This document shows, piece by piece, positions 1-55,724 of a DNA stretch of 55,724 nt. A program made the translations under genes and the position numbers. Each line of letters opens with the position of its first letter. Within the stretch, counting starts at the first letter, position 1. Source of the DNA: Deltaproteobacteria bacterium (GTDB lineage: Bacteria > Myxococcota_A > UBA9160 > SMWR01); NCBI GenBank assembly GCA_019310425.1, contig JAFDEI010000007.1:1-55724 (forward strand), written 5' to 3'. The notes beneath the pieces are model-generated. The model saw only the letters and a program-made list of their open reading frames with translations, ran no database searches and was not told where the DNA came from.

Positions 1-1709
1 GGCCCGATCCCGGGCAGCTCTTCGAGAATCGACGTGAAGTTCTGACGCGATCGCAGTGAACGCTGGAACTCGATCGCGAAACGATGCGACTCATCCCGCA
101 CGTGCTGGAGGTACAGCAGGCCGCGCGAGCTCGGCGGCAGCAGGACCGGATCCCGACGCCCCGGCAGATACAGGCGCTCCGCCTTCAACCCGCCGCCGCG
201 GCGCACCCGCGCCGACGGACTGTCCAGGTCGCGCTCCTTGGAGATCCCGACGGCGTCGACCGAATGACCGGCATCCGCGAGCGCGGCGCACAGGACGCCG
301 AGGTGCCCCTTGCCGCCGTCCACCAGGAAGAGATCGGGTAGCGGCTCGCTGTCGGCGCGGGCCAGGCGACGGCGAAAGACCTCCCGCAGCGCCGCGTAGT
401 CGTCATCCAGGGCTGCCTGCTTGATGCGGTAGCGCCGATAGTCCTGCTTGTTCGGTCGCCCGTTCTCGAACGCGACCCGGCACGCGACTGTCAACGTCCC
501 GTGCAGCGTCGAGACATCGTAGCCTTCGACGCGCCGCGGCAATGCCGTGAGTGACAGCCGCTCCTGCAGTTCCGCAAGAGCAGCGTCGACGCTGCTCTTC
601 GCCTCGAGCCGACGCGTGAGCGACAACTCGGCATTGCGATTCGCCATCCGCACGAGTTCGACCATCGGCCCGCGTTTCGGCGCACGAACCCCGACCTTGC
701 GGCCCGCGGAATCGGTGAGCAGGCCCTGCAGGCCGCCGTCGTCGCCGATCTCGTTTGGAGTCAGCACTTCGTTCGGAATCTGACGCTCATGCTCGGGTCC
801 GTAGTACTGCCCCAGAAACGAGCCGATCACCGTGCAGTCGTCGAGCCGCACGTCCGAAAATGCGTAGTCCTGCGCACCGACCACGCGACCCTCGCGGACG
901 TGGAGCACCTGGACACATGCTTCGCCGCCGTCGCGGGCCAGTCCGAAGACGTCACGGTCCACCGGTCGCGCAGCGACGATCTGCTGACGTTCGACCGTCC
1001 GCTCGACCCGTGCGATCTGATCGCGCAGCATTGCGGCCTCCTCGAAGCGCTCCGCGTCACCCGCTTCGCGCATTCGGCGGCCGAGCTCCCGCACCAGTTC
1101 GTCGGAGCGGCCCTTCAGGAACAAGATCGTACCGTTCACGAGTTCCGCGTAGGCATCGGCCCCGACGAGATCGCAGCAGGGCCCCAGGCAGCGCTTCATC
1201 TGGAATTCGATGCAGGGCCGACCACGCCGGCGGTAGTCGCGGAATTCCGAGTCGCTGCACGAGCGCAACGGAAAGATCCGACGCAGATTCGAGGTCGCGT
1301 CGCGCATCGCGCTGCTCGAGGTGTAGGGACCGAAGTACAGCGCTCCGTCGTCACGGAATCGGCGCACCTGGGTGAGGCGCGGCCAGTCGGCCTTTTCGTC
1401 CAGACGCAGCGCGAGGTACTGCTTGTCGTCGCGCAGCCGAACGTTGAACGGCGGCTTGTGGCGCTTGATCAGCTCGTTCTCGAGCAGCAGGGCGTCCTTG
1501 ACGCTGTGGGTCACGACGACGTCCACGTCGCGCGCCCGATCCATCAGCTGTGGAATCTGGTAGCGACCGTCGCCCCCGCTCAGATAGCTGCGCACGCGCG
1601 CGCGCAGATTCTGCGCCTTGCCGACATACAGGACCGTGCCGCGCTCGTTCTTGAAGAGGTAGACACCTGGCTCATTCGGCAATGCCAGAGCGCGCTCGGT
1701 CAGCTCCAT
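1..1709 (-). CDS. uvrC: Excinuclease ABC subunit C (UvrC), 3'-end cut by window edge
   Basis: Absent from the ORF track because it has no stop inside the window. My reverse-strand translation from ATG 1709 gives MELTERALALPNEPGVYLFKNERGTVLYVGKAQNLRARVRSYL... (GIY-YIG N-terminus), then ...GDAERFEEAAMLRDQIARVE (UVR motif). The frame stays open to nt 1. The ATG lies 1 nt after the uvrB stop. The 366-aa + ORF 789..1889 is its antisense shadow. Confidence 0.9.
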   Translation of the reverse strand, partial: MELTERALALPNEPGVYLFKNERGTVLYVGKAQNLRARVRSYLSGGDGRYQIPQLMDRARDVDVVVTHSVKDALLLENELIKRHKPPFNVRLRDDKQYLALRLDEKADWPRLTQVRRFRDDGALYFGPYTSSSAMRDATSNLRRIFPLRSCSDSEFRDYRRRGRPCIEFQMKRCLGPCCDLVGADAYAELVNGTILFLKGRSDELVRELGRRMREAGDAERFEEAAMLRDQIARVERTVERQQIVAARPVDRDVFGLARDGGEACVQVLHVREGRVVGAQDYAFSDVRLDDCTVIGSFLGQYYGPEHERQIPNEVLTPNEIGDDGGLQGLLTDSAGRKVGVRAPKRGPMVELVRMANRNAELSLTRRLEAKSSVDAALAELQERLSLTALPRRVEGYDVSTLHGTLTVACRVAFENGRPNKQDYRRYRIKQAALDDDYAALREVFRRRLARADSEPLPDLFLVDGGKGHLGVLCAALADAGHSVDAVGISKERDLDSPSARVRRGGGLKAERLYLPGRRDPVLLPPSSRGLLYLQHVRDESHRFAIEFQRSLRSRQNFTSILEELPGIG

Positions 1710-1710
1710 G

Positions 1711-3705
1711 TCAACCGACCCTCAACAGCTCCGCTTCGAAATCGCGGATCTGGTCGCGGAGATCGGCCGCCCGTTCGAACGCCATCTCCTTGGCGGCCGC
1801 GCGCATCTCGCGGCGCAGAGCGTCGATCAACTCCGGAAGCTCGTGGGCGGGGACGGCGATTTCGTGCGCGTCCGACTTCGGTACCGTGACGTAGTCCTGC
1901 TCCCAGATCGATTCGCCGATGCTCGCGATCCGCTTGACGATCGTCTTGGGCGTGATGCCGTGCTCGTCGTTGTAGGCCTTTTGGATCACACGCCGCCGGT
2001 TGGTTTCATCGAGAGTCTGACGGATCGATTTCGTTTCGTGGTCGGCATAGAGAATCACCTCGCCGTTCACGTTGCGAGCCGCGCGGCCGATGGTCTGGAT
2101 CAGCGAGCGGGTCGAGCGCAGGAAGCCCTCCTTGTCGGCGTCGAGAATCGCCACCAGCGAAACCTCCGGGATGTCGAGCCCCTCTCGCAGCAGGTTGATC
2201 CCGACCAGCACGTCGAAGTCTCCCTCTCGGAGCAAGCGGAGAATCTCCATGCGCTCGAGCGTCTTGATGTCGCTGTGGAGGTAGCGGACCCGGATGCCGA
2301 GTTCACCGTAGTAATCCGTGAGCTCCTCGGCCATCCGTTTCGTGAGCGTCGTGACGAGCACGCGTTCGCTCCGCTCGACGCGGATGCGGATCTCCGCGAG
2401 CAGGTCGTCCACCTGCCCTCCCGCGGGCCGCACCGCGACCTTCGGATCGAGCAGTCCGGTCGGCCGGATGATCTGCTCGACCACGACTCCCTGCGACTTC
2501 TCGAGTTCGTAGTCGGCCGGCGTCGCGGAAACGTAGAGGCGCTGCGGTGCACGCTCCTCCCACTCGTCGGCCCGCATCGGCCGATTGTCGAGCGCCGAAG
2601 GCAGCCGCCAGCCGTATTCGACGAGCGTCTCCTTGCGCGCGCGGTCGCCGCGATACATTCCGCCGATCTGGGGCACGCTCACGTGCGACTCGTCGAGCAC
2701 CACCAGCAGGTCGTCGGGGAAGTAGTCGTAGAGGGTATACGGACGCTGGCCCGCCGCGCGCCCATCGAGCCAGCGCGAATAGTTCTCGACGCCATGGCAG
2801 AAGCCCATCTCCTCGAGCATTTCGAGATCGTAGAGGGTCCGCTGCTCCAGCCGCTGCGCCTCGATCAGCTTCCCCTCGCGCTTGAAGTGCGCGATGCGTT
2901 GCTGCAGCTCCCCGCGGATGCCGTCGATGGCGCGCTTCAAGATCTCGGAGGTGGCGACGTAGTGGCTGGCCGGGTACAGCATCGCGCGCTTCGGACGCGC
3001 CACCACCACGCCGCGCAGTGGGTCGATCTCGGCGATCGCCTCGACCTCATCGCCGAAGAACTCGATCCGGATCGCACGATCGGCTTCGTACTGCGGGAAG
3101 ATTTCGACCACGTCGCCGCGCACCCGGAAGGTACCGCGGTGGAAGTCGACGTCGTTGCGTTCGTAGAGCATGTCGACGAGGCGCCGCAGCAGGTCATCGC
3201 GCGACAGCCCCATGCCGGTCTCGACATACACGTGCATCGAGCCATAGGTTTCGGGTGCGCCCAGCCCGTAGATGCACGAGACGCTGGCGACGACCAGCAC
3301 GTCCCGGCGTGTGAGCAACGAGCGCGTGGTGGAATGACGCAGTTTGTCGATCTCGTCGTTGACCGACGAGTCCTTCTCGATATAGGTGTCGCTGGCGGCG
3401 ATGTAGGCCTCGGGCTGGTAGTAGTCGTAGTACGACACGAAGTACTCGACCGCGTTGTCGGGAAAGAGCCCCTTGAACTCGGAGTAGAGCTGCGCGGCAA
3501 GGGTCTTGTTGGGTGCCATCACGAGCGTGGGCCGGTTCACCTGCTCGACCGCGCAGGCGACCGTGAACGACTTGCCGCTTCCCGTCACGCCGAGCAGCGT
3601 CTGGTGTGGGTCGCCGCGGTTGATTCCCTCCACCAGCGCCGCGATCGCGCGTGGCTGGTCTCCCGTCGGTTCGTATTCGGAAACCAACCGGAAGGATTCG
3701 CTCAC
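1711..3705 (-). CDS. uvrB: Excinuclease ABC subunit B (UvrB)
   Basis: This is the last 664 codons of track ORF 1711..4791. It has Walker [11 protein letters not shown], helicase motifs, and the C-terminal UVR motif [16 protein letters not shown] set the start at GTG 3705 ([21 protein letters not shown]), which overlaps the cysS stop as GTGA. The rest of the 1026-aa ORF is an out-of-frame read-through across cysS. Confidence 0.93.
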
Positions 3706-5111
3706 GCCCGCCTCCAGCGCGGCCCGTCCGGCGTGTCCTCGATCACGACGCCTTCGGCCGCGAGCTCGTCGCGAATCCGATCCGACTCGGCAAAGTCCTT
3801 GGCCGCGCGGGCCGCCTGGCGCTGTTCTACCAGCGCATCGATGCGCGGATCGCTCTCGCTCGCGCTGCGGCGCGGTTCGGCGTGCTCGAGGTCGAGGCCG
3901 AGAAACGCATCGAACTCGCGCAGCAAGGCCCAGCATTCGGCCGGTGCGAGATCGCCGCTGCGCGCGACCTCCCAGGCGGTCGCGAGCGCGCGCGGAGCAT
4001 TGAGGTCGTCGCGCACCGCCTGCTGGAAGCGCTCTCGAAACGGCGTGAGCTTGGCGGGGTCGATGTCGCCATCGGCGTCCCGCACTTCGGCCGCGACTCC
4101 CACCAGGCGGTCGTAGCCGGTTGCCGCCGCCTCCATCGCCTCGTCGCTGAAGACCTGCTGCTGGCGGTAGTGCGCCTGGAGAAAGAAGTAGCGAAACGCG
4201 AGCGCGGGGTAGCCCGCCGCGATCAGGTCGTCGAGCACCGTCACATTGCCCTTCGACTTCGACATCTTCTCGCCGCGCAGGTCGAGGAACTCGTTGTGGA
4301 GCCAGAACGCCACCCACGGGTGCACGTCGTAACAGCATTCGCTCTGCGCGATCTCGTTGCTGTGGTGCACCGCGATGTGGTCGACCCCGCCGGTGTGGAT
4401 ATCGAACTGCTCGCCGAGATACTTCGAACTCATCGCCGAGCACTCGAGGTGCCAACCCGGGAAACCACGGCCCCAGGGCGAGTCCCATTCCTGGAGTCGC
4501 TTGCCGCCGTCCGGGTCGGGGAATTTCCAGAGCGCGAAGTCCGACGGGTTGCGCTTGCCGGGCACGTCGCCGATGCGCGCACCGGACTCCTGGCCTTCGA
4601 GGTTCAAACGGGCGAAGTCCGCGTAGCCCGGGAAGCGAGCCGTGTCGAAGTAGATGCCGTCGTCGATGCGGTAGCTGTAGCCCTTCGCCTCGAGGATCCG
4701 GACCATTTCGATCTGCTCGTCGATGTGATCGGTCGCCTTGCAGATCACCTCGGGCGGAAGGCACTGCGTGCGCTCGCGGTCGGCCAACCACTGCGCGGTG
4801 TACAGGTCCGCGATCTCGGCCACGCTCTTGCCCGAGCGAGCGGCCGCTTGCTCGATCTTGTCTTCACCGGCATCGGCGTCGTCCGTGAGGTGACCGACAT
4901 CGGTGACGTTGATGACCTGCGTCACGCGCAGACCTTCCAGCTGAAGCGCGCGCTTCAGCAGGTCGGCGAAGAGATTCGAGCGCAGATTGCCGATGTGCGG
5001 AGCCGCGTAGACCGTCGGCCCGCAGGTGTAGAGGCGCGCGTGCCCGGCTTCGATCGGTGCGAACGCCTGCTTGCTCCGCGTCCGGGTGTTGTACAGGACC
5101 AGCCCTTCCAC
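3702..5111 (-). CDS. cysS: Cysteine--tRNA ligase
   Basis: 469 aa with class-I aaRS signatures HIGN (APHIGNLRS) and KMSKS (KMSKSKGN), plus CGPTVY near the N-terminus. GTG start. Confidence 0.93.
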
Positions 5112-5112
5112 G

Positions 5113-5598
5113 CTACCGGCACTCCTCCGGGTCGCCGATCAGCGCCACCGCGAGCGCGGCGACCCCCTCTTCCCGGCCGAGGAATCCGAGTCGGTCGGTA
5201 CTCGTCAGCTTGACGTTCACCCGATCTTCGTCAGCACCCAGCGCGTCGGCGAGCGAGGCGGTCATTGCGGCTCGATGCGGCGCGAGGCGCGGCACCTGGG
5301 CGATCACCGTCGCATCGACATTCCCGATCGCGAAGCCCGCCGCCGTCACCCGCGCAACCACCTGCTCCAGGATGTCGCGGCTCGCGATGCCCGCGAGCGT
5401 CGCGTCCGATGACGGGAAGTGTTCACCGAGGTCGCCCTGCCCGAGCGCGCCGAGCAAGGCGCTCGCCACCGCGTGCAGCAGCACGTCACCGTCCGAATGG
5501 CCTTCGAGCCCACGATCGAACGGGATCTCGACGCCACCGAGGATCAGGCGGCGCCCGGCCACGAGCTGATGCGCGTCGACGCCCTGCCCGATCCTCAC
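5113..5598 (-). CDS. ispF: 2-C-methyl-D-erythritol 2,4-cyclodiphosphate synthase
   Basis: 161 aa: [12 protein letters not shown]...[14 protein letters not shown]... is the typical IspF metal-binding pattern. The stop lies 1 nt from the cysS start. Confidence 0.92.
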
Positions 5599-6311
5599 TC
5601 CGCTGCGCTTCCTTCCCGGCGCCCTGCCAGCAGCCGCTCGGCCAGCAGCAGGTCATCCGCGTCGGTGACCTTGATGTTGCCGGGATCACCTTCCACCACG
5701 CAGACCTCGATTCCGAGGGCTTCGACGATCTCGGCCTCGTCGGTGCCGATGCGACCATCGAGGGCGGCCTTGGCGAGTGCTTCGCGCAAGATTCCGACCT
5801 CGAAGACCTGCGGCGTCTGAGCCGCGAAGCATTCCGAGCGCGGCGGAGTCTCGACGATGCGGCCGGCCCGCACGCGCTTGATGGTGTCGCGGACCGGCAC
5901 GGCGAGGATCGCCGCTCCTGCGCGCTTGGCGGCCTGCACGACGCGATCCACGTCAGCGGGAGATACCAGCGGCCGAGCCGCATCGTGAACGGCCACGTGC
6001 GAAACATCCGCTGCCAAGGCCGCCAGCCCGGCCGCCATTGAATCCTGGCGCTCGGCACCGCCGATGATCGGATCCGACAACTTCGAAATCGAATCCAGCT
6101 GCAACGCCAGCTCGCCCCAGGCGGGCCGGTCATTCTGCCCCAACACGGGAATCACTTGATCGATCTCCTGCGACGCCGCGAGTGCTTCCAGCGCATGAAG
6201 CAGCAGCGCCCGGCCCGCAACCTGCACGAAGGCCTTGGGGCGGTCGGCGCCGAGACGCTCGCCGCGCCCGGCGGCCAGCACGAGGGCTGCCACGCTCATG
6301 CTCGGGACCAT
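5595..6311 (-). CDS. ispD: 2-C-methyl-D-erythritol 4-phosphate cytidylyltransferase
   Basis: 238 aa with the [15 protein letters not shown] nucleotide-binding motif. The stop overlaps the ispF ATG (ATGA). An alternative start at ATG 6299 (MSVAAL...) is equally plausible. Confidence 0.9.
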
Positions 6312-6391
6312 AGCCGACCCGCTCGCGGTCGTGGCTCACACGGAGAGGGTGAGCTTGTTACAGTACCCGCGCGCCCTGAGGAGGTTTCTTC

Positions 6392-8083
6392 GTGACCCGG
6401 TACCAATGCAGCTTCATTGCAATCGCCCTGTCGTGCTTCACCGTCGCGGTCTGCCCGCCCGCGGCCGCAGTCGACGGCGACACCGGCGGCAACCCGGCCT
6501 CGGCCACAGCGCCCGATCCGGGCGGCGAGCCGAAGTCGCAAGGCTACCGGGCGGCATCGCGCGGAGGCGATGCGCCCTGGGGCGGTACCGACGAAAACAC
6601 CTTGCGACTTTCGGTCGACGAGGCGATCGGCCAGGCGATCGAGAACAACCTCGGCGTGCAGATCCAGCGCTTCAATCCGCTGATCGCCGAGGAGGAGCTC
6701 GAGATGGCCTGGGGCGCCTACGACCCCGGCTTCGAGGCCGAGATCGGCTACGACTCGACCCGCAACCCGAACGCGTTGCAGCTGGATGGAAACCTCCTCA
6801 GCATCTCCAAGCTTATAGACGGCACCGGTGGCTTCCGCGGCGTGTTGCCGTTCCTGAGCACGCAGTACTCGGCGATGCTCGGGTCGCAGCGCACCGAAAC
6901 CAACAGCACGATCCAGGGGTTCTCACCCGAATACCGCTCAACCACCATCTTTGCGATCACCCAGCCGCTGCTGAAAGACCTGATCTGGAACCAGCCCTGG
7001 ACGCGCGTGAAGATCACCAACATCAACTACGACGCGTCGATCGAGGACTTCCGCCTCGCGCTGATGGACATCGTCGCCGCCACCGAGGACGGCTACTGGG
7101 AGCTGATCGCATCCCACGAAGACATGCTGGTCGCGCAGAAGAGTCTCGAAACCGCACAGGCGCTGCTGCGCCAAACCCAGACCCAATACGATGTCGGCGT
7201 GGTTTCGAAGGTCGAGGTCATCCAGTCCGACGCGGGTGTCGCGGACCGCGAATTCCGCTTGATCGTCGCGGAGAACCGCTACCGCCTGAGCCAGGACAAT
7301 CTGATCGACATCGTGCTCGGCGAGCGGCTGCGCCCCGACACCACGCTCGCGATCGAGCCCACCGACCGCGCCGACGAATTCGTCCACTACGACGTCGACA
7401 TCGTGTCAGCCACACGCGTGGCCTTCGCGAGCCGCCCCGAGCTCGAACTCGCGAACCAGCAGATCGACCGACTCTCGATTCAGCAGAAGTTCGCGAAGAA
7501 CCAGCGCCTGCCGCGCTTCGACGTGGTCGGGACCTACGCGTACAGAGGGCTGTCGGGAAAGACGAACCCCAACTGCGGCGCCCTGGGCCCCTGTCCCCAG
7601 GTCGACGAGCCCTGGAGTGCCTCGTGGAACGACTTCTACGCGTCCGACGGTGCCAACAACTATTCGGTGCGCGGGCTGTTCTCGATCCCGATCCCGAACA
7701 CCACCGGGCGTGCCCGCTACTCGCAGGCACAGATCGAGCTGCGCCAGGCGTCGACGCAGAAGCGCCGGATCGAGCAGGACATCATCTTCGAAATCCGCAA
7801 GGCCGCACGCGACCTCGAATCGGCGCAGAACGGCATCGAGGCCTCCGACCGCGGCGTGACCGCGGCGGCCGAGCAGCTGCGTGCGGAGGAGATCCGGCTC
7901 GAGTACGGTGAGTCGACGCCCTTCGACGTGCTGCTGCGCGAGGAGTCCCTGGTCGAGGCCGAGAGCCGAATGATCACCTCGCTCAAGACCTATCGGTCGT
8001 CGCTGACGGCCCTCGACCGCCGCCAGGGCACGATCCTCCGGAACCGCAACATCGCGATCGATGCGGCCATGGGCTTGCGGTAA
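6392..8083 (+). CDS. TolC-like outer membrane efflux protein (OEP family)
   Basis: 563 aa with a hydrophobic N-terminal signal (IAIALSCFTVAVCPPAAA) and two internally similar halves carrying OEP-like coiled segments (LSVDEAIGQAIENNLGVQIQR...; AQALLRQTQTQYDVGVVSKVEVIQSD...). GTG start preceded by GAGGAG. Confidence 0.75.
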   Translation: MTRYQCSFIAIALSCFTVAVCPPAAAVDGDTGGNPASATAPDPGGEPKSQGYRAASRGGDAPWGGTDENTLRLSVDEAIGQAIENNLGVQIQRFNPLIAEEELEMAWGAYDPGFEAEIGYDSTRNPNALQLDGNLLSISKLIDGTGGFRGVLPFLSTQYSAMLGSQRTETNSTIQGFSPEYRSTTIFAITQPLLKDLIWNQPWTRVKITNINYDASIEDFRLALMDIVAATEDGYWELIASHEDMLVAQKSLETAQALLRQTQTQYDVGVVSKVEVIQSDAGVADREFRLIVAENRYRLSQDNLIDIVLGERLRPDTTLAIEPTDRADEFVHYDVDIVSATRVAFASRPELELANQQIDRLSIQQKFAKNQRLPRFDVVGTYAYRGLSGKTNPNCGALGPCPQVDEPWSASWNDFYASDGANNYSVRGLFSIPIPNTTGRARYSQAQIELRQASTQKRRIEQDIIFEIRKAARDLESAQNGIEASDRGVTAAAEQLRAEEIRLEYGESTPFDVLLREESLVEAESRMITSLKTYRSSLTALDRRQGTILRNRNIAIDAAMGLR

Positions 8084-8118
8084 GATCGGCCCCCACCGAG
8101 GCGTGGCGAAGGAGTCAC

Positions 8119-8652
8119 GTGGGCCTGTTCAATCAGAAAAATCAGAAGAGCGGGAAAGCAGATCCCGAGAGCGGTCAGAGCGATCGGGCGACGCGCCCGG
8201 CCGGTCCGGATGCTATGGCGAAATCCACTCGGCGGCGGGAGCCGCCCACCCAGGGGGAACAAGAAGTGGCCAACATCGGAAAGTCGATCTCGATCAAGGG
8301 CGACCTGACCGGCAACGAAGACATCGTGATCGAAGGCACGGTCGAGGGCAAGATCGACCTGCCGAACAATCAGCTCACCGTGGGTGCCAACGGCACCGTT
8401 CGAGCCGAGATCACCGCCAAGGGCATCGTCGTGATCGGGCGGGTCTCCGGCAACGTCCACGGGACCGAGCGCGTCGAGGTTCAGGCCACGGGCATCGTCG
8501 AGGGCGATGTCGTCGCCCCGAAACTCAGCGTCGCCGAAGGGGCCGTGGTAAACGGCTCCGTCAAGATGTCAAAAAAAGCCGGCGCCGCAGAAACCCCCAC
8601 TGCCCCAACGGCACCGACCAGCGGCTCACCCGAAGTACGCAAGGCAGGCTGA
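8119..8652 (+). CDS. Bactofilin (polymer-forming cytoskeletal protein, DUF583)
   Basis: 177 aa with a beta-helical repeat core, IGKSISIKGDLTGNEDIVIEGTVEGKIDLPNNQLTVGANGTVRAEITAKGIVVIGRVSGNVHGTERVEVQATGIVEGDVVAPKLSVAEGAVVNGSV, flanked by disordered tails. AAGGAG lies 5 nt upstream of GTG 8119. Confidence 0.85.
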   Translation: MGLFNQKNQKSGKADPESGQSDRATRPAGPDAMAKSTRRREPPTQGEQEVANIGKSISIKGDLTGNEDIVIEGTVEGKIDLPNNQLTVGANGTVRAEITAKGIVVIGRVSGNVHGTERVEVQATGIVEGDVVAPKLSVAEGAVVNGSVKMSKKAGAAETPTAPTAPTSGSPEVRKAG

Positions 8653-8739
8653 GCCCCACCACCCCCAACAAACACCCCGTGGACGGACCCGGTTGCCTTG
8701 GTGCACCGCTGCCAACCGCGACGTGCTCATCTCGAGCGC

Positions 8740-8808
8740 GCGAATCGGGTCGGGGGTCCCTTCCGCTCCCAACTCGCGCTCGCGGAAGGGACCCCCGACC
8801 CGATTCGC
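8740..8808. repeat. Long perfect palindrome (27-bp stem, 15-nt loop), REP-like element copy A
   Basis: 8740..8766 (gcgaatcgggtcgggggtcccttccgc) is the exact reverse complement of 8782..8808. The loop is tcccaactcgcgctc. It sits in the 317-bp gap between the convergent bactofilin and secF genes. Confidence 0.9.
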
Positions 8809-8844
8809 TTCTGCTGAGTTCGAATACGCTGGGGCTGAAACGGA

Positions 8845-8909
8845 GCGCGAGGCGAGGGGTGCCTTCTGCGAGCGCGAGTTGGGAGCGGAAGGCACCCCTC
8901 GCCTCGCGC
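8845..8909. repeat. Second long palindrome (22-bp stem), REP-like element copy B, inverted relative to copy A
   Basis: 8845..8866 pairs perfectly with 8888..8909. The reverse complement of its core (ccttccgctcccaactcgcgctcgc) is shared with copy A, so the two hairpins are related units in opposite orientation. Confidence 0.85.
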
Positions 8910-8969
8910 GGATCTCATCGCAAAGTAACGAGAAACCGACCACAGAGCGGCACGAGTCGTGGTGAGGCC

Positions 8970-10016
8970 TTACTTCCGTTTCGCGGGGTTGGCGAGCGGG
9001 TCGCCGCTGCCGAAGCGGTTTTCGAGGAAGAGCAGCGTCGGAGCCGCAACGAACATCGACGAATAGGTGCCGACCACGATCCCAATCGCCATGGCGATCG
9101 CGAACGGCCGGATCACTTCGCCACCGACGATCAGCAATGCGAAGACCGCGGCGAGGGTCGTGCTCGACGTGAGGATCGTGCGGGCGAGCGTCTGATTGAC
9201 GCTCAGGTTCAGGACTTCGACGAGGTCGTGCTTGGTCCGCACTTCCATGTTTTCGCGGATGCGGTCGTAGATGATGATGGTGTCGTTCAGGCTGTAGCCG
9301 AGGATGGCCAGCAACGCGGCCAGCACGCGCAGATCGAACTCCATGCCGAACATCACGAAGATGCCCATGGTCACGCCGATGTCGTGCAGCAGCGCGACGA
9401 TCGCGCCCGGCGCGAAGCGCACGCTGAAGCGGAACGCGATGTAGGCGAGAATCATCAGGCTCGCGATGCCCATCGCCAGGACCCCGTCACGGCGCAGCTC
9501 GGCGCCGACCCGCGGGCCGACGTACTCGACGCGCTGCACCGTCAGCGGCCCGATCGCGTTCGTCAGCGCGAAGGCCAGCCGGTCGACGAGCTCGCCCTTC
9601 TCGCCGATGGCCCCTTCGCCGCCCCCGGACTCCGCCGCCCTGGCGAGGCGCTCACGATCCGCGTCGGTGAGGGGGCAATCCGCGCTCGCGATGCGCTCGC
9701 TGTCGGAGTCGCCGGTATCGATACGGAATCGAATCAGGAACTCCGCATCGTCGGTCTCGCCGTAGCGGACCACGGACGCCTCGGGAACACCGCAGACACC
9801 CACCACCTCGCGGATCGCGCCTTCGTTGGCCCCTTCGGCCTTCTCGAACAGCACCTGCATCTCGCTGCCGCCCGCAAAGTCGATGCCGAGACGCACGCCC
9901 TGGATCGGAATCGCGATGAGCCCCGCGAGCAGCACCGCCCCGGAAATGGCCGCGCAGAGGTAGCGCTTCCCGATGAAGTCGATTTTGGTCCCGGCCGGGA
10001 CGATCTCAAACGGCAC
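8970..10016 (-). CDS. secF: Protein translocase subunit SecF
   Basis: 348 aa. The N-terminus MPFEIVPAGTKIDFIGKRYLCAAISGAVLL...GIDFAGG is typical of SecF, and the C-terminal polytopic half is SecD/F-type. It also carries an acidic periplasmic insertion (DSDSERIASADCPLTDADRERL...). Confidence 0.9.
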   Translation of the reverse strand: MPFEIVPAGTKIDFIGKRYLCAAISGAVLLAGLIAIPIQGVRLGIDFAGGSEMQVLFEKAEGANEGAIREVVGVCGVPEASVVRYGETDDAEFLIRFRIDTGDSDSERIASADCPLTDADRERLARAAESGGGEGAIGEKGELVDRLAFALTNAIGPLTVQRVEYVGPRVGAELRRDGVLAMGIASLMILAYIAFRFSVRFAPGAIVALLHDIGVTMGIFVMFGMEFDLRVLAALLAILGYSLNDTIIIYDRIRENMEVRTKHDLVEVLNLSVNQTLARTILTSSTTLAAVFALLIVGGEVIRPFAIAMAIGIVVGTYSSMFVAAPTLLFLENRFGSGDPLANPAKRK

Positions 10017-10031
10017 TTCTTCCTCCCCGCC

Positions 10032-11618
10032 TCAGATCGACAGACTTTCGATGTGGCGATTGCCCGGATAGATTTCGAATAGCAGCCGCGTGATGACCAA
10101 CGCGGCAAACACGCTCGTCACCACGCCGATCGACAGAGTGACCGCGAAGCCCTTGATCGGCCCGGTTCCGTATTCGAACAGTACGAGCGCGGTGATGATC
10201 GTCGTGAAGTTCGCGTCGAGGATCGTCCAGCGCGCTTTATTGAAGCCGGTGGCGATCCCGGCGCGCGGCAACTTCCCGGCGCGCAACTCCTCGCGGATGC
10301 GTTCGAAGATGATCACGTTCGCGTCGACCGCCATGCCGACCGTGAGCACCAGGCCCGCAAAACCCGGCAGCGTCAGGGTCGCACCGAACAGTGACATGAT
10401 TCCGATGAGCAGGAACAGGTTCGCGGCCAGCGCGATACTCGCGTAGACGCCAGCCATCCGGTAGTAGCCAATCGAGAACACCACGATGAGCAGCAGGCCG
10501 ATCACCGACGCCTTCACACCGCGGTCGATCGAGTCGGCACCGAGTGCGGGGCCCACCGTGCGCTCCTCTTCGATCACGACCGGCACCGACAGCGAACCGG
10601 CGCGCAGCACGACGGCCAGATCGGCAGCCTCCTGCATCGTGAAGCGACCGGTGATCTGGCCGCGGGTGCCAATGCGCGACTGAATGTTGGGCGCGCTGTA
10701 GACCTGCTCGTCGAGGATGATCGCGAGCCGCTCGTTGATATTCTCGGCAGTCAGCTCCGAGAAAATCTTGCCGCCCTTGGCGTCGAATTGAAACTCGACG
10801 ATCGGGCGCTGCTGCCGGTCGAAGCCCACGCGCGCGTCGGTCAGGTAGTCGCCCGTGACGGCGGCGGCGGTCGGCACCAGGTAGGCGGCCAGGACCCGTT
10901 GCGTCTCTTTGTCGCGCTCGAAGATGATCTCGCTGTCGTCGGGAATCGCACCGTCGTGCCGGGCGAGCAGCAGTTCCTCGCTCGGAGCCGTGTCATTGAC
11001 GATCTTGAACTCGAGGAAGCCCGTCACCTTGATGATCTCGCGGGCGCGTGAACGGTCGATCTGGCCGCCCGGGATCTGGATCAGCACACGATCGGTCCCC
11101 TGGCGAGTCACGACCGAGTCCGGAATGCCGCGCACCGGATCGTCGATCCGGCGCCGCAGCACTTCGAGCACCTGCGACATTGCGCGCTGCTCGACCTCCA
11201 GGGTCCAGTCCTTCGACAGCGCGTAGACGATCTGATCCTCGTCGGAGGAAACTTCGACGAGGGAACCCGTTCGTCCGGCCCACTCGCGCACTTTGGCCGC
11301 GTTGGCCTCGGTGAACACCGCAACGGCGAGCTGCTGGTTCTCGGCGTCGACATCGCTGAATTCGAACCCGTCGCGTTCGGCCGCGTCGGTCAGGCTCCCG
11401 GCCAGAAATTCGAGTTCGTGATCGATGGCCGCTTCGAGCTTGACACCGAGGACCCAGTGAATTCCGCCCTGGAGGTCGAGCCCGAGGCGCAGGCCACTGT
11501 CGGGCAACAGCGGGCTTTCGATGCGCCGTTCCTCGGGAACGAAGTTCGCGAGGCTGAAGAACGCAAACAGCGCCACCAATGCCGCGACTGCAATGACCCG
11601 GAACCTGAATCCGCTCAC
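10032..11618 (-). CDS. secD: Protein translocase subunit SecD
   Basis: 528 aa with N-terminal TM, LGLDLQGG motif, large periplasmic domain and a C-terminal 6-TM SecD/F domain (LTLPGFAGLVLTVGMAVDANVIIFERIREE). The GTG start overlaps the yajC stop (GTGA). Confidence 0.92.
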   Translation of the reverse strand: MSGFRFRVIAVAALVALFAFFSLANFVPEERRIESPLLPDSGLRLGLDLQGGIHWVLGVKLEAAIDHELEFLAGSLTDAAERDGFEFSDVDAENQQLAVAVFTEANAAKVREWAGRTGSLVEVSSDEDQIVYALSKDWTLEVEQRAMSQVLEVLRRRIDDPVRGIPDSVVTRQGTDRVLIQIPGGQIDRSRAREIIKVTGFLEFKIVNDTAPSEELLLARHDGAIPDDSEIIFERDKETQRVLAAYLVPTAAAVTGDYLTDARVGFDRQQRPIVEFQFDAKGGKIFSELTAENINERLAIILDEQVYSAPNIQSRIGTRGQITGRFTMQEAADLAVVLRAGSLSVPVVIEEERTVGPALGADSIDRGVKASVIGLLLIVVFSIGYYRMAGVYASIALAANLFLLIGIMSLFGATLTLPGFAGLVLTVGMAVDANVIIFERIREELRAGKLPRAGIATGFNKARWTILDANFTTIITALVLFEYGTGPIKGFAVTLSIGVVTSVFAALVITRLLFEIYPGNRHIESLSI

Positions 11619-11962
11619 GAGTCGTCGTCCTTCCGAGCCGCTTCCTTCCGGCGGCTATCGACCTTGGAGCGGTCGACCTTCACCCGCACGCGCTCACCCT
11701 TGATGTTCGCGATTTCGAGGGTCAGGACGTCGTCCGTCACGCCCGTCACCCGTCCGTGCAGGCCACCGGTGGTCACGATGTCGTCGCCCTTGGCGACGGC
11801 CTTCACCATTGCCTCCTGCTCACGCTGACGCTTCTGCTGGGGACGGATCAGCAGGAAATAGAAAATCACGAAGATCGCCGCCAGCGGGAGGAATTGAACG
11901 AACGGCGGCGGAGCCGCCGGATCTCCCGCTTGTAGCAGTACGAATGCAGGTACGAGGTTCAT
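11615..11962 (-). CDS. yajC: Preprotein translocase subunit YajC
   Basis: This is the last 115 codons of track ORF 11615..13195: ...LPLAAIFVIFYFLLIRPQQKRQREQEAMVKAVAKGDDIVTTGGLHGRVTGV. ATG 11962 overlaps the upstream stop (ATGA). Confidence 0.9.
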   Translation of the reverse strand: MNLVPAFVLLQAGDPAAPPPFVQFLPLAAIFVIFYFLLIRPQQKRQREQEAMVKAVAKGDDIVTTGGLHGRVTGVTDDVLTLEIANIKGERVRVKVDRSKVDSRRKEAARKDDDS

Positions 11963-12846
11963 TGGGCGAAGCCCTCCATCAGCCGGGTTCCCGGGTAGAA
12001 GGATGAGAGAATCTTCCGGTATCGGGCACCACCCTGGGCCATCGCCTGTGCTCCCCACTGGCTCATGCCGACTCCGTGTCCGTGACCGGAACCGACGATG
12101 ATGAAGCCGTCTTCCGACGGTTTGATTTCGAATAGCGTGCTGCGGATCACCGATGCCCCCAACGCCGTGCGTAGCGCTCGAGCCTCGATGACCTCGCTGC
12201 CTTTCTTCCCGCGAACCTGGAGCCTCACTGCCCGCCCGCTCGCCGAGCGCTCGATGACCCGGAATTCCCGAACCGCCCCCACCTCGACTCCGACAGGGGC
12301 CAGAGCGCGCCCCAGTGTCGTCCCTGAGACGGACGCGCGCCAGTAGGTGTCCGGGGAATCTTCCTCGTTCTCCACTTCGACACTCACGAGATACGGGAGA
12401 GACTCCCCCCAGACCTCGTCCGAGGCCGCCGTCCGGCCGCCCGACGCCGAGTGGAAGACCGCGAGAATCGGCGCGCTGCGGTACGCGAGGTACTGGCCCC
12501 GCGTGGCGCGCGCGGCCTTCAGGACCGATGGAGTCTCCGCGTCGAGCCCGCCGTAGACCTGGCTGCCGGTGCCCGCGCCGACGTCGAAGCTTTGCGTGGC
12601 ATTTCGCATCATTTCGTAGAGCACGTAGGTGCGTGTCACCACGGCCTGAGCCTTCAGGGTCTCCGGATGCCAGCTCGGGTAGACCTCCCGGCCGAGCGTT
12701 CCGGCCACATAAGCTTCCAGGCCCACCCGGTTCACGACCGAGATCCCGCCCGCGGTACGCCGCACTTCCAGACGCCCACGAACCCGCGAAGCCGCCGAAG
12801 GCGGCGGGCCGGGCGGGCCGCCAGACATCGCCGACTCGCTTGCCAT
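11959..12846 (-). CDS. SpoIID/LytB-domain protein (catalytic part; no signal peptide in this frame)
   Basis: 295 aa with NRVGLEAYVAGTLGREV, AQAVVTRTYVLY, FHSASGGRTAASDEVWG and GHGHGVGMSQWGAQAMA, a SpoIID-type lytic transglycosylase pattern. This frame is closed by a TGA about 27 nt upstream of its ATG. Confidence 0.85.
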   Translation of the reverse strand: MASESAMSGGPPGPPPSAASRVRGRLEVRRTAGGISVVNRVGLEAYVAGTLGREVYPSWHPETLKAQAVVTRTYVLYEMMRNATQSFDVGAGTGSQVYGGLDAETPSVLKAARATRGQYLAYRSAPILAVFHSASGGRTAASDEVWGESLPYLVSVEVENEEDSPDTYWRASVSGTTLGRALAPVGVEVGAVREFRVIERSASGRAVRLQVRGKKGSEVIEARALRTALGASVIRSTLFEIKPSEDGFIIVGSGHGHGVGMSQWGAQAMAQGGARYRKILSSFYPGTRLMEGFAQ

Positions 12847-13054
12847 CGACGAGGATGCCCCCTCTGGCCGGTTTCACCTTGACCACTCCCCCGCCGTGGA
12901 CCACCCGCACCGCACTCCCCGTTTCCACCAGCTGTACCCGCACGATCGCCTCGGCCCGCTGGGAGACCTCGTCTCCCCAGGCGGGGAGAGCTGCCACCGC
13001 AAGCCAGCCGAGAAACACCGGTCCGAAGCGACCCGACGGCGCCCTGCGCTTCAT
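12809..13054 (-). other. Orphan N-terminal segment (signal peptide plus first beta-strands) of the SpoIID-like protein, in a different frame
   Basis: From ATG 13054: MKRRAPSGRFGPVFLGWLAVAALPAWGDEVSQRAEAIVRVQLVETGSAVRVVHGGGVVKVKPARGGILVDGKRVGD... This lies in the frame of track ORF 11615..13195, offset by one base from the 11959..12846 frame. The lower boundary is approximate. Confidence 0.55.
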
Positions 13055-13127
13055 CGCGTGCGGTGATATCGCATGAACCCACCGTCGGGTCAAGGTTTTC
13101 CGGGTAAGCGAGCGCCCTGCGACGAGC

Positions 13128-14291
13128 CTAACCGGCGTCTCGTGCGATGGCCTCGGCCCGATCGGTCTCCTCCCACGTGAACCCCTGGTCTTCACGACCG
13201 AAGTGGCCGTGGTAGGAGGTCGCGCGGTAGATCGGCCGCCTCAGGTCCAAAGACTCGATGATGCCGCTCGGCGTCAGATCGAAGTGCTTGCGGACGAGAT
13301 GGTCGAGAGCCGCCGTGTCGAGCTTCCCGGTGCCGAAGGTCTCGACCCGGATCGACACCGGCTCGGCCACGCCGATCGCGTACGCGAGTTGCACCTCACA
13401 GCGCTTCGCCACGCCGGCCTTGACCAGGTTCTTCGCAACCCAGCGCGCCGCGTAGGCTGCGCTGCGGTCGACCTTCGACGGGTCCTTGCCCGAGAACGCT
13501 CCACCGCCGTGCCGGCCCATGCCGCCGTAGGTGTCGACGATGATCTTGCGGCCCGTCAGCCCCGCATCGCCCATCGGTCCGCCAACCACGAAGCGGCCGG
13601 TCGGATTCACGTGAAAGATGGTGTCGTCGTCGACGAGGCCTGCGGGCAGCGTCGGACGGATCGCCTTTTCGATGATGTCCTCGCGCAGCCGATCGTGCGA
13701 AACGCTCGGCGCGTGCTGCGTCGACAGCACCACGGCGGAGATTCGCGACGGGCTGTCGCCGTCGTACGCGACGGTGACCTGCGACTTCGCGTCGGGGCGC
13801 AGGTAGTCGAGTTCGCCCGACTCGAGCAGCCCGCGATGGGCCTCGATGAGCTTGTGCGACAGGCGAATCGGCAGCGGCATCAATTCGGGCGTCTCGTCGC
13901 ATGCGTAGCCGAACATCATGCCCTGGTCGCCCGCGCCCTGCTCCTTGTGCAACCCCTCGCCCTCGCTGACGCCCTGCGAGATGTCGGGGGACTGACGACC
14001 GAGCGCGACCGTCACCGCGCAGGTGGCGGCGTCGAAACCCATGTCGGAATCGGTGTAGCCGATGTCGTGCACGACCTGGCGTACCAGAGGCGCAATATCG
14101 ACCGTCGCCGTCGTCGTCACCTCCCCCGCAACCATCACGAGGCCGGTGGTGGTGAGCGTCTCGCAGGCGACGCGCGAATTGGCATCGGCAGCCAGCATCG
14201 AATCGAGGATGGCGTCCGAAATCTGGTCACACATCTTGTCGGGGTGCCCCATCGACACCGACTCAGACGTGAAAAGCGCTTCTTTGGACAT
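13128..14291 (-). CDS. metK: S-adenosylmethionine synthase
   Basis: 387 aa from ATG 14291, with AAGGAG upstream: [30 protein letters not shown]..., [21 protein letters not shown]. The 81-codon N-terminal extension in the track ORF is not MetK-like. Confidence 0.95.
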
Positions 14292-14380
14292 AGGGGAACT
14301 CCTTTGGAACCGCTGAAGACAAGGCAATCTAGGGAAGCCCCGGGTCGGATTCAAACCGCCGCAGGGCGGCCAGCACGCAG

Positions 14381-14662
14381 CTAGCCGGGGAAATGCGCCT
14401 GGGGCGACTCCAGAAAGGCCCCGAGCGCAGTGACGGCACGCTGCGCATCCGGACCGCTGGCCCGGATGCGCAGCAGGCTGCCCGTCTTCGCTCCGAGCGA
14501 CATCAACGAAAGGATGCTGCGGCCGTCGACCCACTCACCGTCGCGACCGACTTCGATCTCGCAGTCGAATTTGCACGCCAGATCGGAGAACAAGGCCGCT
14601 GGTCGAGCGTGAAGCCCTATTTCACCCCGGACGGTGTATTCACGTTCGATCGATTCGGTCAC
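14381..14662 (-). CDS. ptsH: Phosphocarrier protein HPr (NPr-like)
   Basis: 93 aa from GTG 14662: [25 protein letters not shown]... (active-site His in GLHARPA) and [20 protein letters not shown] overlap with the upstream stop. Confidence 0.88.
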
Positions 14663-15069
14663 CGTTCCTCTTCCGGCAGGATCTCGCTGGCGACCTTGAT
14701 GTTGCGCTGGCCGTAGTCCCTGATCATCGGGGCCAGCTCCTCGAGCGGCTTGTCCTCCGTCAGCGAAGCGAGCTTGATCAACATCGGCAGGTTCAAGCCG
14801 GTCACGACCTCGACTCGGTGCTCCTTCATGAACGACAGACTGATGTTCGACGGTGTGCCACCGAACATGTCGGTCAACACCAGCACGCCCATGCCCTGTT
14901 CCGCCGCCCCGAGTTCCCTTGCGATCGCATTGCGCATTTCGTCCACGGACTGTGCCGGGTCGATTGCAACCGTTCTGAAATCCGGCGGCGACGGAACGAT
15001 CTGCTTCAAGGAATTCACGAACTCCCGACCGAGTCCGTGGTGCGTCACCACAATGACACCCACCCTCAT
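14659..15069 (-). CDS. PTS EIIA component, mannose/fructose family
   Basis: 136 aa from ATG 15069: MRVGVIVVTHHGLGREFVNSL... (His in THHG) and VLVLTDMFGGTPSN. ATGA overlap with the rapZ stop. Confidence 0.82.
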   Translation of the reverse strand: MRVGVIVVTHHGLGREFVNSLKQIVPSPPDFRTVAIDPAQSVDEMRNAIARELGAAEQGMGVLVLTDMFGGTPSNISLSFMKEHRVEVVTGLNLPMLIKLASLTEDKPLEELAPMIRDYGQRNIKVASEILPEEER

Positions 15070-15935
15070 CGACTTCTCCCCACGTCCCGATGCTCGACAT
15101 TCACGTCGCGACCTTCCCCACTCATCGCAGCCGCCAGCCCCTCGGCGATCGCGACCGACCGATGGTGCCCACCCGTGCAACCCACGCCAATGGTGAGATA
15201 AGCCTTCCCTTCCTGATCGTAGAGCGGCAGCAGATACCTGCACAAATCCCATAGCCGCTCGAACGCGCCCGCACCGACCTCACTCTCCAATACGTAGCGC
15301 GCCACCTCGGGATCCTGGCCCGAAAGCTCCCTCAGTTCATCTTCGAAGTAGGGGTTTGGCAGGAAACGCACGTCGAACAGCAATTCGGCATTGCTCGGGG
15401 AACCATAGCGGAAGCCGAACGACACGATATTCACGACAGTCGGGCGCGTCCGGCCCGACACGTATTCGACGACCGCAGCCTTCAGCTGGTGGACATTCAA
15501 ATGGGTGGTGTCAATGATCTTGTCGGCCAGCCGAGCGACGTCACCGAGCAGTCGGCGCTCAGCCTCGATCCCATTCTCGACGCTGCCGTCCTCGGCCAGC
15601 GGGTGAACGCGGCGAGTCTCCCGATAGCGGTTCACGACCACGTCGTTGCTCGCTTCGAGAAAGATCAGTTCTACCCGCGGATAACTCTTGCGCAGCCCTT
15701 CGATGACCCGCGGGACCTCGCGCAGGAAGCGCACTTCGCGCGCGTCGATCGCGAGTGCAATCTGCTCGATCGGTGGGACCGCGTTGGCGCACAGATTCAG
15801 AAACTGCGCGATCAGCTGTGCGGGCAGATTGTCGACGCAGTAGAAGTCCTGATCCTCGAGTGCCGCCATCGCCGTGGTCTTGCCGCTGCCGGAAAGGCCA
15901 CTCACGAACACGATCCGGGGGACGGCCTCAGTCAC
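15066..15935 (-). CDS. rapZ: RNase adapter protein RapZ (YhbJ)
   Basis: 289 aa with Walker A VSGLSGSGKTTA, DNLP, and the C-terminal GCTGGHHRSV motif. Confidence 0.9.
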   Translation of the reverse strand: MTEAVPRIVFVSGLSGSGKTTAMAALEDQDFYCVDNLPAQLIAQFLNLCANAVPPIEQIALAIDAREVRFLREVPRVIEGLRKSYPRVELIFLEASNDVVVNRYRETRRVHPLAEDGSVENGIEAERRLLGDVARLADKIIDTTHLNVHQLKAAVVEYVSGRTRPTVVNIVSFGFRYGSPSNAELLFDVRFLPNPYFEDELRELSGQDPEVARYVLESEVGAGAFERLWDLCRYLLPLYDQEGKAYLTIGVGCTGGHHRSVAIAEGLAAAMSGEGRDVNVEHRDVGRSR

Positions 15936-16449
15936 GGTGCATCATCTCCCGTCGCACGCGTTCATCGAGGCTCCGAGCCGCAACCACCCCCTGGGCACGC
16001 CGGAGATGCTCCTTCGCCGCAACCTCGACCACGGTCGCCATGCTGCCGCCCGGGCGCGCCGGCAGCGTCAAGGTCGGTAGCGAGACGCCGTCCAACTCCT
16101 CGTGCGGCCGATCGAGCCCGACGCGTTCGTACTCGAGGCCCTCACGCCACTTCACGAGGCGGCAAACCAGGTCGACTTCCATCGCCTCGCGGACCGCGTC
16201 GTGGCCGAACAGCTCCGGCACCGACACGAGGCCAAGTCCGCGGATCTCCATGAAGAAGCGGATCCGCTCGGGCGCGGTGCCGACCAGACGACCGCCCTGC
16301 CGACATCGAACTTCGAGGACATCGTCGGCGACCAGGCGATGGCCGCGCGACAGCAGCTCCAGCGCACACTCGCTCTTCCCGATTCCGCTGGGCCCGAGCA
16401 GAAGCGTCCCTACGCCGTGGACATCGAGAAGGGACCCGTGAAGCATCAT
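15928..16449 (-). CDS. hprK: HPr kinase/phosphorylase, short form (catalytic C-terminal domain only)
   Basis: 173 aa: HGSLLDVHGVGTLLLGPSGIGKSECALELLSRGHRLVADD, then EIRGLG. It lacks the N-terminal domain found in the Firmicute enzyme. Confidence 0.85.
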   Translation of the reverse strand: MMLHGSLLDVHGVGTLLLGPSGIGKSECALELLSRGHRLVADDVLEVRCRQGGRLVGTAPERIRFFMEIRGLGLVSVPELFGHDAVREAMEVDLVCRLVKWREGLEYERVGLDRPHEELDGVSLPTLTLPARPGGSMATVVEVAAKEHLRRAQGVVAARSLDERVRREMMHRD

Positions 16450-16468
16450 GCAGGGGGCCTCGCTTGGT

Positions 16469-16930
16469 CTAGAGCGCTGCGTCCTCTTCTTCGATCGCGC
16501 GGATCACCTCTTCGAGGCTCTCGGCGTCAACCAGGCACTGGCGGAAGGCTGCGTTGCGGAAGAAGCGTGAGATGCGCGCCAGGGCCTTCAGATACTGGCC
16601 GCCGGAGTGTTCCGGGACGACCAGCAGAAAGAAATGGTGAGTCGGCTGGCCGTCGATGGACTCGAAATCGACGCCCTCGCTGCTGCGCGCAAAGGCCGCG
16701 ACGAGCCGGTCGAGACCGGGCATTTTCCCGTGGGGAATCGCGACCCCCTCACCGATCCCGGTGCTCTGGAGCGCCTCGCGCTCGAGCAGGACCTCGAGCA
16801 GGCGATCGGCCTCGATCCGAGGCTCGACCTTGGCCAAGGCCGCCGCCATCTCCGCCAGCACGTCCCGTTTCGTCTGAACGCCGAGATCAAGGATCACGGC
16901 GTCCTTGACGAGGATGTCCATGATGTTCAT
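16469..16930 (-). CDS. ptsN: PTS IIA-like nitrogen regulatory protein PtsN (EIIA-Ntr)
   Basis: 153 aa with STGIGEGVAIPHGK (phosphorylatable His) and the expected position directly downstream of rpoN. Confidence 0.88.
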   Translation of the reverse strand: MNIMDILVKDAVILDLGVQTKRDVLAEMAAALAKVEPRIEADRLLEVLLEREALQSTGIGEGVAIPHGKMPGLDRLVAAFARSSEGVDFESIDGQPTHHFFLLVVPEHSGGQYLKALARISRFFRNAAFRQCLVDAESLEEVIRAIEEEDAAL

Positions 16931-16958
16931 CGAGGTCCCTCGTTCAAGCCGACTGAGG

Positions 16959-18455
16959 CTAGCCGACCTGGCGGCGTTTGGTTGATGAAAGGAGATTCAT
17001 CGACTCGCGATATTTGGTGACCGTGCGGCGCGCAATGTCGATATTAGCGACCTTCAGCATCTCCGCGATTCGCTGGTCCGACAATGGCCGGCGCGGGTCC
17101 TCGTTGACGATCAAGCGACGAATTCGCGCCTTCACGCTCTCGCTCGCGACCGCCTCGCCCTCGACCCGATTGATGCTCGAATTGAAGAAATACTTCAACT
17201 CGAAGATGCCTTGCGGCGTGTGAACGTACTTGTTCGTGGTCACCCGGCTGACCGTCGACTCGTGCATCTCGATGTCGTCGGCGACATCGCGCAGGTTCAA
17301 CGGCTTCAAATAGTTGATGCCTCGCTCGAAGAAACCACGCTGGTGCTTGATGATGCTCTCCATCACCTTGTAGATGGTCCGTTGTCGCTGATGGATCGAT
17401 TTGATCAACCACAACGCCGACCGCACCTTGTCGTGGACATAATCCTTGGTGTCCTTCGAAACGGCGCCCTGGCCCTTCTTCGCGAGAACGTCCTTGTAGA
17501 GACCGTTGATACGCAGCCGCGGCAAGCCATCGTCGTTGAGTACGACGTGGAACTCGTCGCCGATCTTGTAGACGTAGATGTCGGGTGTGATGTAGACGGG
17601 TTCGTCGCCACCGAAGCCGCGCCCGGGGCGCGGCTCGAGCCGGCCGATCACGGTCGCCGCCGCCGCAACCTCCTCGATCGTGATGCCGAGTTGCTTCGCA
17701 ACACCGCGGAAGTCTCGTTTGATCAGCCGATCGAGGCTTTCCTCCATGATGCACGACACGATCGGATCGTCGATCTCGAGCGCGCGCAACTGGATCGTGA
17801 GGCATTCTTTCAAGTCCCGAGCTGCCACACCGGCCGGGTCGAGACCGTGGATCTTCGCGAGCGTGCGCTCGACCACCTCCAGCGCGACACCCGCCTGCCG
17901 AGCAATCTCGTCGATCGTCGAGCGTAGATAGCCGCGATCGTCGAGATTTCCGATGATGACGTTCGCCGCAACCTGCTCGTCTAGCGGCAGGGTAGACATC
18001 TGAAGCTGCCACTCGAGATGATCAGCCAGCGTCGGGCGGCGGGACATCGTGCTTTCGAACGACGGACGGTCGTCGGGGCTTACGGCTTCGCGAATTCCCG
18101 TTTGTGGATTCGAATTCATGTAGTCCTGCCACTCGAGGTCGGCGACCTTCTCGGCGTCCGTCGGCTCGCGTTCGGCCCCGGCCTCGAGCCCTTCCGCGGG
18201 GCCGGCGTCGGCGGCAGCACTCGCGGCAGCGTCGGTTTCCGCGGTGGCTTCGTCGCCGCCGCCCTCACCACCCTGCGAATCGGTTTCGTCGCCTTCGAGA
18301 ACCTCTTCGAGAACCGGGTTCTCCTGGAGTTCCTGCTGAACCAAGCCCACCAGCTCGAGGCGGTTGAGCTGAAGCAGCTTGATCGCCTGCTGCAGCTGGG
18401 GCGTCATCACCAGCTGCTGGGTGAGCTTTAGTTGTTGTCTCAGTTCAATGGCCAC
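16959..18455 (-). CDS. rpoN: RNA polymerase sigma-54 factor
   Basis: 498 aa: N-terminal LKLTQQLVMTPQLQQAIKLLQL, an acidic linker, and the C-terminal RpoN box ARRTVTKYRE. Confidence 0.95.
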   Translation of the reverse strand: MAIELRQQLKLTQQLVMTPQLQQAIKLLQLNRLELVGLVQQELQENPVLEEVLEGDETDSQGGEGGGDEATAETDAAASAAADAGPAEGLEAGAEREPTDAEKVADLEWQDYMNSNPQTGIREAVSPDDRPSFESTMSRRPTLADHLEWQLQMSTLPLDEQVAANVIIGNLDDRGYLRSTIDEIARQAGVALEVVERTLAKIHGLDPAGVAARDLKECLTIQLRALEIDDPIVSCIMEESLDRLIKRDFRGVAKQLGITIEEVAAAATVIGRLEPRPGRGFGGDEPVYITPDIYVYKIGDEFHVVLNDDGLPRLRINGLYKDVLAKKGQGAVSKDTKDYVHDKVRSALWLIKSIHQRQRTIYKVMESIIKHQRGFFERGINYLKPLNLRDVADDIEMHESTVSRVTTNKYVHTPQGIFELKYFFNSSINRVEGEAVASESVKARIRRLIVNEDPRRPLSDQRIAEMLKVANIDIARRTVTKYRESMNLLSSTKRRQVG

Positions 18456-18459
18456 GTCG

Positions 18460-19191
18460 TCATCCGAGCTGGAAGTCTTCGCCGAGATAGATCTCGCGAA
18501 CCTGCGGGTCGTCTGCCACTTCCTCGGGCGTACCGTGCTTGATGATCGTCCCGTCCTTGATGATGTAGGCGTCGTCGCAGATCTTCAGTGTCTCGCGCAC
18601 ATTGTGGTCGGTGATGATCACGCCGATCCCGCGTTCTTTGAGCTGATCGACCATCTTGCCGATGTCGATCACCGCAATCGGGTCGATTCCCGCGAATGGT
18701 TCGTCCAGTAGCATGAACTTCGGGTCCAGCACCAACGCCCTCGTGATCTCGACGCGACGGCGCTCTCCGCCGGAGAGCGTGTCGCCCCTTCTGTTGGCCT
18801 TTTCGGTCAGACCGAGCTCCGCCAGGAGTTCCCGCAGCCGTTCCCGACGCACGGTTCGGCTCGGCTCGACGGTTTCGAGGATTGCGTTGACGTTGTCCGC
18901 GACGGAAAGCTTTCTGAAAATCGAGGGTTCCTGCGGAAGATACGTAATGCCGAGGCGCGCCCGGCGGTACATCGGCAAGTCGGTGATCTCGGTATCGCCG
19001 AGGAAAACCTGCCCGCCGGACGGCCGGATCCCCCCAGCCATCATGTTGAAAGTGGTGGTCTTGCCGGCACCGTTCGGGCCGAGCAAGCCGACCACCTGCG
19101 CGGGCCGGACCGTCAAATCGACGGAGTGCACGACCTCCCGATCGCCGTAGCGCTTGGTCAGCCCCGTACCCATCAACAAGCTCATCGGCAC
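18460..19191 (-). CDS. lptB: LPS export ABC transporter ATP-binding protein LptB
   Basis: 243 aa with Walker A GPNGAGKTT, signature LSGGERRR and Walker B LLDEPFAG. It sits in the canonical position between lptA and rpoN. Confidence 0.9.
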   Translation of the reverse strand: MPMSLLMGTGLTKRYGDREVVHSVDLTVRPAQVVGLLGPNGAGKTTTFNMMAGGIRPSGGQVFLGDTEITDLPMYRRARLGITYLPQEPSIFRKLSVADNVNAILETVEPSRTVRRERLRELLAELGLTEKANRRGDTLSGGERRRVEITRALVLDPKFMLLDEPFAGIDPIAVIDIGKMVDQLKERGIGVIITDHNVRETLKICDDAYIIKDGTIIKHGTPEEVADDPQVREIYLGEDFQLG

Positions 19192-20144
19192 GCCCCCTGC
19201 GGCGATGCAGCATCGCCGCCGATGATCACCTTCGCGCCGCCGCCCACCTTCACCGTGTCAGCCTGGAGATCGAATTCGATCCACTCACCCGCGACGCAGT
19301 CGTCACCCTCGCGGAGCTCGGCATTGCCGCGGCAGACCAGCATCTCCTTGGAGCGCTCGTAAGTGGCACTGTCGCAACGGGCCTCGTTCTTGCGGTTCGA
19401 CATGCGCACGCGTCCGGTCGCCACCAATCGCTCGGGCTTACTCGAGTCGGGCGGATAGAAGGCCTCGAGCCGGTTCGATTTGATCGTGACGTCGTCCTGG
19501 GTCACGACGACGTTCTGGGTGAACAACAGCTTCCGCGCTCCGCCGTAGCGCTCCGATTCGAGCTGGTCGGCACGAATCGAAATCGGCCGACCGCTATCGA
19601 ACGCAATTCCGAACCCACCCTCGGACGGTGCCGCGGACACGGCCGGCGCGTCTTCGGGCGAGGTTCCGCCAGCCCCATCGAGCACCTGTCGAGTGAGATC
19701 CTCGACAGCCGCCTCGAGCTGATCGGGCTTCAGAATCTCGGCCACGTAGGTCCCGAGGATCTCACCGGTCGACGCCGATCGCAGCCGCACTTCCACGCTG
19801 ATGGGGACGCCGATCCGCGTGATTCGCCCCACGACGAGCGCCTCGACCTCGGCCTGTTTCGACCACGCCTGCACGGTTTCGGCCGTTGGCTCGGCATCCG
19901 CCTCGACCGAGAGTTCGGCCGGTCCGACGATCTTCTGCACTCCCCGCGTGCCGATCCGATCCGCGAGCAACTGGTCGATGTCGGGCAGAACGACGTCAGG
20001 CGCCGCTCGGCGCTCGAACGGCGCCACCGCGATCGACACTGCCGCAGCGGAAGCGGGCGCGGGCAACGCCACGGCCAGCGTCGTGATGCCGGCGAATAAG
20101 CCCCCGAACCACACCGCAGCGGCAAACGAGCCGGACCGGTTCAT
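19182..20144 (-). CDS. lptA: LptA/OstA-like periplasmic protein with an extra ~160-aa N-terminal domain
   Basis: 320 aa. The C-terminal half is an OstA_N-type beta-jellyroll (LLFTQNVVVTQDDVTIKSNRLEAFY...ATGRVRM...CDSATYERSKEMLVCRGNAELREGD). The N-terminal half (AVSIAVAPFERRAAPDV...ALVVGRITRIGVPISVEVRLRSASTGEILG) is not part of classical LptA. Confidence 0.7.
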   Translation of the reverse strand: MNRSGSFAAAVWFGGLFAGITTLAVALPAPASAAAVSIAVAPFERRAAPDVVLPDIDQLLADRIGTRGVQKIVGPAELSVEADAEPTAETVQAWSKQAEVEALVVGRITRIGVPISVEVRLRSASTGEILGTYVAEILKPDQLEAAVEDLTRQVLDGAGGTSPEDAPAVSAAPSEGGFGIAFDSGRPISIRADQLESERYGGARKLLFTQNVVVTQDDVTIKSNRLEAFYPPDSSKPERLVATGRVRMSNRKNEARCDSATYERSKEMLVCRGNAELREGDDCVAGEWIEFDLQADTVKVGGGAKVIIGGDAASPQGACR

Positions 20145-20683
20145 TGATTCTGCTCCACCGACACGTTGCCCAACATCCGGAATTTCCTCTCGTTCACGTG
20201 GTACTCGAAACCATCGGCACGGAAGCTGCCGGTGTCATCGTTCATCTGGATCGGCGCGCTGGTGTGCAACAGCCCCGATTCGTGATGGTATTCGACCCAC
20301 GGAGCAGAGTACTTCTGCCCATCGGCCGTGGTGCCACGCACCTGCCCCTCAGCCCGAAAGTCGTTGGTCTTCACGTTGAGTTCAGCACGCTCGCAAGTCA
20401 TGTGAAAGCTGTCACCGTCATCCTCGTCGGTGACGACCGCGCGGACCACCTCGAGATCGGCGACATCGCGATCCGGGAAGAAAACCGCGATTTCGGAATG
20501 CAAGATGAGCTCACTCCGATCATCGCGGCTACCGACGAAAGTCATTCCCGTCGCGCGGAGTTCGGTCTCGCCTTCGGCCGACGAAGTCGAAACGGCGGCC
20601 ACCGCCAACAGCAGCGCTACGACCGCCCGCGAACTGCGCGGACCACGTCGCACGGGGTGGAGCCAATTGCGCAAGGGACTCAT
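20141..20683 (-). CDS. lptC: LptC-like LPS export protein
   Basis: 180 aa with an N-terminal anchor (AVVALLLAVAAV), a beta-rich body, and the position immediately upstream of lptA with a 4-nt overlap. Confidence 0.65.
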   Translation of the reverse strand: MSPLRNWLHPVRRGPRSSRAVVALLLAVAAVSTSSAEGETELRATGMTFVGSRDDRSELILHSEIAVFFPDRDVADLEVVRAVVTDEDDGDSFHMTCERAELNVKTNDFRAEGQVRGTTADGQKYSAPWVEYHHESGLLHTSAPIQMNDDTGSFRADGFEYHVNERKFRMLGNVSVEQNQ

Positions 20684-20738
20684 GCAATAATCATACCGGC
20701 ATGGAGCCGACCCAACAACAAGAATTGCCCGGATGGAC

Positions 20739-21056
20739 TCAGGGGGTCTGGCTGGTTTCGCGGGTTCCGTCAGGGTTTCGCGGATTGGACAACCGCGTCG
20801 GCTCGGAAATTCGCGGCGTCTCGTCCTTGTGGCCGAAGATCGCCTTCAGCGGCCCCAGGGACCCGATCCAGTGGGTGGGACGGAAGATCAAGTAATCCAA
20901 CGCAACACCCACCGGGTGCAACACATAGGCAGCGATCCGGAGCGGGTGCCCGGCGGAATGCGGCTCGTAGTCGTCGCTCGCCGCCGTTGACGCGACGAGC
21001 AGCAAACTCGAGACCACGGCGATCAGCATGAGCCGCATCGGTTTACTCTTCATCAT
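20739..21056 (-). CDS. Small secreted hypothetical protein
   Basis: 105 aa from ATG 21056: MMKSKPMRLMLIAVVSSLLLVASTAAS... (signal peptide). I recognise no family. The start was chosen at the signal peptide rather than at the track start 21146. Confidence 0.5.
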   Translation of the reverse strand: MMKSKPMRLMLIAVVSSLLLVASTAASDDYEPHSAGHPLRIAAYVLHPVGVALDYLIFRPTHWIGSLGPLKAIFGHKDETPRISEPTRLSNPRNPDGTRETSQTP

Positions 21057-21167
21057 GCCCCGCAAGCGTATCAGGTTTCCGGGCGATGTCGCCGCGATGG
21101 CCCCTCCCCCACGGGAAGGCCGCTTTCCGAGAGGCGACTTCGTCACCCGGCGATCACTGGAACGAGT

Positions 21168-21872
21168 TCAGCGCTCGGAGCCCTCCGGATCGGTCGAAGC
21201 GACGTCGGACTGAAGCTCGCTGCCCTCGGAGGCGGGCTGCGCAGGCGCTGCGCGCCCCGGGCCGAGCAGACGGCGCAGCATCACCTCGACACTCTCGGTG
21301 TCGAGGCCCCGGGTCGGTGCCGCAAACGCCGCCCACAGCAGGAATGTCACCGAGAAATTCGTGATCGGAGAGTTGAACATCGCCTCGGCGATCGGCAGCA
21401 GGTCGCGCCAGAGTGACGATTCTCCAGCGGGAATCGGCTGCCTCGCCCCGTTCACTACCGTCGCGAACGCCACCAGTTCGAATATGAAGAATACGAAGAA
21501 CACAGCCAACGGGACCGGCAGCGCCCATGCGAGCCGACGCCGCGGCATCGGGGTAGCGAGTATCAACGCGGCAAGGGTCGCCAGCGGCCAGAAAAGACGA
21601 CGGTAGCTGCTGAACGTCACGCGCCAGTCGTACTTCAACATGCCTTTCGTGCGCCCGAGCATGTTCGTATCGGCGCGGCCGCGACGGGTCTCCGCGTCGG
21701 GGGGCTCGAAGCGGACCGAGCGGCCATCGGAAAGTGAGCCGAGTATCGCGTTGCCGACGGCGTGGACCGCATGCTGCGTGACTTCGCGAGTGCCCGGGAT
21801 GAATGCAATCAGCGTCACGAAGAACGCAACGTGGAGCAAGAACGTAGGGACCGGCTTACGCGGCATCGGCAA
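21168..21872 (-). CDS. Polytopic membrane protein, translationally coupled to the exosortase-like gene
   Basis: 234 aa with about 4 hydrophobic helices (FLLHVAFFVTLIAFI; LFWPLATLAALILA; LPVPLAVFFVFFIFELVAFATVV; FSVTFLLWAAFAA). Its 5' end overlaps the upstream gene by 17 nt. Confidence 0.6.
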   Translation of the reverse strand: MPMPRKPVPTFLLHVAFFVTLIAFIPGTREVTQHAVHAVGNAILGSLSDGRSVRFEPPDAETRRGRADTNMLGRTKGMLKYDWRVTFSSYRRLFWPLATLAALILATPMPRRRLAWALPVPLAVFFVFFIFELVAFATVVNGARQPIPAGESSLWRDLLPIAEAMFNSPITNFSVTFLLWAAFAAPTRGLDTESVEVMLRRLLGPGRAAPAQPASEGSELQSDVASTDPEGSER

Positions 21873-22437
21873 TGGGAGACGGCGCCGGCGTCTCCCAGCG
21901 AACCCAGAGTATCCACGTCACGATGGTGACGACGATCAGCACTCCAGGCCAGACCACCTCATGCGCGGTCTTGAAGAAATCGGAGAAGAAGATGCCCATC
22001 CAGTACAGCGTCACGATCCGGAGAATGTTCAAGACCTGGAGCAGTACGATCCCGATCGCGAGTCCACGGAATCGCGCACCCCAGGAAACCGGAAACGCGA
22101 GCACGGCGGCGGCCAGCAACGAGCAGACCTGGATTGCGTCGCAGCCCTGCGCAACCGCAACCGCAAAGTCGCTTCCGGAAATCTGCGACCCGACAACTTT
22201 GACCTCGGTGCCGAACAGATTGAGAACCCATCCGCTGATCGCCGCGAGCACATCCAAGTACGACTTGAATGCTCCACTGTCCAACGCGACTGCGTAGTAG
22301 ACGACTTCGGAAACGACCGCGAAGAAGCCGAACAGCAACGCGAAACGCAGCCAGGGCTCCTGCCCGGGCGGAGGATCTTCGCCTTCGCCCACGACGGTCG
22401 GTGACTGCGGGAATGTTTGCGGTTCCGGCTCACTCAA
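21856..22437 (-). CDS. Short exosortase/archaeosortase-family protein (candidate)
   Basis: 193 aa, all-helical membrane protein carrying the three family hallmarks in order inside TM segments. These are Cys (VAQGCDAIQVCSLLAA), Asn/Arg (LLQVLNILRIVTLYW) and His (FKTAHEVVWPG). The start (TTG 22437) is uncertain. Confidence 0.55.
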   Translation of the reverse strand: MSEPEPQTFPQSPTVVGEGEDPPPGQEPWLRFALLFGFFAVVSEVVYYAVALDSGAFKSYLDVLAAISGWVLNLFGTEVKVVGSQISGSDFAVAVAQGCDAIQVCSLLAAAVLAFPVSWGARFRGLAIGIVLLQVLNILRIVTLYWMGIFFSDFFKTAHEVVWPGVLIVVTIVTWILWVRWETPAPSPIADAA

Positions 22438-22496
22438 AGCAGCCGTAGTCTAACCCAACCCAACCAGTCGGCCCGCGCAGCGACCGGGATCACCGT

Positions 22497-25400
22497 TCAG
22501 GGGTTCACAAGTTCGGTGAGTGCGCGCACCCGGCGGGCCAGCGTCTGACAGATACAGATCGCGATCGCGGGCAGCTCTTCCATCACCCGCAGCAGGTCGT
22601 CGCGACCGATCCGCAGCAACTCGACTCGTTGATCCTCCGCGACGACATCCGCGGTGCGGCGGGCACCTTCGAAGATCGCGACCTCGCCGAAGAAGTCCTT
22701 CGGGCCAAGCTGCGTGAGCACGGTATTGCCCGTGCTGATCGCCACCGTACCTTTGACGATGATGTACATGCAGTCGGAGTACTCACCCTCACGCGAAACC
22801 AGCGTCCCGGCCGGGTAATTCTCCTGTTCCACCAGCTCGGCGACGTTCACCAGCTGGCGGGTCGTCAGCCCCTCGAACAGGGGGACGCCGCGGAGGATCA
22901 ACGCGCATTCGACCGGACTCAGCACTTTGTCATCGTCGTCCACATCGGAGGTCACGGCCAGTCGCGCGCGTTCGCCGAAAATCGCAGCCGCGAACGTCCG
23001 AGTAAGATCATCGGGACTCCGGATCAAGGCCTCGGCCATCTGTTCACCCGACGGTACCCGGATCCCCAGCGCGCGAGCCGCAGCTCGGCCACGATCGGCC
23101 ACGCTGCGATCCTCCATCAACGGCAACAGGGTCTCCTTTTCACCCGGAGACAGCAGCGCCTCGAGGGCCTCGACGAGAATCGCGTACTGCCGACTACCGC
23201 GCGCGCGGCGCAGGGGGTCCGCGAGGGCGTAGATCCGATCGTCGTCGTGCACCGCGCCGAGTAGCTGCAACGCGGTGTGGATCCCCTCGTCGAGTCGCTC
23301 GCCGAGCCGCTGGAGGATGATCGGTGAGAATTCGGCGTGCGCACAAGCGTGGAGCTCGACCAGCTTGTGCCGAATCGAATTGAGCTCACTCTCGTACAAG
23401 CGCTGCAGGGTGTCGCCCCCGAGCTCGAGTTCGCGAACCAGTGGCAAGATCGCCTCGCGTGCGCTGCGTTTGCCGAAGGAGAGCTCGACCAGCAGCGCAT
23501 CGGTCGCGAGCAACCCCAATTCTCGCACCGCGTCGACGGCGGCTGCGCGCACACCGTCCATCTCCTCGCCGCCGTCGCATGCCACCTGTTTCACGAGCCA
23601 ACCCGCGTGCTCTTCGAGCCCGACATGACCGACGAAACGCACGACCGCCTCCCGGACCCTCGGGGCATCGTCTTCCTGCCACGTCAGGACGAGGTCGGTT
23701 GCATCGGCAGCCGCCTCCTGGTGGTTCGCCGCGATGTCGGCGAAGGCCACGGCCTTATCCGCACGATCCTCGATCGGTGTCGGGCTCGAGACGAATTCCG
23801 CGAGCAACCGACGCCACTCGTCGGACGGCTGCCCACGGAGTAGCTCGGCGCGATACTCCTCGCGGGCCGTACGTCGTAGATCCGGGTCCGCGTCGCGGAT
23901 CGCGTCGTGTAACGCCCGCGCGAGATCGGGAACGCCCTGCGGTGCGGCACCGCGGCGATGCAACGCTGCGGCGGCGGCCAGCCGAACCGCGGCCGAGCGG
24001 TCGCCGAGTGAACGCGCGAGGATGCGATCACCGCCGTTCCCGCGCGTCGCCATGCCCTGAGTCACGCGTCCGTAGGCCTGCACGACATCCGAACGGTCGC
24101 AATCACTCAATTCGATCCCCTCGTCGAGTATCTCGGCGAGCTGGGCCGCCGCTGAGTGACTGTCGAGATCGGCAATCACCGCGCGCTCGAGAACGCGGTC
24201 CAGCGCTGCGATCAGCAAGGGTCGTGTGGCGGGAGCCGCCTCGGATGCCGCTTTCGCGAAAATCTCGGAAGCCAGGCCGGGATCCGCCTCTGAAACCAGG
24301 TCGATCGCGATCCGGCAGCTGGCGGGGTCCGGGTCGAGCAGATGGACCCTGAGGCCGCGCAGCGTATTGGGGTCGAGCATCTCGGCCAGGTCGAAGTCCT
24401 GCCCGAAACGGGGACGACCCGACGATGCCTGCATGAGCAACGCCGGGTAGGCGCGCCACAGCACCAGCGCGACGACCAACCACAATGCAGAAACCGGAAG
24501 TGCGAGGAAGCCCACCCAGACCGCTGTGCCGACCTCCACCGCGAGCATCGTCGCAAGGTTTCCCACCGCACCGCCCGCGCGTTTCACCGGGCCTTCGAGC
24601 AACGCCATGGCGCGTGAACGGAACCCTTCAGGTAGCAGGTTGAAGAGCACACGAATCGCGGGATCGTAGACGGCGTTGTCCTGAAGTTTCGTACCCGCCA
24701 TCGCGGCAACGCCTACCGGTAGGCTCAGGCGGACACTCAACCCCATGAAACCGACCAGATAGATGAGCGGCGAGATCGCGGCCGAGAGCGGGATACCGAT
24801 GCGGCGATAGATATTCGAAGCGAGGCCGATCTGCGTGGCGAGCACACCCACGCTGATCCAACCGCGAAACTTCGAGTAGAAATCCATCAGCCTCTCCGCA
24901 CCGTCTTCCCCCTGCGTTGCGAGGTCGGCCACGTACGAGAACTGGAAATAGAGCATTGGCCCGAGTAGCCCGCTGCAGACGGTCATCACCAACAACAGAC
25001 GAAACAAGCGATTTTCATTCCACAGCTCGTGCAGCTTTACCGCGACGCCACCCTCCGGCTCGCCGCCATTGCCTGCGAGGTCGCGGACAGCCGTCGCTTC
25101 GACCGGCCCACCGATGCGCGTGGTGCGAAAGCGACGCAACGGCCATGCCGCGACACCGGCCAGCACCAACGCCCCACCCGAGAGTGGAAACAGCCCGGCG
25201 ATGCCGATCGAGTGGCTGAGCGGATCGGAGGCGAAGCTCCCGAGAATCGTGCCGAGTGTCATTCCCGCCATCAACGGCGCAAACAGCCGTTTCGCCTGGC
25301 GACCGTTCAACAGATCACCGAGCGCGAGGAAAAACACCAGCAGGCCGATCGATTGCAGTTGCTTCGAGGCAATCAACGCCAGGACGAGACCACTCGTGAG

Positions 25401-25703
25401 CTCCTGCGCGACCATGAACCACAGCGGCACCAGCGCGACTCCGAGGATGACGAGCACGACGGGAAGCAGCCTGAGTCGATCGCTGCGATCGGCGATCCGC
25501 CCGACCATGTAAGTGCTTCCGACCAGCAGCAGCGAGTTGACGAGGAAAGCCAAGGGCAGGAACTCGACCCCGACCCCCTTGAGGAAGAGAGTCTCGGAGG
25601 CGTTCTTGACCGAAACATCGGCCCAGCCCAGCAGGAAGAGCACTCCTGCCGCCCAGAAGAACAACCTTCCTTCACCGGGCTCGATTCCGAGCTTCCGCAA
25701 CAT
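22497..25703 (-). CDS. Npt1/TLC-like MFS transporter fused to HEAT repeats and a C-terminal cyclic-nucleotide-binding domain
   Basis: 1068 aa from ATG 25703 (GGAG 9 nt upstream). It has a ~430-aa polytopic N-terminus (MLRKLGIEPGEGRLFFWAAGVLFLLGW...) and a long alpha-helical repeat region (several 'AVRLAAAAAL / VREAVVRFVG'-type HEAT-like units). The C-terminal cNMP domain reads LRGVPLFEGLTTRQL...GEYSDCMYIIVKGTV...LGPKDFFGEVAIFEGARRTADVVA. Confidence 0.75.
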   Translation of the reverse strand: MLRKLGIEPGEGRLFFWAAGVLFLLGWADVSVKNASETLFLKGVGVEFLPLAFLVNSLLLVGSTYMVGRIADRSDRLRLLPVVLVILGVALVPLWFMVAQELTSGLVLALIASKQLQSIGLLVFFLALGDLLNGRQAKRLFAPLMAGMTLGTILGSFASDPLSHSIGIAGLFPLSGGALVLAGVAAWPLRRFRTTRIGGPVEATAVRDLAGNGGEPEGGVAVKLHELWNENRLFRLLLVMTVCSGLLGPMLYFQFSYVADLATQGEDGAERLMDFYSKFRGWISVGVLATQIGLASNIYRRIGIPLSAAISPLIYLVGFMGLSVRLSLPVGVAAMAGTKLQDNAVYDPAIRVLFNLLPEGFRSRAMALLEGPVKRAGGAVGNLATMLAVEVGTAVWVGFLALPVSALWLVVALVLWRAYPALLMQASSGRPRFGQDFDLAEMLDPNTLRGLRVHLLDPDPASCRIAIDLVSEADPGLASEIFAKAASEAAPATRPLLIAALDRVLERAVIADLDSHSAAAQLAEILDEGIELSDCDRSDVVQAYGRVTQGMATRGNGGDRILARSLGDRSAAVRLAAAAALHRRGAAPQGVPDLARALHDAIRDADPDLRRTAREEYRAELLRGQPSDEWRRLLAEFVSSPTPIEDRADKAVAFADIAANHQEAAADATDLVLTWQEDDAPRVREAVVRFVGHVGLEEHAGWLVKQVACDGGEEMDGVRAAAVDAVRELGLLATDALLVELSFGKRSAREAILPLVRELELGGDTLQRLYESELNSIRHKLVELHACAHAEFSPIILQRLGERLDEGIHTALQLLGAVHDDDRIYALADPLRRARGSRQYAILVEALEALLSPGEKETLLPLMEDRSVADRGRAAARALGIRVPSGEQMAEALIRSPDDLTRTFAAAIFGERARLAVTSDVDDDDKVLSPVECALILRGVPLFEGLTTRQLVNVAELVEQENYPAGTLVSREGEYSDCMYIIVKGTVAISTGNTVLTQLGPKDFFGEVAIFEGARRTADVVAEDQRVELLRIGRDDLLRVMEELPAIAICICQTLARRVRALTELVNP

Positions 25704-25838
25704 GAGAACTACTCCAACCCCTGCGCACGATATCACCCCCCGATAGGGGAACCAGCCCTCATCTTCAGCGATTCCGCGGACTTTCGTAGCCATCCCGAGT
25801 CGCCCAGAAGATCGGGAGCCTGCGCTAAAGTGTGCGGC

Positions 25839-28808
25839 ATGATGACCCACACTCCTCTGCGTGCATCACTGGTTTGTCTCACCCTCTTGCTCCTACCTCT
25901 CGCCGCTTTCGGCAAGAGTGCAGTGACGCAACCGGCCAGCCTGCCCGACTCGGCGACACTCACGAAGTGGATCGAGGAAACCAAGCAGTCACCGAAAGGG
26001 CCGTTCGACGCCATCAAGTGGTTCTGTGCCGACGGAACGATCCTGCCGCCGAAAGCCTATGCCTGTGCGAAGCACGGCGGCGGAATCCAGCATGGCCTCT
26101 ATATCGATCGGATCACCAAGATGCGCGAGGGCGGCTACGCGGTCGCCAACCTGATTGCCGATCTGAAATACGATCAGTTCGCAGGCGAAGGGGCCGACCT
26201 GCTGACACTGAGCCAGATCCTGGTCGAGCGATATCTGGTCGGCGTCGACAACGGCTGGATCTTCCGCAACGCCTATACCTACCGCGGTGCGTTCCAGATC
26301 GAAGACGAAGAGGCCGCCGCGGCTGTGATCGTCGCCGCCATGATCCTCGACCCGGCCTGGCGGACACCGGAACGCTTCATGATGGTGCGCGAGACCGTGC
26401 GGCTGTTCCCGCTCCAGGGCGACACGGATCTGGCATCGAAGGTCCGCAACATGGCGATCCAGATCGCGGACAAGGACTCCGGCTTCGCCAAGCTGCGCGC
26501 AAAGATCCACGGCGCGCCGCAACGCGAAGACGCGGCTTCGGTCCGGAGCTACGCAGAGACGAAGGGAAAGCCGGAAATCGCTTCGCTGTACCAGGAGATC
26601 GCGCGAGACATCGAGTCTCTCTACGCAACCGCAGGCTCGATTGCCGCGATCCAGGATCTCGCGAAGCAGACGCAGAATCCCAGCCTGGCCGATTTCCTCC
26701 GCAAGGCTGCCAGACGCCTCGAGTCCAACAGCGACCCGGTCACGCGAATCGAAGCGGCGAGCCAGCTCATGGCCAAACTGCGTGTGATGTTTCAGAAGTC
26801 CCAGGTCGACGCGAGCGGCCTCGAGATCCTCCAGGCCAGTCTCGCCCTCGAACGCGATGCGTTCACCGCCGGCAACACGCTGCTGTCGAACCTCTCGAAG
26901 GCCAACCGCCGCGAGCGCATGCGATGGTTGAGCGTCAGCTCCGAGGGCCTCTACGGCGCCGGTTTCCTGAGCCGCCGGCAGTTCGCGGAGCTGCGCGGCG
27001 AGACCAACAAGGTCGCAAGCAAACGCAAGGTCAACGTCAAGCGCTACCGCGAAATGCTGAACTACCTCGCCCGCGTGCCGGAGTGGTCGTCACGCTGGCT
27101 GGAATTCAACTTCGGGCGAGCCGTCGCGGGCTTCGCGACCTTCGAGCCGCTCGCGCACCTCTACCCGCAGGACCGCCTGCGCGGGAGCCCGGTGCTCTTC
27201 TTCGGCGCGGTCCTCGACAGCCTGGTCCTCGATGCGAACCAGCTGGCGGGCGTGCGTGGCGAATTGTTCGGCCGCAATATCGGAGCGGGCCTGCGTGGGC
27301 TCAACCCCGGCATCGCACGCGGCACGATCCACACTCCGAAGAACCTCGAGGGGGTCGGGAGCTTTGATCGCGAGGGCATCTACCTGCTGCCCGAGACGGT
27401 CTCCGACCTTCCCCCGGTATCCGGCATCCTGACGCAGGGTGAGGGAAGCTCGCTCTCCCACGTGCAGCTGCTCGCTCGGAACCTCGGCATTCCGAATGTG
27501 GTCGTGACCGAGTCACTGCTGCCCGAATTACGCAGCCTTGCCGGGAAGCGCGCGGTTCTCGCCGTCAGCCCCGGCGGCGTGGTTCAACTCAACAGCGACG
27601 GCCCGCAGTGGGACGCGATCTTCGGCACTGACAAGGGCGAGGTCGCCGACACCTCGGTCGAGATCCGTCCCGACCTCGAGAAGCTCGACCTCGACAAGAC
27701 CGGTATCCTCGAAATCAGCAAGCTTCGCGCGACCGACTCGGGTCGTTCTTCCGGGCCGAAGGGCGCCAACCTCGGCGAGCTCAAGTTCTACTTCGGTGAG
27801 CAGGTCCCCGACGGCGTCGTCATCCCGTTCGGCACGTTCCGGAAGGTGCTCGACCAGCCGCTCGAACCCGGCGGGCCCAAAGTCTTCGACTGGATGAAGC
27901 AGAGCTACGCAGAGATCGCAGAGCTCGACTCGAAACCCGAGGCGCAGAAGAAGCAGGTGTCCGCTTTCCTCGCGAAGCTCCGCGAGTGGATCACAAACGT
28001 CGATATCGGTGATGATTTTCGCAACAGCCTGCGCGACACACTCGAACGGAAATTCGGCCCCGATGGAACCTATGGCGTCTTCGTTCGCAGCGACACCAAC
28101 GTCGAGGACCTCGCCGGCTTCACGGGAGCCGGCTTGAACCTCACGGTGTTCAACGTCGTCGGCTTCGACAACATTCTCGCCGCGATCCATGACGTGTGGG
28201 CGTCGCCGTTCACCGAACGCGCCTACGGCTGGCGCCAGGGCAACATGAGCGATCCCGCCTACGTGTTTCCCGCGGTCGTTATCCAGGTCGCGTTTCCATC
28301 CGAGAAATCCGGCGTGATGGTCACCACCGACGTCGACCAGGGCGTTCCGGGCTGGCTGTCGATCGCCGTCAGCGAAGGCGTCGGCGGTGCGGTAGACGGC
28401 CAGGCCACCGAATCACTCCGCGTCAACTCCAGGACCGGTGAAGTGCAATTTCTCGCACAAGCGACCGCACCCGAGCGAACCGTACTGCTTTCGACCGGCG
28501 GAGTCGGCATGGCCCGTGCGAGCGGAACTGCGGCGGTGTTGAAGCGCGAAGAGATCGACAAGCTGATCGCGTTCGCAAGTGACGTCTCCAAGTTCCCATC
28601 GCTACGCGACGAGCAGGGCAACGAATTGCCCGCGGACATCGAGTTCGGCTTCAAGAACGGCACGCTCGCAATGCTCCAGATCCGCCCGTTCGTCGAGAGC
28701 GCCGCTGCTCAGCAGAACCTGTACCTACAACAGCTCGACGCGGGCCTGAGCGAGCGAGAACAGGCCATGGTCGATATCGACGGCATGCCGGGATCGGTAA
28801 CGCCGTAG
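25839..28808 (+). CDS. Signal-peptide-bearing dikinase-like protein: unknown N-domain + phosphohistidine swivel domain + PPDK_N-type ATP-grasp domain
   Basis: 989 aa from ATG 25839 (in frame with track ORF 25029..28808). Signal peptide MMTHTPLRASLVCLTLLLLPLAAFG/KS. The swivel motif is GIARGTIH...GIYLLPETVSDLPPVSGILTQGEGSSLSHVQLLARNLGIPNVVV. The nucleotide-binding domain reads GPKGANLGEL...VPDGVVIPFGTF...VFVRSDTNVEDLAGFTGAGLNLTVFNV...PAVVIQVAFPSEKSGVMVTTD...SEGVGGAVDG. Confidence 0.8.
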   Translation: MMTHTPLRASLVCLTLLLLPLAAFGKSAVTQPASLPDSATLTKWIEETKQSPKGPFDAIKWFCADGTILPPKAYACAKHGGGIQHGLYIDRITKMREGGYAVANLIADLKYDQFAGEGADLLTLSQILVERYLVGVDNGWIFRNAYTYRGAFQIEDEEAAAAVIVAAMILDPAWRTPERFMMVRETVRLFPLQGDTDLASKVRNMAIQIADKDSGFAKLRAKIHGAPQREDAASVRSYAETKGKPEIASLYQEIARDIESLYATAGSIAAIQDLAKQTQNPSLADFLRKAARRLESNSDPVTRIEAASQLMAKLRVMFQKSQVDASGLEILQASLALERDAFTAGNTLLSNLSKANRRERMRWLSVSSEGLYGAGFLSRRQFAELRGETNKVASKRKVNVKRYREMLNYLARVPEWSSRWLEFNFGRAVAGFATFEPLAHLYPQDRLRGSPVLFFGAVLDSLVLDANQLAGVRGELFGRNIGAGLRGLNPGIARGTIHTPKNLEGVGSFDREGIYLLPETVSDLPPVSGILTQGEGSSLSHVQLLARNLGIPNVVVTESLLPELRSLAGKRAVLAVSPGGVVQLNSDGPQWDAIFGTDKGEVADTSVEIRPDLEKLDLDKTGILEISKLRATDSGRSSGPKGANLGELKFYFGEQVPDGVVIPFGTFRKVLDQPLEPGGPKVFDWMKQSYAEIAELDSKPEAQKKQVSAFLAKLREWITNVDIGDDFRNSLRDTLERKFGPDGTYGVFVRSDTNVEDLAGFTGAGLNLTVFNVVGFDNILAAIHDVWASPFTERAYGWRQGNMSDPAYVFPAVVIQVAFPSEKSGVMVTTDVDQGVPGWLSIAVSEGVGGAVDGQATESLRVNSRTGEVQFLAQATAPERTVLLSTGGVGMARASGTAAVLKREEIDKLIAFASDVSKFPSLRDEQGNELPADIEFGFKNGTLAMLQIRPFVESAAAQQNLYLQQLDAGLSEREQAMVDIDGMPGSVTP

Positions 28809-28829
28809 TCGCGTATCAGAGACGGCGCA

Positions 28830-28851
28830 GGCGCGGGCAGCTGCCCGCGCC
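28830..28851. terminator. Perfect 22-nt GC-rich palindrome between convergent genes (possible bidirectional terminator hairpin)
   Basis: ggcgcgggc-agct-gcccgcgcc is self-complementary. It lies in the 45-bp gap between the stops at 28808 (+) and 28854 (-). It has no flanking T-run, so it is not a canonical intrinsic terminator. Confidence 0.45.
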
Positions 28852-28853
28852 GA

Positions 28854-29849
28854 TCAGGACGTCACGCCGTAGATGATGTCGTCGAGGGCCGTGATGATCT
28901 GGTCGAGCCAGACAGCGCCGTTCTTGTCGTTGCTGAGGACGACGGCGATGTACTTCCGGCCGTCGTGTTCGACGATCGCGCTGTCCGAGTGGTAGGTGCT
29001 CCAGGAACCCGACTTGCGGAACAGGGCTGCGGACGGATCCGTGCGACCCAACGCTTTCACGAACTTGTGTTTCAGCAGTGAATTGCCGAGGATGTCCTTC
29101 ATCTTCCGGCTGTGTTCCGGCGTGACGAGCTTCTCGGTCTCGAGCAGGTAGTAGAAGCGCGCCACCTGCATCGCGGTCGCGCCGTGCGAGAGGTTGTGCA
29201 GCGGATCGCGCCGCCACAGTCCCGACTTCGCGTAATCCTTGCCCACCCAGAGGCCGCCGTTGTGCTTGGGATCGTAGAGGCGATAGCGCGGCGACAGCAG
29301 AACACGCGCAATGTACTCCTTGCCGACTCGCTGCATCATCTCGGTCGCCGCCGTATTCGATGAGGCCTTGATCATCTTGTGCAGCTGCCATTCGGTCTCG
29401 AAGTCAAGCTTCATCTTGCCTTCGGCAATCTTTTCGAACGCTCCGAGCAGCACGGCGATCTTCGGCAAGCTCGCCGCGTACATCATCACGTCGCCGTTTA
29501 TCGAGGCCACGCGCGGCTTCGCCTTGTGAGTGACGTCGACCAGCACGACGGCCAGACGCTTCCGGCGCGCGTCGTCTGCGAGCTTCAGACGCTCGAGTGC
29601 AAGCGTGACGTCCTTCTGCAGCTGTGCATCGACGTAATCCCACAGGGGCGCGTCATCCTCGAAAGGCGCAATCTCGTCGAGCGCGTGCATGCCCTTGAGG
29701 ATCCGGTCTTCGATCACGTCCCAAGGGACGTCCTCGGGCGCCGGAACCGCGATCGAGCCACCGGGAATCTCGTCCGCAACAGCGGCTCCCCCCGCGAGCA
29801 AGGCCAACAGGGTCAGGAGACCGATCAATCTACGGCTATTCGGTGCCAT
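28854..29849 (-). CDS. Secreted class-A beta-lactamase-fold serine hydrolase
   Basis: 331 aa from ATG 29849: signal peptide MAPNSRRLIGLLTLLALLAGGAAVA, then SxxK (ASLPKIAV), SxN (ASSNTAA) and KxG (RKSGSWS) in the correct order and spacing. The ATG lies 14 nt inside the upstream transporter gene. Confidence 0.75.
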   Translation of the reverse strand: MAPNSRRLIGLLTLLALLAGGAAVADEIPGGSIAVPAPEDVPWDVIEDRILKGMHALDEIAPFEDDAPLWDYVDAQLQKDVTLALERLKLADDARRKRLAVVLVDVTHKAKPRVASINGDVMMYAASLPKIAVLLGAFEKIAEGKMKLDFETEWQLHKMIKASSNTAATEMMQRVGKEYIARVLLSPRYRLYDPKHNGGLWVGKDYAKSGLWRRDPLHNLSHGATAMQVARFYYLLETEKLVTPEHSRKMKDILGNSLLKHKFVKALGRTDPSAALFRKSGSWSTYHSDSAIVEHDGRKYIAVVLSNDKNGAVWLDQIITALDDIIYGVTS

Positions 29850-31296
29850 CCGGCAAAATCGCCTCCGAAGCTTTGCGGTGCTCACGAATCAGCACCACCG
29901 CGAACCAGATCCAGACCAGAACCAAGGCCACGTTGAACGCGAAGAAGGTACCGGTCTCCAGATCCAACCACTGAACCCCGATCAGGATCGTCAGCGCCGC
30001 CAGACCGTCCCCCATCCGGACATAAAGGGTATCGATCGCCGGCTTCCCGCGAAACTTCATCTCAGAGCTCACCGGCAGCCAGAGCACGTGTCGCGCGGTG
30101 TTGTTGAGCGAGTAATCCGTAGCATTTTCGGCGATCTTCATGAGCTTCACGATCGCGAGAACGGGCAGGAGCGCCATGATGGTGTAGGAGATCAGCGCGA
30201 TCACCGGCAAGATCATCAGCAACGGCGCGAAACCTCCGTATTTGAGGAGCCGCGACGCCACCAGCGATTGCAGCGCCAACGCTACGATGTTCACCCAGAA
30301 GAAAAAGTTCCCATAGAAGGCCGTCGTGCCGCTCTTGACGAATTCGTCTACCGCCCGCTCCCCGACGATACCCTGCTCCACGACCTGACTCGTGAGAGAC
30401 TCGTTCACCACGGCGTACAGCAGGTTTTCGCCGTTCGTATTGACCCAGTTGAGCAGCAGCGTCACAAGCGCGGCTGCGAGGATGAAGCGGCTCACGAAGA
30501 CCAGGCGTGCGCCACTCAGCAGAAACTGGAGTCCTTCGCCCTTCTGTTCTCCATCACCCTCGGGGGACAGCGGCGCCTGAGTCACATCGACGGCCTTGCC
30601 CGCGTCACGCTCGCGCGCCTCCACGATGCGCGTGAGCACAATGGACGCCAGCAGTGGAGCAATGGCGACCAGGAGCAGGTACTCGTTGGGCACGACGGCG
30701 GTCTTGGTCACCTCGTCCACTCGCGTCAACTCGCCGACGATCCACGACGCCGCGGCCGCGCCCGAAGTCGCACCGATCGCGATCATCGGCATCATTCGCT
30801 TGCCGCGTTCGTCGGTGTAGATGTCCGCGCAGAAGGTCCAGAACTGGGCGACGACGAACACCCCGAATATCCCCACCCAGAGATAGAAGAGGATCCCGGA
30901 CCACGGAAGCTTCCCGAAGAAGACGTCCGGCTGAAGGAAGAAGAAGACCAGCATGTTCGAGATGCAGAACAGGGTCGCGCGCGTGAAGAGCGGCGTTCGT
31001 CCCCAGCGCACTGCGAGCTGCCCGTACCAGCCGACGATCGGCAGAAGCAGCAGGGCCTGCGCGAAGCTCGAATACGCCTTGACCTCGATCGGCGCGAGCC
31101 CCACGATACCCGAGATCGACAGCCAACCTTCGCGCAACGGCTTGATGAAATAGTAGGCGCAGAGGATCAGGAAGACGTTCGCGAACATCAGCAGCGCAGT
31201 CGGCCCCTCGCCGGGGCGGACCTCGGTGAAGATTCGCAGGATGCGCTCGGTCCTCGAAAGCTGATTACTGGCCACGATTCCGACCCCGGGGCTCAA
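29836..31296 (-). CDS. Npt1/Npt2 (TLC, ATP:ADP antiporter)-family MFS transporter homologue
   Basis: 486 aa with about 12 TM. The N-terminal pattern RILRIFTEVRPGEGPTALLMFANVFLILCAYYFIKPLREGW parallels both the transporter domain at 22497..25703 and, from memory, the chlamydial/rickettsial Npt1 N-terminus (..KKVLPMFLMFF.I.FNYTILRDTKD). The start (TTG 31296 or a nearby GTG) is uncertain. Confidence 0.6.
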   Translation of the reverse strand: MSPGVGIVASNQLSRTERILRIFTEVRPGEGPTALLMFANVFLILCAYYFIKPLREGWLSISGIVGLAPIEVKAYSSFAQALLLLPIVGWYGQLAVRWGRTPLFTRATLFCISNMLVFFFLQPDVFFGKLPWSGILFYLWVGIFGVFVVAQFWTFCADIYTDERGKRMMPMIAIGATSGAAAASWIVGELTRVDEVTKTAVVPNEYLLLVAIAPLLASIVLTRIVEARERDAGKAVDVTQAPLSPEGDGEQKGEGLQFLLSGARLVFVSRFILAAALVTLLLNWVNTNGENLLYAVVNESLTSQVVEQGIVGERAVDEFVKSGTTAFYGNFFFWVNIVALALQSLVASRLLKYGGFAPLLMILPVIALISYTIMALLPVLAIVKLMKIAENATDYSLNNTARHVLWLPVSSEMKFRGKPAIDTLYVRMGDGLAALTILIGVQWLDLETGTFFAFNVALVLVWIWFAVVLIREHRKASEAILPDGTE

Positions 31297-31447
31297 GCCC
31301 CCGCGCCCGCAATGTAGTATCGGGTGCGGCCCGAAGCGAGGCGGAAGCGCGGATTGTTCGAATCATCCAGATCCGGGCGGATCGAGGGCGAGGGCGAGGA
31401 GAACTTTGCTGGGCGAGCCTTCGAGCACACGGAGTGTTGGCTCTGGA

Positions 31448-32257
31448 TCAGAACTCCACGTCGTTGAACGTCAACGCGACCTGCCAGGTCTTGAACGACA
31501 AGGTATCGCCGACCGCAGCTGCCGCGTACGCGATCGATTCATGGACCTCTTCCAGCAGCACGATCCCGCGAACCCGCTGCACCTTGCCGCTCAGATGCTT
31601 CGAAACCCAGCCGATTCGCTGGAGCATGTCCGCGATCAGGTCGGCGCCGTCATCGCAGCCGGCCACCATCACCACCACCAGACCACCCTGGGCATCCCGG
31701 GCGAGCAGGTCGATCTCGCCCACCGCCGACGTATACCCGACTCCCTGCGGCGTGCCCTTTTCGCTGGTGTAGATGGACAGACCGGGCTCGAGGAGCTCGG
31801 GTTGTTCGGCCAGCATCGCACGCAGTCCGTCCGGATCCGGTGAACCGACGGCTCGCGTCTTCGATCCGCTCGACACGGTCGGCGGATCGTCCTTCTCCTC
31901 GATCTCGTCCGACTCGGCCTCGCCCTTCGGAGCCCCGACCCGCGAGGGAACGTTCAATTCGACCTCAGCCGGCTCGTTCAGCTCGACTTCGGCGGGTTCT
32001 TCCAGCTCGACCTCGGGCACTTGATCCGTCATCTCTTCCACCTCGGCGGTCACGTCCAGCTCCTGGGAATCTCGGAGCTCGACATTCGTTTCACAGTCGG
32101 CCTGCGGCAGTGCCGTCCGCAAACGCGTCGGGCGGTCGGGCGTTCTCTGAATCGCGTTGCTTCCGCAATTCGGGCAGGCACTCCGCCCCTTGGCAATGCG
32201 GGTATTACAGACCTTGCAGAACATTCTGTTCTCCCTGGAATGAGCATCCGGGAACAC
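31448..32257 (-). CDS. Zinc-ribbon protein with acidic repeat linker and NucS/DUF91-like (PD-(D/E)xK fold) C-terminal domain, catalytic motif apparently degenerate
   Basis: 269 aa. It has CKVCNTRIAKGRSACPNCG (a CxxC...CxxC ribbon) and the tandem peptide PEVELEEPAEVELNEPAEVELN. The C-terminal part LEPGLSIYTSEKGTPQGVGYTSAVGEIDLLARDAQGGLVVVMVAGCDDG...VRGIVLLEE resembles 'GxIDLLxxD..G..vvvExK' of NucS, but with MVA in place of ExK. Confidence 0.5.
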   Translation of the reverse strand: MFPDAHSRENRMFCKVCNTRIAKGRSACPNCGSNAIQRTPDRPTRLRTALPQADCETNVELRDSQELDVTAEVEEMTDQVPEVELEEPAEVELNEPAEVELNVPSRVGAPKGEAESDEIEEKDDPPTVSSGSKTRAVGSPDPDGLRAMLAEQPELLEPGLSIYTSEKGTPQGVGYTSAVGEIDLLARDAQGGLVVVMVAGCDDGADLIADMLQRIGWVSKHLSGKVQRVRGIVLLEEVHESIAYAAAAVGDTLSFKTWQVALTFNDVEF

Positions 32258-32561
32258 ATCAACGCGTCGGAATCATGCTGTCTATCGGCGAATGGACGCA
32301 TGCCCTAGAGCGAAATTCGCGCCCGGAACGTCGATCAGACGCGCGTCCATCACAGCGAGCGCTGGTTCACCGCGCTCGCACTTCTCGGGCATCAGCGCCC
32401 GCTTCCCGTTCCTCAGCCCCGCGAATGCCCAGAAGCGCAGAACCGCGATATCTGTCGCCGTTGCCGGATTCATGGAATTCGTAGAGGTGAAGCACGAATA
32501 CTACGAGCCGTGAGTGCGTCGAAGCTAGCGAACGGAAGGCCGGTCGGGCAGAATTCACGAC

Positions 32562-33869
32562 GTGGCGCGAATACACCTTTGTCTCGGAGCTCTGCAATTC
32601 TTGCTGGTCGTGGCCGCACCGCTTCCACTACACGCAGACGAACACACCCTCGAGGACCACACCACGCTCTCGAGCGAGACCGACGCCGGCCCGGGCCTGT
32701 GGAGCGTAGCGCCCGAACGGGCCAACGAAGCGACACCCAGCGACGAGCAGCGCCGCACGATCGAGCAGCTGCAGGCGATTGGATACGTAGCCGGCTCGAG
32801 CGAGCCACGCGGCAACGGGATCACGTTGAACGACCCAGCCCGCGCATGGCCCGGAATCAATCTCTACACCTCGGGTCACGAACCCGTCGCGATCCTGATG
32901 GACATGGAGGGGCGTGAACTCCACCGCTGGAAATTCGAGTACCGCGACGCCTTTCCGGACTCGATCTGGGTCGACCACCCCAACACCGCGTGGTGGCGGC
33001 GCGCCTATCTCTACCCCAACGGCGACCTCCTCGCGATCGTCGAAGGCTTCGCCCTGCTGAAGCTCGACAAGAACTCGGAGCTGCTCTGGGCCAGCCCCGT
33101 CAGCGCCCACCACGACCTCGACATCCGTCCAAACGGCGATATCTACGTCCTGACTCGCGAGGCGAGCATCATTCCGAGAGTGAACCCGGAGGATCCGGTA
33201 CTCGAAGATTTCATCACGATCCTGCGACCGGACGGAACGGAGAAACAGAAGGTCTCGCTGCTCGAAGCATTCGAGAGTTCGAAGTTCGTGAACCTCTATC
33301 GCTCGCAGAATCGGAACCACGGCGACCTTTTCCATACCAACAGCCTGGAAGTCCTCGACGATCGCCTCAGCAAGCGCATGCCCGCCTTCCGGGCCGAGCG
33401 AATTCTCATTTCGATGAACAACCTGAGCGTGATCGCCGTCGTCGATCTCGATCAGCAGCGCGTGGAATGGGCGGTCAAGGGCGGCAGCCGCGGCCAGCAC
33501 GACCCGAAAATACTCGACGACGGCCATCTGCTGCTGTTCGACAACCGTTCGACACCCGGCGTTTCGAAGGTGCTGGAGTTCGACCTCTCGAAGGGGCGCA
33601 CGGTCTGGCAGTACCGCGGCACGAAGCAGCATCCGTTCTTCTCGAAGCATCTCGGAACCGCACAGCGCCTCCCGAACGGCAACACGCTGATCACCGAATC
33701 CGAATCCGGTCGTGCGTTCGAGGTAAGCCACGACAAGCGGATCGTCTGGGAGTTCTTCAATCCCCATCGAGCCGGCGAGAACGATCGCTATATCGCGACG
33801 ATCTTCGAGTTGCTGCGCCTGCCGCTCGACTTTCCGCTCGACTGGCTACCGAAGCACACGGGCGGCTGA
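32562..33869 (+). CDS. Arylsulfotransferase (ASST)-family beta-propeller protein, secreted
   Basis: 435 aa with signal peptide MARIHLCLGALQFLLVVAAPLPLHA. The repeated propeller-like segments carry HHDLDIRPNGDIYVL, LFHTNSLEVL, QHDPKILDDGHLLLFDN and AQRLPNGNTLITES, typical of the Arylsulfotran_2 family as I remember it. Confidence 0.65.
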   Translation: MARIHLCLGALQFLLVVAAPLPLHADEHTLEDHTTLSSETDAGPGLWSVAPERANEATPSDEQRRTIEQLQAIGYVAGSSEPRGNGITLNDPARAWPGINLYTSGHEPVAILMDMEGRELHRWKFEYRDAFPDSIWVDHPNTAWWRRAYLYPNGDLLAIVEGFALLKLDKNSELLWASPVSAHHDLDIRPNGDIYVLTREASIIPRVNPEDPVLEDFITILRPDGTEKQKVSLLEAFESSKFVNLYRSQNRNHGDLFHTNSLEVLDDRLSKRMPAFRAERILISMNNLSVIAVVDLDQQRVEWAVKGGSRGQHDPKILDDGHLLLFDNRSTPGVSKVLEFDLSKGRTVWQYRGTKQHPFFSKHLGTAQRLPNGNTLITESESGRAFEVSHDKRIVWEFFNPHRAGENDRYIATIFELLRLPLDFPLDWLPKHTGG

Positions 33870-33877
33870 CGGGCGGC

Positions 33878-35533
33878 TCAGCCTTCGGAATCGATCACGC
33901 CGACGGGCGGCGGTTCGGTCGGTGCGCCGGGAATCACGATCCGCGGTGGAAACCGGAACGCGAGTTCGAGATTCTCCCTGAAATCGTGGTGGTTGTAGAT
34001 CTTCCGCTCGATCACTTCGATCGAAGCGAGGTTCGCGACCACCCATGCCGGTGCGCGGCCGGCTTCGACCGCGCGCCGGTACAACCCCGGGCCGACGATC
34101 GCCGCATCGCGCTCGATGCGAACGATGTCCTTCGAAAGCGGGATCAACGGCGTCTTGTGCCCGGGCTTGAGCCAGCCCGCCTCGGTTCGCGCGAGCACTG
34201 CGTCGGTCAGGCCGAAGCCGTGCACCCAGCGGTCGCGAATTCCGACGTATTGCCTGCGGCACCAGGTGCCCGCGAGTATTCGCGCGTAGCCCCGGGCCGC
34301 GACCTGCCGCCCTGCCCCACGCAGCATTTCGGGATTCATCCTGGCCGAGAACAGCTCCGGCTGGAGGCTCGCATGCCGGCGATGCCAAGCTGCATCGTCG
34401 ATGAAATCGACGGGCTCGTGCCCGCCCCCACCGAAGAAGGGGTGTACGGAGAGCTGAGGGGGGACCATGAAGAAGACTCCCAGCGAGACGCCGAGCATGG
34501 TCACCGGACCCAGTACCCGCCGTCGCCCCACATCGCGACCGCACATCGCCGCTTCGAGAATTCCGGCTGAAGCACAGACCGCAAGCGAAAAGGGAAACGC
34601 CAGGTACCAGTAGTGGACGTGGCTGCCGCCGACGCGGGCCACATAGGCCGCGATCACTCCCGCGATCACGAGCATCGCAATGCGTTCGCTCGCGTGAGAT
34701 CTGGACTCAGCCGTACCGGACTGCTTCGCACGTTGGCGCACGAAGAGCGCGACCCCGACCACCACGGCAGCGAATCCTGCCACGTGATAGGTCCCGGCAG
34801 TGTCGAGGAGGTAACGCCAGCCCTGCTCGAAATGAACGCCGTCCTTCAGATAGAAGGTATTGGGAAGCAGATCCGCGTAATAGTGGATTCGAAACACCAG
34901 CCAACCACCACTCGCGACCATCGAGGCGACGAGCAACGACCATGGAAATTCCCGAAATCGCCACCACACGAACAACGCAGCCAGGCCGACTGCGAGCGCG
35001 AGCTCCGGCCGAGCCAATGGAGCGAGCGCGAGCAGCGCCGCAAGCCACCGCGACTGCGGCCGCAGCAAGTACAGCGCGAGCGTGGGTGCCATCAGGTGCG
35101 CGAGTGGAGTCTCGAGTCCGGAGGTGAAGAACGAGTCCAGCCCATAATTGGTGACGAGATATGCAAGCGGCAGGTTCAGGATCACGGAATCGCGTGGAGA
35201 GAGTTCCCGGTTGAGAGTGACGAGCAGAGCCCAGAAACCCATGAAGGCAGCACATCCGACGCCCGTGACGATCGCGGGCCAACTCAGCCCGAGCACCCGC
35301 AATGCGATCAACAACAGGCAGTGGAGCGGGCTACTGAATCCCTCGACGAATTCGCCCGCGTTGTAGACGAGACCGAGCTTCATGAACAGCAAGTTGTCGA
35401 CGTAGCGGAAGTAGACGAAGGAATCGTCCATCAGCCAGCGATATCGCACGACGAGCGTGAGGCCAATCGCGAGGTACAGCCATTCGAGTGCGGTCGGGCG
35501 CGGCAACGCGACGTTCCGCGTGGGCGCGCTCAC
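33878..35533 (-). CDS. GT-C-like polytopic membrane protein (paralogue 1) with C-terminal soluble domain
   Basis: 551 aa from GTG 35533, which makes a GTGA overlap with the upstream stop. First-loop motif YRWLMDDSFVYFRYVDNLLFMKLGLVYNAGEFVEGFSSPLH, followed by multiple TM helices and LLPNTFYLK. Confidence 0.6.
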   Translation of the reverse strand: MSAPTRNVALPRPTALEWLYLAIGLTLVVRYRWLMDDSFVYFRYVDNLLFMKLGLVYNAGEFVEGFSSPLHCLLLIALRVLGLSWPAIVTGVGCAAFMGFWALLVTLNRELSPRDSVILNLPLAYLVTNYGLDSFFTSGLETPLAHLMAPTLALYLLRPQSRWLAALLALAPLARPELALAVGLAALFVWWRFREFPWSLLVASMVASGGWLVFRIHYYADLLPNTFYLKDGVHFEQGWRYLLDTAGTYHVAGFAAVVVGVALFVRQRAKQSGTAESRSHASERIAMLVIAGVIAAYVARVGGSHVHYWYLAFPFSLAVCASAGILEAAMCGRDVGRRRVLGPVTMLGVSLGVFFMVPPQLSVHPFFGGGGHEPVDFIDDAAWHRRHASLQPELFSARMNPEMLRGAGRQVAARGYARILAGTWCRRQYVGIRDRWVHGFGLTDAVLARTEAGWLKPGHKTPLIPLSKDIVRIERDAAIVGPGLYRRAVEAGRAPAWVVANLASIEVIERKIYNHHDFRENLELAFRFPPRIVIPGAPTEPPPVGVIDSEG

Positions 35534-37020
35534 CGAGTCCTCCTGTAGCCGAGGACCTCGGCATCCCATTCGTAATAGCGATCGAGGTCCGGGTGCGCGC
35601 GCAGCTCGTCAGGTGCGGTCACGACATTGCCCAACCGCTGCCTGCCGCGCTTTCCGATCAGCAGGTAGTCCGGTTTGCGCGAGAAGACGTAGTCGGGGTT
35701 CGACCGCTGGTGACCCGGCAACGCATAGCGCTCGTCGCCCACTGAGCGTTTCGAACGCGCAATCGTCGGATCGACCAGACCGAGGATGTCGAGGATCGGC
35801 AGCTCCGAGTGAAATCCGAACGACCCGATTGCGCCCGTTGCGACCAACGCGATCTCCTCGTCGCGCTCCAGCAATACAGCGGCTCGACGCTCACCAAGGC
35901 GCTCGCTCTTCGCATCCTCCTCACGTTCGCGAGCCAGCAGTCGGATCCGTGGTGCCTTCACAATAGCGTCCCGGATCGTGGCGTGTTCGACGCCCATCAA
36001 GCCGAAGAAGCTCCAGTAGAAACTCAGCGCAACCGCGGCGGCGGCCACCGCTCCGACCGCAATCTTGCGGTCGAAAGCCATCGCCACACCACAGACGCCG
36101 AGTGCCGCAAGACACGGAATCAACGACATCAGGTAGCGCTGCCCGGATCCGATCGAGACGCCGTAGGCGAGCATCGCAGCGATGTAGGCGGCGCCCGGGT
36201 TCCAGCGCGGGTGGCGCAACATGAACGCGGCCGGCAGCGCACAGATGCCCGAGTTACCGACCAGGAAGAACGCGGCACCGACCGCGCTGACGCCGAGGGA
36301 AACACCGCCGACCTTCGCGTAGAAGGTGTTCGGGAGCGGATCGCCGTAGTACGTCACGCGAAAGGCCGTGAGCGCGATCATCACCGCGCCGTAGCCGAGC
36401 GGGCCGCGCCAGGCGGCCGGCGCCCGGAGGCCGAGCCGGAGCAGTCGGAAGCCGAAGATGGCCGCCGCGACCAGCGCCCCTTCCGGGCGCGTGAGCGTCG
36501 CGAGTGTCGCGTATGCGGTGGCCTGCCCGTCGCGACCATGTGCATCGGCGGCGAGCGCGCCGACGATCATCGCAACGAATAGTGGCGTCTCCATGCCCGC
36601 GGTGGACCAACGTGCGAATACCGGCGATGCGTAGACGAGCGCTGCCGCAACCGCAGCCCAGGGACGCTGCGATGGGCGCAGCCCGGCGGCCGCGTAGGTG
36701 TACGTCGCCGCCATGGCCAGGCAGCCGCTCACCAGCCCGAGAGCGTGACCGACCGCCTTGGCCTCGAAGCCGAGCGCGAGCCCGCCCGCGACGAGCAGCG
36801 TCCACAACAGGTTGCTGAAGCCTTCGACGTACTCACCGATGTTGTAGACGAGGCCGTGCCCCTGTGTGAGGTTGCTCGCATAGCGGTACGAGATATAGGA
36901 ATCGTCGTACTGCGGCGGGATCTGCCAGGACTCGAGCAGAAACGCCGCGAGCAACCCAACCAGCAGGAGCCCTCCGATACCGATCCCGGCACGGTCAGGG
37001 GTTACCGAATCCGCGGTCAA
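35530..37020 (-). CDS. GT-C-like polytopic membrane protein (paralogue 2)
   Basis: 496 aa. Its architecture and motifs match paralogue 1: PPQYDDSYISYRYASNLTQGHGLVYNIGEYVEGFSNLLW and GDPLPNTFYAK. TTG start. Confidence 0.6.
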   Translation of the reverse strand: MTADSVTPDRAGIGIGGLLLVGLLAAFLLESWQIPPQYDDSYISYRYASNLTQGHGLVYNIGEYVEGFSNLLWTLLVAGGLALGFEAKAVGHALGLVSGCLAMAATYTYAAAGLRPSQRPWAAVAAALVYASPVFARWSTAGMETPLFVAMIVGALAADAHGRDGQATAYATLATLTRPEGALVAAAIFGFRLLRLGLRAPAAWRGPLGYGAVMIALTAFRVTYYGDPLPNTFYAKVGGVSLGVSAVGAAFFLVGNSGICALPAAFMLRHPRWNPGAAYIAAMLAYGVSIGSGQRYLMSLIPCLAALGVCGVAMAFDRKIAVGAVAAAAVALSFYWSFFGLMGVEHATIRDAIVKAPRIRLLAREREEDAKSERLGERRAAVLLERDEEIALVATGAIGSFGFHSELPILDILGLVDPTIARSKRSVGDERYALPGHQRSNPDYVFSRKPDYLLIGKRGRQRLGNVVTAPDELRAHPDLDRYYEWDAEVLGYRRTR

Positions 37021-37168
37021 TCAAGCCTCCCGCTTGCCATTCCCTATCACCTGACTGCGTCCAAACGCCGGGAGCGTCGGCCGAAAACAGTGTACACCGC
37101 GATCCCCGATGGTCGGAGTTGTCGGTATCGACTATCCTGCTTCCCCCCACGAATTCGAGGAGATCGCG

Positions 37169-38002
37169 ATGCCCATCGACCCCACCGCCGTTGGAAATTC
37201 CGGAGGCCCGCAGGATCGATCCTGGACGTCGAAAGACTGCCTGCTGTATTCACTCGGCGTCGGCGCCGGCATCGACGAATTGAACTTCTCCACCGAGAAG
37301 AACCAGGAGGTCTTGCCGACCTTTGCGGTCATCATCGGCGGCGGCGGCGTCCCGTTCAACAAGATCGGATCGTTCAACCCCGCCATGCTGGTTCACGGCG
37401 AGCAGGCGATCGAGGTCTACCGACCGATCCCTGCCGAAGGCACGCTGCGCAGTACCGGCCGCGTTGCCGCCATTTGGGACAAAGGCGAGGGCAAGGCGGC
37501 CGTGGTCGTGATGGAATCCGAGTCCGTGAACGCCGAAACCAACGAGCCGCTGTTCAAGACGACCATGTCGGCCTTCCTCCGCGGCGAAGGTGGCTTCGGC
37601 GGCGAACGTGGGCCCTCCGCCCCGAAGACCAATGTGCCCGATCGGGCACCCGACCACGTCGTCAGCTACGACACCCGACCCGACCAGGCACTCACCTACC
37701 GGCTCTCGGGCGATCGCAACCCGCTCCACTCCGACCCGGAGTTCGCAAAGATGGCCGGCTTCGACCGACCGATCCTGCACGGACTGTGCACCTACGGCTT
37801 TACCGGGCGCGCACTACTGCACGCGATCTGCGACGGACAGGTCGATCGATTCAAGTCGATGTCGGTCCGCTTCTCGAAGCCCGTGATGCCGGGCGACACC
37901 CTCACCATCTCGATGTGGATCGACGGCAACGAAGCCGCTTTCCAGACGCGCACCCAGAACGACGTGGTCGTAATCGACCACGGGAAGTTCACGTTCGCGT
38001 AG
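37169..38002 (+). CDS. MaoC-like (R)-specific enoyl-CoA hydratase, double hot-dog
   Basis: 277 aa from ATG 37169 (GAGGAG upstream). It has SWTSKDCLLYSLGVGAG, and the C-terminal hydratase motif YRLSGDRNPLHSDPEFAKMAGFDRPILHGLCTYG. Confidence 0.85.
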   Translation: MPIDPTAVGNSGGPQDRSWTSKDCLLYSLGVGAGIDELNFSTEKNQEVLPTFAVIIGGGGVPFNKIGSFNPAMLVHGEQAIEVYRPIPAEGTLRSTGRVAAIWDKGEGKAAVVVMESESVNAETNEPLFKTTMSAFLRGEGGFGGERGPSAPKTNVPDRAPDHVVSYDTRPDQALTYRLSGDRNPLHSDPEFAKMAGFDRPILHGLCTYGFTGRALLHAICDGQVDRFKSMSVRFSKPVMPGDTLTISMWIDGNEAAFQTRTQNDVVVIDHGKFTFA

Positions 38003-38039
38003 CGGCCTAGCCCCAGGTCGTGGCACCCGATTGCCGAAA

Positions 38040-38960
38040 TCAATCGGCGATCAGATCCGGTGCGCGCGCTTCCAGCATCCGACGAAGGCCGTCTCGCCAG
38101 CCAACCTCCGTCTTGCCCACCAGCTCATGCATCCGCGTCGGGTCGAGCGCCAGGCCTCGCAAGGTTTCTTCGGTGGTTCGAAACTTCGGCGTGAGGCCGG
38201 TGAGTGTCCCGAGGAAAGCACACCAGTCCTCCAGGCGGACTGCCTCGCTTCCGCCCCAGTTCACGACCGTCGCGGGCACCGCAGCGACCTCGAACAGTTT
38301 CGGCAGCTGCGCGATGATGTCATCCTCGTGGATCGGGTTGTAGAGATTCCGGTCGCCCGGGTACACGGGGATCTCGACGCCATTCTGCATCATCAGCAGG
38401 TGGTAGAACGGCCAGCCGCCGTTGTCGCCGTAGGGAACGCTGAGACGCGCGATAGTGGTCGGCAGATTCCACTGGCGGGCCCCGAAGCGCGCCATCGTCT
38501 CGGCGGCAATCTTGCAGATACTGTAAGTCGGCAGCATCACCTTGTGGTTGTCACCGTAGGGCGACTCTTCGACCCGTGCGTCGTTCGATTCTTCCGCGTA
38601 GACCGCTCCGGACGAACAATGCAGGAATGCGCGCGCGTTTCTGCAGTGCGACATCAAGCGTCCGACACCCTCGGCGTTCGCGGCGAGGTCGTAATCCCAG
38701 TCACCGGTCTTCACGACCGCGAAGTTCAAGACCAGGTCGAAATCGTCCGGGCAGGCTTCGAACGAGTCCTTCGCGAGGTCCAGCGCAATGCAGCGAACGC
38801 CCATCTCCTCCAGCTGCGTACGCTGCTCGGCATTGCCGAAGCGGCCGAGCCCGTGCACCTCGTTCGATTTCGCGAGTTCGCGCGCCACCGGCAGACCCAC
38901 CTGACTGCTGGCGCCGGTGATCAGGATCTTTTGGTTCTCGAGCATGGTTTCCTCCGACAC
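38040..38960 (-). CDS. NAD-dependent epimerase/dehydratase (extended SDR)
   Basis: 306 aa with Rossmann motif ILITGASSQVGLPVAREL and a YxxxK-like YSICK. Confidence 0.8.
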   Translation of the reverse strand: MSEETMLENQKILITGASSQVGLPVARELAKSNEVHGLGRFGNAEQRTQLEEMGVRCIALDLAKDSFEACPDDFDLVLNFAVVKTGDWDYDLAANAEGVGRLMSHCRNARAFLHCSSGAVYAEESNDARVEESPYGDNHKVMLPTYSICKIAAETMARFGARQWNLPTTIARLSVPYGDNGGWPFYHLLMMQNGVEIPVYPGDRNLYNPIHEDDIIAQLPKLFEVAAVPATVVNWGGSEAVRLEDWCAFLGTLTGLTPKFRTTEETLRGLALDPTRMHELVGKTEVGWRDGLRRMLEARAPDLIAD

Positions 38961-38970
38961 GCTGCGCGGT

Positions 38971-39774
38971 CTATTCGACCGTCAAACAATAACCGCCGTA
39001 CTTTCGCACATTGATCACAGCGGTATCGAAAATCAGATACTGGCCCTTCACACCCATCAAAGTGCCTTCCAGTAGCGGCTCTTTGTCGAGATTGTGCGAG
39101 ACGACCTTGCTCGGATACTCGTCCACCGGGTACTCCAGCGATACCGGTTCGGCGTCGGGCGGCGACTCACCGGGAATCGGTTCGCCCGCGAGCTTTGCCT
39201 CGAGAGTCGCGAACAGGCGATCACGCTCGTCTGCAAGCGCAAGCGAGACCGGTGGTCCTTTGAGCATTCTGCGCCAGTTCGTCTTGTCCGCGACGAACTC
39301 CGCGAGCAGGACCTCCAGCCTTCCCGCCTCGAGCCGATCTTTCATTCGACGAACCACGAGCGCTTCGGCAGCTCCCTGGTCGATCCAGCGCGTCGTGGGA
39401 TCGACGCCTCGGGTCACACCGACCTTGAGCCCCGAGGTATTCGCGAGATAGACGCTGTGCGGAATCAGGCAATGCCTCTCGCCCCACGCCGGCTCGCGAC
39501 AAGTGCCCTTGGCGTAGTGGCAGAGCTCGGGCTTCACGATGCACATGTCACAACACGCGAGCCGCTGAAAGCACGGGTAGCAGTAACCCTGCTGATAGCT
39601 CTTCTTGATGCTGCGATCACAGTGGATGCAACGGATCTCACCATCGAAACGCAGCGCGAGCGTCCGACCGACTCGTTCGTTGAGCGGGAACGACTCGACT
39701 CCGATCGGCAGCGAGTACTGTACCGGAACCTCGAGCGCGCTCTTCATCTTCGCGATCGGGCCTCGCAAACCCAA
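38971..39774 (-). CDS. Cys-rich hypothetical protein, DUF2797-like
   Basis: 267 aa with the Cys cluster CIHCDRSIKKSYQQGYCYPCFQRLACCDMCIVKPELCHYAKGTCREPAWGERHC, followed by VYLANTSGLKVGVTR. The family assignment is from memory only. An alternative start is ATG 39747. Confidence 0.45.
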   Translation of the reverse strand: MGLRGPIAKMKSALEVPVQYSLPIGVESFPLNERVGRTLALRFDGEIRCIHCDRSIKKSYQQGYCYPCFQRLACCDMCIVKPELCHYAKGTCREPAWGERHCLIPHSVYLANTSGLKVGVTRGVDPTTRWIDQGAAEALVVRRMKDRLEAGRLEVLLAEFVADKTNWRRMLKGPPVSLALADERDRLFATLEAKLAGEPIPGESPPDAEPVSLEYPVDEYPSKVVSHNLDKEPLLEGTLMGVKGQYLIFDTAVINVRKYGGYCLTVE

Positions 39775-39801
39775 GTGCGGCCCTCCGGGCAGCGACGCTG
39801 A

Positions 39802-40290
39802 TCAGCCGTCCGACGCGACGACCTTCTCGGGTTCATTCTCCGAGTCGGAATCGCTCGACGCTGCCTCGTCGCTGGAGGCGAGGGCCTCCCCGACCGGCGC
39901 ATCGCCCTCCCCGGCCGAAAGCTGCTCGGGCACAAGGCCCTCCAGGAAGTCGACCGAACCCTCCGGGCACAGCCTACTCGCACCCGTGGCGAGGTGATCG
40001 TAGACCTCGCGGTACTGGTGGGTCAGGTCACGCAGCAACTGCGAGGTTCCCGTAAAGTGCTCGACGACTTCACCGCGATAGCCATCGAGCTGCTCGCGTG
40101 TCCTCTTGATCTCGCCTTTCGCCGCATCGACCGACGCCTGGGCGAGTTCGCGCTCCTTGTTCGCCAACTCGAGCTTCGATTTGAGCTCGAGAACCTCCTG
40201 CCGATGGTTTCCGGTCAGCCGTCCAACCAGGATTCCAGCCACGAGGGCGACGATGCCGGTGAGGATCAGAACCGCAAGGGGAAACATCAT
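39802..40290 (-). CDS. YhcB/ZapG-family (DUF1043) inner-membrane protein
   Basis: 162 aa with an N-terminal TM (FPLAVLILTGIVALVAGILVG), a coiled coil, then YRGEVVEHFTGTSQLLRDLTHQYREVYDHLATGASRL and an acidic tail. Confidence 0.7.
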   Translation of the reverse strand: MMFPLAVLILTGIVALVAGILVGRLTGNHRQEVLELKSKLELANKERELAQASVDAAKGEIKRTREQLDGYRGEVVEHFTGTSQLLRDLTHQYREVYDHLATGASRLCPEGSVDFLEGLVPEQLSAGEGDAPVGEALASSDEAASSDSDSENEPEKVVASDG

Positions 40291-40341
40291 GGCGAAACTC
40301 CACTGCTTTCTTGGGGGCCACGCGAGTCTAGCCCATCGATG

Positions 40342-40605
40342 TTACGAACCGAAGTGTTCTTCGAGGTACTCGATGATGTCGGCAGATTCGTGCATCCACT
40401 CGGAGGGTCCGTCGTCGTGATCGATCCGGAGGCACGGCACCGTCTGCCGACCCGTGGCTTCGATCAACTCCAGGCGCAGTGCCGAGTTCGTATTGATGTC
40501 GCGAATCTCGAAGTCAAGGCCGATGCGCCGCATCAGACTGCGGACACGCTCGCAGTATGGACACGAACGCGTCTGATATAGGGACAGACGAGTGGCTGAG
40601 ATCAT
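40342..40605 (-). CDS. Glutaredoxin-family protein
   Basis: 87 aa from ATG 40605: LSLYQTRSCPYCERVRSLM (CPYC active site) and RQTVPCL. The track ORF adds 31 non-conserved N-terminal codons. Confidence 0.85.
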   Translation of the reverse strand: MISATRLSLYQTRSCPYCERVRSLMRRIGLDFEIRDINTNSALRLELIEATGRQTVPCLRIDHDDGPSEWMHESADIIEYLEEHFGS

Positions 40606-40832
40606 TCTTTCTCTTTCTGCATTGGAATCGATGGGTTGGCGAGCCAGGCCCGGACCCGAAATCGGCGCCGTAAGCATACCGCAAGCGCGCCCAAACAACG
40701 CGATGGGGTGTATAGGACTGCCGATTCTCGGACCGATTCATGGAGGGGGAGGGCTTGGCCAGTAGTGGCCCAGTCGAGGAGAACGACCAGGTCCTGCGGC
40801 AGAGGGGGCGGTCGGGTCCTCGGTCCGCCCGG

Positions 40833-41468
40833 CTAGCGCCGTCGCAGGGCGGCTCTATGAGAGCACGCCGCGAGCAGGCTCAGTCCCAAGCCGAGAAAAG
40901 CAGCGGACGAGGGCTCGGGAACCTCGAGCGGCGTTTCCACGACGTCGATGGCGAAACTGACCGGCGCCATCATGAAGGCCTGGATCGTCAGCTCGAAGTT
41001 CGTCGCCTCGTGCAGCACCAGGTCGTGCAACGTCCACACCACCTTGTCCTCGTAGTCGGACCAGAGCCAGGTGTAGTTGCCGTTGATCGGGTCGTAGAAG
41101 CGAGACGAGTAACCGCCGGCATCGTGGGTGGTCGGCGTGGTGGCGTCGCCAAAATCGCCGAAAAGGGTGAGGTCCCATTGGTCTTCGCTGCTGATGAACT
41201 CGTACTCCCAGGCGCTACCCGCGGCGGTCAACGTGTCGCTCATGTTCAGGTAGGTCATGAATGCCAGGGTGATGCTGGGTGCGGCCGTCGCCGTGTCAAC
41301 GGAGAACGAGATGTCGAAGGCCTCGTCATAGACCACGACGTCCGGAATGATGAACGAGACCTCGGCGCCCAGCCAGATGCTCGTGATGGCCTCTGCTTTG
41401 GCGGTGTTCGCGCCGAACAGCATCGCGATGGGTGCAACGAGCAAGAAGAGAAGTCGTGCTGGCGCCAT
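40833..41468 (-). CDS. PEP-CTERM sorting-domain protein
   Basis: 211 aa with signal peptide MAPARLLFLLVAPIAMLFGANTAKA. The C-terminus VPEPSSAAFLGLGLSLLAACSHRAALRRR has the PEP motif, a TM helix and a basic tail. Confidence 0.85.
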   Translation of the reverse strand: MAPARLLFLLVAPIAMLFGANTAKAEAITSIWLGAEVSFIIPDVVVYDEAFDISFSVDTATAAPSITLAFMTYLNMSDTLTAAGSAWEYEFISSEDQWDLTLFGDFGDATTPTTHDAGGYSSRFYDPINGNYTWLWSDYEDKVVWTLHDLVLHEATNFELTIQAFMMAPVSFAIDVVETPLEVPEPSSAAFLGLGLSLLAACSHRAALRRR

Positions 41469-41863
41469 GCCTGGTCTCGCAAGGAAGTTCTGAGGGTTAG
41501 CTTCGCAGCGTTACTTATCGGCTTGACGGGAGACACCGTTGAGCGGAGAACCTCGATCGTTGCGTTCGATAGACGCAAATCGACGATCGAACGATGAGTC
41601 GGGGATTTTCGGTACAGTTTCCCAGCCGAGTGCGGGAATGCGGCTCGCATTGCCCCAATGTGCCCCGCGCGTTGCAGGCGTTACTGGCGTCGCGTATCAA
41701 GATCCAGAGTTGCCGGTCGAAGAGCATGTGGAAAGTCTGTTGAGCCACACGATGGATGAACGGACTCCATCAGACCGACTTGCTTCCACCGCCCGAACGC
41801 CGCGATGCCGGTGGCTGGTAGCCCGACGCTGGAGGCGGCACAATCTCCCGTCGGGGGGAGAAC

Positions 41864-42613
41864 ATGGCGACCGTGGCAGCTCGAGTGGGCGGGGCCGCAC
41901 GGCGGGAAGCGGAGCAACGAGCACGACCGCACGCGCGCATCACGCTGATCCGCCACGGCGAACCGGACTGGACACCGAGCAACGGCCCCTCCGTGAACGA
42001 CCCCGCACTCACCCCGTTCGGCGCGGCACAGGCTCGCGCAACCGCAGAGCGCGTCGCAGCGGACGGCATCGACGCGATCTACGTGAGCCCCTATCGGCGT
42101 TCGCAGGAAACCGCCGCCGCCCTCGCAGAGGTGACGGGCCTCGCCCCGATTACGGTCGAAGGGCTCGCCGAAGTGGGTGTCGCGGTCGACGGTCTGACTC
42201 AGGCCGAGGTCGACCGCTACTTCGTCGACGGCATGCAGCGTCCGCTCGACGAGCACTGGGAAGGCTGGCCCGGGGCGGAGACATTCCATGATTTCCACGC
42301 GCGCGTGACCAGCGCAATTACGGACATTCTCGGACGCCACGGCTGCCGATCTGATCGCACGCACGATTTCACGACCTGGCAGCTCCCCGACCCGAAGCCT
42401 CGCATCGCGGTGGTGGCACACGGCGGCACCAATTCGGTCGCGCTCACACATCTGCTCGACATTCGGCCGGTGCCGTGGGAGTGGATCCGGTTCGAGAGCG
42501 AGTTGGCCGCATTCTCGGTGCTCCAGGCCCGCCAGGTTGGCCCGGAAGGCTTCGTGTGGTCGCTCCAGAACTTCAACGAAGTCGATCCGCTGAAGGCCGA
42601 AGGGCTGCGCTGA
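41864..42613 (+). CDS. Histidine phosphatase (phosphoglycerate mutase) family protein
   Basis: 249 aa with the RHG motif (ITLIRHGEPDW), SPYRRSQETA, and the distal His (VVAHGGT). Confidence 0.85.
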   Translation: MATVAARVGGAARREAEQRARPHARITLIRHGEPDWTPSNGPSVNDPALTPFGAAQARATAERVAADGIDAIYVSPYRRSQETAAALAEVTGLAPITVEGLAEVGVAVDGLTQAEVDRYFVDGMQRPLDEHWEGWPGAETFHDFHARVTSAITDILGRHGCRSDRTHDFTTWQLPDPKPRIAVVAHGGTNSVALTHLLDIRPVPWEWIRFESELAAFSVLQARQVGPEGFVWSLQNFNEVDPLKAEGLR

Positions 42614-42673
42614 CGGCCCGCGGCTATACTGCGCGCGATCGATCGGAAGTCGTGCCGGTCGCGGAGACTCGCA

Positions 42674-43027
42674 GTGGCATCGCTCGTCCTCTATCACAAC
42701 CCGGGCTGCAGCAAGTCGCGGGGTGCGCTCGACATCCTGCAGGAAGACGGCGCGAATTTCGAGATCGTCGAATACCTCACGACTCCGCTCGACCGCGCGA
42801 CGCTCGAGAACCTGCTCGACCTGCTCCCGAACACGCCCGCGGAACTCGTACGCAAAGACAAGCACTTCGAGGAGCTGGGCCTCGATCCCGGCGCATACGA
42901 GAGCCGCGAGTCCGTTGTCGCGCTACTGATCGAGCACCCGAAGCTGATGCAACGTCCCATTGTGAGCAACGGCCGCCGCGCGTTGATCGCCCGCCCATCG
43001 GACGCAGTGCGCGATCTGCTGCCGTAG
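42674..43027 (+). CDS. arsC: ArsC-family (glutaredoxin-type) arsenate reductase
   Basis: 117 aa: LYHNPGCSKSRGALDIL..., PKLMQRPIV. GTG start. Confidence 0.8.
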   Translation: MASLVLYHNPGCSKSRGALDILQEDGANFEIVEYLTTPLDRATLENLLDLLPNTPAELVRKDKHFEELGLDPGAYESRESVVALLIEHPKLMQRPIVSNGRRALIARPSDAVRDLLP

Positions 43028-43081
43028 CTTCCGGTCGACCCTCGCGCAGCATCTCGCCATTGCCGCGAGTCTCGGAGCACG

Positions 43082-44179
43082 ATGTCTGAACGGCTGCCGC
43101 CTTGCCCCCATCGACCGCCCTGCCCCGGCTGCCCACGCTACGGCGAGCGCGGGATCGCCGCACCCATCCGCGGCCGCCTAGCGGAGTTCGCGGCAGCGCA
43201 CGGCGTAACGCTCGAAGTCGTCGATGGTGCGCGACTCGGCTTCCGCCATCGTGCACGCCTCGCGATCCGTGGACGGGCGAACTCGCCGAAGATCGGAATC
43301 TTCCAGACCGGCACTCATCGCATCGCCGACATCCCGAACTGCCGCACCCACCATCCGCTCGTGAACCGAACCGCAGCGGCGCTCAAACAGGCAATCCGCG
43401 AAGCCGGCTGTTCGCCTTACGCCGACCGCCCGCACCGCGGTGATCTCCGCTACGTCCAGGTCGCGGTCAATTCCGACCAGTCCGACCCGCTCACGGCCGT
43501 TGCCGAAGCGCTGACTGCAGCAATGGGTGACGCGCTGCACAGTCTCTGGTGGAATGGCCAGCCCGAACGCAGCAATGCGATTCTCGGGCCTCACTGGAAA
43601 CGACTCTGCGGCGAAGAGGCCATCGAAGAACGCATCGGCGGCGTGTCGGTGTTCTTCCCGCCCGGTGCGTTCGGACAGAGCAACCTCGACCTCGCCGACG
43701 CGCTGGTCGAACGCGTGGCGAGCTGGATCCCGGACGGCGCGCGGGTCGCGGAGTTCTACGCCGGCTGCGGGGCGATCGGCCTCGGGCTGCTCCCGCGCAG
43801 CGTGGCGGTGACGTTCAACGAACGCAGTGAGCACGGCCTGCGCGGCCTCGAGCTCGGGCTGGCCCTGCGCCCTTCCGAAGAACGCGAACGCGCGCGCGTC
43901 GAAGCCGGGCCGGCCGGAGATTGCGTCGACGCGCTCGCCGGCGCCGACAGCGTGGTGGTCGATCCCCCACGCAAGGGCCTCGACCCGGCCCTGCTCGAGT
44001 CCCTCGTGCGCACGCCCCCTTCACGGCTGGCCTACGTGAGCTGCGACGTGGATTCGTTCGTTCGCGACGCAGAGCGACTGCTCGAGGATGGCCGCAACCG
44101 ACTGCGCGAACTCACCGCATTTGCACTGTTCCCGTACACCGAGCACACCGAAATTACGGCGCGGTTCGAGCCTTCCTAG
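43082..44179 (+). CDS. Class I SAM-dependent RNA (uracil-5-)-methyltransferase, TrmA/RlmD family
   Basis: 365 aa with an N-terminal Cys cluster CPHRPPCPGCPRYG, FGQSN, the SAM motif EFYAGCGAIGLGL, VVDPPRKGL, and the catalytic-Cys region YVSCD. Confidence 0.8.
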   Translation: MSERLPPCPHRPPCPGCPRYGERGIAAPIRGRLAEFAAAHGVTLEVVDGARLGFRHRARLAIRGRANSPKIGIFQTGTHRIADIPNCRTHHPLVNRTAAALKQAIREAGCSPYADRPHRGDLRYVQVAVNSDQSDPLTAVAEALTAAMGDALHSLWWNGQPERSNAILGPHWKRLCGEEAIEERIGGVSVFFPPGAFGQSNLDLADALVERVASWIPDGARVAEFYAGCGAIGLGLLPRSVAVTFNERSEHGLRGLELGLALRPSEERERARVEAGPAGDCVDALAGADSVVVDPPRKGLDPALLESLVRTPPSRLAYVSCDVDSFVRDAERLLEDGRNRLRELTAFALFPYTEHTEITARFEPS

Positions 44180-44251
44180 CGGGAAACGCCCGACACCGGC
44201 GAGCCAACGCGATAGTCTCTGTCCCCACCCCGAACCCCCACGCAGCTCCGC

Positions 44252-44722
44252 GTGCGGCCGATGGCGGCGATGACGACCTCACTGTTCAGCTACGGCACTC
44301 TCGAAATCCCCGAAGTCATGGCGACGGTGACGGGCCGGAAGTTCGCTTCGACCAGTGCAGTGCTACCCGATCACGCGCGCTTTCTGCTCCACGGCGAGAC
44401 CTACCCGGGTATCGTCCACAGCTACCGGGCCGAGGTCGAGGGCGTGCTCTACCAGGATGTCGATCGTGATTCGCTGGCTCTGCTCGATCTGTTCGAGGGC
44501 GAATTCTACCGCCGTGAAACAGTGCACGTCACGACGGCGTCGCAGCAGCGGGTCACAGCCGAAGCCTACCTCGTGCCGTCGGACCACGAGTTGCTGCTGT
44601 CGCAGCAGCCATGGGAGCGCAAACATTTCGTGGCGCAGCACCTGAGCGGCTTCCTTGCCTACTGCCGTACTTTCCACGGTGACCAGACTCGCCGCCTCGG
44701 CATGAATCAGAGCGCGCGCTGA
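44252..44722 (+). CDS. Gamma-glutamylcyclotransferase (AIG2-like) family protein
   Basis: LFSYGTLEIPEVM...YPGIV...EGVLY...LDLFEGEFYRRE is the typical GGCT/AIG2 pattern. The true start is probably ATG 44270. Confidence 0.75.
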   Translation: MRPMAAMTTSLFSYGTLEIPEVMATVTGRKFASTSAVLPDHARFLLHGETYPGIVHSYRAEVEGVLYQDVDRDSLALLDLFEGEFYRRETVHVTTASQQRVTAEAYLVPSDHELLLSQQPWERKHFVAQHLSGFLAYCRTFHGDQTRRLGMNQSAR

Positions 44723-44726
44723 CCCG

Positions 44727-45281
44727 GTGACCGATTTCCGCGCTCGGCGACGAACGGAACGACACCCGCACCGCCCGGACCTCGGCAGCGTGTGGAGCTG
44801 TGTACTCGCGCTCGCCCTGTTCTGTGCCTTCAGTTCGGGTTGCGCCGGAACCAAGCGCGCCCGCGGTCCCTATCTAGACCAAGTCGAGGCGAACGCCACC
44901 GCACTCGACCACCTCGAATTCGGAATGACGCGGGCCGAAAGTGCTGCGATCATGGGCGAGCAAGTTGTCCTCCCCCCGTGGGCCAACGATCGTGGGATCG
45001 GGCCACAGGTCGTGCGCAATCCGTTCGACAGCACGACTTTCGAATCTCCCAGCGGCGAGGTCTACCAGGTCGACCGCTACGCGGTTGAGCTCTTCGGCCA
45101 ATCCGGCTGTCCCTTCATCCGCGGAGAGGCCCAGCTGGTTCCGCTGATCTTCCTCGATGACGAGCTCGTCGGCTGGCGCTGGTCGTACTTGGCGAGCGTA
45201 TTGCAACATTCGATTCAGGCCGACGTGAAGAGCTGGAGCTTCGGCCAATTCTGCGGCCAGGCCTCCGGATCTCCGGACTGA
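44727..45281 (+). CDS. Hypothetical lipoprotein
   Basis: It has the lipobox FSSGC after a hydrophobic stretch (VLALALFCAFSSGCAG). The more likely start is GTG 44790. I recognise no family. Confidence 0.55.
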   Translation: MTDFRARRRTERHPHRPDLGSVWSCVLALALFCAFSSGCAGTKRARGPYLDQVEANATALDHLEFGMTRAESAAIMGEQVVLPPWANDRGIGPQVVRNPFDSTTFESPSGEVYQVDRYAVELFGQSGCPFIRGEAQLVPLIFLDDELVGWRWSYLASVLQHSIQADVKSWSFGQFCGQASGSPD

Positions 45282-45462
45282 TCCCCAGCGATGTCTTTCG
45301 CTCGAAACCGCGTCGGCGAGAGGCTCTGGAACGAACCACCCCCCTTTCGTGCAATCACGGCATGGGTTTCCCGATCGGAACCGGGTTCGGCGGTGTCCCA
45401 GATTGCAGGGATGGGAACCCCGGAAACCTCATCGAGCGAGTCCGCACGAATCGGCTGTGTGG

Positions 45463-46644
45463 ATGACACCGAGTAGCGCGCGCGGACTGCGAGTGATCGC
45501 GTTGTCTGCCTGCGCGGCCGGTGGGCTGCTCTGGGTCACGAACCGCGAACCAGAGCCGCACGGACCGCACACTGCGATAGATCGCACCGATGCAGCCGCA
45601 CCAAGATCCATCGCGGGCCCCCCGCAATTCGGGAACGAGCCGGTACCCCTGCCTGCGGATTTCGGTGGTGACTACGGCCGATCCGCACGGACGATCTCTG
45701 CGGACGAGGCGCGCGCCCACTTCGCGATCGGCGCCGAGCTGCTGAACCTCGGCGACTACTATACGGCCGCGAGTCACCTCGCGATCGCCCGCGACGGCCT
45801 CGGCGACCAGGCGGCAGTCTGCCAAATGCTCGCGATCACCTACGACCGGCTCAACATGGCGAGCGACCTGCTCGACGTCATGCCATGTCTCGAAGATGCC
45901 GCAGACGAATCCGAGGCGGCCGCGCGACTCTACAACCGCCTGGCAAAGCAGCTCGACGTAGAGGTCGAGTTCCAGGCTGCTGCGAGTGACCATTTCGTCG
46001 CGAGTTTTCCGGTGTCCGGAACCTCGAGCGAGGAGATCGGCCCGGTCCTCGACCTGCTCGAACGTGCTCGCGATCGGGTCCGCCGAGATCTCGGTCTCGG
46101 CTCGATGCGTCTGGTTCCGGTCGTCGTCTACGGGCATGGCCAGTTCGAGGCCGCAACCGACAAACCCCACTGGGTATCGGGGCTCTACGACGGCAAGATC
46201 CGCATGTCGATCGAGACCTATCGCAACCAGCCCGACTTCTTCGAGACCGCGCTGACGCATGAATACGTCCACGCCCTCACGCACGAATACACCGGGACAC
46301 GCCTGCCGTCATGGTTTCGCGAGGGTCTCGCCGACGGGCTGGCACGAAACGGCGCCGACCGCGCGATCCACTACCAACCGCACCCCGAAGTCGGAAGAAT
46401 TCTCGGGATCGATGAACTGAACAGCAGCTTCATGGGCCTGCCGGAACACCTCGCGCGCGCAGCCTACCGGCAATCGCACGCGATGGCGCTCGGCCTCGTG
46501 AGGGAATCCGGCTGGGACGCGCTCCACGACCTGATCCTCGACCTGCACGACGACCGCGCGCTCAGCTTCGACGAGGCGTTCTACGGCCTGTTCGGAGAGA
46601 CTCCGGCCGACTACCTCGACCGCTGGTACACGACCACCCGCTGA
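45463..46644 (+). CDS. Putative secreted/anchored zinc metallopeptidase (HExxH)
   Basis: 393 aa from ATG 45463 with an N-terminal hydrophobic segment (LRVIALSACAAGGLLWV), a TPR-like helical region, and ALTHEYVHALTHEY (HExxH), followed downstream by REGLADG. Confidence 0.55.
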   Translation: MTPSSARGLRVIALSACAAGGLLWVTNREPEPHGPHTAIDRTDAAAPRSIAGPPQFGNEPVPLPADFGGDYGRSARTISADEARAHFAIGAELLNLGDYYTAASHLAIARDGLGDQAAVCQMLAITYDRLNMASDLLDVMPCLEDAADESEAAARLYNRLAKQLDVEVEFQAAASDHFVASFPVSGTSSEEIGPVLDLLERARDRVRRDLGLGSMRLVPVVVYGHGQFEAATDKPHWVSGLYDGKIRMSIETYRNQPDFFETALTHEYVHALTHEYTGTRLPSWFREGLADGLARNGADRAIHYQPHPEVGRILGIDELNSSFMGLPEHLARAAYRQSHAMALGLVRESGWDALHDLILDLHDDRALSFDEAFYGLFGETPADYLDRWYTTTR

Positions 46645-46656
46645 CCACCACAAGAC

Positions 46657-47547
46657 CTATTCGGCGAGAAAAGTCCGAACCTCGCGCAGGAAGACATCGA
46701 GGCGGTCGTGATGCACCCAGTGTCCGGCTTCGGGCACGTTCACCAGCCGTGCGTTGGGGAATGCGGCCATGCGGCCGTCGATCGCAGGGTCGCTCGCCCA
46801 GCTCTCGGCCCCGCGCATCAACAGCGTCGGACAGGTGATACGCCCCCATAGCCGCCGCATCTGCTCACTGTCCCATCGCTGCGGATAGAAGATGCGCGTG
46901 TAGTTGTCGAACTTCCAACTGAAGGTTCCATCCTCGTTACGCGCAACGCCGTGGACGGTCAGGTGATTCGCCTGTTCGCGCGAAAGGAAGGAGTTTTCCT
47001 CGAGCATGCGCTGGGCAGCGGCTTCGATCGACGGATAGCGGCGAGGCTGACGCCCCGAGAACTCGCGCACCTGATCGATCCACTCGAGACTCCGATCCCA
47101 GATCTTTGCGCTCTCGAGTTCCCTGGCGAGCTGCGGCGCGGGGCCGAGCCCCTCGATCGCGATCAGCTTCTTCACGCGATCGGGAAACAGCGCGGCGTAG
47201 TGGATCGAGACCGCACCGCCGAGAGAATGACCGATGATCGTGACCGGGAAGTCGTCGAGTGCCTCCAGCAGCCGGGCGATGTCGAGCACGAACTCGTGGA
47301 TCGTGTAATGGCCGCCCGACACCCAGCTGCTGTCGCCGTGGCCACGCAGGTCGGGGGCGATCAGGTGGTAGTCGCGACGCAAGTCGCGCGCGACCCAGTC
47401 CCAGCTGCGCGCGTGGTCGCGACCGCCGTGAATCAGCAGCAGCAGCGGCTTGCCCGGGTTTCCCCAGTCGACGTAGTGGAGCCTCAAGCGCTGCGAGACG
47501 TAGTAGCTCGACGCAGGGCCGATGATCTCTGCGTTTCGGACCGGCAT
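46657..47547 (-). CDS. Alpha/beta-fold hydrolase
   Basis: 296 aa with the oxyanion motif LLLIHGG, the nucleophile elbow GHSLGG, and a C-terminal GHWVHHD. Confidence 0.85.
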   Translation of the reverse strand: MPVRNAEIIGPASSYYVSQRLRLHYVDWGNPGKPLLLLIHGGRDHARSWDWVARDLRRDYHLIAPDLRGHGDSSWVSGGHYTIHEFVLDIARLLEALDDFPVTIIGHSLGGAVSIHYAALFPDRVKKLIAIEGLGPAPQLARELESAKIWDRSLEWIDQVREFSGRQPRRYPSIEAAAQRMLEENSFLSREQANHLTVHGVARNEDGTFSWKFDNYTRIFYPQRWDSEQMRRLWGRITCPTLLMRGAESWASDPAIDGRMAAFPNARLVNVPEAGHWVHHDRLDVFLREVRTFLAE

Positions 47548-47640
47548 CAGAGTTCGACACTAGCAGAATGGCAACACCCCTCGGGGGACACAAGGCTGAA
47601 GATGGCTTGGATCGGCGATTTCGAAGCCACTGAAACCCAT

Positions 47641-47820
47641 CAACTTGGAGTTTCAGACTTATCTCCTAATTTCATAATAGGATTTGTCAATATATGTCAG
47701 ATTAAGGAGATTATTCTTCATCTTGAACTCGGTTGACTCAAGTCCAGTGCCGAATTGATGAATAAATTGAAATATCTGGACTATTTCGGTCTTATGAGTA
47801 CACTCATATTCTCGAAAATG
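47641..47820 (+). promoter_or_regulatory. 34% GC island in the ilvBN upstream region (promoter/leader candidate)
   Basis: Hand count gives 61 G+C in 180 nt, against about 65% for the flanks. It contains TTGACT/TTGACA-like hexamers, a 7-bp inverted repeat agtccag(47741..47747)/ctggact(47776..47782), tatgagt-ac-actcata (around 47791..47806), and two small ORFs. Confidence 0.5.
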
Positions 47821-47858
47821 CGCATCTCTCTTGACAGAACGGCATTTGGAGCTTGAGC

Positions 47859-49574
47859 ATGGAACAAAATCATCCGACAGGTGGCGAAAGACTGATCCAA
47901 TGCCTGGAGCGAGAAGGTGTAGAGTACATTTTCGGGCTATCGGGCGGCGCTGCAATGCCGATCTTCGACGCACTACTCGATTCGAAGATCAAACTGATCC
48001 TGGTCCGCCACGAGCAGGGCGCGACCCACATGGCCGACGGCTACGCGCGCTCGACCGGAAGACCCGGCGTGGTCCTGGTGACCTCGGGACCCGGCGCAAC
48101 CAACACCGTCACCGGTCTCTTCACCGCACTCATGGACTCCGCGCCCATCATCGTGATCACGGGCCAGACGATCTCACCCATGCTGGGCAAGGACGCCTTC
48201 CAGGAAGCCGACGTCACCGGCATTACCTACCCGGTCGTCAAGCACTCCTACCTCGTAAAGGACTCCAACGATATTCCACGGGTGATGCGCGAAGCATTCC
48301 AGATCGCCACCTCGGGTCGCCCCGGCCCCGTCCTGATCGACGTGCCGAAGGATGTCGGACAGGGTCCCTGCTCGGCGCCCTTCACCGACGAGGTCGACCT
48401 GCCCGGCTACGTGGTGGCGTCCCGCGGCAAGGCGGAGAACATCGAGGAGGCCGCTCGTTTTCTCAACCAGGCGAAACGGCCGGTGCTCTACGTGGGTCAC
48501 GGCGCAGTGATCTCCGGCGCGAGCAAGGCGATAACGACACTCGCCGAGAAGCTGCGCGCGCCGGTAGTGACGACACTCCTCGGCAAGGGTGCGGTCGACG
48601 AAACCCACCCTCTCCACCTCGGCATGATGGGAATGCACGGCACCGCCTACGCGAACAAGGCCGTCGCGGATTGCGACCTGATCATGTCGATCGGTGGGCG
48701 CTGGGACGATCGCATCACCGGCCGTCTCTCGGACTTCTGCACCAACGCGGTGAAGATCCACATCGACATCGACGAGTCCGAGTTCGGCAAGATCGTGCAA
48801 CCCGACCTCGCGATCCACGGCGATGCGCGGCTCGTGATCGAGGACCTGATCCCGCAAGTCGAGATGGCGGACACCGCAGATTGGCTCGCACGCTGCGATC
48901 GCTGGCGGAAGAAGTACCCGCTCAAGTACCGGAAGCAGGGCGGCCTGCGTGCACAGCACGTGCTCGATCGGCTCGATGCCATCACGGCGGGAGAAGCGAT
49001 CATCACGACCGATGTCGGCCAGCACCAGATGTGGGCCGCGCAGTTCCTGCGGGTGCGTTCGAACCGCCACTGGCTATCGAGCGGCGGGGCCGGGACGATG
49101 GGCTTCGGCTGGCCGTCCGCGATCGGAGCGCAATTCGGCAACCCCGACAAGAAGGTCTGGACCGTGGTGGGCGACGGCGGCTTCCAGATGACGTCATGCG
49201 AACTCGCCACCGCACAGATCCACAAGCTGCCCGCGAAGTGTCTGATCATCAACAACAACTTCCTGGGAATGATCCGGCAGTGGCAGGAGATGTTCTACGA
49301 CAACCGGCTCTCGGGCTCAGACCTCGAGGGCAATCCCGACTTCGTGAAGCTCGCGCAGGCCTACGGTGTGAAGGCTTGGCGCATCCGCCGGCCCGCCGAC
49401 ATCGATCGGATCCTCGAGCAAGCGCACGCATATGATGCGGGGCCGTGCGTCGTGGTCGCGGAAGTCGTGAAGGAAGACAACGTCTTCCCGATGATCCCGG
49501 CCGGCGCGTCCGTGGCCGAGATGTTGGTCGAGAAACCGAAGAAGAAGCTCGACAAGCCCGAAGGGAGCACCTGA
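47859..49574 (+). CDS. ilvB: Acetolactate synthase large subunit
   Basis: ThDP enzyme: GGERLIQCLEREGVEYIFGLSGGA, HEQGATHMADGYAR, GPGATN, and the ThDP motif GDGGFQM...NN. I set the start at ATG 47859 (GGAG 7 nt upstream) rather than TTG 47853. Confidence 0.93.
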   Translation: MEQNHPTGGERLIQCLEREGVEYIFGLSGGAAMPIFDALLDSKIKLILVRHEQGATHMADGYARSTGRPGVVLVTSGPGATNTVTGLFTALMDSAPIIVITGQTISPMLGKDAFQEADVTGITYPVVKHSYLVKDSNDIPRVMREAFQIATSGRPGPVLIDVPKDVGQGPCSAPFTDEVDLPGYVVASRGKAENIEEAARFLNQAKRPVLYVGHGAVISGASKAITTLAEKLRAPVVTTLLGKGAVDETHPLHLGMMGMHGTAYANKAVADCDLIMSIGGRWDDRITGRLSDFCTNAVKIHIDIDESEFGKIVQPDLAIHGDARLVIEDLIPQVEMADTADWLARCDRWRKKYPLKYRKQGGLRAQHVLDRLDAITAGEAIITTDVGQHQMWAAQFLRVRSNRHWLSSGGAGTMGFGWPSAIGAQFGNPDKKVWTVVGDGGFQMTSCELATAQIHKLPAKCLIINNNFLGMIRQWQEMFYDNRLSGSDLEGNPDFVKLAQAYGVKAWRIRRPADIDRILEQAHAYDAGPCVVVAEVVKEDNVFPMIPAGASVAEMLVEKPKKKLDKPEGST

Positions 49575-49575
49575 A

Positions 49576-50100
49576 ATGAGCGCTGTCACCCCGCTCGAAC
49601 CCGCTGTGGTTCAACCGACCCACACGATTTCACTCTTCGTGAACAACAAGCCCGGTGTGCTCGTCCGGGTCTCGCTGGTGTTCTCGCGCCGCGCCTTCAA
49701 CATCGAGAGCCTGGTCGTGAGCCCGGCAGCCGAAGGACGCTTCTCGCGGATGACGATCACCTGCTCGGGCGACCCAGACATCCTGGGACAGGTCGTCAAG
49801 CAGCTCGCGAAGCTCGTCGACGTCGTTCACGCGACCGACCACACCGGCGATCAGGCCTACGAGACGGAGATCGCGCTGCTGAAGCTCGAGTGCCCACTCG
49901 ATGAACGCACGCATATCCTGCAGGTGGCCGAGCACTACAAGGCACGCGTGGTCGACTTCGGTGCGGAATCGCTGATCCTGCAGATCTACGGTTCGAGCGA
50001 AAAACTCGATGCCTTCACCGACCTGCTGCGACCCTTCGGCGTCGCCGAGCTGGTCCGGTCCGGAAAGTTGCTGATGGCGCGCGGCAAGCGGATGACGTGA
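49576..50100 (+). CDS. ilvN: Acetolactate synthase small (regulatory) subunit
   Basis: 174 aa with the ACT domain HTISLFVNNKPGVLVRVSLVFSRRAFNIESL. The ATG lies 1 nt after the ilvB stop. Confidence 0.92.
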   Translation: MSAVTPLEPAVVQPTHTISLFVNNKPGVLVRVSLVFSRRAFNIESLVVSPAAEGRFSRMTITCSGDPDILGQVVKQLAKLVDVVHATDHTGDQAYETEIALLKLECPLDERTHILQVAEHYKARVVDFGAESLILQIYGSSEKLDAFTDLLRPFGVAELVRSGKLLMARGKRMT

Positions 50101-50278
50101 AGCCGGAGGGAGAACACCATGGCCGGGACCCCGAAGGATGTCGTGCGTTACGAAGAAGGCGACGACATCGCGATCATCACGTTGGCGCAGTTTGCCCCAC
50201 CCGTCCCCACGTTCTGAGAGGATGGCCTCAAGTGGGCGGCTCCGCGGTAGCCGCACGCCACGACCGCTGTCAAGAATC

Positions 50279-50295
50279 CCGGCACAGATCTTGCA
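50279..50295 (+). promoter_or_regulatory. Sigma-54 (-24/-12) promoter candidate for the cytochrome c' gene
   Basis: CCGGCACAGATCTTGCA against the consensus TGGCAC-N5-TTGCA. GG is at 50281-82 and GC at 50293-94, which is the exact canonical spacing. It lies about 70 nt upstream of ATG 50366. rpoN and an EBP are encoded in the same window. Confidence 0.6.
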
Positions 50296-50365
50296 CACTT
50301 ATGTGTCTTGGTTGGGGCGCTCCCGCAGACCGTGGGGACGCGCGCTCTGGCCGAGGAGGGAAGTC

Positions 50366-50830
50366 ATGGGCCGAAGACGCATTGCCCTTGCCTTGGCGGG
50401 AAGCCTCGCCGCAATGGGAATCGGCGCCGCCGGGTTCGCCGCCGACGATCAGGCAACGATCAAGAACATCATGGGAGAGAACTTCGCAGTCCTGCAGACC
50501 ATTCTCGCCGCGCTCATCACCTCGAACTACGACGCCGTGCCCGAGCATGTCGAACTCATCGAACAACACGCCGTTGAACTGACAAGAATGCCGCCCGAGA
50601 GCGATGAGGCCGATCGCAAGCAGTTCATGCTTTACGCCTACAGCCTGCAGGGACACGCGATAGACGTGAATTCGATCGTCGAGATGCTCATCGAGCACGA
50701 CAAGGCGAAGAAGAACGGTGAGGCGTTGAACAACGATCACCTGCGCGAGGCGTTGGCTGCCCACTACGGCGGGATGGTGACCACCTGCGTGGCCTGCCAC
50801 AATCGCTTCCGGCAGACGGTGGTCGAGTAG
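50366..50830 (+). CDS. Cytochrome c' / class II c-type cytochrome
   Basis: 154 aa from ATG 50366 (GAGGAGGG upstream). It has signal peptide MGRRRIALALAGSLAAMGIGAAGFA, a helical body, and a single C-terminal haem motif CVACHNRF. Confidence 0.75.
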   Translation: MGRRRIALALAGSLAAMGIGAAGFAADDQATIKNIMGENFAVLQTILAALITSNYDAVPEHVELIEQHAVELTRMPPESDEADRKQFMLYAYSLQGHAIDVNSIVEMLIEHDKAKKNGEALNNDHLREALAAHYGGMVTTCVACHNRFRQTVVE

Positions 50831-50949
50831 ATTCACGACCAATCCGCAATCGTCGCGAACGAGCTGGATGGACGCCGGGGCAGATCGTCCGCACTCCACC
50901 GGCATGCACGACAGCGCGGTTGCCGAGCGGGGTCAGCGACCCACCCCGG

Positions 50950-51804
50950 TCACGGCACGGTAGGCGACGCCCGATCCGGCTGCTGCTCGGGATTCGCCCG
51001 CCGCCTGACACGAATCTCGTCACGCTTGGCCTTCATCAGCCCGAGCACCGCGGTAGTCTCCGCATCGATCACGTCGAGGTCGAAGGTGTGCCACGTCACG
51101 GAGAGCTTCCGCAGCTTCGGATCGAGGGCTGAGAAGAATGCCTGCGCCTCTTCGGGCTCGGCCCGGATCGTGATGTAGCGGTAGAACCGCTGGATCGACA
51201 GGAAACGATTCAGGATTTTCCGAGCCTTCTCGGGATTCTCGGGTTGATTGTCGCTCTCCGCGTTGTGACAACGCGCGCAGGCCTCGGCCACGGTGTTGAC
51301 ATTCAAGACCGCGGAGTCGATGGATCCGTGGCAAGTGACACAGGTCGGCCCCTGCTCTTCGCCCTTCTTCTTCTCGACGTGCTCGAAGTGCTGGCTCTCG
51401 CTGAATCCCTCCAGGATCTCTTCGTGGCAGGTTCCACAGGTGTCCGGGACGTTCTTGAAGTAGATGCCACTGGCGGGATCGGATGCCCGCACGCCGTCCG
51501 CGTGCGCCGTTTCCTTGTCTACCGCCCGTGCATTGCCACCGTGGCAATCGTCGCACGACACATCCTCGAGCTGGTGAACCGAACCGCTCCACTGCTGGTA
51601 GTAATCGTAGAGCTGGTTGTTGGTCACGAGGAAGTCGGGGTTGCGATGGCAATCCTCACAAGTGTTCTCGGCCGGAGAGGCTGCAGATTCGGGCGGAGCC
51701 GCCGCGGCTTCGGGGGGTGCGAGCAGAACGAAGGCCAAAGGCGTCCACGCCAGCATTCGGACGCGCCATCCCGCGCGCAGCAGATCGGACCTATCGAAAC
51801 TCAT
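50950..51804 (-). CDS. Pentahaem c-type cytochrome
   Basis: It has five CxxCH motifs (CEDCH, CDDCH, CGTCH, CVTCH, CARCH) and a signal-like N-terminus (MLAWTPLAFVLLAPPEAAAA). I set the start at ATG 51804 (GGGAGG 5 nt upstream). Confidence 0.85.
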   Translation of the reverse strand: MSFDRSDLLRAGWRVRMLAWTPLAFVLLAPPEAAAAPPESAASPAENTCEDCHRNPDFLVTNNQLYDYYQQWSGSVHQLEDVSCDDCHGGNARAVDKETAHADGVRASDPASGIYFKNVPDTCGTCHEEILEGFSESQHFEHVEKKKGEEQGPTCVTCHGSIDSAVLNVNTVAEACARCHNAESDNQPENPEKARKILNRFLSIQRFYRYITIRAEPEEAQAFFSALDPKLRKLSVTWHTFDLDVIDAETTAVLGLMKAKRDEIRVRRRANPEQQPDRASPTVP

Positions 51805-52007
51805 CACGCCTCCCATGCCAACCAGAACTCTCGTCCGGCCGTTCACCAGCCATATTCGTCGTTAGTCGGCTCTCATGCCGCGGCGTGCTGCGCGGATCCC
51901 AAGCGCCCGTCCGACCACCACGTCGCGGCAATCGATCCTACGCTAGCATCGAGATCGTGCCTCTTGCAGACCGACGGTATTTTGCCCGACAGATGAACCG
52001 TCCAATT

Positions 52008-52033
52008 GCATTCGAAGTCGGCATTCGAAGTCG
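52008..52033. repeat. Perfect tandem duplication of a 13-bp unit (gcattcgaagtcg x2)
   Basis: 52008..52020 is identical to 52021..52033, and each unit contains the palindrome ttcgaa. It lies in the 458-bp gap between the activator gene and the pentahaem cytochrome gene. Confidence 0.9.
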
Positions 52034-52262
52034 GCTCGCACCTCGGTCATCTTGATCTCCATGTGAGGCCAGCCATGGGCGGTTGCACCACCGCTGGTGT
52101 ATCGCGTTCGGCGAACACCCGACCAGTCCCGAGAATTCATATGGTTCGATGTGTCGAACTGTGCCCCGACAGGAGATTGCGGTAGGGCAAATTGCCACAC
52201 CGCCCTGTGGGCGCGCGGCTGGGCCATTGGGTATCGCCAGGCTCTGCGAAGCGTGACCTGCC

Positions 52263-53651
52263 CTACATGAGATCAAACTTCTTGATCCGATATCGCAGGG
52301 AATCGTAGGAGAGGTCCAACAACAGGGCTGCCTGGGTTTGATTGTCACCGGTACGTTTCAGCGCCTGCACGATGATGTCCCGCTCGAACTCCTCGAGACA
52401 GATGCCTTCTTCGGGCAGAATGAATTCCGTCGAATCCCCCGCCTCGATGGATCCCCTCTTCCTCAACACTGCGGGGAGGTGTCTGGGCTCGATCGTTTCC
52501 ACGTTCTCGAGCACAACGACCCGTTCGATGACGTTCTTCAACTCTCGACAGTTTCCCTTCCAATCGTGCGAGAACAGGATCTTCTCTACTTCCGGCGAGA
52601 AGCCCTTCATGGCCTTCTTCATATAGGTCTGGGCGAACACTTCCAGGAAATGTCTGGCGAGCAGTGGAATGTCCTCTCTTCGCTCTCGGAGCGGTGGGAT
52701 ATGCAGAAGAAACGTGTTCAACCTGTAGAACAGGTCGTTCCTGAATCTGCCAGCATTCACTGCTTCTTCCAGCACGGTGTTCGTAGTGACGATCACGGTC
52801 GCGTCGATCGGAAGATCCGTCTTCCCGCCCACTCTCCGAATCACCCTTTCCTCGAGCACCCGCAACAATTTGGCCTGAAGATTCGGCTGCATGTCTCCGA
52901 TTTCATCCAGAAGGATTGTTCCACCATTCGCCAGCTCGAACATCCCCTTCTGGTCGGATTTTGCGTCGGTGAAGGCCCCCTTCAGATGGCCGAAGAGTTC
53001 GCTTTCGAACAGCTGCTCCGGTAAAGCAGTACAGTTGACGGCTACGAACGGCGCGTGCCCACCGCCGCGACCCACGCTCAGCAAATCGTGAACGTATCTC
53101 GCCATCACCTCCTTTCCGGTTCCGGATTCACCCGTAATCAAGATATTCCGCACCCGCGCCTCCGCCAGTTTCTCCGCCCTGTCCTTGAGCTGGACCATCG
53201 CCGGAGATTCACCGATCATGCGGTCTTCAAGACTCGCCTTTCTGGATTTCCTGAGGTAGTTGACTTCCTCCAGAAGCCTTTCCTTCTCGATGGCCTTCTT
53301 GATGACCAGCTTCACCTCAGCCATGTTGAATGGCTTGGTCAGATAGTCGAATGCTCCCAACCTCAGTGCGGTGATGGCTGATTCGGCGGTATTATCGGCG
53401 GTCAGCATCACGACCTCTCCGGGAATCCCCTCCCGCTTCATCTCCTCGAGAATGTCGAGACCGCTCTTCTCTTCGTCCAGGTGAATGTCGAGAAGCACCA
53501 GATCCGGACACCAGGCGGAGATCTTGCCGATCACCTCCTCGGTACTCGTCTCGGCCATCACGTCGAAGCCTTCCTTCTTCAACGACCGGGCGAGCATCGC
53601 AGCGATGAGTTCATCGTCATCGAGTAGGAAGATTCTGCCTTTCATCGCCAT
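52263..53651 (-). CDS. Sigma-54-dependent response regulator (NtrC family: REC + AAA+ + HTH)
   Basis: 462 aa. The REC domain has LLDDD...LVLLDIHL...KP. The AAA+ domain has GESGTGKE, GAFTDA (a GAFTGA variant), ELFYRL-type (DLFYRLN) and RERREDI. The C-terminal Fis-type HTH reads NQTQAALLLDLSYDSLRYRIKKF. Confidence 0.93.
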   Translation of the reverse strand: MAMKGRIFLLDDDELIAAMLARSLKKEGFDVMAETSTEEVIGKISAWCPDLVLLDIHLDEEKSGLDILEEMKREGIPGEVVMLTADNTAESAITALRLGAFDYLTKPFNMAEVKLVIKKAIEKERLLEEVNYLRKSRKASLEDRMIGESPAMVQLKDRAEKLAEARVRNILITGESGTGKEVMARYVHDLLSVGRGGGHAPFVAVNCTALPEQLFESELFGHLKGAFTDAKSDQKGMFELANGGTILLDEIGDMQPNLQAKLLRVLEERVIRRVGGKTDLPIDATVIVTTNTVLEEAVNAGRFRNDLFYRLNTFLLHIPPLRERREDIPLLARHFLEVFAQTYMKKAMKGFSPEVEKILFSHDWKGNCRELKNVIERVVVLENVETIEPRHLPAVLRKRGSIEAGDSTEFILPEEGICLEEFERDIIVQALKRTGDNQTQAALLLDLSYDSLRYRIKKFDLM

Positions 53652-53656
53652 TTCAA

Positions 53657-55432
53657 CTACCCCACACTACCTTGCACGACAGGCAGACTGATCGTAAACG
53701 TCAATCCTCCCGTTGCGTTGTGCGCAACGTCGATGCTGCCGTTTTGCTGTTCGATGAGGCGCTTGCAGATCGGCAGCCCGAGACCCGTCCCCTTCGGCTT
53801 GGTCGTGAAGAACGGCAGGAACATGTTGCCAAGGTCCTTCTCGTCGATTCCCTTGCCGGTGTCGGAAACTACGATTCGTATGAAACCGGCGGAATCAGCG
53901 GATGTTTCCACCGAAACCTCTCCCGTTTCAGGTATTGCCTGAATCGCGTTGAGAAACAGGTTCAGGATTACCTGCTGCAGCTGCGAAGGGTCCGCCGCGA
54001 TTCGGGGGAGTCGATCGCTGAGCGCCTTGATGAATCGAATGTCCTTCGGCTTGTGCGACTTCGTCTGCTGTGCGGGGCTCTTCAGGGAAAAGACAACCGT
54101 CTTGATCGCGAACTCGATGATCCGGTTTACGTCGATTTGCGTGAATTGGGGGGCGGGAGGCATTGCGTAGCTGAGGAGATTCTTCAGCAACGTCTCGATT
54201 CGGTTGATCTCATCGATGATCCGCTGAAAGATTTCGCTGTCCTCCGGCTCCAGCTGCAGCTCGCTCGTGAGGACCTCGATGGATACCTTGATGCCGGCCA
54301 GCGGATTCTTGATCTCATGGGCCAGACCGGCGGCCATCTCGCCGACGACCACCAGTCGTTCCGCACGTTGCAGAGCTTCCTCGGCCTGCTTCCGCTCGGT
54401 GATGTCCTTGTCGAAAGCTAGAATGTATTTCTTGTCCTCGAGCACGAGCAGGCCAGCGCTGATCTCGACCGGGAAGACGGTACCGTCCTTCTTGCGGTGA
54501 GTGATCTCCGCGTCGATCCATTCTCCATCCAATACCCTTCGAATCCGGTCTTGGTTCCCCGCCGCGGCCTCGGGAGTATCCAGATCGGTGATCTTTAGAT
54601 CGAGCAGCTCCGCGACCGTGTAGCCGTGCATGTCTGCCGCAGCCTGGTTGCCGGAAACGATCCTACCGGCGTCCTCACCCTCGGCCTCCAGAAGGAAGAT
54701 CGCATCCCCCGCACCTTCGAAGAGTATTCGGTAGAGGTTTTGGCTCTCCCCCATCCTGCGGATCATCTCCTTTAGTGAGAACGCCATCTCATTGAAGGAA
54801 TCGCCCAGCTCGCCAAATTCATCCTGCAACCCTTCGATCTTGTAGTCCAGCTCGCCGGCCTTCAACCTCCTGGTCGCGTTGATGAGGGTTCCCACCGAAC
54901 CGCTGAGATCCCTGGCAAAGAACAATGCAACTGCCATGCCAAGAATCGGGCCTGCAAGAATGAGAAACGTCAGCAGCATCCTGGTCTCCGCGATGCTGTT
55001 CAACGCGCTCTCCGTTCTTTCCTCGAGTTCGTCCGATGACCCCTCGATGATCTCATCGACCTCTAGGACGATCCCCTGCCCGAAGTGGAAGGCGAGCTGC
55101 TTGTCCCTCTCCATCCTCTCAGGCGCTGCCCGCGTGGTGTAGACCCTGCTCACGGCTCCCCGATAGACCTGGATCCGATCGTATAACCCCTCCAATTGCG
55201 TTTTGGGTGGATCGGCGTGATGGCAATCGAAGCAGCCCTCGATTCCCTCCGATAGCGACTGTCCATGTTGCAGAACGGTCTGGAGATCCGCGGCGTGGGG
55301 AGAATCCTTGACCAAGAGATCCTGCTGAACGAGCTCGAGCTTCACGAGGAGGTTCTTCCTCAGGATCTCGACCTGATGGAGGGTGATGATGTTCTCGAGC
55401 TTCGTGATGACTTCGTCGATGGAGAGAGTCAA
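53657..55432 (-). CDS. Sensor histidine kinase with CxxCH-containing periplasmic loop, HAMP, PAS, HisKA, HATPase_c
   Basis: 591 aa as tracked (TTG 55432). It has CFDCHH in the extracytoplasmic segment, TM2 MLLTFLILAGPILGMAVALFFA, HAMP, PAS, the H-box LAHEIKNPL, and the N/G boxes LNLFLNAIQA, DTGKGI and GTGLGL. TM1 is encoded immediately upstream in frame (to about 55495) with no ATG/GTG/TTG, so the true 5' end is unresolved. Confidence 0.88.
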   Translation of the reverse strand: MTLSIDEVITKLENIITLHQVEILRKNLLVKLELVQQDLLVKDSPHAADLQTVLQHGQSLSEGIEGCFDCHHADPPKTQLEGLYDRIQVYRGAVSRVYTTRAAPERMERDKQLAFHFGQGIVLEVDEIIEGSSDELEERTESALNSIAETRMLLTFLILAGPILGMAVALFFARDLSGSVGTLINATRRLKAGELDYKIEGLQDEFGELGDSFNEMAFSLKEMIRRMGESQNLYRILFEGAGDAIFLLEAEGEDAGRIVSGNQAAADMHGYTVAELLDLKITDLDTPEAAAGNQDRIRRVLDGEWIDAEITHRKKDGTVFPVEISAGLLVLEDKKYILAFDKDITERKQAEEALQRAERLVVVGEMAAGLAHEIKNPLAGIKVSIEVLTSELQLEPEDSEIFQRIIDEINRIETLLKNLLSYAMPPAPQFTQIDVNRIIEFAIKTVVFSLKSPAQQTKSHKPKDIRFIKALSDRLPRIAADPSQLQQVILNLFLNAIQAIPETGEVSVETSADSAGFIRIVVSDTGKGIDEKDLGNMFLPFFTTKPKGTGLGLPICKRLIEQQNGSIDVAHNATGGLTFTISLPVVQGSVG

Positions 55433-55461
55433 GTAGAGACCACCCGTAACGAGGCACGTGG

Positions 55462-55724
55462 TCAGTACAACAAAGCCAATGAAGAGTCTTCGTATGTTTC
55501 CAGATCGATACCGACGCTCTTCGCATACTCGAATACTGCTGTGTAATCTTTTGGTGTCGCCGCTATGAACCTCGAAGCGCCAAGAACCGCCAGAATTTCC
55601 CTCTGCTCTTTTCCCTGGTCCATGCTCAACAGCGCACTCTTCAATCGCTGTTTGAGGATGGGATCGATGTTCTTTCTGAGGAAGAGGCTATTCGCAGGTA
55701 CCTCGGGGGATTTCGCCAATACCA
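55462..55724 (-). CDS. PhnD-like periplasmic substrate-binding protein, C-terminal part (5' end outside the window)
   Basis: ...PANSLFLRKNIDPILKQRLKSALLSMDQGKEQREILAVLGASRFIAATPKDYTAVFEYAKSVGIDL. This is the typical C-terminal pattern of phosphonate-type SBPs that often precede histidine kinases. The reading frame is open to the window end. Confidence 0.55.
   Translation of the reverse strand, partial: VLAKSPEVPANSLFLRKNIDPILKQRLKSALLSMDQGKEQREILAVLGASRFIAATPKDYTAVFEYAKSVGIDLETYEDSSLALLY

Follow-up and report, generated by a model that had tools for sequence, protein, structure and literature searches.

A conserved bacterial gene module of a predicted exported dikinase-like protein, beta-lactamase-fold serine enzymes and a TLC-family carrier

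Bacteria of several phyla share a gene module whose core consists of four genes: a predicted exported dikinase (gene B), two exported paralogous serine enzymes (E and C) and a carrier of the TLC/NTT family (D). The sequences show its domain content, intact catalytic motifs, export signals and a gene linkage that crosses phyla. The window, a stretch of 55,724 nucleotides from a Deltaproteobacteria bacterium (contig JAFDEI010000007.1), carries a reduced version that has lost E, the additional exported beta-lactamase-fold gene that lies between B and C in most relatives. An earlier note on this DNA had proposed a module of four genes, A to D, unlike any described system. No published description was found in the literature, and B, C and D belong to the core; gene A, however, is an add-on, and the window is without core gene E. 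The module suggests that some bacteria deliberately supply ATP to their own periplasm.

Composition and distribution of the module

The four reading frames of the window are genuine and carry the domains first ascribed to them (Table 1). Linkage was assessed in 34 well-flanked loci, in which B has 5 kb or more downstream and 3.5 kb or more upstream and which span Myxococcota, Desulfobacterota, Gamma- and Zetaproteobacteria and Nitrospirota. Module hosts include the cultured Guyparkeria hydrothermalis and Mariprofundus. A C-type beta-lactamase-fold gene is present in 31/34 of these loci, a TLC-family carrier gene likewise in 31/34 and the second exported paralogue, E, in 29/34; E, C and the carrier occur together in 25/34. 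The order and strand of the carrier gene differ between loci while its linkage to the module is kept, and outside the four module genes the flanks consist of unrelated housekeeping genes. Sampling in the reverse direction covered six D homologues on long contigs and found PPDK_N and Beta-lactamase2 genes next to five of them. The synteny of dikinase, beta-lactamase-fold protein and TLC carrier, which the note had named as a check, is conserved across phyla in both sampling directions. Exceptions are a D homologue (L087) that sits without the module and three of the well-flanked loci, among them that of Mariprofundus ferrooxydans PV-1 (L057), in which B, or B with E and C, lacks an adjacent carrier.

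The gene arrangement, seen in dozens of loci that represent several phyla, is far beyond chance. The absence of E from the window makes E dispensable at least in the window's clade. In the window the module occupies a single-copy locus on the chromosome, uniform in composition. A single recently transferred island was also considered and is excluded by protein identities of 45-60% between module loci.

Table 1. Coordinates of the module genes, their domains and the intergenic features in the window
Feature	Position	Strand	Basis
Gene A, polytopic transporter with HEAT-like helical region and C-terminal cNMP-binding domain, 1068 aa	22497..25703	-	ORF, Pfam
A, cNMP-binding domain, aa 961-1042, phosphate-binding cassette intact, GEVAIFEGARRTA	22578..22823	-	PF00027
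A, HEAT-like helical region, aa 470-930, presumed cytoplasmic	22914..24296	-	HEAT_2 18.5, HEAT 17.1 bits
A, membrane domain, aa 1-460, ~11 hydrophobic segments, N-terminal PGEG	24324..25703	-	hydropathy, Pfam MFS_1
A/B divergent intergenic region, 135 bp	25704..25838	.	sequence
Conserved 10-mer ACGATATCAC, 24-33 nt upstream of A's ATG	25727..25736	.	alignment
Gene B, leader, helical acceptor domain, phosphohistidine swivel, ATP-grasp, 989 aa	25839..28808	+	Pfam, AlphaFold
B, predicted Sec-type signal peptide or signal anchor, aa 1-25, MMTHTPLRASLVCLTLLLLPLAAFG/K	25839..25913	+	leader conservation
B, putative acceptor-binding domain, aa 30-470, small alpha/beta head then ~20 helices	25926..27248	+	invariant columns, model
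B, phosphohistidine swivel domain, aa 474-600	27258..27638	+	PF00391 25.1 bits
B, catalytic His541 in invariant motif GEGSSLSHVQLLARNLGIPNVV	27459-27461	+	alignment, codon check
B, C-terminal ATP-grasp domain, aa 620-960	27696..28718	+	PF01326
Perfect 22-bp GC-rich palindrome GGCGCGGGCAGCTGCCCGCGCC	28830..28851	.	direct reading of sequence
Gene C, exported serine enzyme, class-A beta-lactamase / PBP-A fold, 331 aa	28854..29849	-	PF13354
D 3' end / C start overlap, 14 nt, ATGGCACCGAATAG	29836..29849	-	sequence
Gene D, TLC/NTT-family carrier, the module's core transporter, 486 aa	29836..31296	-	PF03219

The dikinase-like protein

B belongs to a family of proteins of ~980 aa with a fixed domain order, running from a leader through an all-helical domain and a swivel domain to a C-terminal ATP-grasp. 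The family comprises 756 clusters at 50% identity; more than 360 homologues were collected, of which at least 120 cover essentially the full length. Conservation across more than 200 members extends to the leader, an invariant Cys pair, the catalytic His and the motifs of the ATP site, and the AlphaFold model of B reaches a pLDDT of 87 and a pTM of 0.83. NCBIfam matches score 18-104 bits against cut-offs of 456-1700, RIF_Ptrans_rph being among the best partial ones.

Both phosphotransfer domains named by the note were recovered, with a PEP-utilizers match at aa 517-561 (25.1 bits, cut-off 23.1) and a PPDK_N match (PF01326) of 121.5 bits at aa 639-959. His541 is invariant in 113 sequences and aligned, by HMM alignment, with the catalytic T-S-H of PEP synthase 8a8e. 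The ATP-grasp was aligned in the same manner to PEP synthase and rifampin phosphotransferase, and its invariant residues are K641 (GPKGANLGE), R750/S751/E756/D757 (RSDTNVED), D933/E935 and Q947/R949. The solved structures nearest to this domain are rifampin phosphotransferase, on which it superposes with a TM of 0.89 (5hv6), and the phenolic dikinase component HpeI. These two enzymes, PEP synthase, PPDK and BsPPS are homologous to B in the ATP-grasp and swivel His domains, but in them the ATP-grasp precedes the His domain, an order relative to which B is permuted. Neither the PEP/pyruvate TIM barrel nor any other domain supplying a high-energy phosphoryl donor was found in B by Pfam or in the model, and B is likewise without the rifampin-binding-like domain.

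The N-terminal domain, modelled with a pLDDT of 84, is rich in invariant Arg in its helical part and was seen only at the N-terminal position within ~980-aa proteins. It has no PDB sequence match and no fold neighbour in the PDB (best Foldseek E 0.6). An invariant Cys pair, C63 (26025-26027) and C76 (26064-26066), lies in the alpha/beta head, after the leader.

The signal peptide was called by heuristic criteria, namely charge, length of the uncharged stretch and a small-x-small motif. It is no artefact of the chosen start: of 208 full-length family proteins, at least 185 carry the leader; of the remainder, 15 are unclassified, mostly with a visible hydrophobic leader, and 8 short members begin at a conserved internal Met. 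The uncharged stretch has a median length of 21 aa, and the small-x-small motif is found in 185/198 members. Since the mean net charge is +2.8 in the n-region before the hydrophobic stretch and -0.3 in the 20 aa after it, the predicted orientation is N-in, and the body of B appears to be extracytoplasmic.

The serine enzymes and their gene boundaries

The serine-enzyme motifs read in C are S127xxK130, S163xN165 and K279SG281; they reach at least 95% conservation across 55 members of the family and are invariant in A4, and the Beta-lactamase2 (PF13354) score is 73 bits. E conserves SxxK, SxN and KSG and adds an invariant Cys pair and a large insertion. Both proteins bear signal peptides, and no NCBIfam match was found for either. 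The Tll2115/PBP-A protein of Thermosynechococcus is the sole solved relative of C (E 2e-4), and no PDB relative of E was found. The PF13354 fold and the SxxK/SxN/KSG motifs are thus common to C, E, PBP-A and class A beta-lactamases, but the relationship to PBP-A is very distant, and E is set apart from it by the insertion and the Cys pair. Class A beta-lactamases carry Glu166 between SxN and KSG, in the Omega loop, whereas family alignments of C contain no conserved Glu between these motifs; E, too, is without a conserved Omega-loop Glu.

As first noted, the 3' end of D contains the ATG of C (29849), 14 nt within the gene, and the TAG stop of D occupies 29836-29838. A GGAGG precedes the ATG by 12 nt, and the overlap is consistent with co-transcription and translational coupling. 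B and C converge on a 45-bp gap in which the palindrome is likely a bidirectional terminator hairpin; a consensus terminator scan that requires a T-run did not call it.

The module carriers

The note had placed both A and D in the TLC branch on the strength of an N-terminal PGEG pattern, which is indeed present in both. D scores 30.3 bits against PF03219 (cut-off 21), while the membrane domain of A matches MFS_1 alone in Pfam and so has the generic profile that D and the other module carriers do not. The TLC/NTT family includes Rickettsia Tlc1, Chlamydia Npt1/Npt2 and plastid NTT1; D and the carriers of other modules exceed the Pfam TLC threshold, at 30-75 bits overall and 55-75 bits for the short type of Gamma-, Desulfo- and Zeta- hosts. 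D reaches only 31 bits in TIGR00769, far under the equivalog cut-off of 387 that marks the characterised exchangers, and may therefore carry something other than ATP. In the PDB it has only two relatives, 9j3j (the chloroplastic carrier) and 9j3n, both deposited under the name 'ADP,ATP carrier protein 1', and hhalign relates it at 99.8% to the Gamma/Desulfo/Zeta module carriers. The carriers that accompany B form at least three subgroups distant from one another, namely the D type, a short type from Gamma/Desulfo/Zeta modules and long types fused to HEAT.

An acid phosphatase gene (PF03767) is part of the cluster in 5/6 sampled D-homologue contexts, L081 and L082 being counted as one, and directly adjoins the carrier in four (L083-L086). 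A lipoprotein-type acid phosphatase was detected by tblastn in two further loci, L029 and L060. The PF03767 family includes periplasmic 5'-nucleotidases such as Haemophilus e(P4).

Proposed mechanism and alternatives

Every characterised TLC carrier imports nucleotides into the compartment that holds its own soluble face, and there is no known case of one serving a periplasm. Energy parasites use TLC/NTT carriers to steal host ATP. In contrast, module hosts include the free-living autotrophs Guyparkeria and Mariprofundus, which makes canonical energy parasitism through ATP import unlikely; the implied role of the module carriers is to serve the host's own periplasm.

From the domains and their linkage we infer a direction and substrate of transport, a dikinase chemistry, the kind of acceptor and a regulatory role of A. 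With confidence that is evenly balanced, we propose that TLC carriers exchange ATP into the periplasm, where an exported "acceptor, water dikinase" and PBP-like enzymes act on an envelope substrate. D, in the inner membrane, would move cytoplasmic ATP out and periplasmic AMP or ADP, possibly with phosphate, in. B, exported to the periplasm by its Sec-type leader, would bind this ATP in its ATP-grasp and pyrophosphorylate His541, the terminal phosphate passing to water. The swivel would then carry the remaining phosphate to a hydroxyl of the acceptor, bound in the N-terminal helical domain, yielding acceptor-phosphate, AMP and Pi. C, and E where present, would share this substrate with B; as their active sites resemble those of PBPs, it may be an envelope component with peptide or ester groups, for example peptidoglycan.

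The chemistry expected of B (ATP + acceptor-OH + H2O -> AMP + acceptor-P + Pi) would be that of glucan,water dikinase (GWD), with which it has its domain order in common. The plant and algal enzymes GWD1 and PWD have a core of a helical 'central' domain of ~20 helices, a phosphohistidine domain and a C-terminal PPDK-type ATP-binding domain. In non-green plastids, the compartment of GWD receives its ATP by import through a TLC/NTT carrier, and the bacterial module genetically pairs the same two families. The order of helical, His and ATP domains is established for the catalytic core of StGWD1 (PMC13553574). The likeness of the helical domains is one of domain order and helix count, the GWD structures 9HA9 and 9QVI not being among the PDB matches of B's helical domain compared by sequence and Foldseek. 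B further differs from GWD in having no CBM45 or CBM20 starch-binding module and a Sec-type leader in place of a transit peptide; the partners are PBP-like serine enzymes rather than amylases, and the compartment would be the periplasm.

In an unlikely alternative, the module acts on a compound from outside the cell or from the periplasm, and the carriers, instead of exporting ATP, import the product, whether a nucleotide, an AMP- or adenosine-derived species or a phosphorylated product, with B drawing its phosphoryl donor from another source or running towards nucleotide formation. Characterised TLC/NTT carriers are all importers or inward exchangers (PMC5381601). The nucleotidase-family acid phosphatase of many Gammaproteobacterial clusters, with its four cases beside the carrier, and the D homologue L087, which adjoins a PpnN-type nucleotide nucleosidase gene without the module, point the same way. 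However, B keeps all ATP-grasp and swivel motifs and so needs an NTP where it is folded, in a periplasm without a known source, and has no donor domain for reverse operation; an exchanger taking ATP out and AMP back in covers the same observations.

It is less probable still that the module inactivates xenobiotics or antibiotics. B would then phosphorylate small molecules in the periplasm, after the fashion of rifampin phosphotransferase or a phenolic phosphate synthetase, C and E would be beta-lactamase-type hydrolases, and together the three would detoxify cell-wall-active or phenolic compounds. The nearest structures and partial NCBIfam matches of B, together with the fold and all three motifs of C and E, speak for such a role. 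Against it stand the acceptor domain of B, which has no similarity to the rifampin-binding domain, the different domain order, the missing Glu166 counterpart in C with its DD-peptidase-like sole solved relative, and the uniform single-copy chromosomal locus. The module is conserved in several phyla, among chemolithoautotrophs and bacteria from sediments, which fits a housekeeping role in the envelope better than an accessory resistance island. This alternative concerns the substrate and is compatible with carrier-supplied ATP.

The chance is small that B is cytoplasmic, tethered by its hydrophobic N-terminus and using cytoplasmic ATP beside carriers that are unrelated or merely co-regulated. 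Export of B is predicted heuristically, and other ATP-grasp dikinases are cytoplasmic or stromal; PEP synthase, PPDK, rifampin phosphotransferase and the phenylphosphate and phenolic phosphate synthases are all cytoplasmic, unlike predicted B. Yet the leader charge, the cleavage-type motif, the invariant Cys pair and the export of both enzyme partners argue for an outside body, and a cytoplasmic B would leave the repeated independent recruitment of carriers beside it unexplained. That the genes are chance neighbours and no functional unit is scarcely credible. Each domain is common by itself, A is confined to one clade and the window is without E, but C and the carrier persist across well-flanked loci despite rearrangements and unrelated flanks, reciprocal sampling from D leads back to the module, and D and C overlap.

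Carrier-supplied ATP would set the module apart from LpxT, which likewise places phosphate onto an envelope component, lipid A, from the periplasmic side. The non-nucleotide donor of LpxT is presumably explained by a periplasm without ATP. That donor is undecaprenyl pyrophosphate (PMC2229476). If the proposed mechanism is true, the module is an ATP-driven alternative to periplasmic phosphorylation of the LpxT type.

Gene A, a lineage-specific addition

The note had made a cNMP-gated A part of the module. A is instead a lineage-specific add-on of one Myxococcota clade, present in about a dozen loci; it lies divergently upstream of B in L001-L007, L010, L011, L013, L023 and L052, whereas L046 has it at another place in the locus. 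MFS_1 scores 36 bits over the full length of A and 37.5 bits over the membrane domain, in which Pfam finds no TLC match even at E<=10. Profile-profile comparison by hhalign nevertheless relates this domain to the module TLC carriers, at 94.8% and 92.5% over 355-379 columns. This similarity, together with the published NTT-HEAT-cNBD architecture (PMC5381601), ties A to TLC.

Of the cytoplasmic tail that had been described as HEAT plus cNMP-binding, the second part is secure, with 71 bits at aa 961-1042 (70.8 for PF00027, cut-off 27.5). The HEAT part is below threshold, HEAT_2 (18.5 bits) and HEAT (17.1 bits) each falling under its cut-off; the A homologue in L004 reaches 21 bits for HEAT_2. The architecture is not new, since NTT-HEAT(-cNBD) fusions, though uncharacterised, have been reported in free-living bacteria (Major, Embley and Williams 2017, PMC5381601). 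A has this three-part architecture, but its membrane domain does not score as TLC. A would act as a second carrier, its flux tuned by a cyclic nucleotide through the HEAT and cNMP-binding tail. In PADLOC, the cNMP-binding domain gives matches at the domain level only.

The divergence of A and B and the gap between them were confirmed from the sequence. An alignment of 12 orthologous intergenic regions shows the 10-mer ACGATATCAC to be conserved; it occurs exactly and at the same position in seven A-type loci, with just two other occurrences across 87 loci and a single exact copy in the window.

Organization of the module in the window

The four open reading frames of the module are found where the earlier note had placed them, and its domain calls are upheld by Pfam with the exception of the assignment of the first transporter to the TLC family. 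The genes encode a carrier with a HEAT-like region and a cNMP-binding domain (A), a dikinase-like enzyme predicted to be exported (B), a beta-lactamase-fold serine enzyme (C), and a TLC carrier (D).

Positions of the module genes and of other features, in nucleotides of the window or of the related locus named. E, second exported beta-lactamase-fold gene of related loci; GWD, glucan,water dikinase; NTT/TLC, nucleotide carrier family; RPH, rifampin phosphotransferase.
Feature	Position	Strand	Description
A	22497..25703	-	1068 aa; polytopic membrane domain, MFS_1 36 bits; long helical stretch, HEAT sub-threshold; cNMP-binding 71 bits, aa 961-1042 (Pfam)
B	25839..28808	+	989 aa; PEP-utilizers swivel, aa 517-561; PPDK_N ATP-grasp, aa 639-959 (Pfam)
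C	28854..29849	-	331 aa; Beta-lactamase2 73 bits (Pfam)
D	29836..31296	-	486 aa; TLC 30.3 bits, cut-off 21 (Pfam)
10-mer ACGATATCAC	25727..25736		Contains palindrome GATATC
Conserved DNA directly 5' of B ATG	25821..25841		AAAGTGTGCGGCATG in the window
Palindrome between B and C	28830..28851		22 bp, perfect, GC-rich; probable bidirectional terminator
rpoN-lpt string	16959..20683	-	rpoN (sigma-54), lptB, lptA-like, lptC-like
Exosortase/EpsH-like protein and overlapping membrane protein	21168..22437		193 aa (PF09721 match of 26 bits, confined to the C-terminal part of the model) and 234 aa
Zinc-ribbon protein	31448..32257	-	269 aa; N-terminal zinc ribbon, acidic repeat-rich linker, weak NucS_C-like C-terminus
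Arylsulfotransferase-like protein	32562..33869		Exported beta-propeller; PF14269 80 bits
Paired polytopic membrane proteins	33878..37020		563 and 496 aa, overlapping; no Pfam match
Low-GC segment	52001..54000		
E in L057	12850..14112		
E in L068	12896..14176		
Acid phosphatase in L081	4415..5257		
Acid phosphatase in L083	9463..10128		
Acid phosphatase in L084	9427..10098		
Acid phosphatase in L085	9453..10271		
Acid phosphatase in L086	9563..10447		

The divergent arrangement of A and B, with 135 bp between them, stands, as does the 14-nt overlap of the start of C with D; a GGAGG lies 12 nt 5' of that ATG. B and C are convergent, and the 45-bp gap that separates them holds the palindrome, which has no T-run and gives no match in a consensus terminator scan. 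Consensus scans for promoters and terminators across 22300..31500 returned nothing useful.

The 10-mer ACGATATCAC is located 24-33 nt 5' of the start of the A-type transporter. It occurs exactly at the same position in L001, L002, L004, L005, L006, L011, and L013, and otherwise only twice in the 87 related loci; it may be a -10 or extended -10 promoter element or an operator for A. The conservation of the DNA directly 5' of the B ATG extends to orthologous loci, many of which carry ATGCTGCGCCGCATG there, giving a B N-terminus of MLRRM, and the window equivalent contains a possible alternative GTG start at 25830. From this conservation and the GTG codon, the true start of B may lie three codons upstream, which would leave the leader unaffected.

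Conservation of the module across phyla

When each GTDB species was scanned with one genome, at least 588 loci with a B relative were detected. The best 80 belong to Myxococcota, Desulfobacterota, Gamma- and Zetaproteobacteria, and Nitrospirota, and among them are loci of three cultured strains, Guyparkeria hydrothermalis, M. micogutta, and Mariprofundus ferrooxydans PV-1. Module genes were counted, from clustered crude ORF calls, in the 34 loci in which B is flanked by 5 kb or more on its downstream side and by 3.5 kb or more upstream. By this count, C and a TLC-family gene within 6 kb of B are each found in 31 of the 34 loci, E is found in 29, and all three are present in 25. The B-C-TLC carrier synteny, on which the proposal of the earlier note depended, is conserved across phyla; the strand and side of the carrier vary by lineage, with its linkage to B kept. 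Beyond B, E, C, and the carrier, the flanks consist of unrelated, lineage-specific housekeeping genes, such as plsX-fabHDG in Mariprofundus and panB and others in Desulfobacterales. In reverse sampling, five of six D homologues on long contigs adjoin PPDK_N and Beta-lactamase2 genes.

Given the cross-phylum linkage and the reverse sampling, the four-family module is, by sequence comparison, real and ancient, and in the window E has been lost and A gained. That the module is a functional unit is highly probable. The grouping of A with B, C, and D in the earlier note holds for B, C, and the TLC carrier, whereas A is peripheral, being present in ∼12 Myxococcota loci and nearly always divergent from B. 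The literature searched describes neither a dikinase that is exported, nor a carrier that supplies the periplasm with ATP, nor this set of genes.

A PF03767 acid phosphatase gene is part of the cluster in the same five D-homologue contexts, which are gammaproteobacterial versions of the module, directly next to the carrier in four of them (L083-L086), and lipoprotein-type acid phosphatases are detected by tblastn in L029 and L060 as well. Some copies have a lipobox, and they resemble class C/e(P4)-like enzymes; the family includes periplasmic 5'-nucleotidases such as Haemophilus e(P4). No PF03767 gene is found within the window.

A few of the Myxococcota loci share exported proteins with weak similarity to EipA or to transglutaminases. 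The MAG labels of L012 (Nitrosopumilus sp.), L002 (Opitutales), and L005, L013, and L023 (Spirochaetales) appear to clash with their Myxococcota-like module sequence, which has 51-59% identity to the window B and the same gene order; mis-binning is likely.

B defines a subfamily of dikinases

B is a member of the dikinase superfamily, harboring a PPDK_N ATP-grasp domain (121.5 bits against a cut-off of 27) and the swivel His domain PF00391 (25.1 bits against 23.1). Its family is tight; more than 360 homologues were found, at least 120 of them essentially full length with 53-89% identity. The ATP-site motifs GPKGANLGE and RSDTNVED and the residues D933/E935 and Q947/R949 are invariant in 113 sequences, and GPKGANLGE, RSDTNVEDL, ADIEF, and LQIRP have aligned counterparts in the ATP sites of PEP synthase and RPH. 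Equally invariant in the 113 sequences is His541, within GEGSSLSHVQLLARNLGIPNVV, which aligns with the T-S-H of PEP synthase 8a8e. Judged by these motifs, the catalytic apparatus of B is intact.

The AlphaFold model of B (pLDDT 87, pTM 0.83) consists of four parts: a leader helix, a small alpha/beta head and then ∼20 helices (aa 38-470), a beta-rich domain containing His541 (aa 474-600), and the ATP-grasp domain (aa 620-960). The head that precedes the helical domain is 60 aa long and includes a Cys pair. Among these parts, only the ATP-grasp domain has solved relatives, the nearest being the ATP domain of RPH (5hv6, TM 0.89, E 1e-12) followed by HpeI, PEP synthase, and PPDK (Foldseek). The helical domain alone (pLDDT 84) has no PDB neighbor by fold (best Foldseek E 0.6) and no PDB match by sequence, the structures of the GWD central domain, 9HA9 and 9QVI (August 2026), being absent from the matches of both searches, and the N-terminal domain does not match RPH chains by either method. 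A profile of the N-terminal 476 residues, searched against 1.84 billion representatives, yielded 756 clusters at 50% identity. In the best 150 matches listed, the domain always occupies residues 30-500 of ∼980-aa proteins, so the architecture of B is fixed among them, and these matches offer no other protein context and no hint of a substrate.

Comparison with known dikinases is based on domain order and on family models. In PEP synthase and PPDK, the ATP-grasp domain is followed by the swivel domain and a C-terminal TIM barrel, whereas by Pfam and the model B has the reversed order and no barrel; it scores 26-104 bits with the NCBIfam PEP-synthase models (cut-offs 598-1063) and 18 bits with the pyruvate phosphate dikinase model (cut-off 456). 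RPH consists of the ATP-grasp domain, the rifampin-binding domain, and a C-terminal His domain, an order that differs from that of B, which reaches 88.6 bits against the cut-off of 999 for the RPH model NF041857. The NCBIfam models of prodigiosin ligases are likewise missed by a wide margin. GWD, compared here by description, shares with B the order of helical domain, His domain, and C-terminal ATP domain, but B has no CBM45 or CBM20 detectable by Pfam. The core of the potato enzyme, StGWD1, contains a central domain of 20 helices for which its authors report no PDB equivalent (PMC13553574). Because of the GWD-type order, the lack of a CBM, and the wide failure of the NCBIfam models, B is best called a new dikinase subfamily of GWD-like architecture, with a putative acceptor domain that lacks a PDB fold neighbor. 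The alternative that B is a circularly permuted RPH, in which the helical domain corresponds to the rifampin-binding domain, was rejected because the helical domain has no PDB neighbor by fold or sequence.

Evidence for export of B

The signal peptide that the earlier note read in B is not an artefact of start choice. Sequence heuristics applied to 198-208 family members detect a hydrophobic leader in at least 185 of 208 full-length proteins; most of the 15 unclassified members also have a visible leader, and for the remaining eight the start, a conserved internal Met, is probably a wrong call. Across 198 members, the mean net charge is +2.8 before the hydrophobic stretch versus -0.3 in the next 20 residues, the uncharged stretch has a median of 21 residues, and a small-x-small motif is present at the end of that stretch in 185. 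From the charge pattern, an N-in orientation is predicted, which puts the body of B beyond the cytoplasm with or without cleavage of the leader. An invariant pair, Cys63/Cys76, directly follows the leader. C, E, and, where present, the acid phosphatase carry a signal peptide or lipobox, and E contains its own invariant Cys pair. These features strongly indicate, but fall short of proving, that B is exported.

The serine enzymes C and E

The motifs of C are S127xxK130, S163xN165, and K279SG281, each kept in at least 95% of 55 relatives. No Glu is found among the invariant or 90%-conserved columns between SxN and KSG, where class A beta-lactamases have Glu166, the general base of the Omega loop that serves deacylation, and the closest and only solved relative of C is the class-A-like DD-peptidase PBP-A (Tll2115; E 2e-4). 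Because of these two features, C resembles a true beta-lactamase less than it does a peptidase or esterase of the penicillin-binding kind.

E is encoded on the same strand as B, immediately downstream, and is an exported protein of ∼430 aa with a large insertion. Its motifs, SVGK (S123/K126), SSN (S205/N206), and KSG (K341-S-G), are kept in at least 95% of members and align with those of C (hhalign 98.3%), by which E is a paralogue of C. Most relatives (L002-L080) have E; it is cleanly missing from the window and from L001, the nearest relative at the genome level, and in both of these B and C abut. A PG_binding_1 label on a gene of L084, considered as a link to peptidoglycan, was dropped; what carries the label is the C-terminal half of an E gene broken by a frameshift.

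Diversity of the carriers

To the earlier note, both transporters looked like TLC carriers, which stands for D but not, in Pfam, for A, the carrier part of which matches only MFS_1 and gives no TLC match at E<=10. D scores 31.4 bits with TIGR00769 (cut-off 387); it and the other module carriers are family members, not equivalogs of characterised ATP/ADP exchangers. In the PDB, D has relatives only in two chains deposited under the name ADP,ATP carrier protein 1, namely 9j3j, which is chloroplastic, and 9j3n. In the gamma-, zetaproteobacterial, and Desulfobacterota modules, the carrier is ∼430 aa in length with TLC scores of 55-75 bits (L030, L041, L068) and is ∼25% identical to D over its full length (hhalign 99.8%). 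TLC-HEAT fusions of 700 aa are present in L016, L042, L071, and L080-L083, with a TLC score of 48 bits in L081.

The HEAT matches of A reach 17-18.5 bits. A is distantly related to D (BLAST E 0.002; hhalign 92.5%), and its hhalign values against TLC carriers are 92-95%, a level that any MFS pair might approach. Counting the D type, the short type, the long TLC-HEAT type, and A, at least three distant branches of the carrier group have come to lie next to B. The NTT-HEAT-cNBD architecture, which A may share, was described by Major, Embley and Williams as widespread and uncharacterised (PMC5381601). A defence-system reading was also considered and rejected; PADLOC matched A to Pycsar effectors only at the level of the cNMP domain and had no match to B, C, or D.

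Proposed mechanism and alternatives

The textbook view, to our knowledge, is that the periplasm has no ATP, and envelope chemistry therefore uses lipid-linked or pre-activated donors and inner-membrane energy. An exported-looking, catalytically intact B is linked across phyla to TLC carriers and PBP-like exported enzymes, and a module in which such a dikinase is coupled to homologues of nucleotide carriers would run directly counter to that view. Plastids offer the closest functional analogy: ATP imported by an NTT carrier is used there by GWD on starch, and the polymer is reset by a glucan phosphatase. Both protein families are paired in the bacterial module as well, which in some lineages includes a phosphatase. 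In the literature searched, the only established periplasmic phosphorylation is that of lipid A by LpxT, the donor of which is undecaprenyl pyrophosphate and not a nucleotide (PMC2229476).

In the proposed mechanism, ATP from the cytoplasm would leave through the carrier in exchange for AMP or ADP (± Pi) from the periplasm. B would pyrophosphorylate His541, the terminal phosphate would be released to water, and the other would be passed to a hydroxyl of an acceptor held by the helical domain. In this respect, B would act as GWD does. C and E would act on the same substrate, and in one clade the cytoplasmic HEAT and cNMP tail of A would modulate the supply. We give this scheme, taken as a whole, an even chance of being correct. 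The reading of the earlier note is supported in part, for the module and for the export signal of B, and its cNMP-gated nucleotide export stands as a hypothesis. The PBP-like partners and the many invariant Arg in the acceptor domain of B suggest as the putative acceptor an anionic component of the envelope that bears peptide or ester groups, peptidoglycan being the obvious candidate. An extension that we consider unlikely is that some diderm bacteria have an ATP-energised periplasm, in which ATP exported by dedicated NTT carriers would drive a GWD-like dikinase. The target of its reversible phosphorylation would be an insoluble polymer of the envelope, most plausibly peptidoglycan or a glycan bound to it; the phosphate would make the polymer accessible to PBP-like serine enzymes for attack or remodelling, and a periplasmic phosphatase would reset the system in some lineages, much as starch is phosphorylated and dephosphorylated when it is broken down in plastids.

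Import of the product or of salvage nucleotides by the carriers would fit the known direction of TLC transport and the neighboring phosphatase, but it leaves B without a source of ATP and has a rather small chance of being right. The structural neighbors of B are in line with a periplasmic island for the inactivation of xenobiotics or antibiotics, a reading about the substrate that leaves room for ATP supply; it is quite improbable, as the acceptor domain is unrelated, Glu166 is missing, and autotrophs conserve the module on the chromosome. That B is membrane-tethered but cytoplasmic is highly improbable, as the charge bias, cleavage motif, Cys pair, and exported partners oppose it. A chance neighborhood is excluded by the synteny, with next to no likelihood remaining.

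Beyond domain content and linkage, every statement on function made here is one that we infer. If correct, ATP export to a periplasmic dikinase would provide the first function for the NTT and NTT-HEAT-cNBD carriers of free-living bacteria, the role of which, together with that of the HEAT/cNMP fusions, was an open question in 2017, and would hint at a bacterial antecedent of the plant GWD and NTT pairing. Through the module, a new way in which the cell envelope is modified with phosphate could also come to light, which would matter for cell-wall biology, and the cultured hosts Guyparkeria and Mariprofundus make it experimentally tractable.

Other features of the window

The rpoN-lpt string, upstream of the module, confirms a diderm host; its position beside the module is not kept at other loci. 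Directly downstream of A, the exosortase-like gene overlaps by 17 nt with a gene for a 234-aa membrane protein without a family match. The zinc-ribbon protein is encoded directly upstream of D and is not conserved next to the module. The paired polytopic membrane proteins share the N-terminal motif Y.SYRY..NL..G.GLVYN.GE.VEGFS and are probably paralogous glycosyltransferase-like enzymes; the arylsulfotransferase-like gene adjoins them. The low-GC segment has a GC content of 0.56, compared with 0.60-0.68 in the rest of the window.
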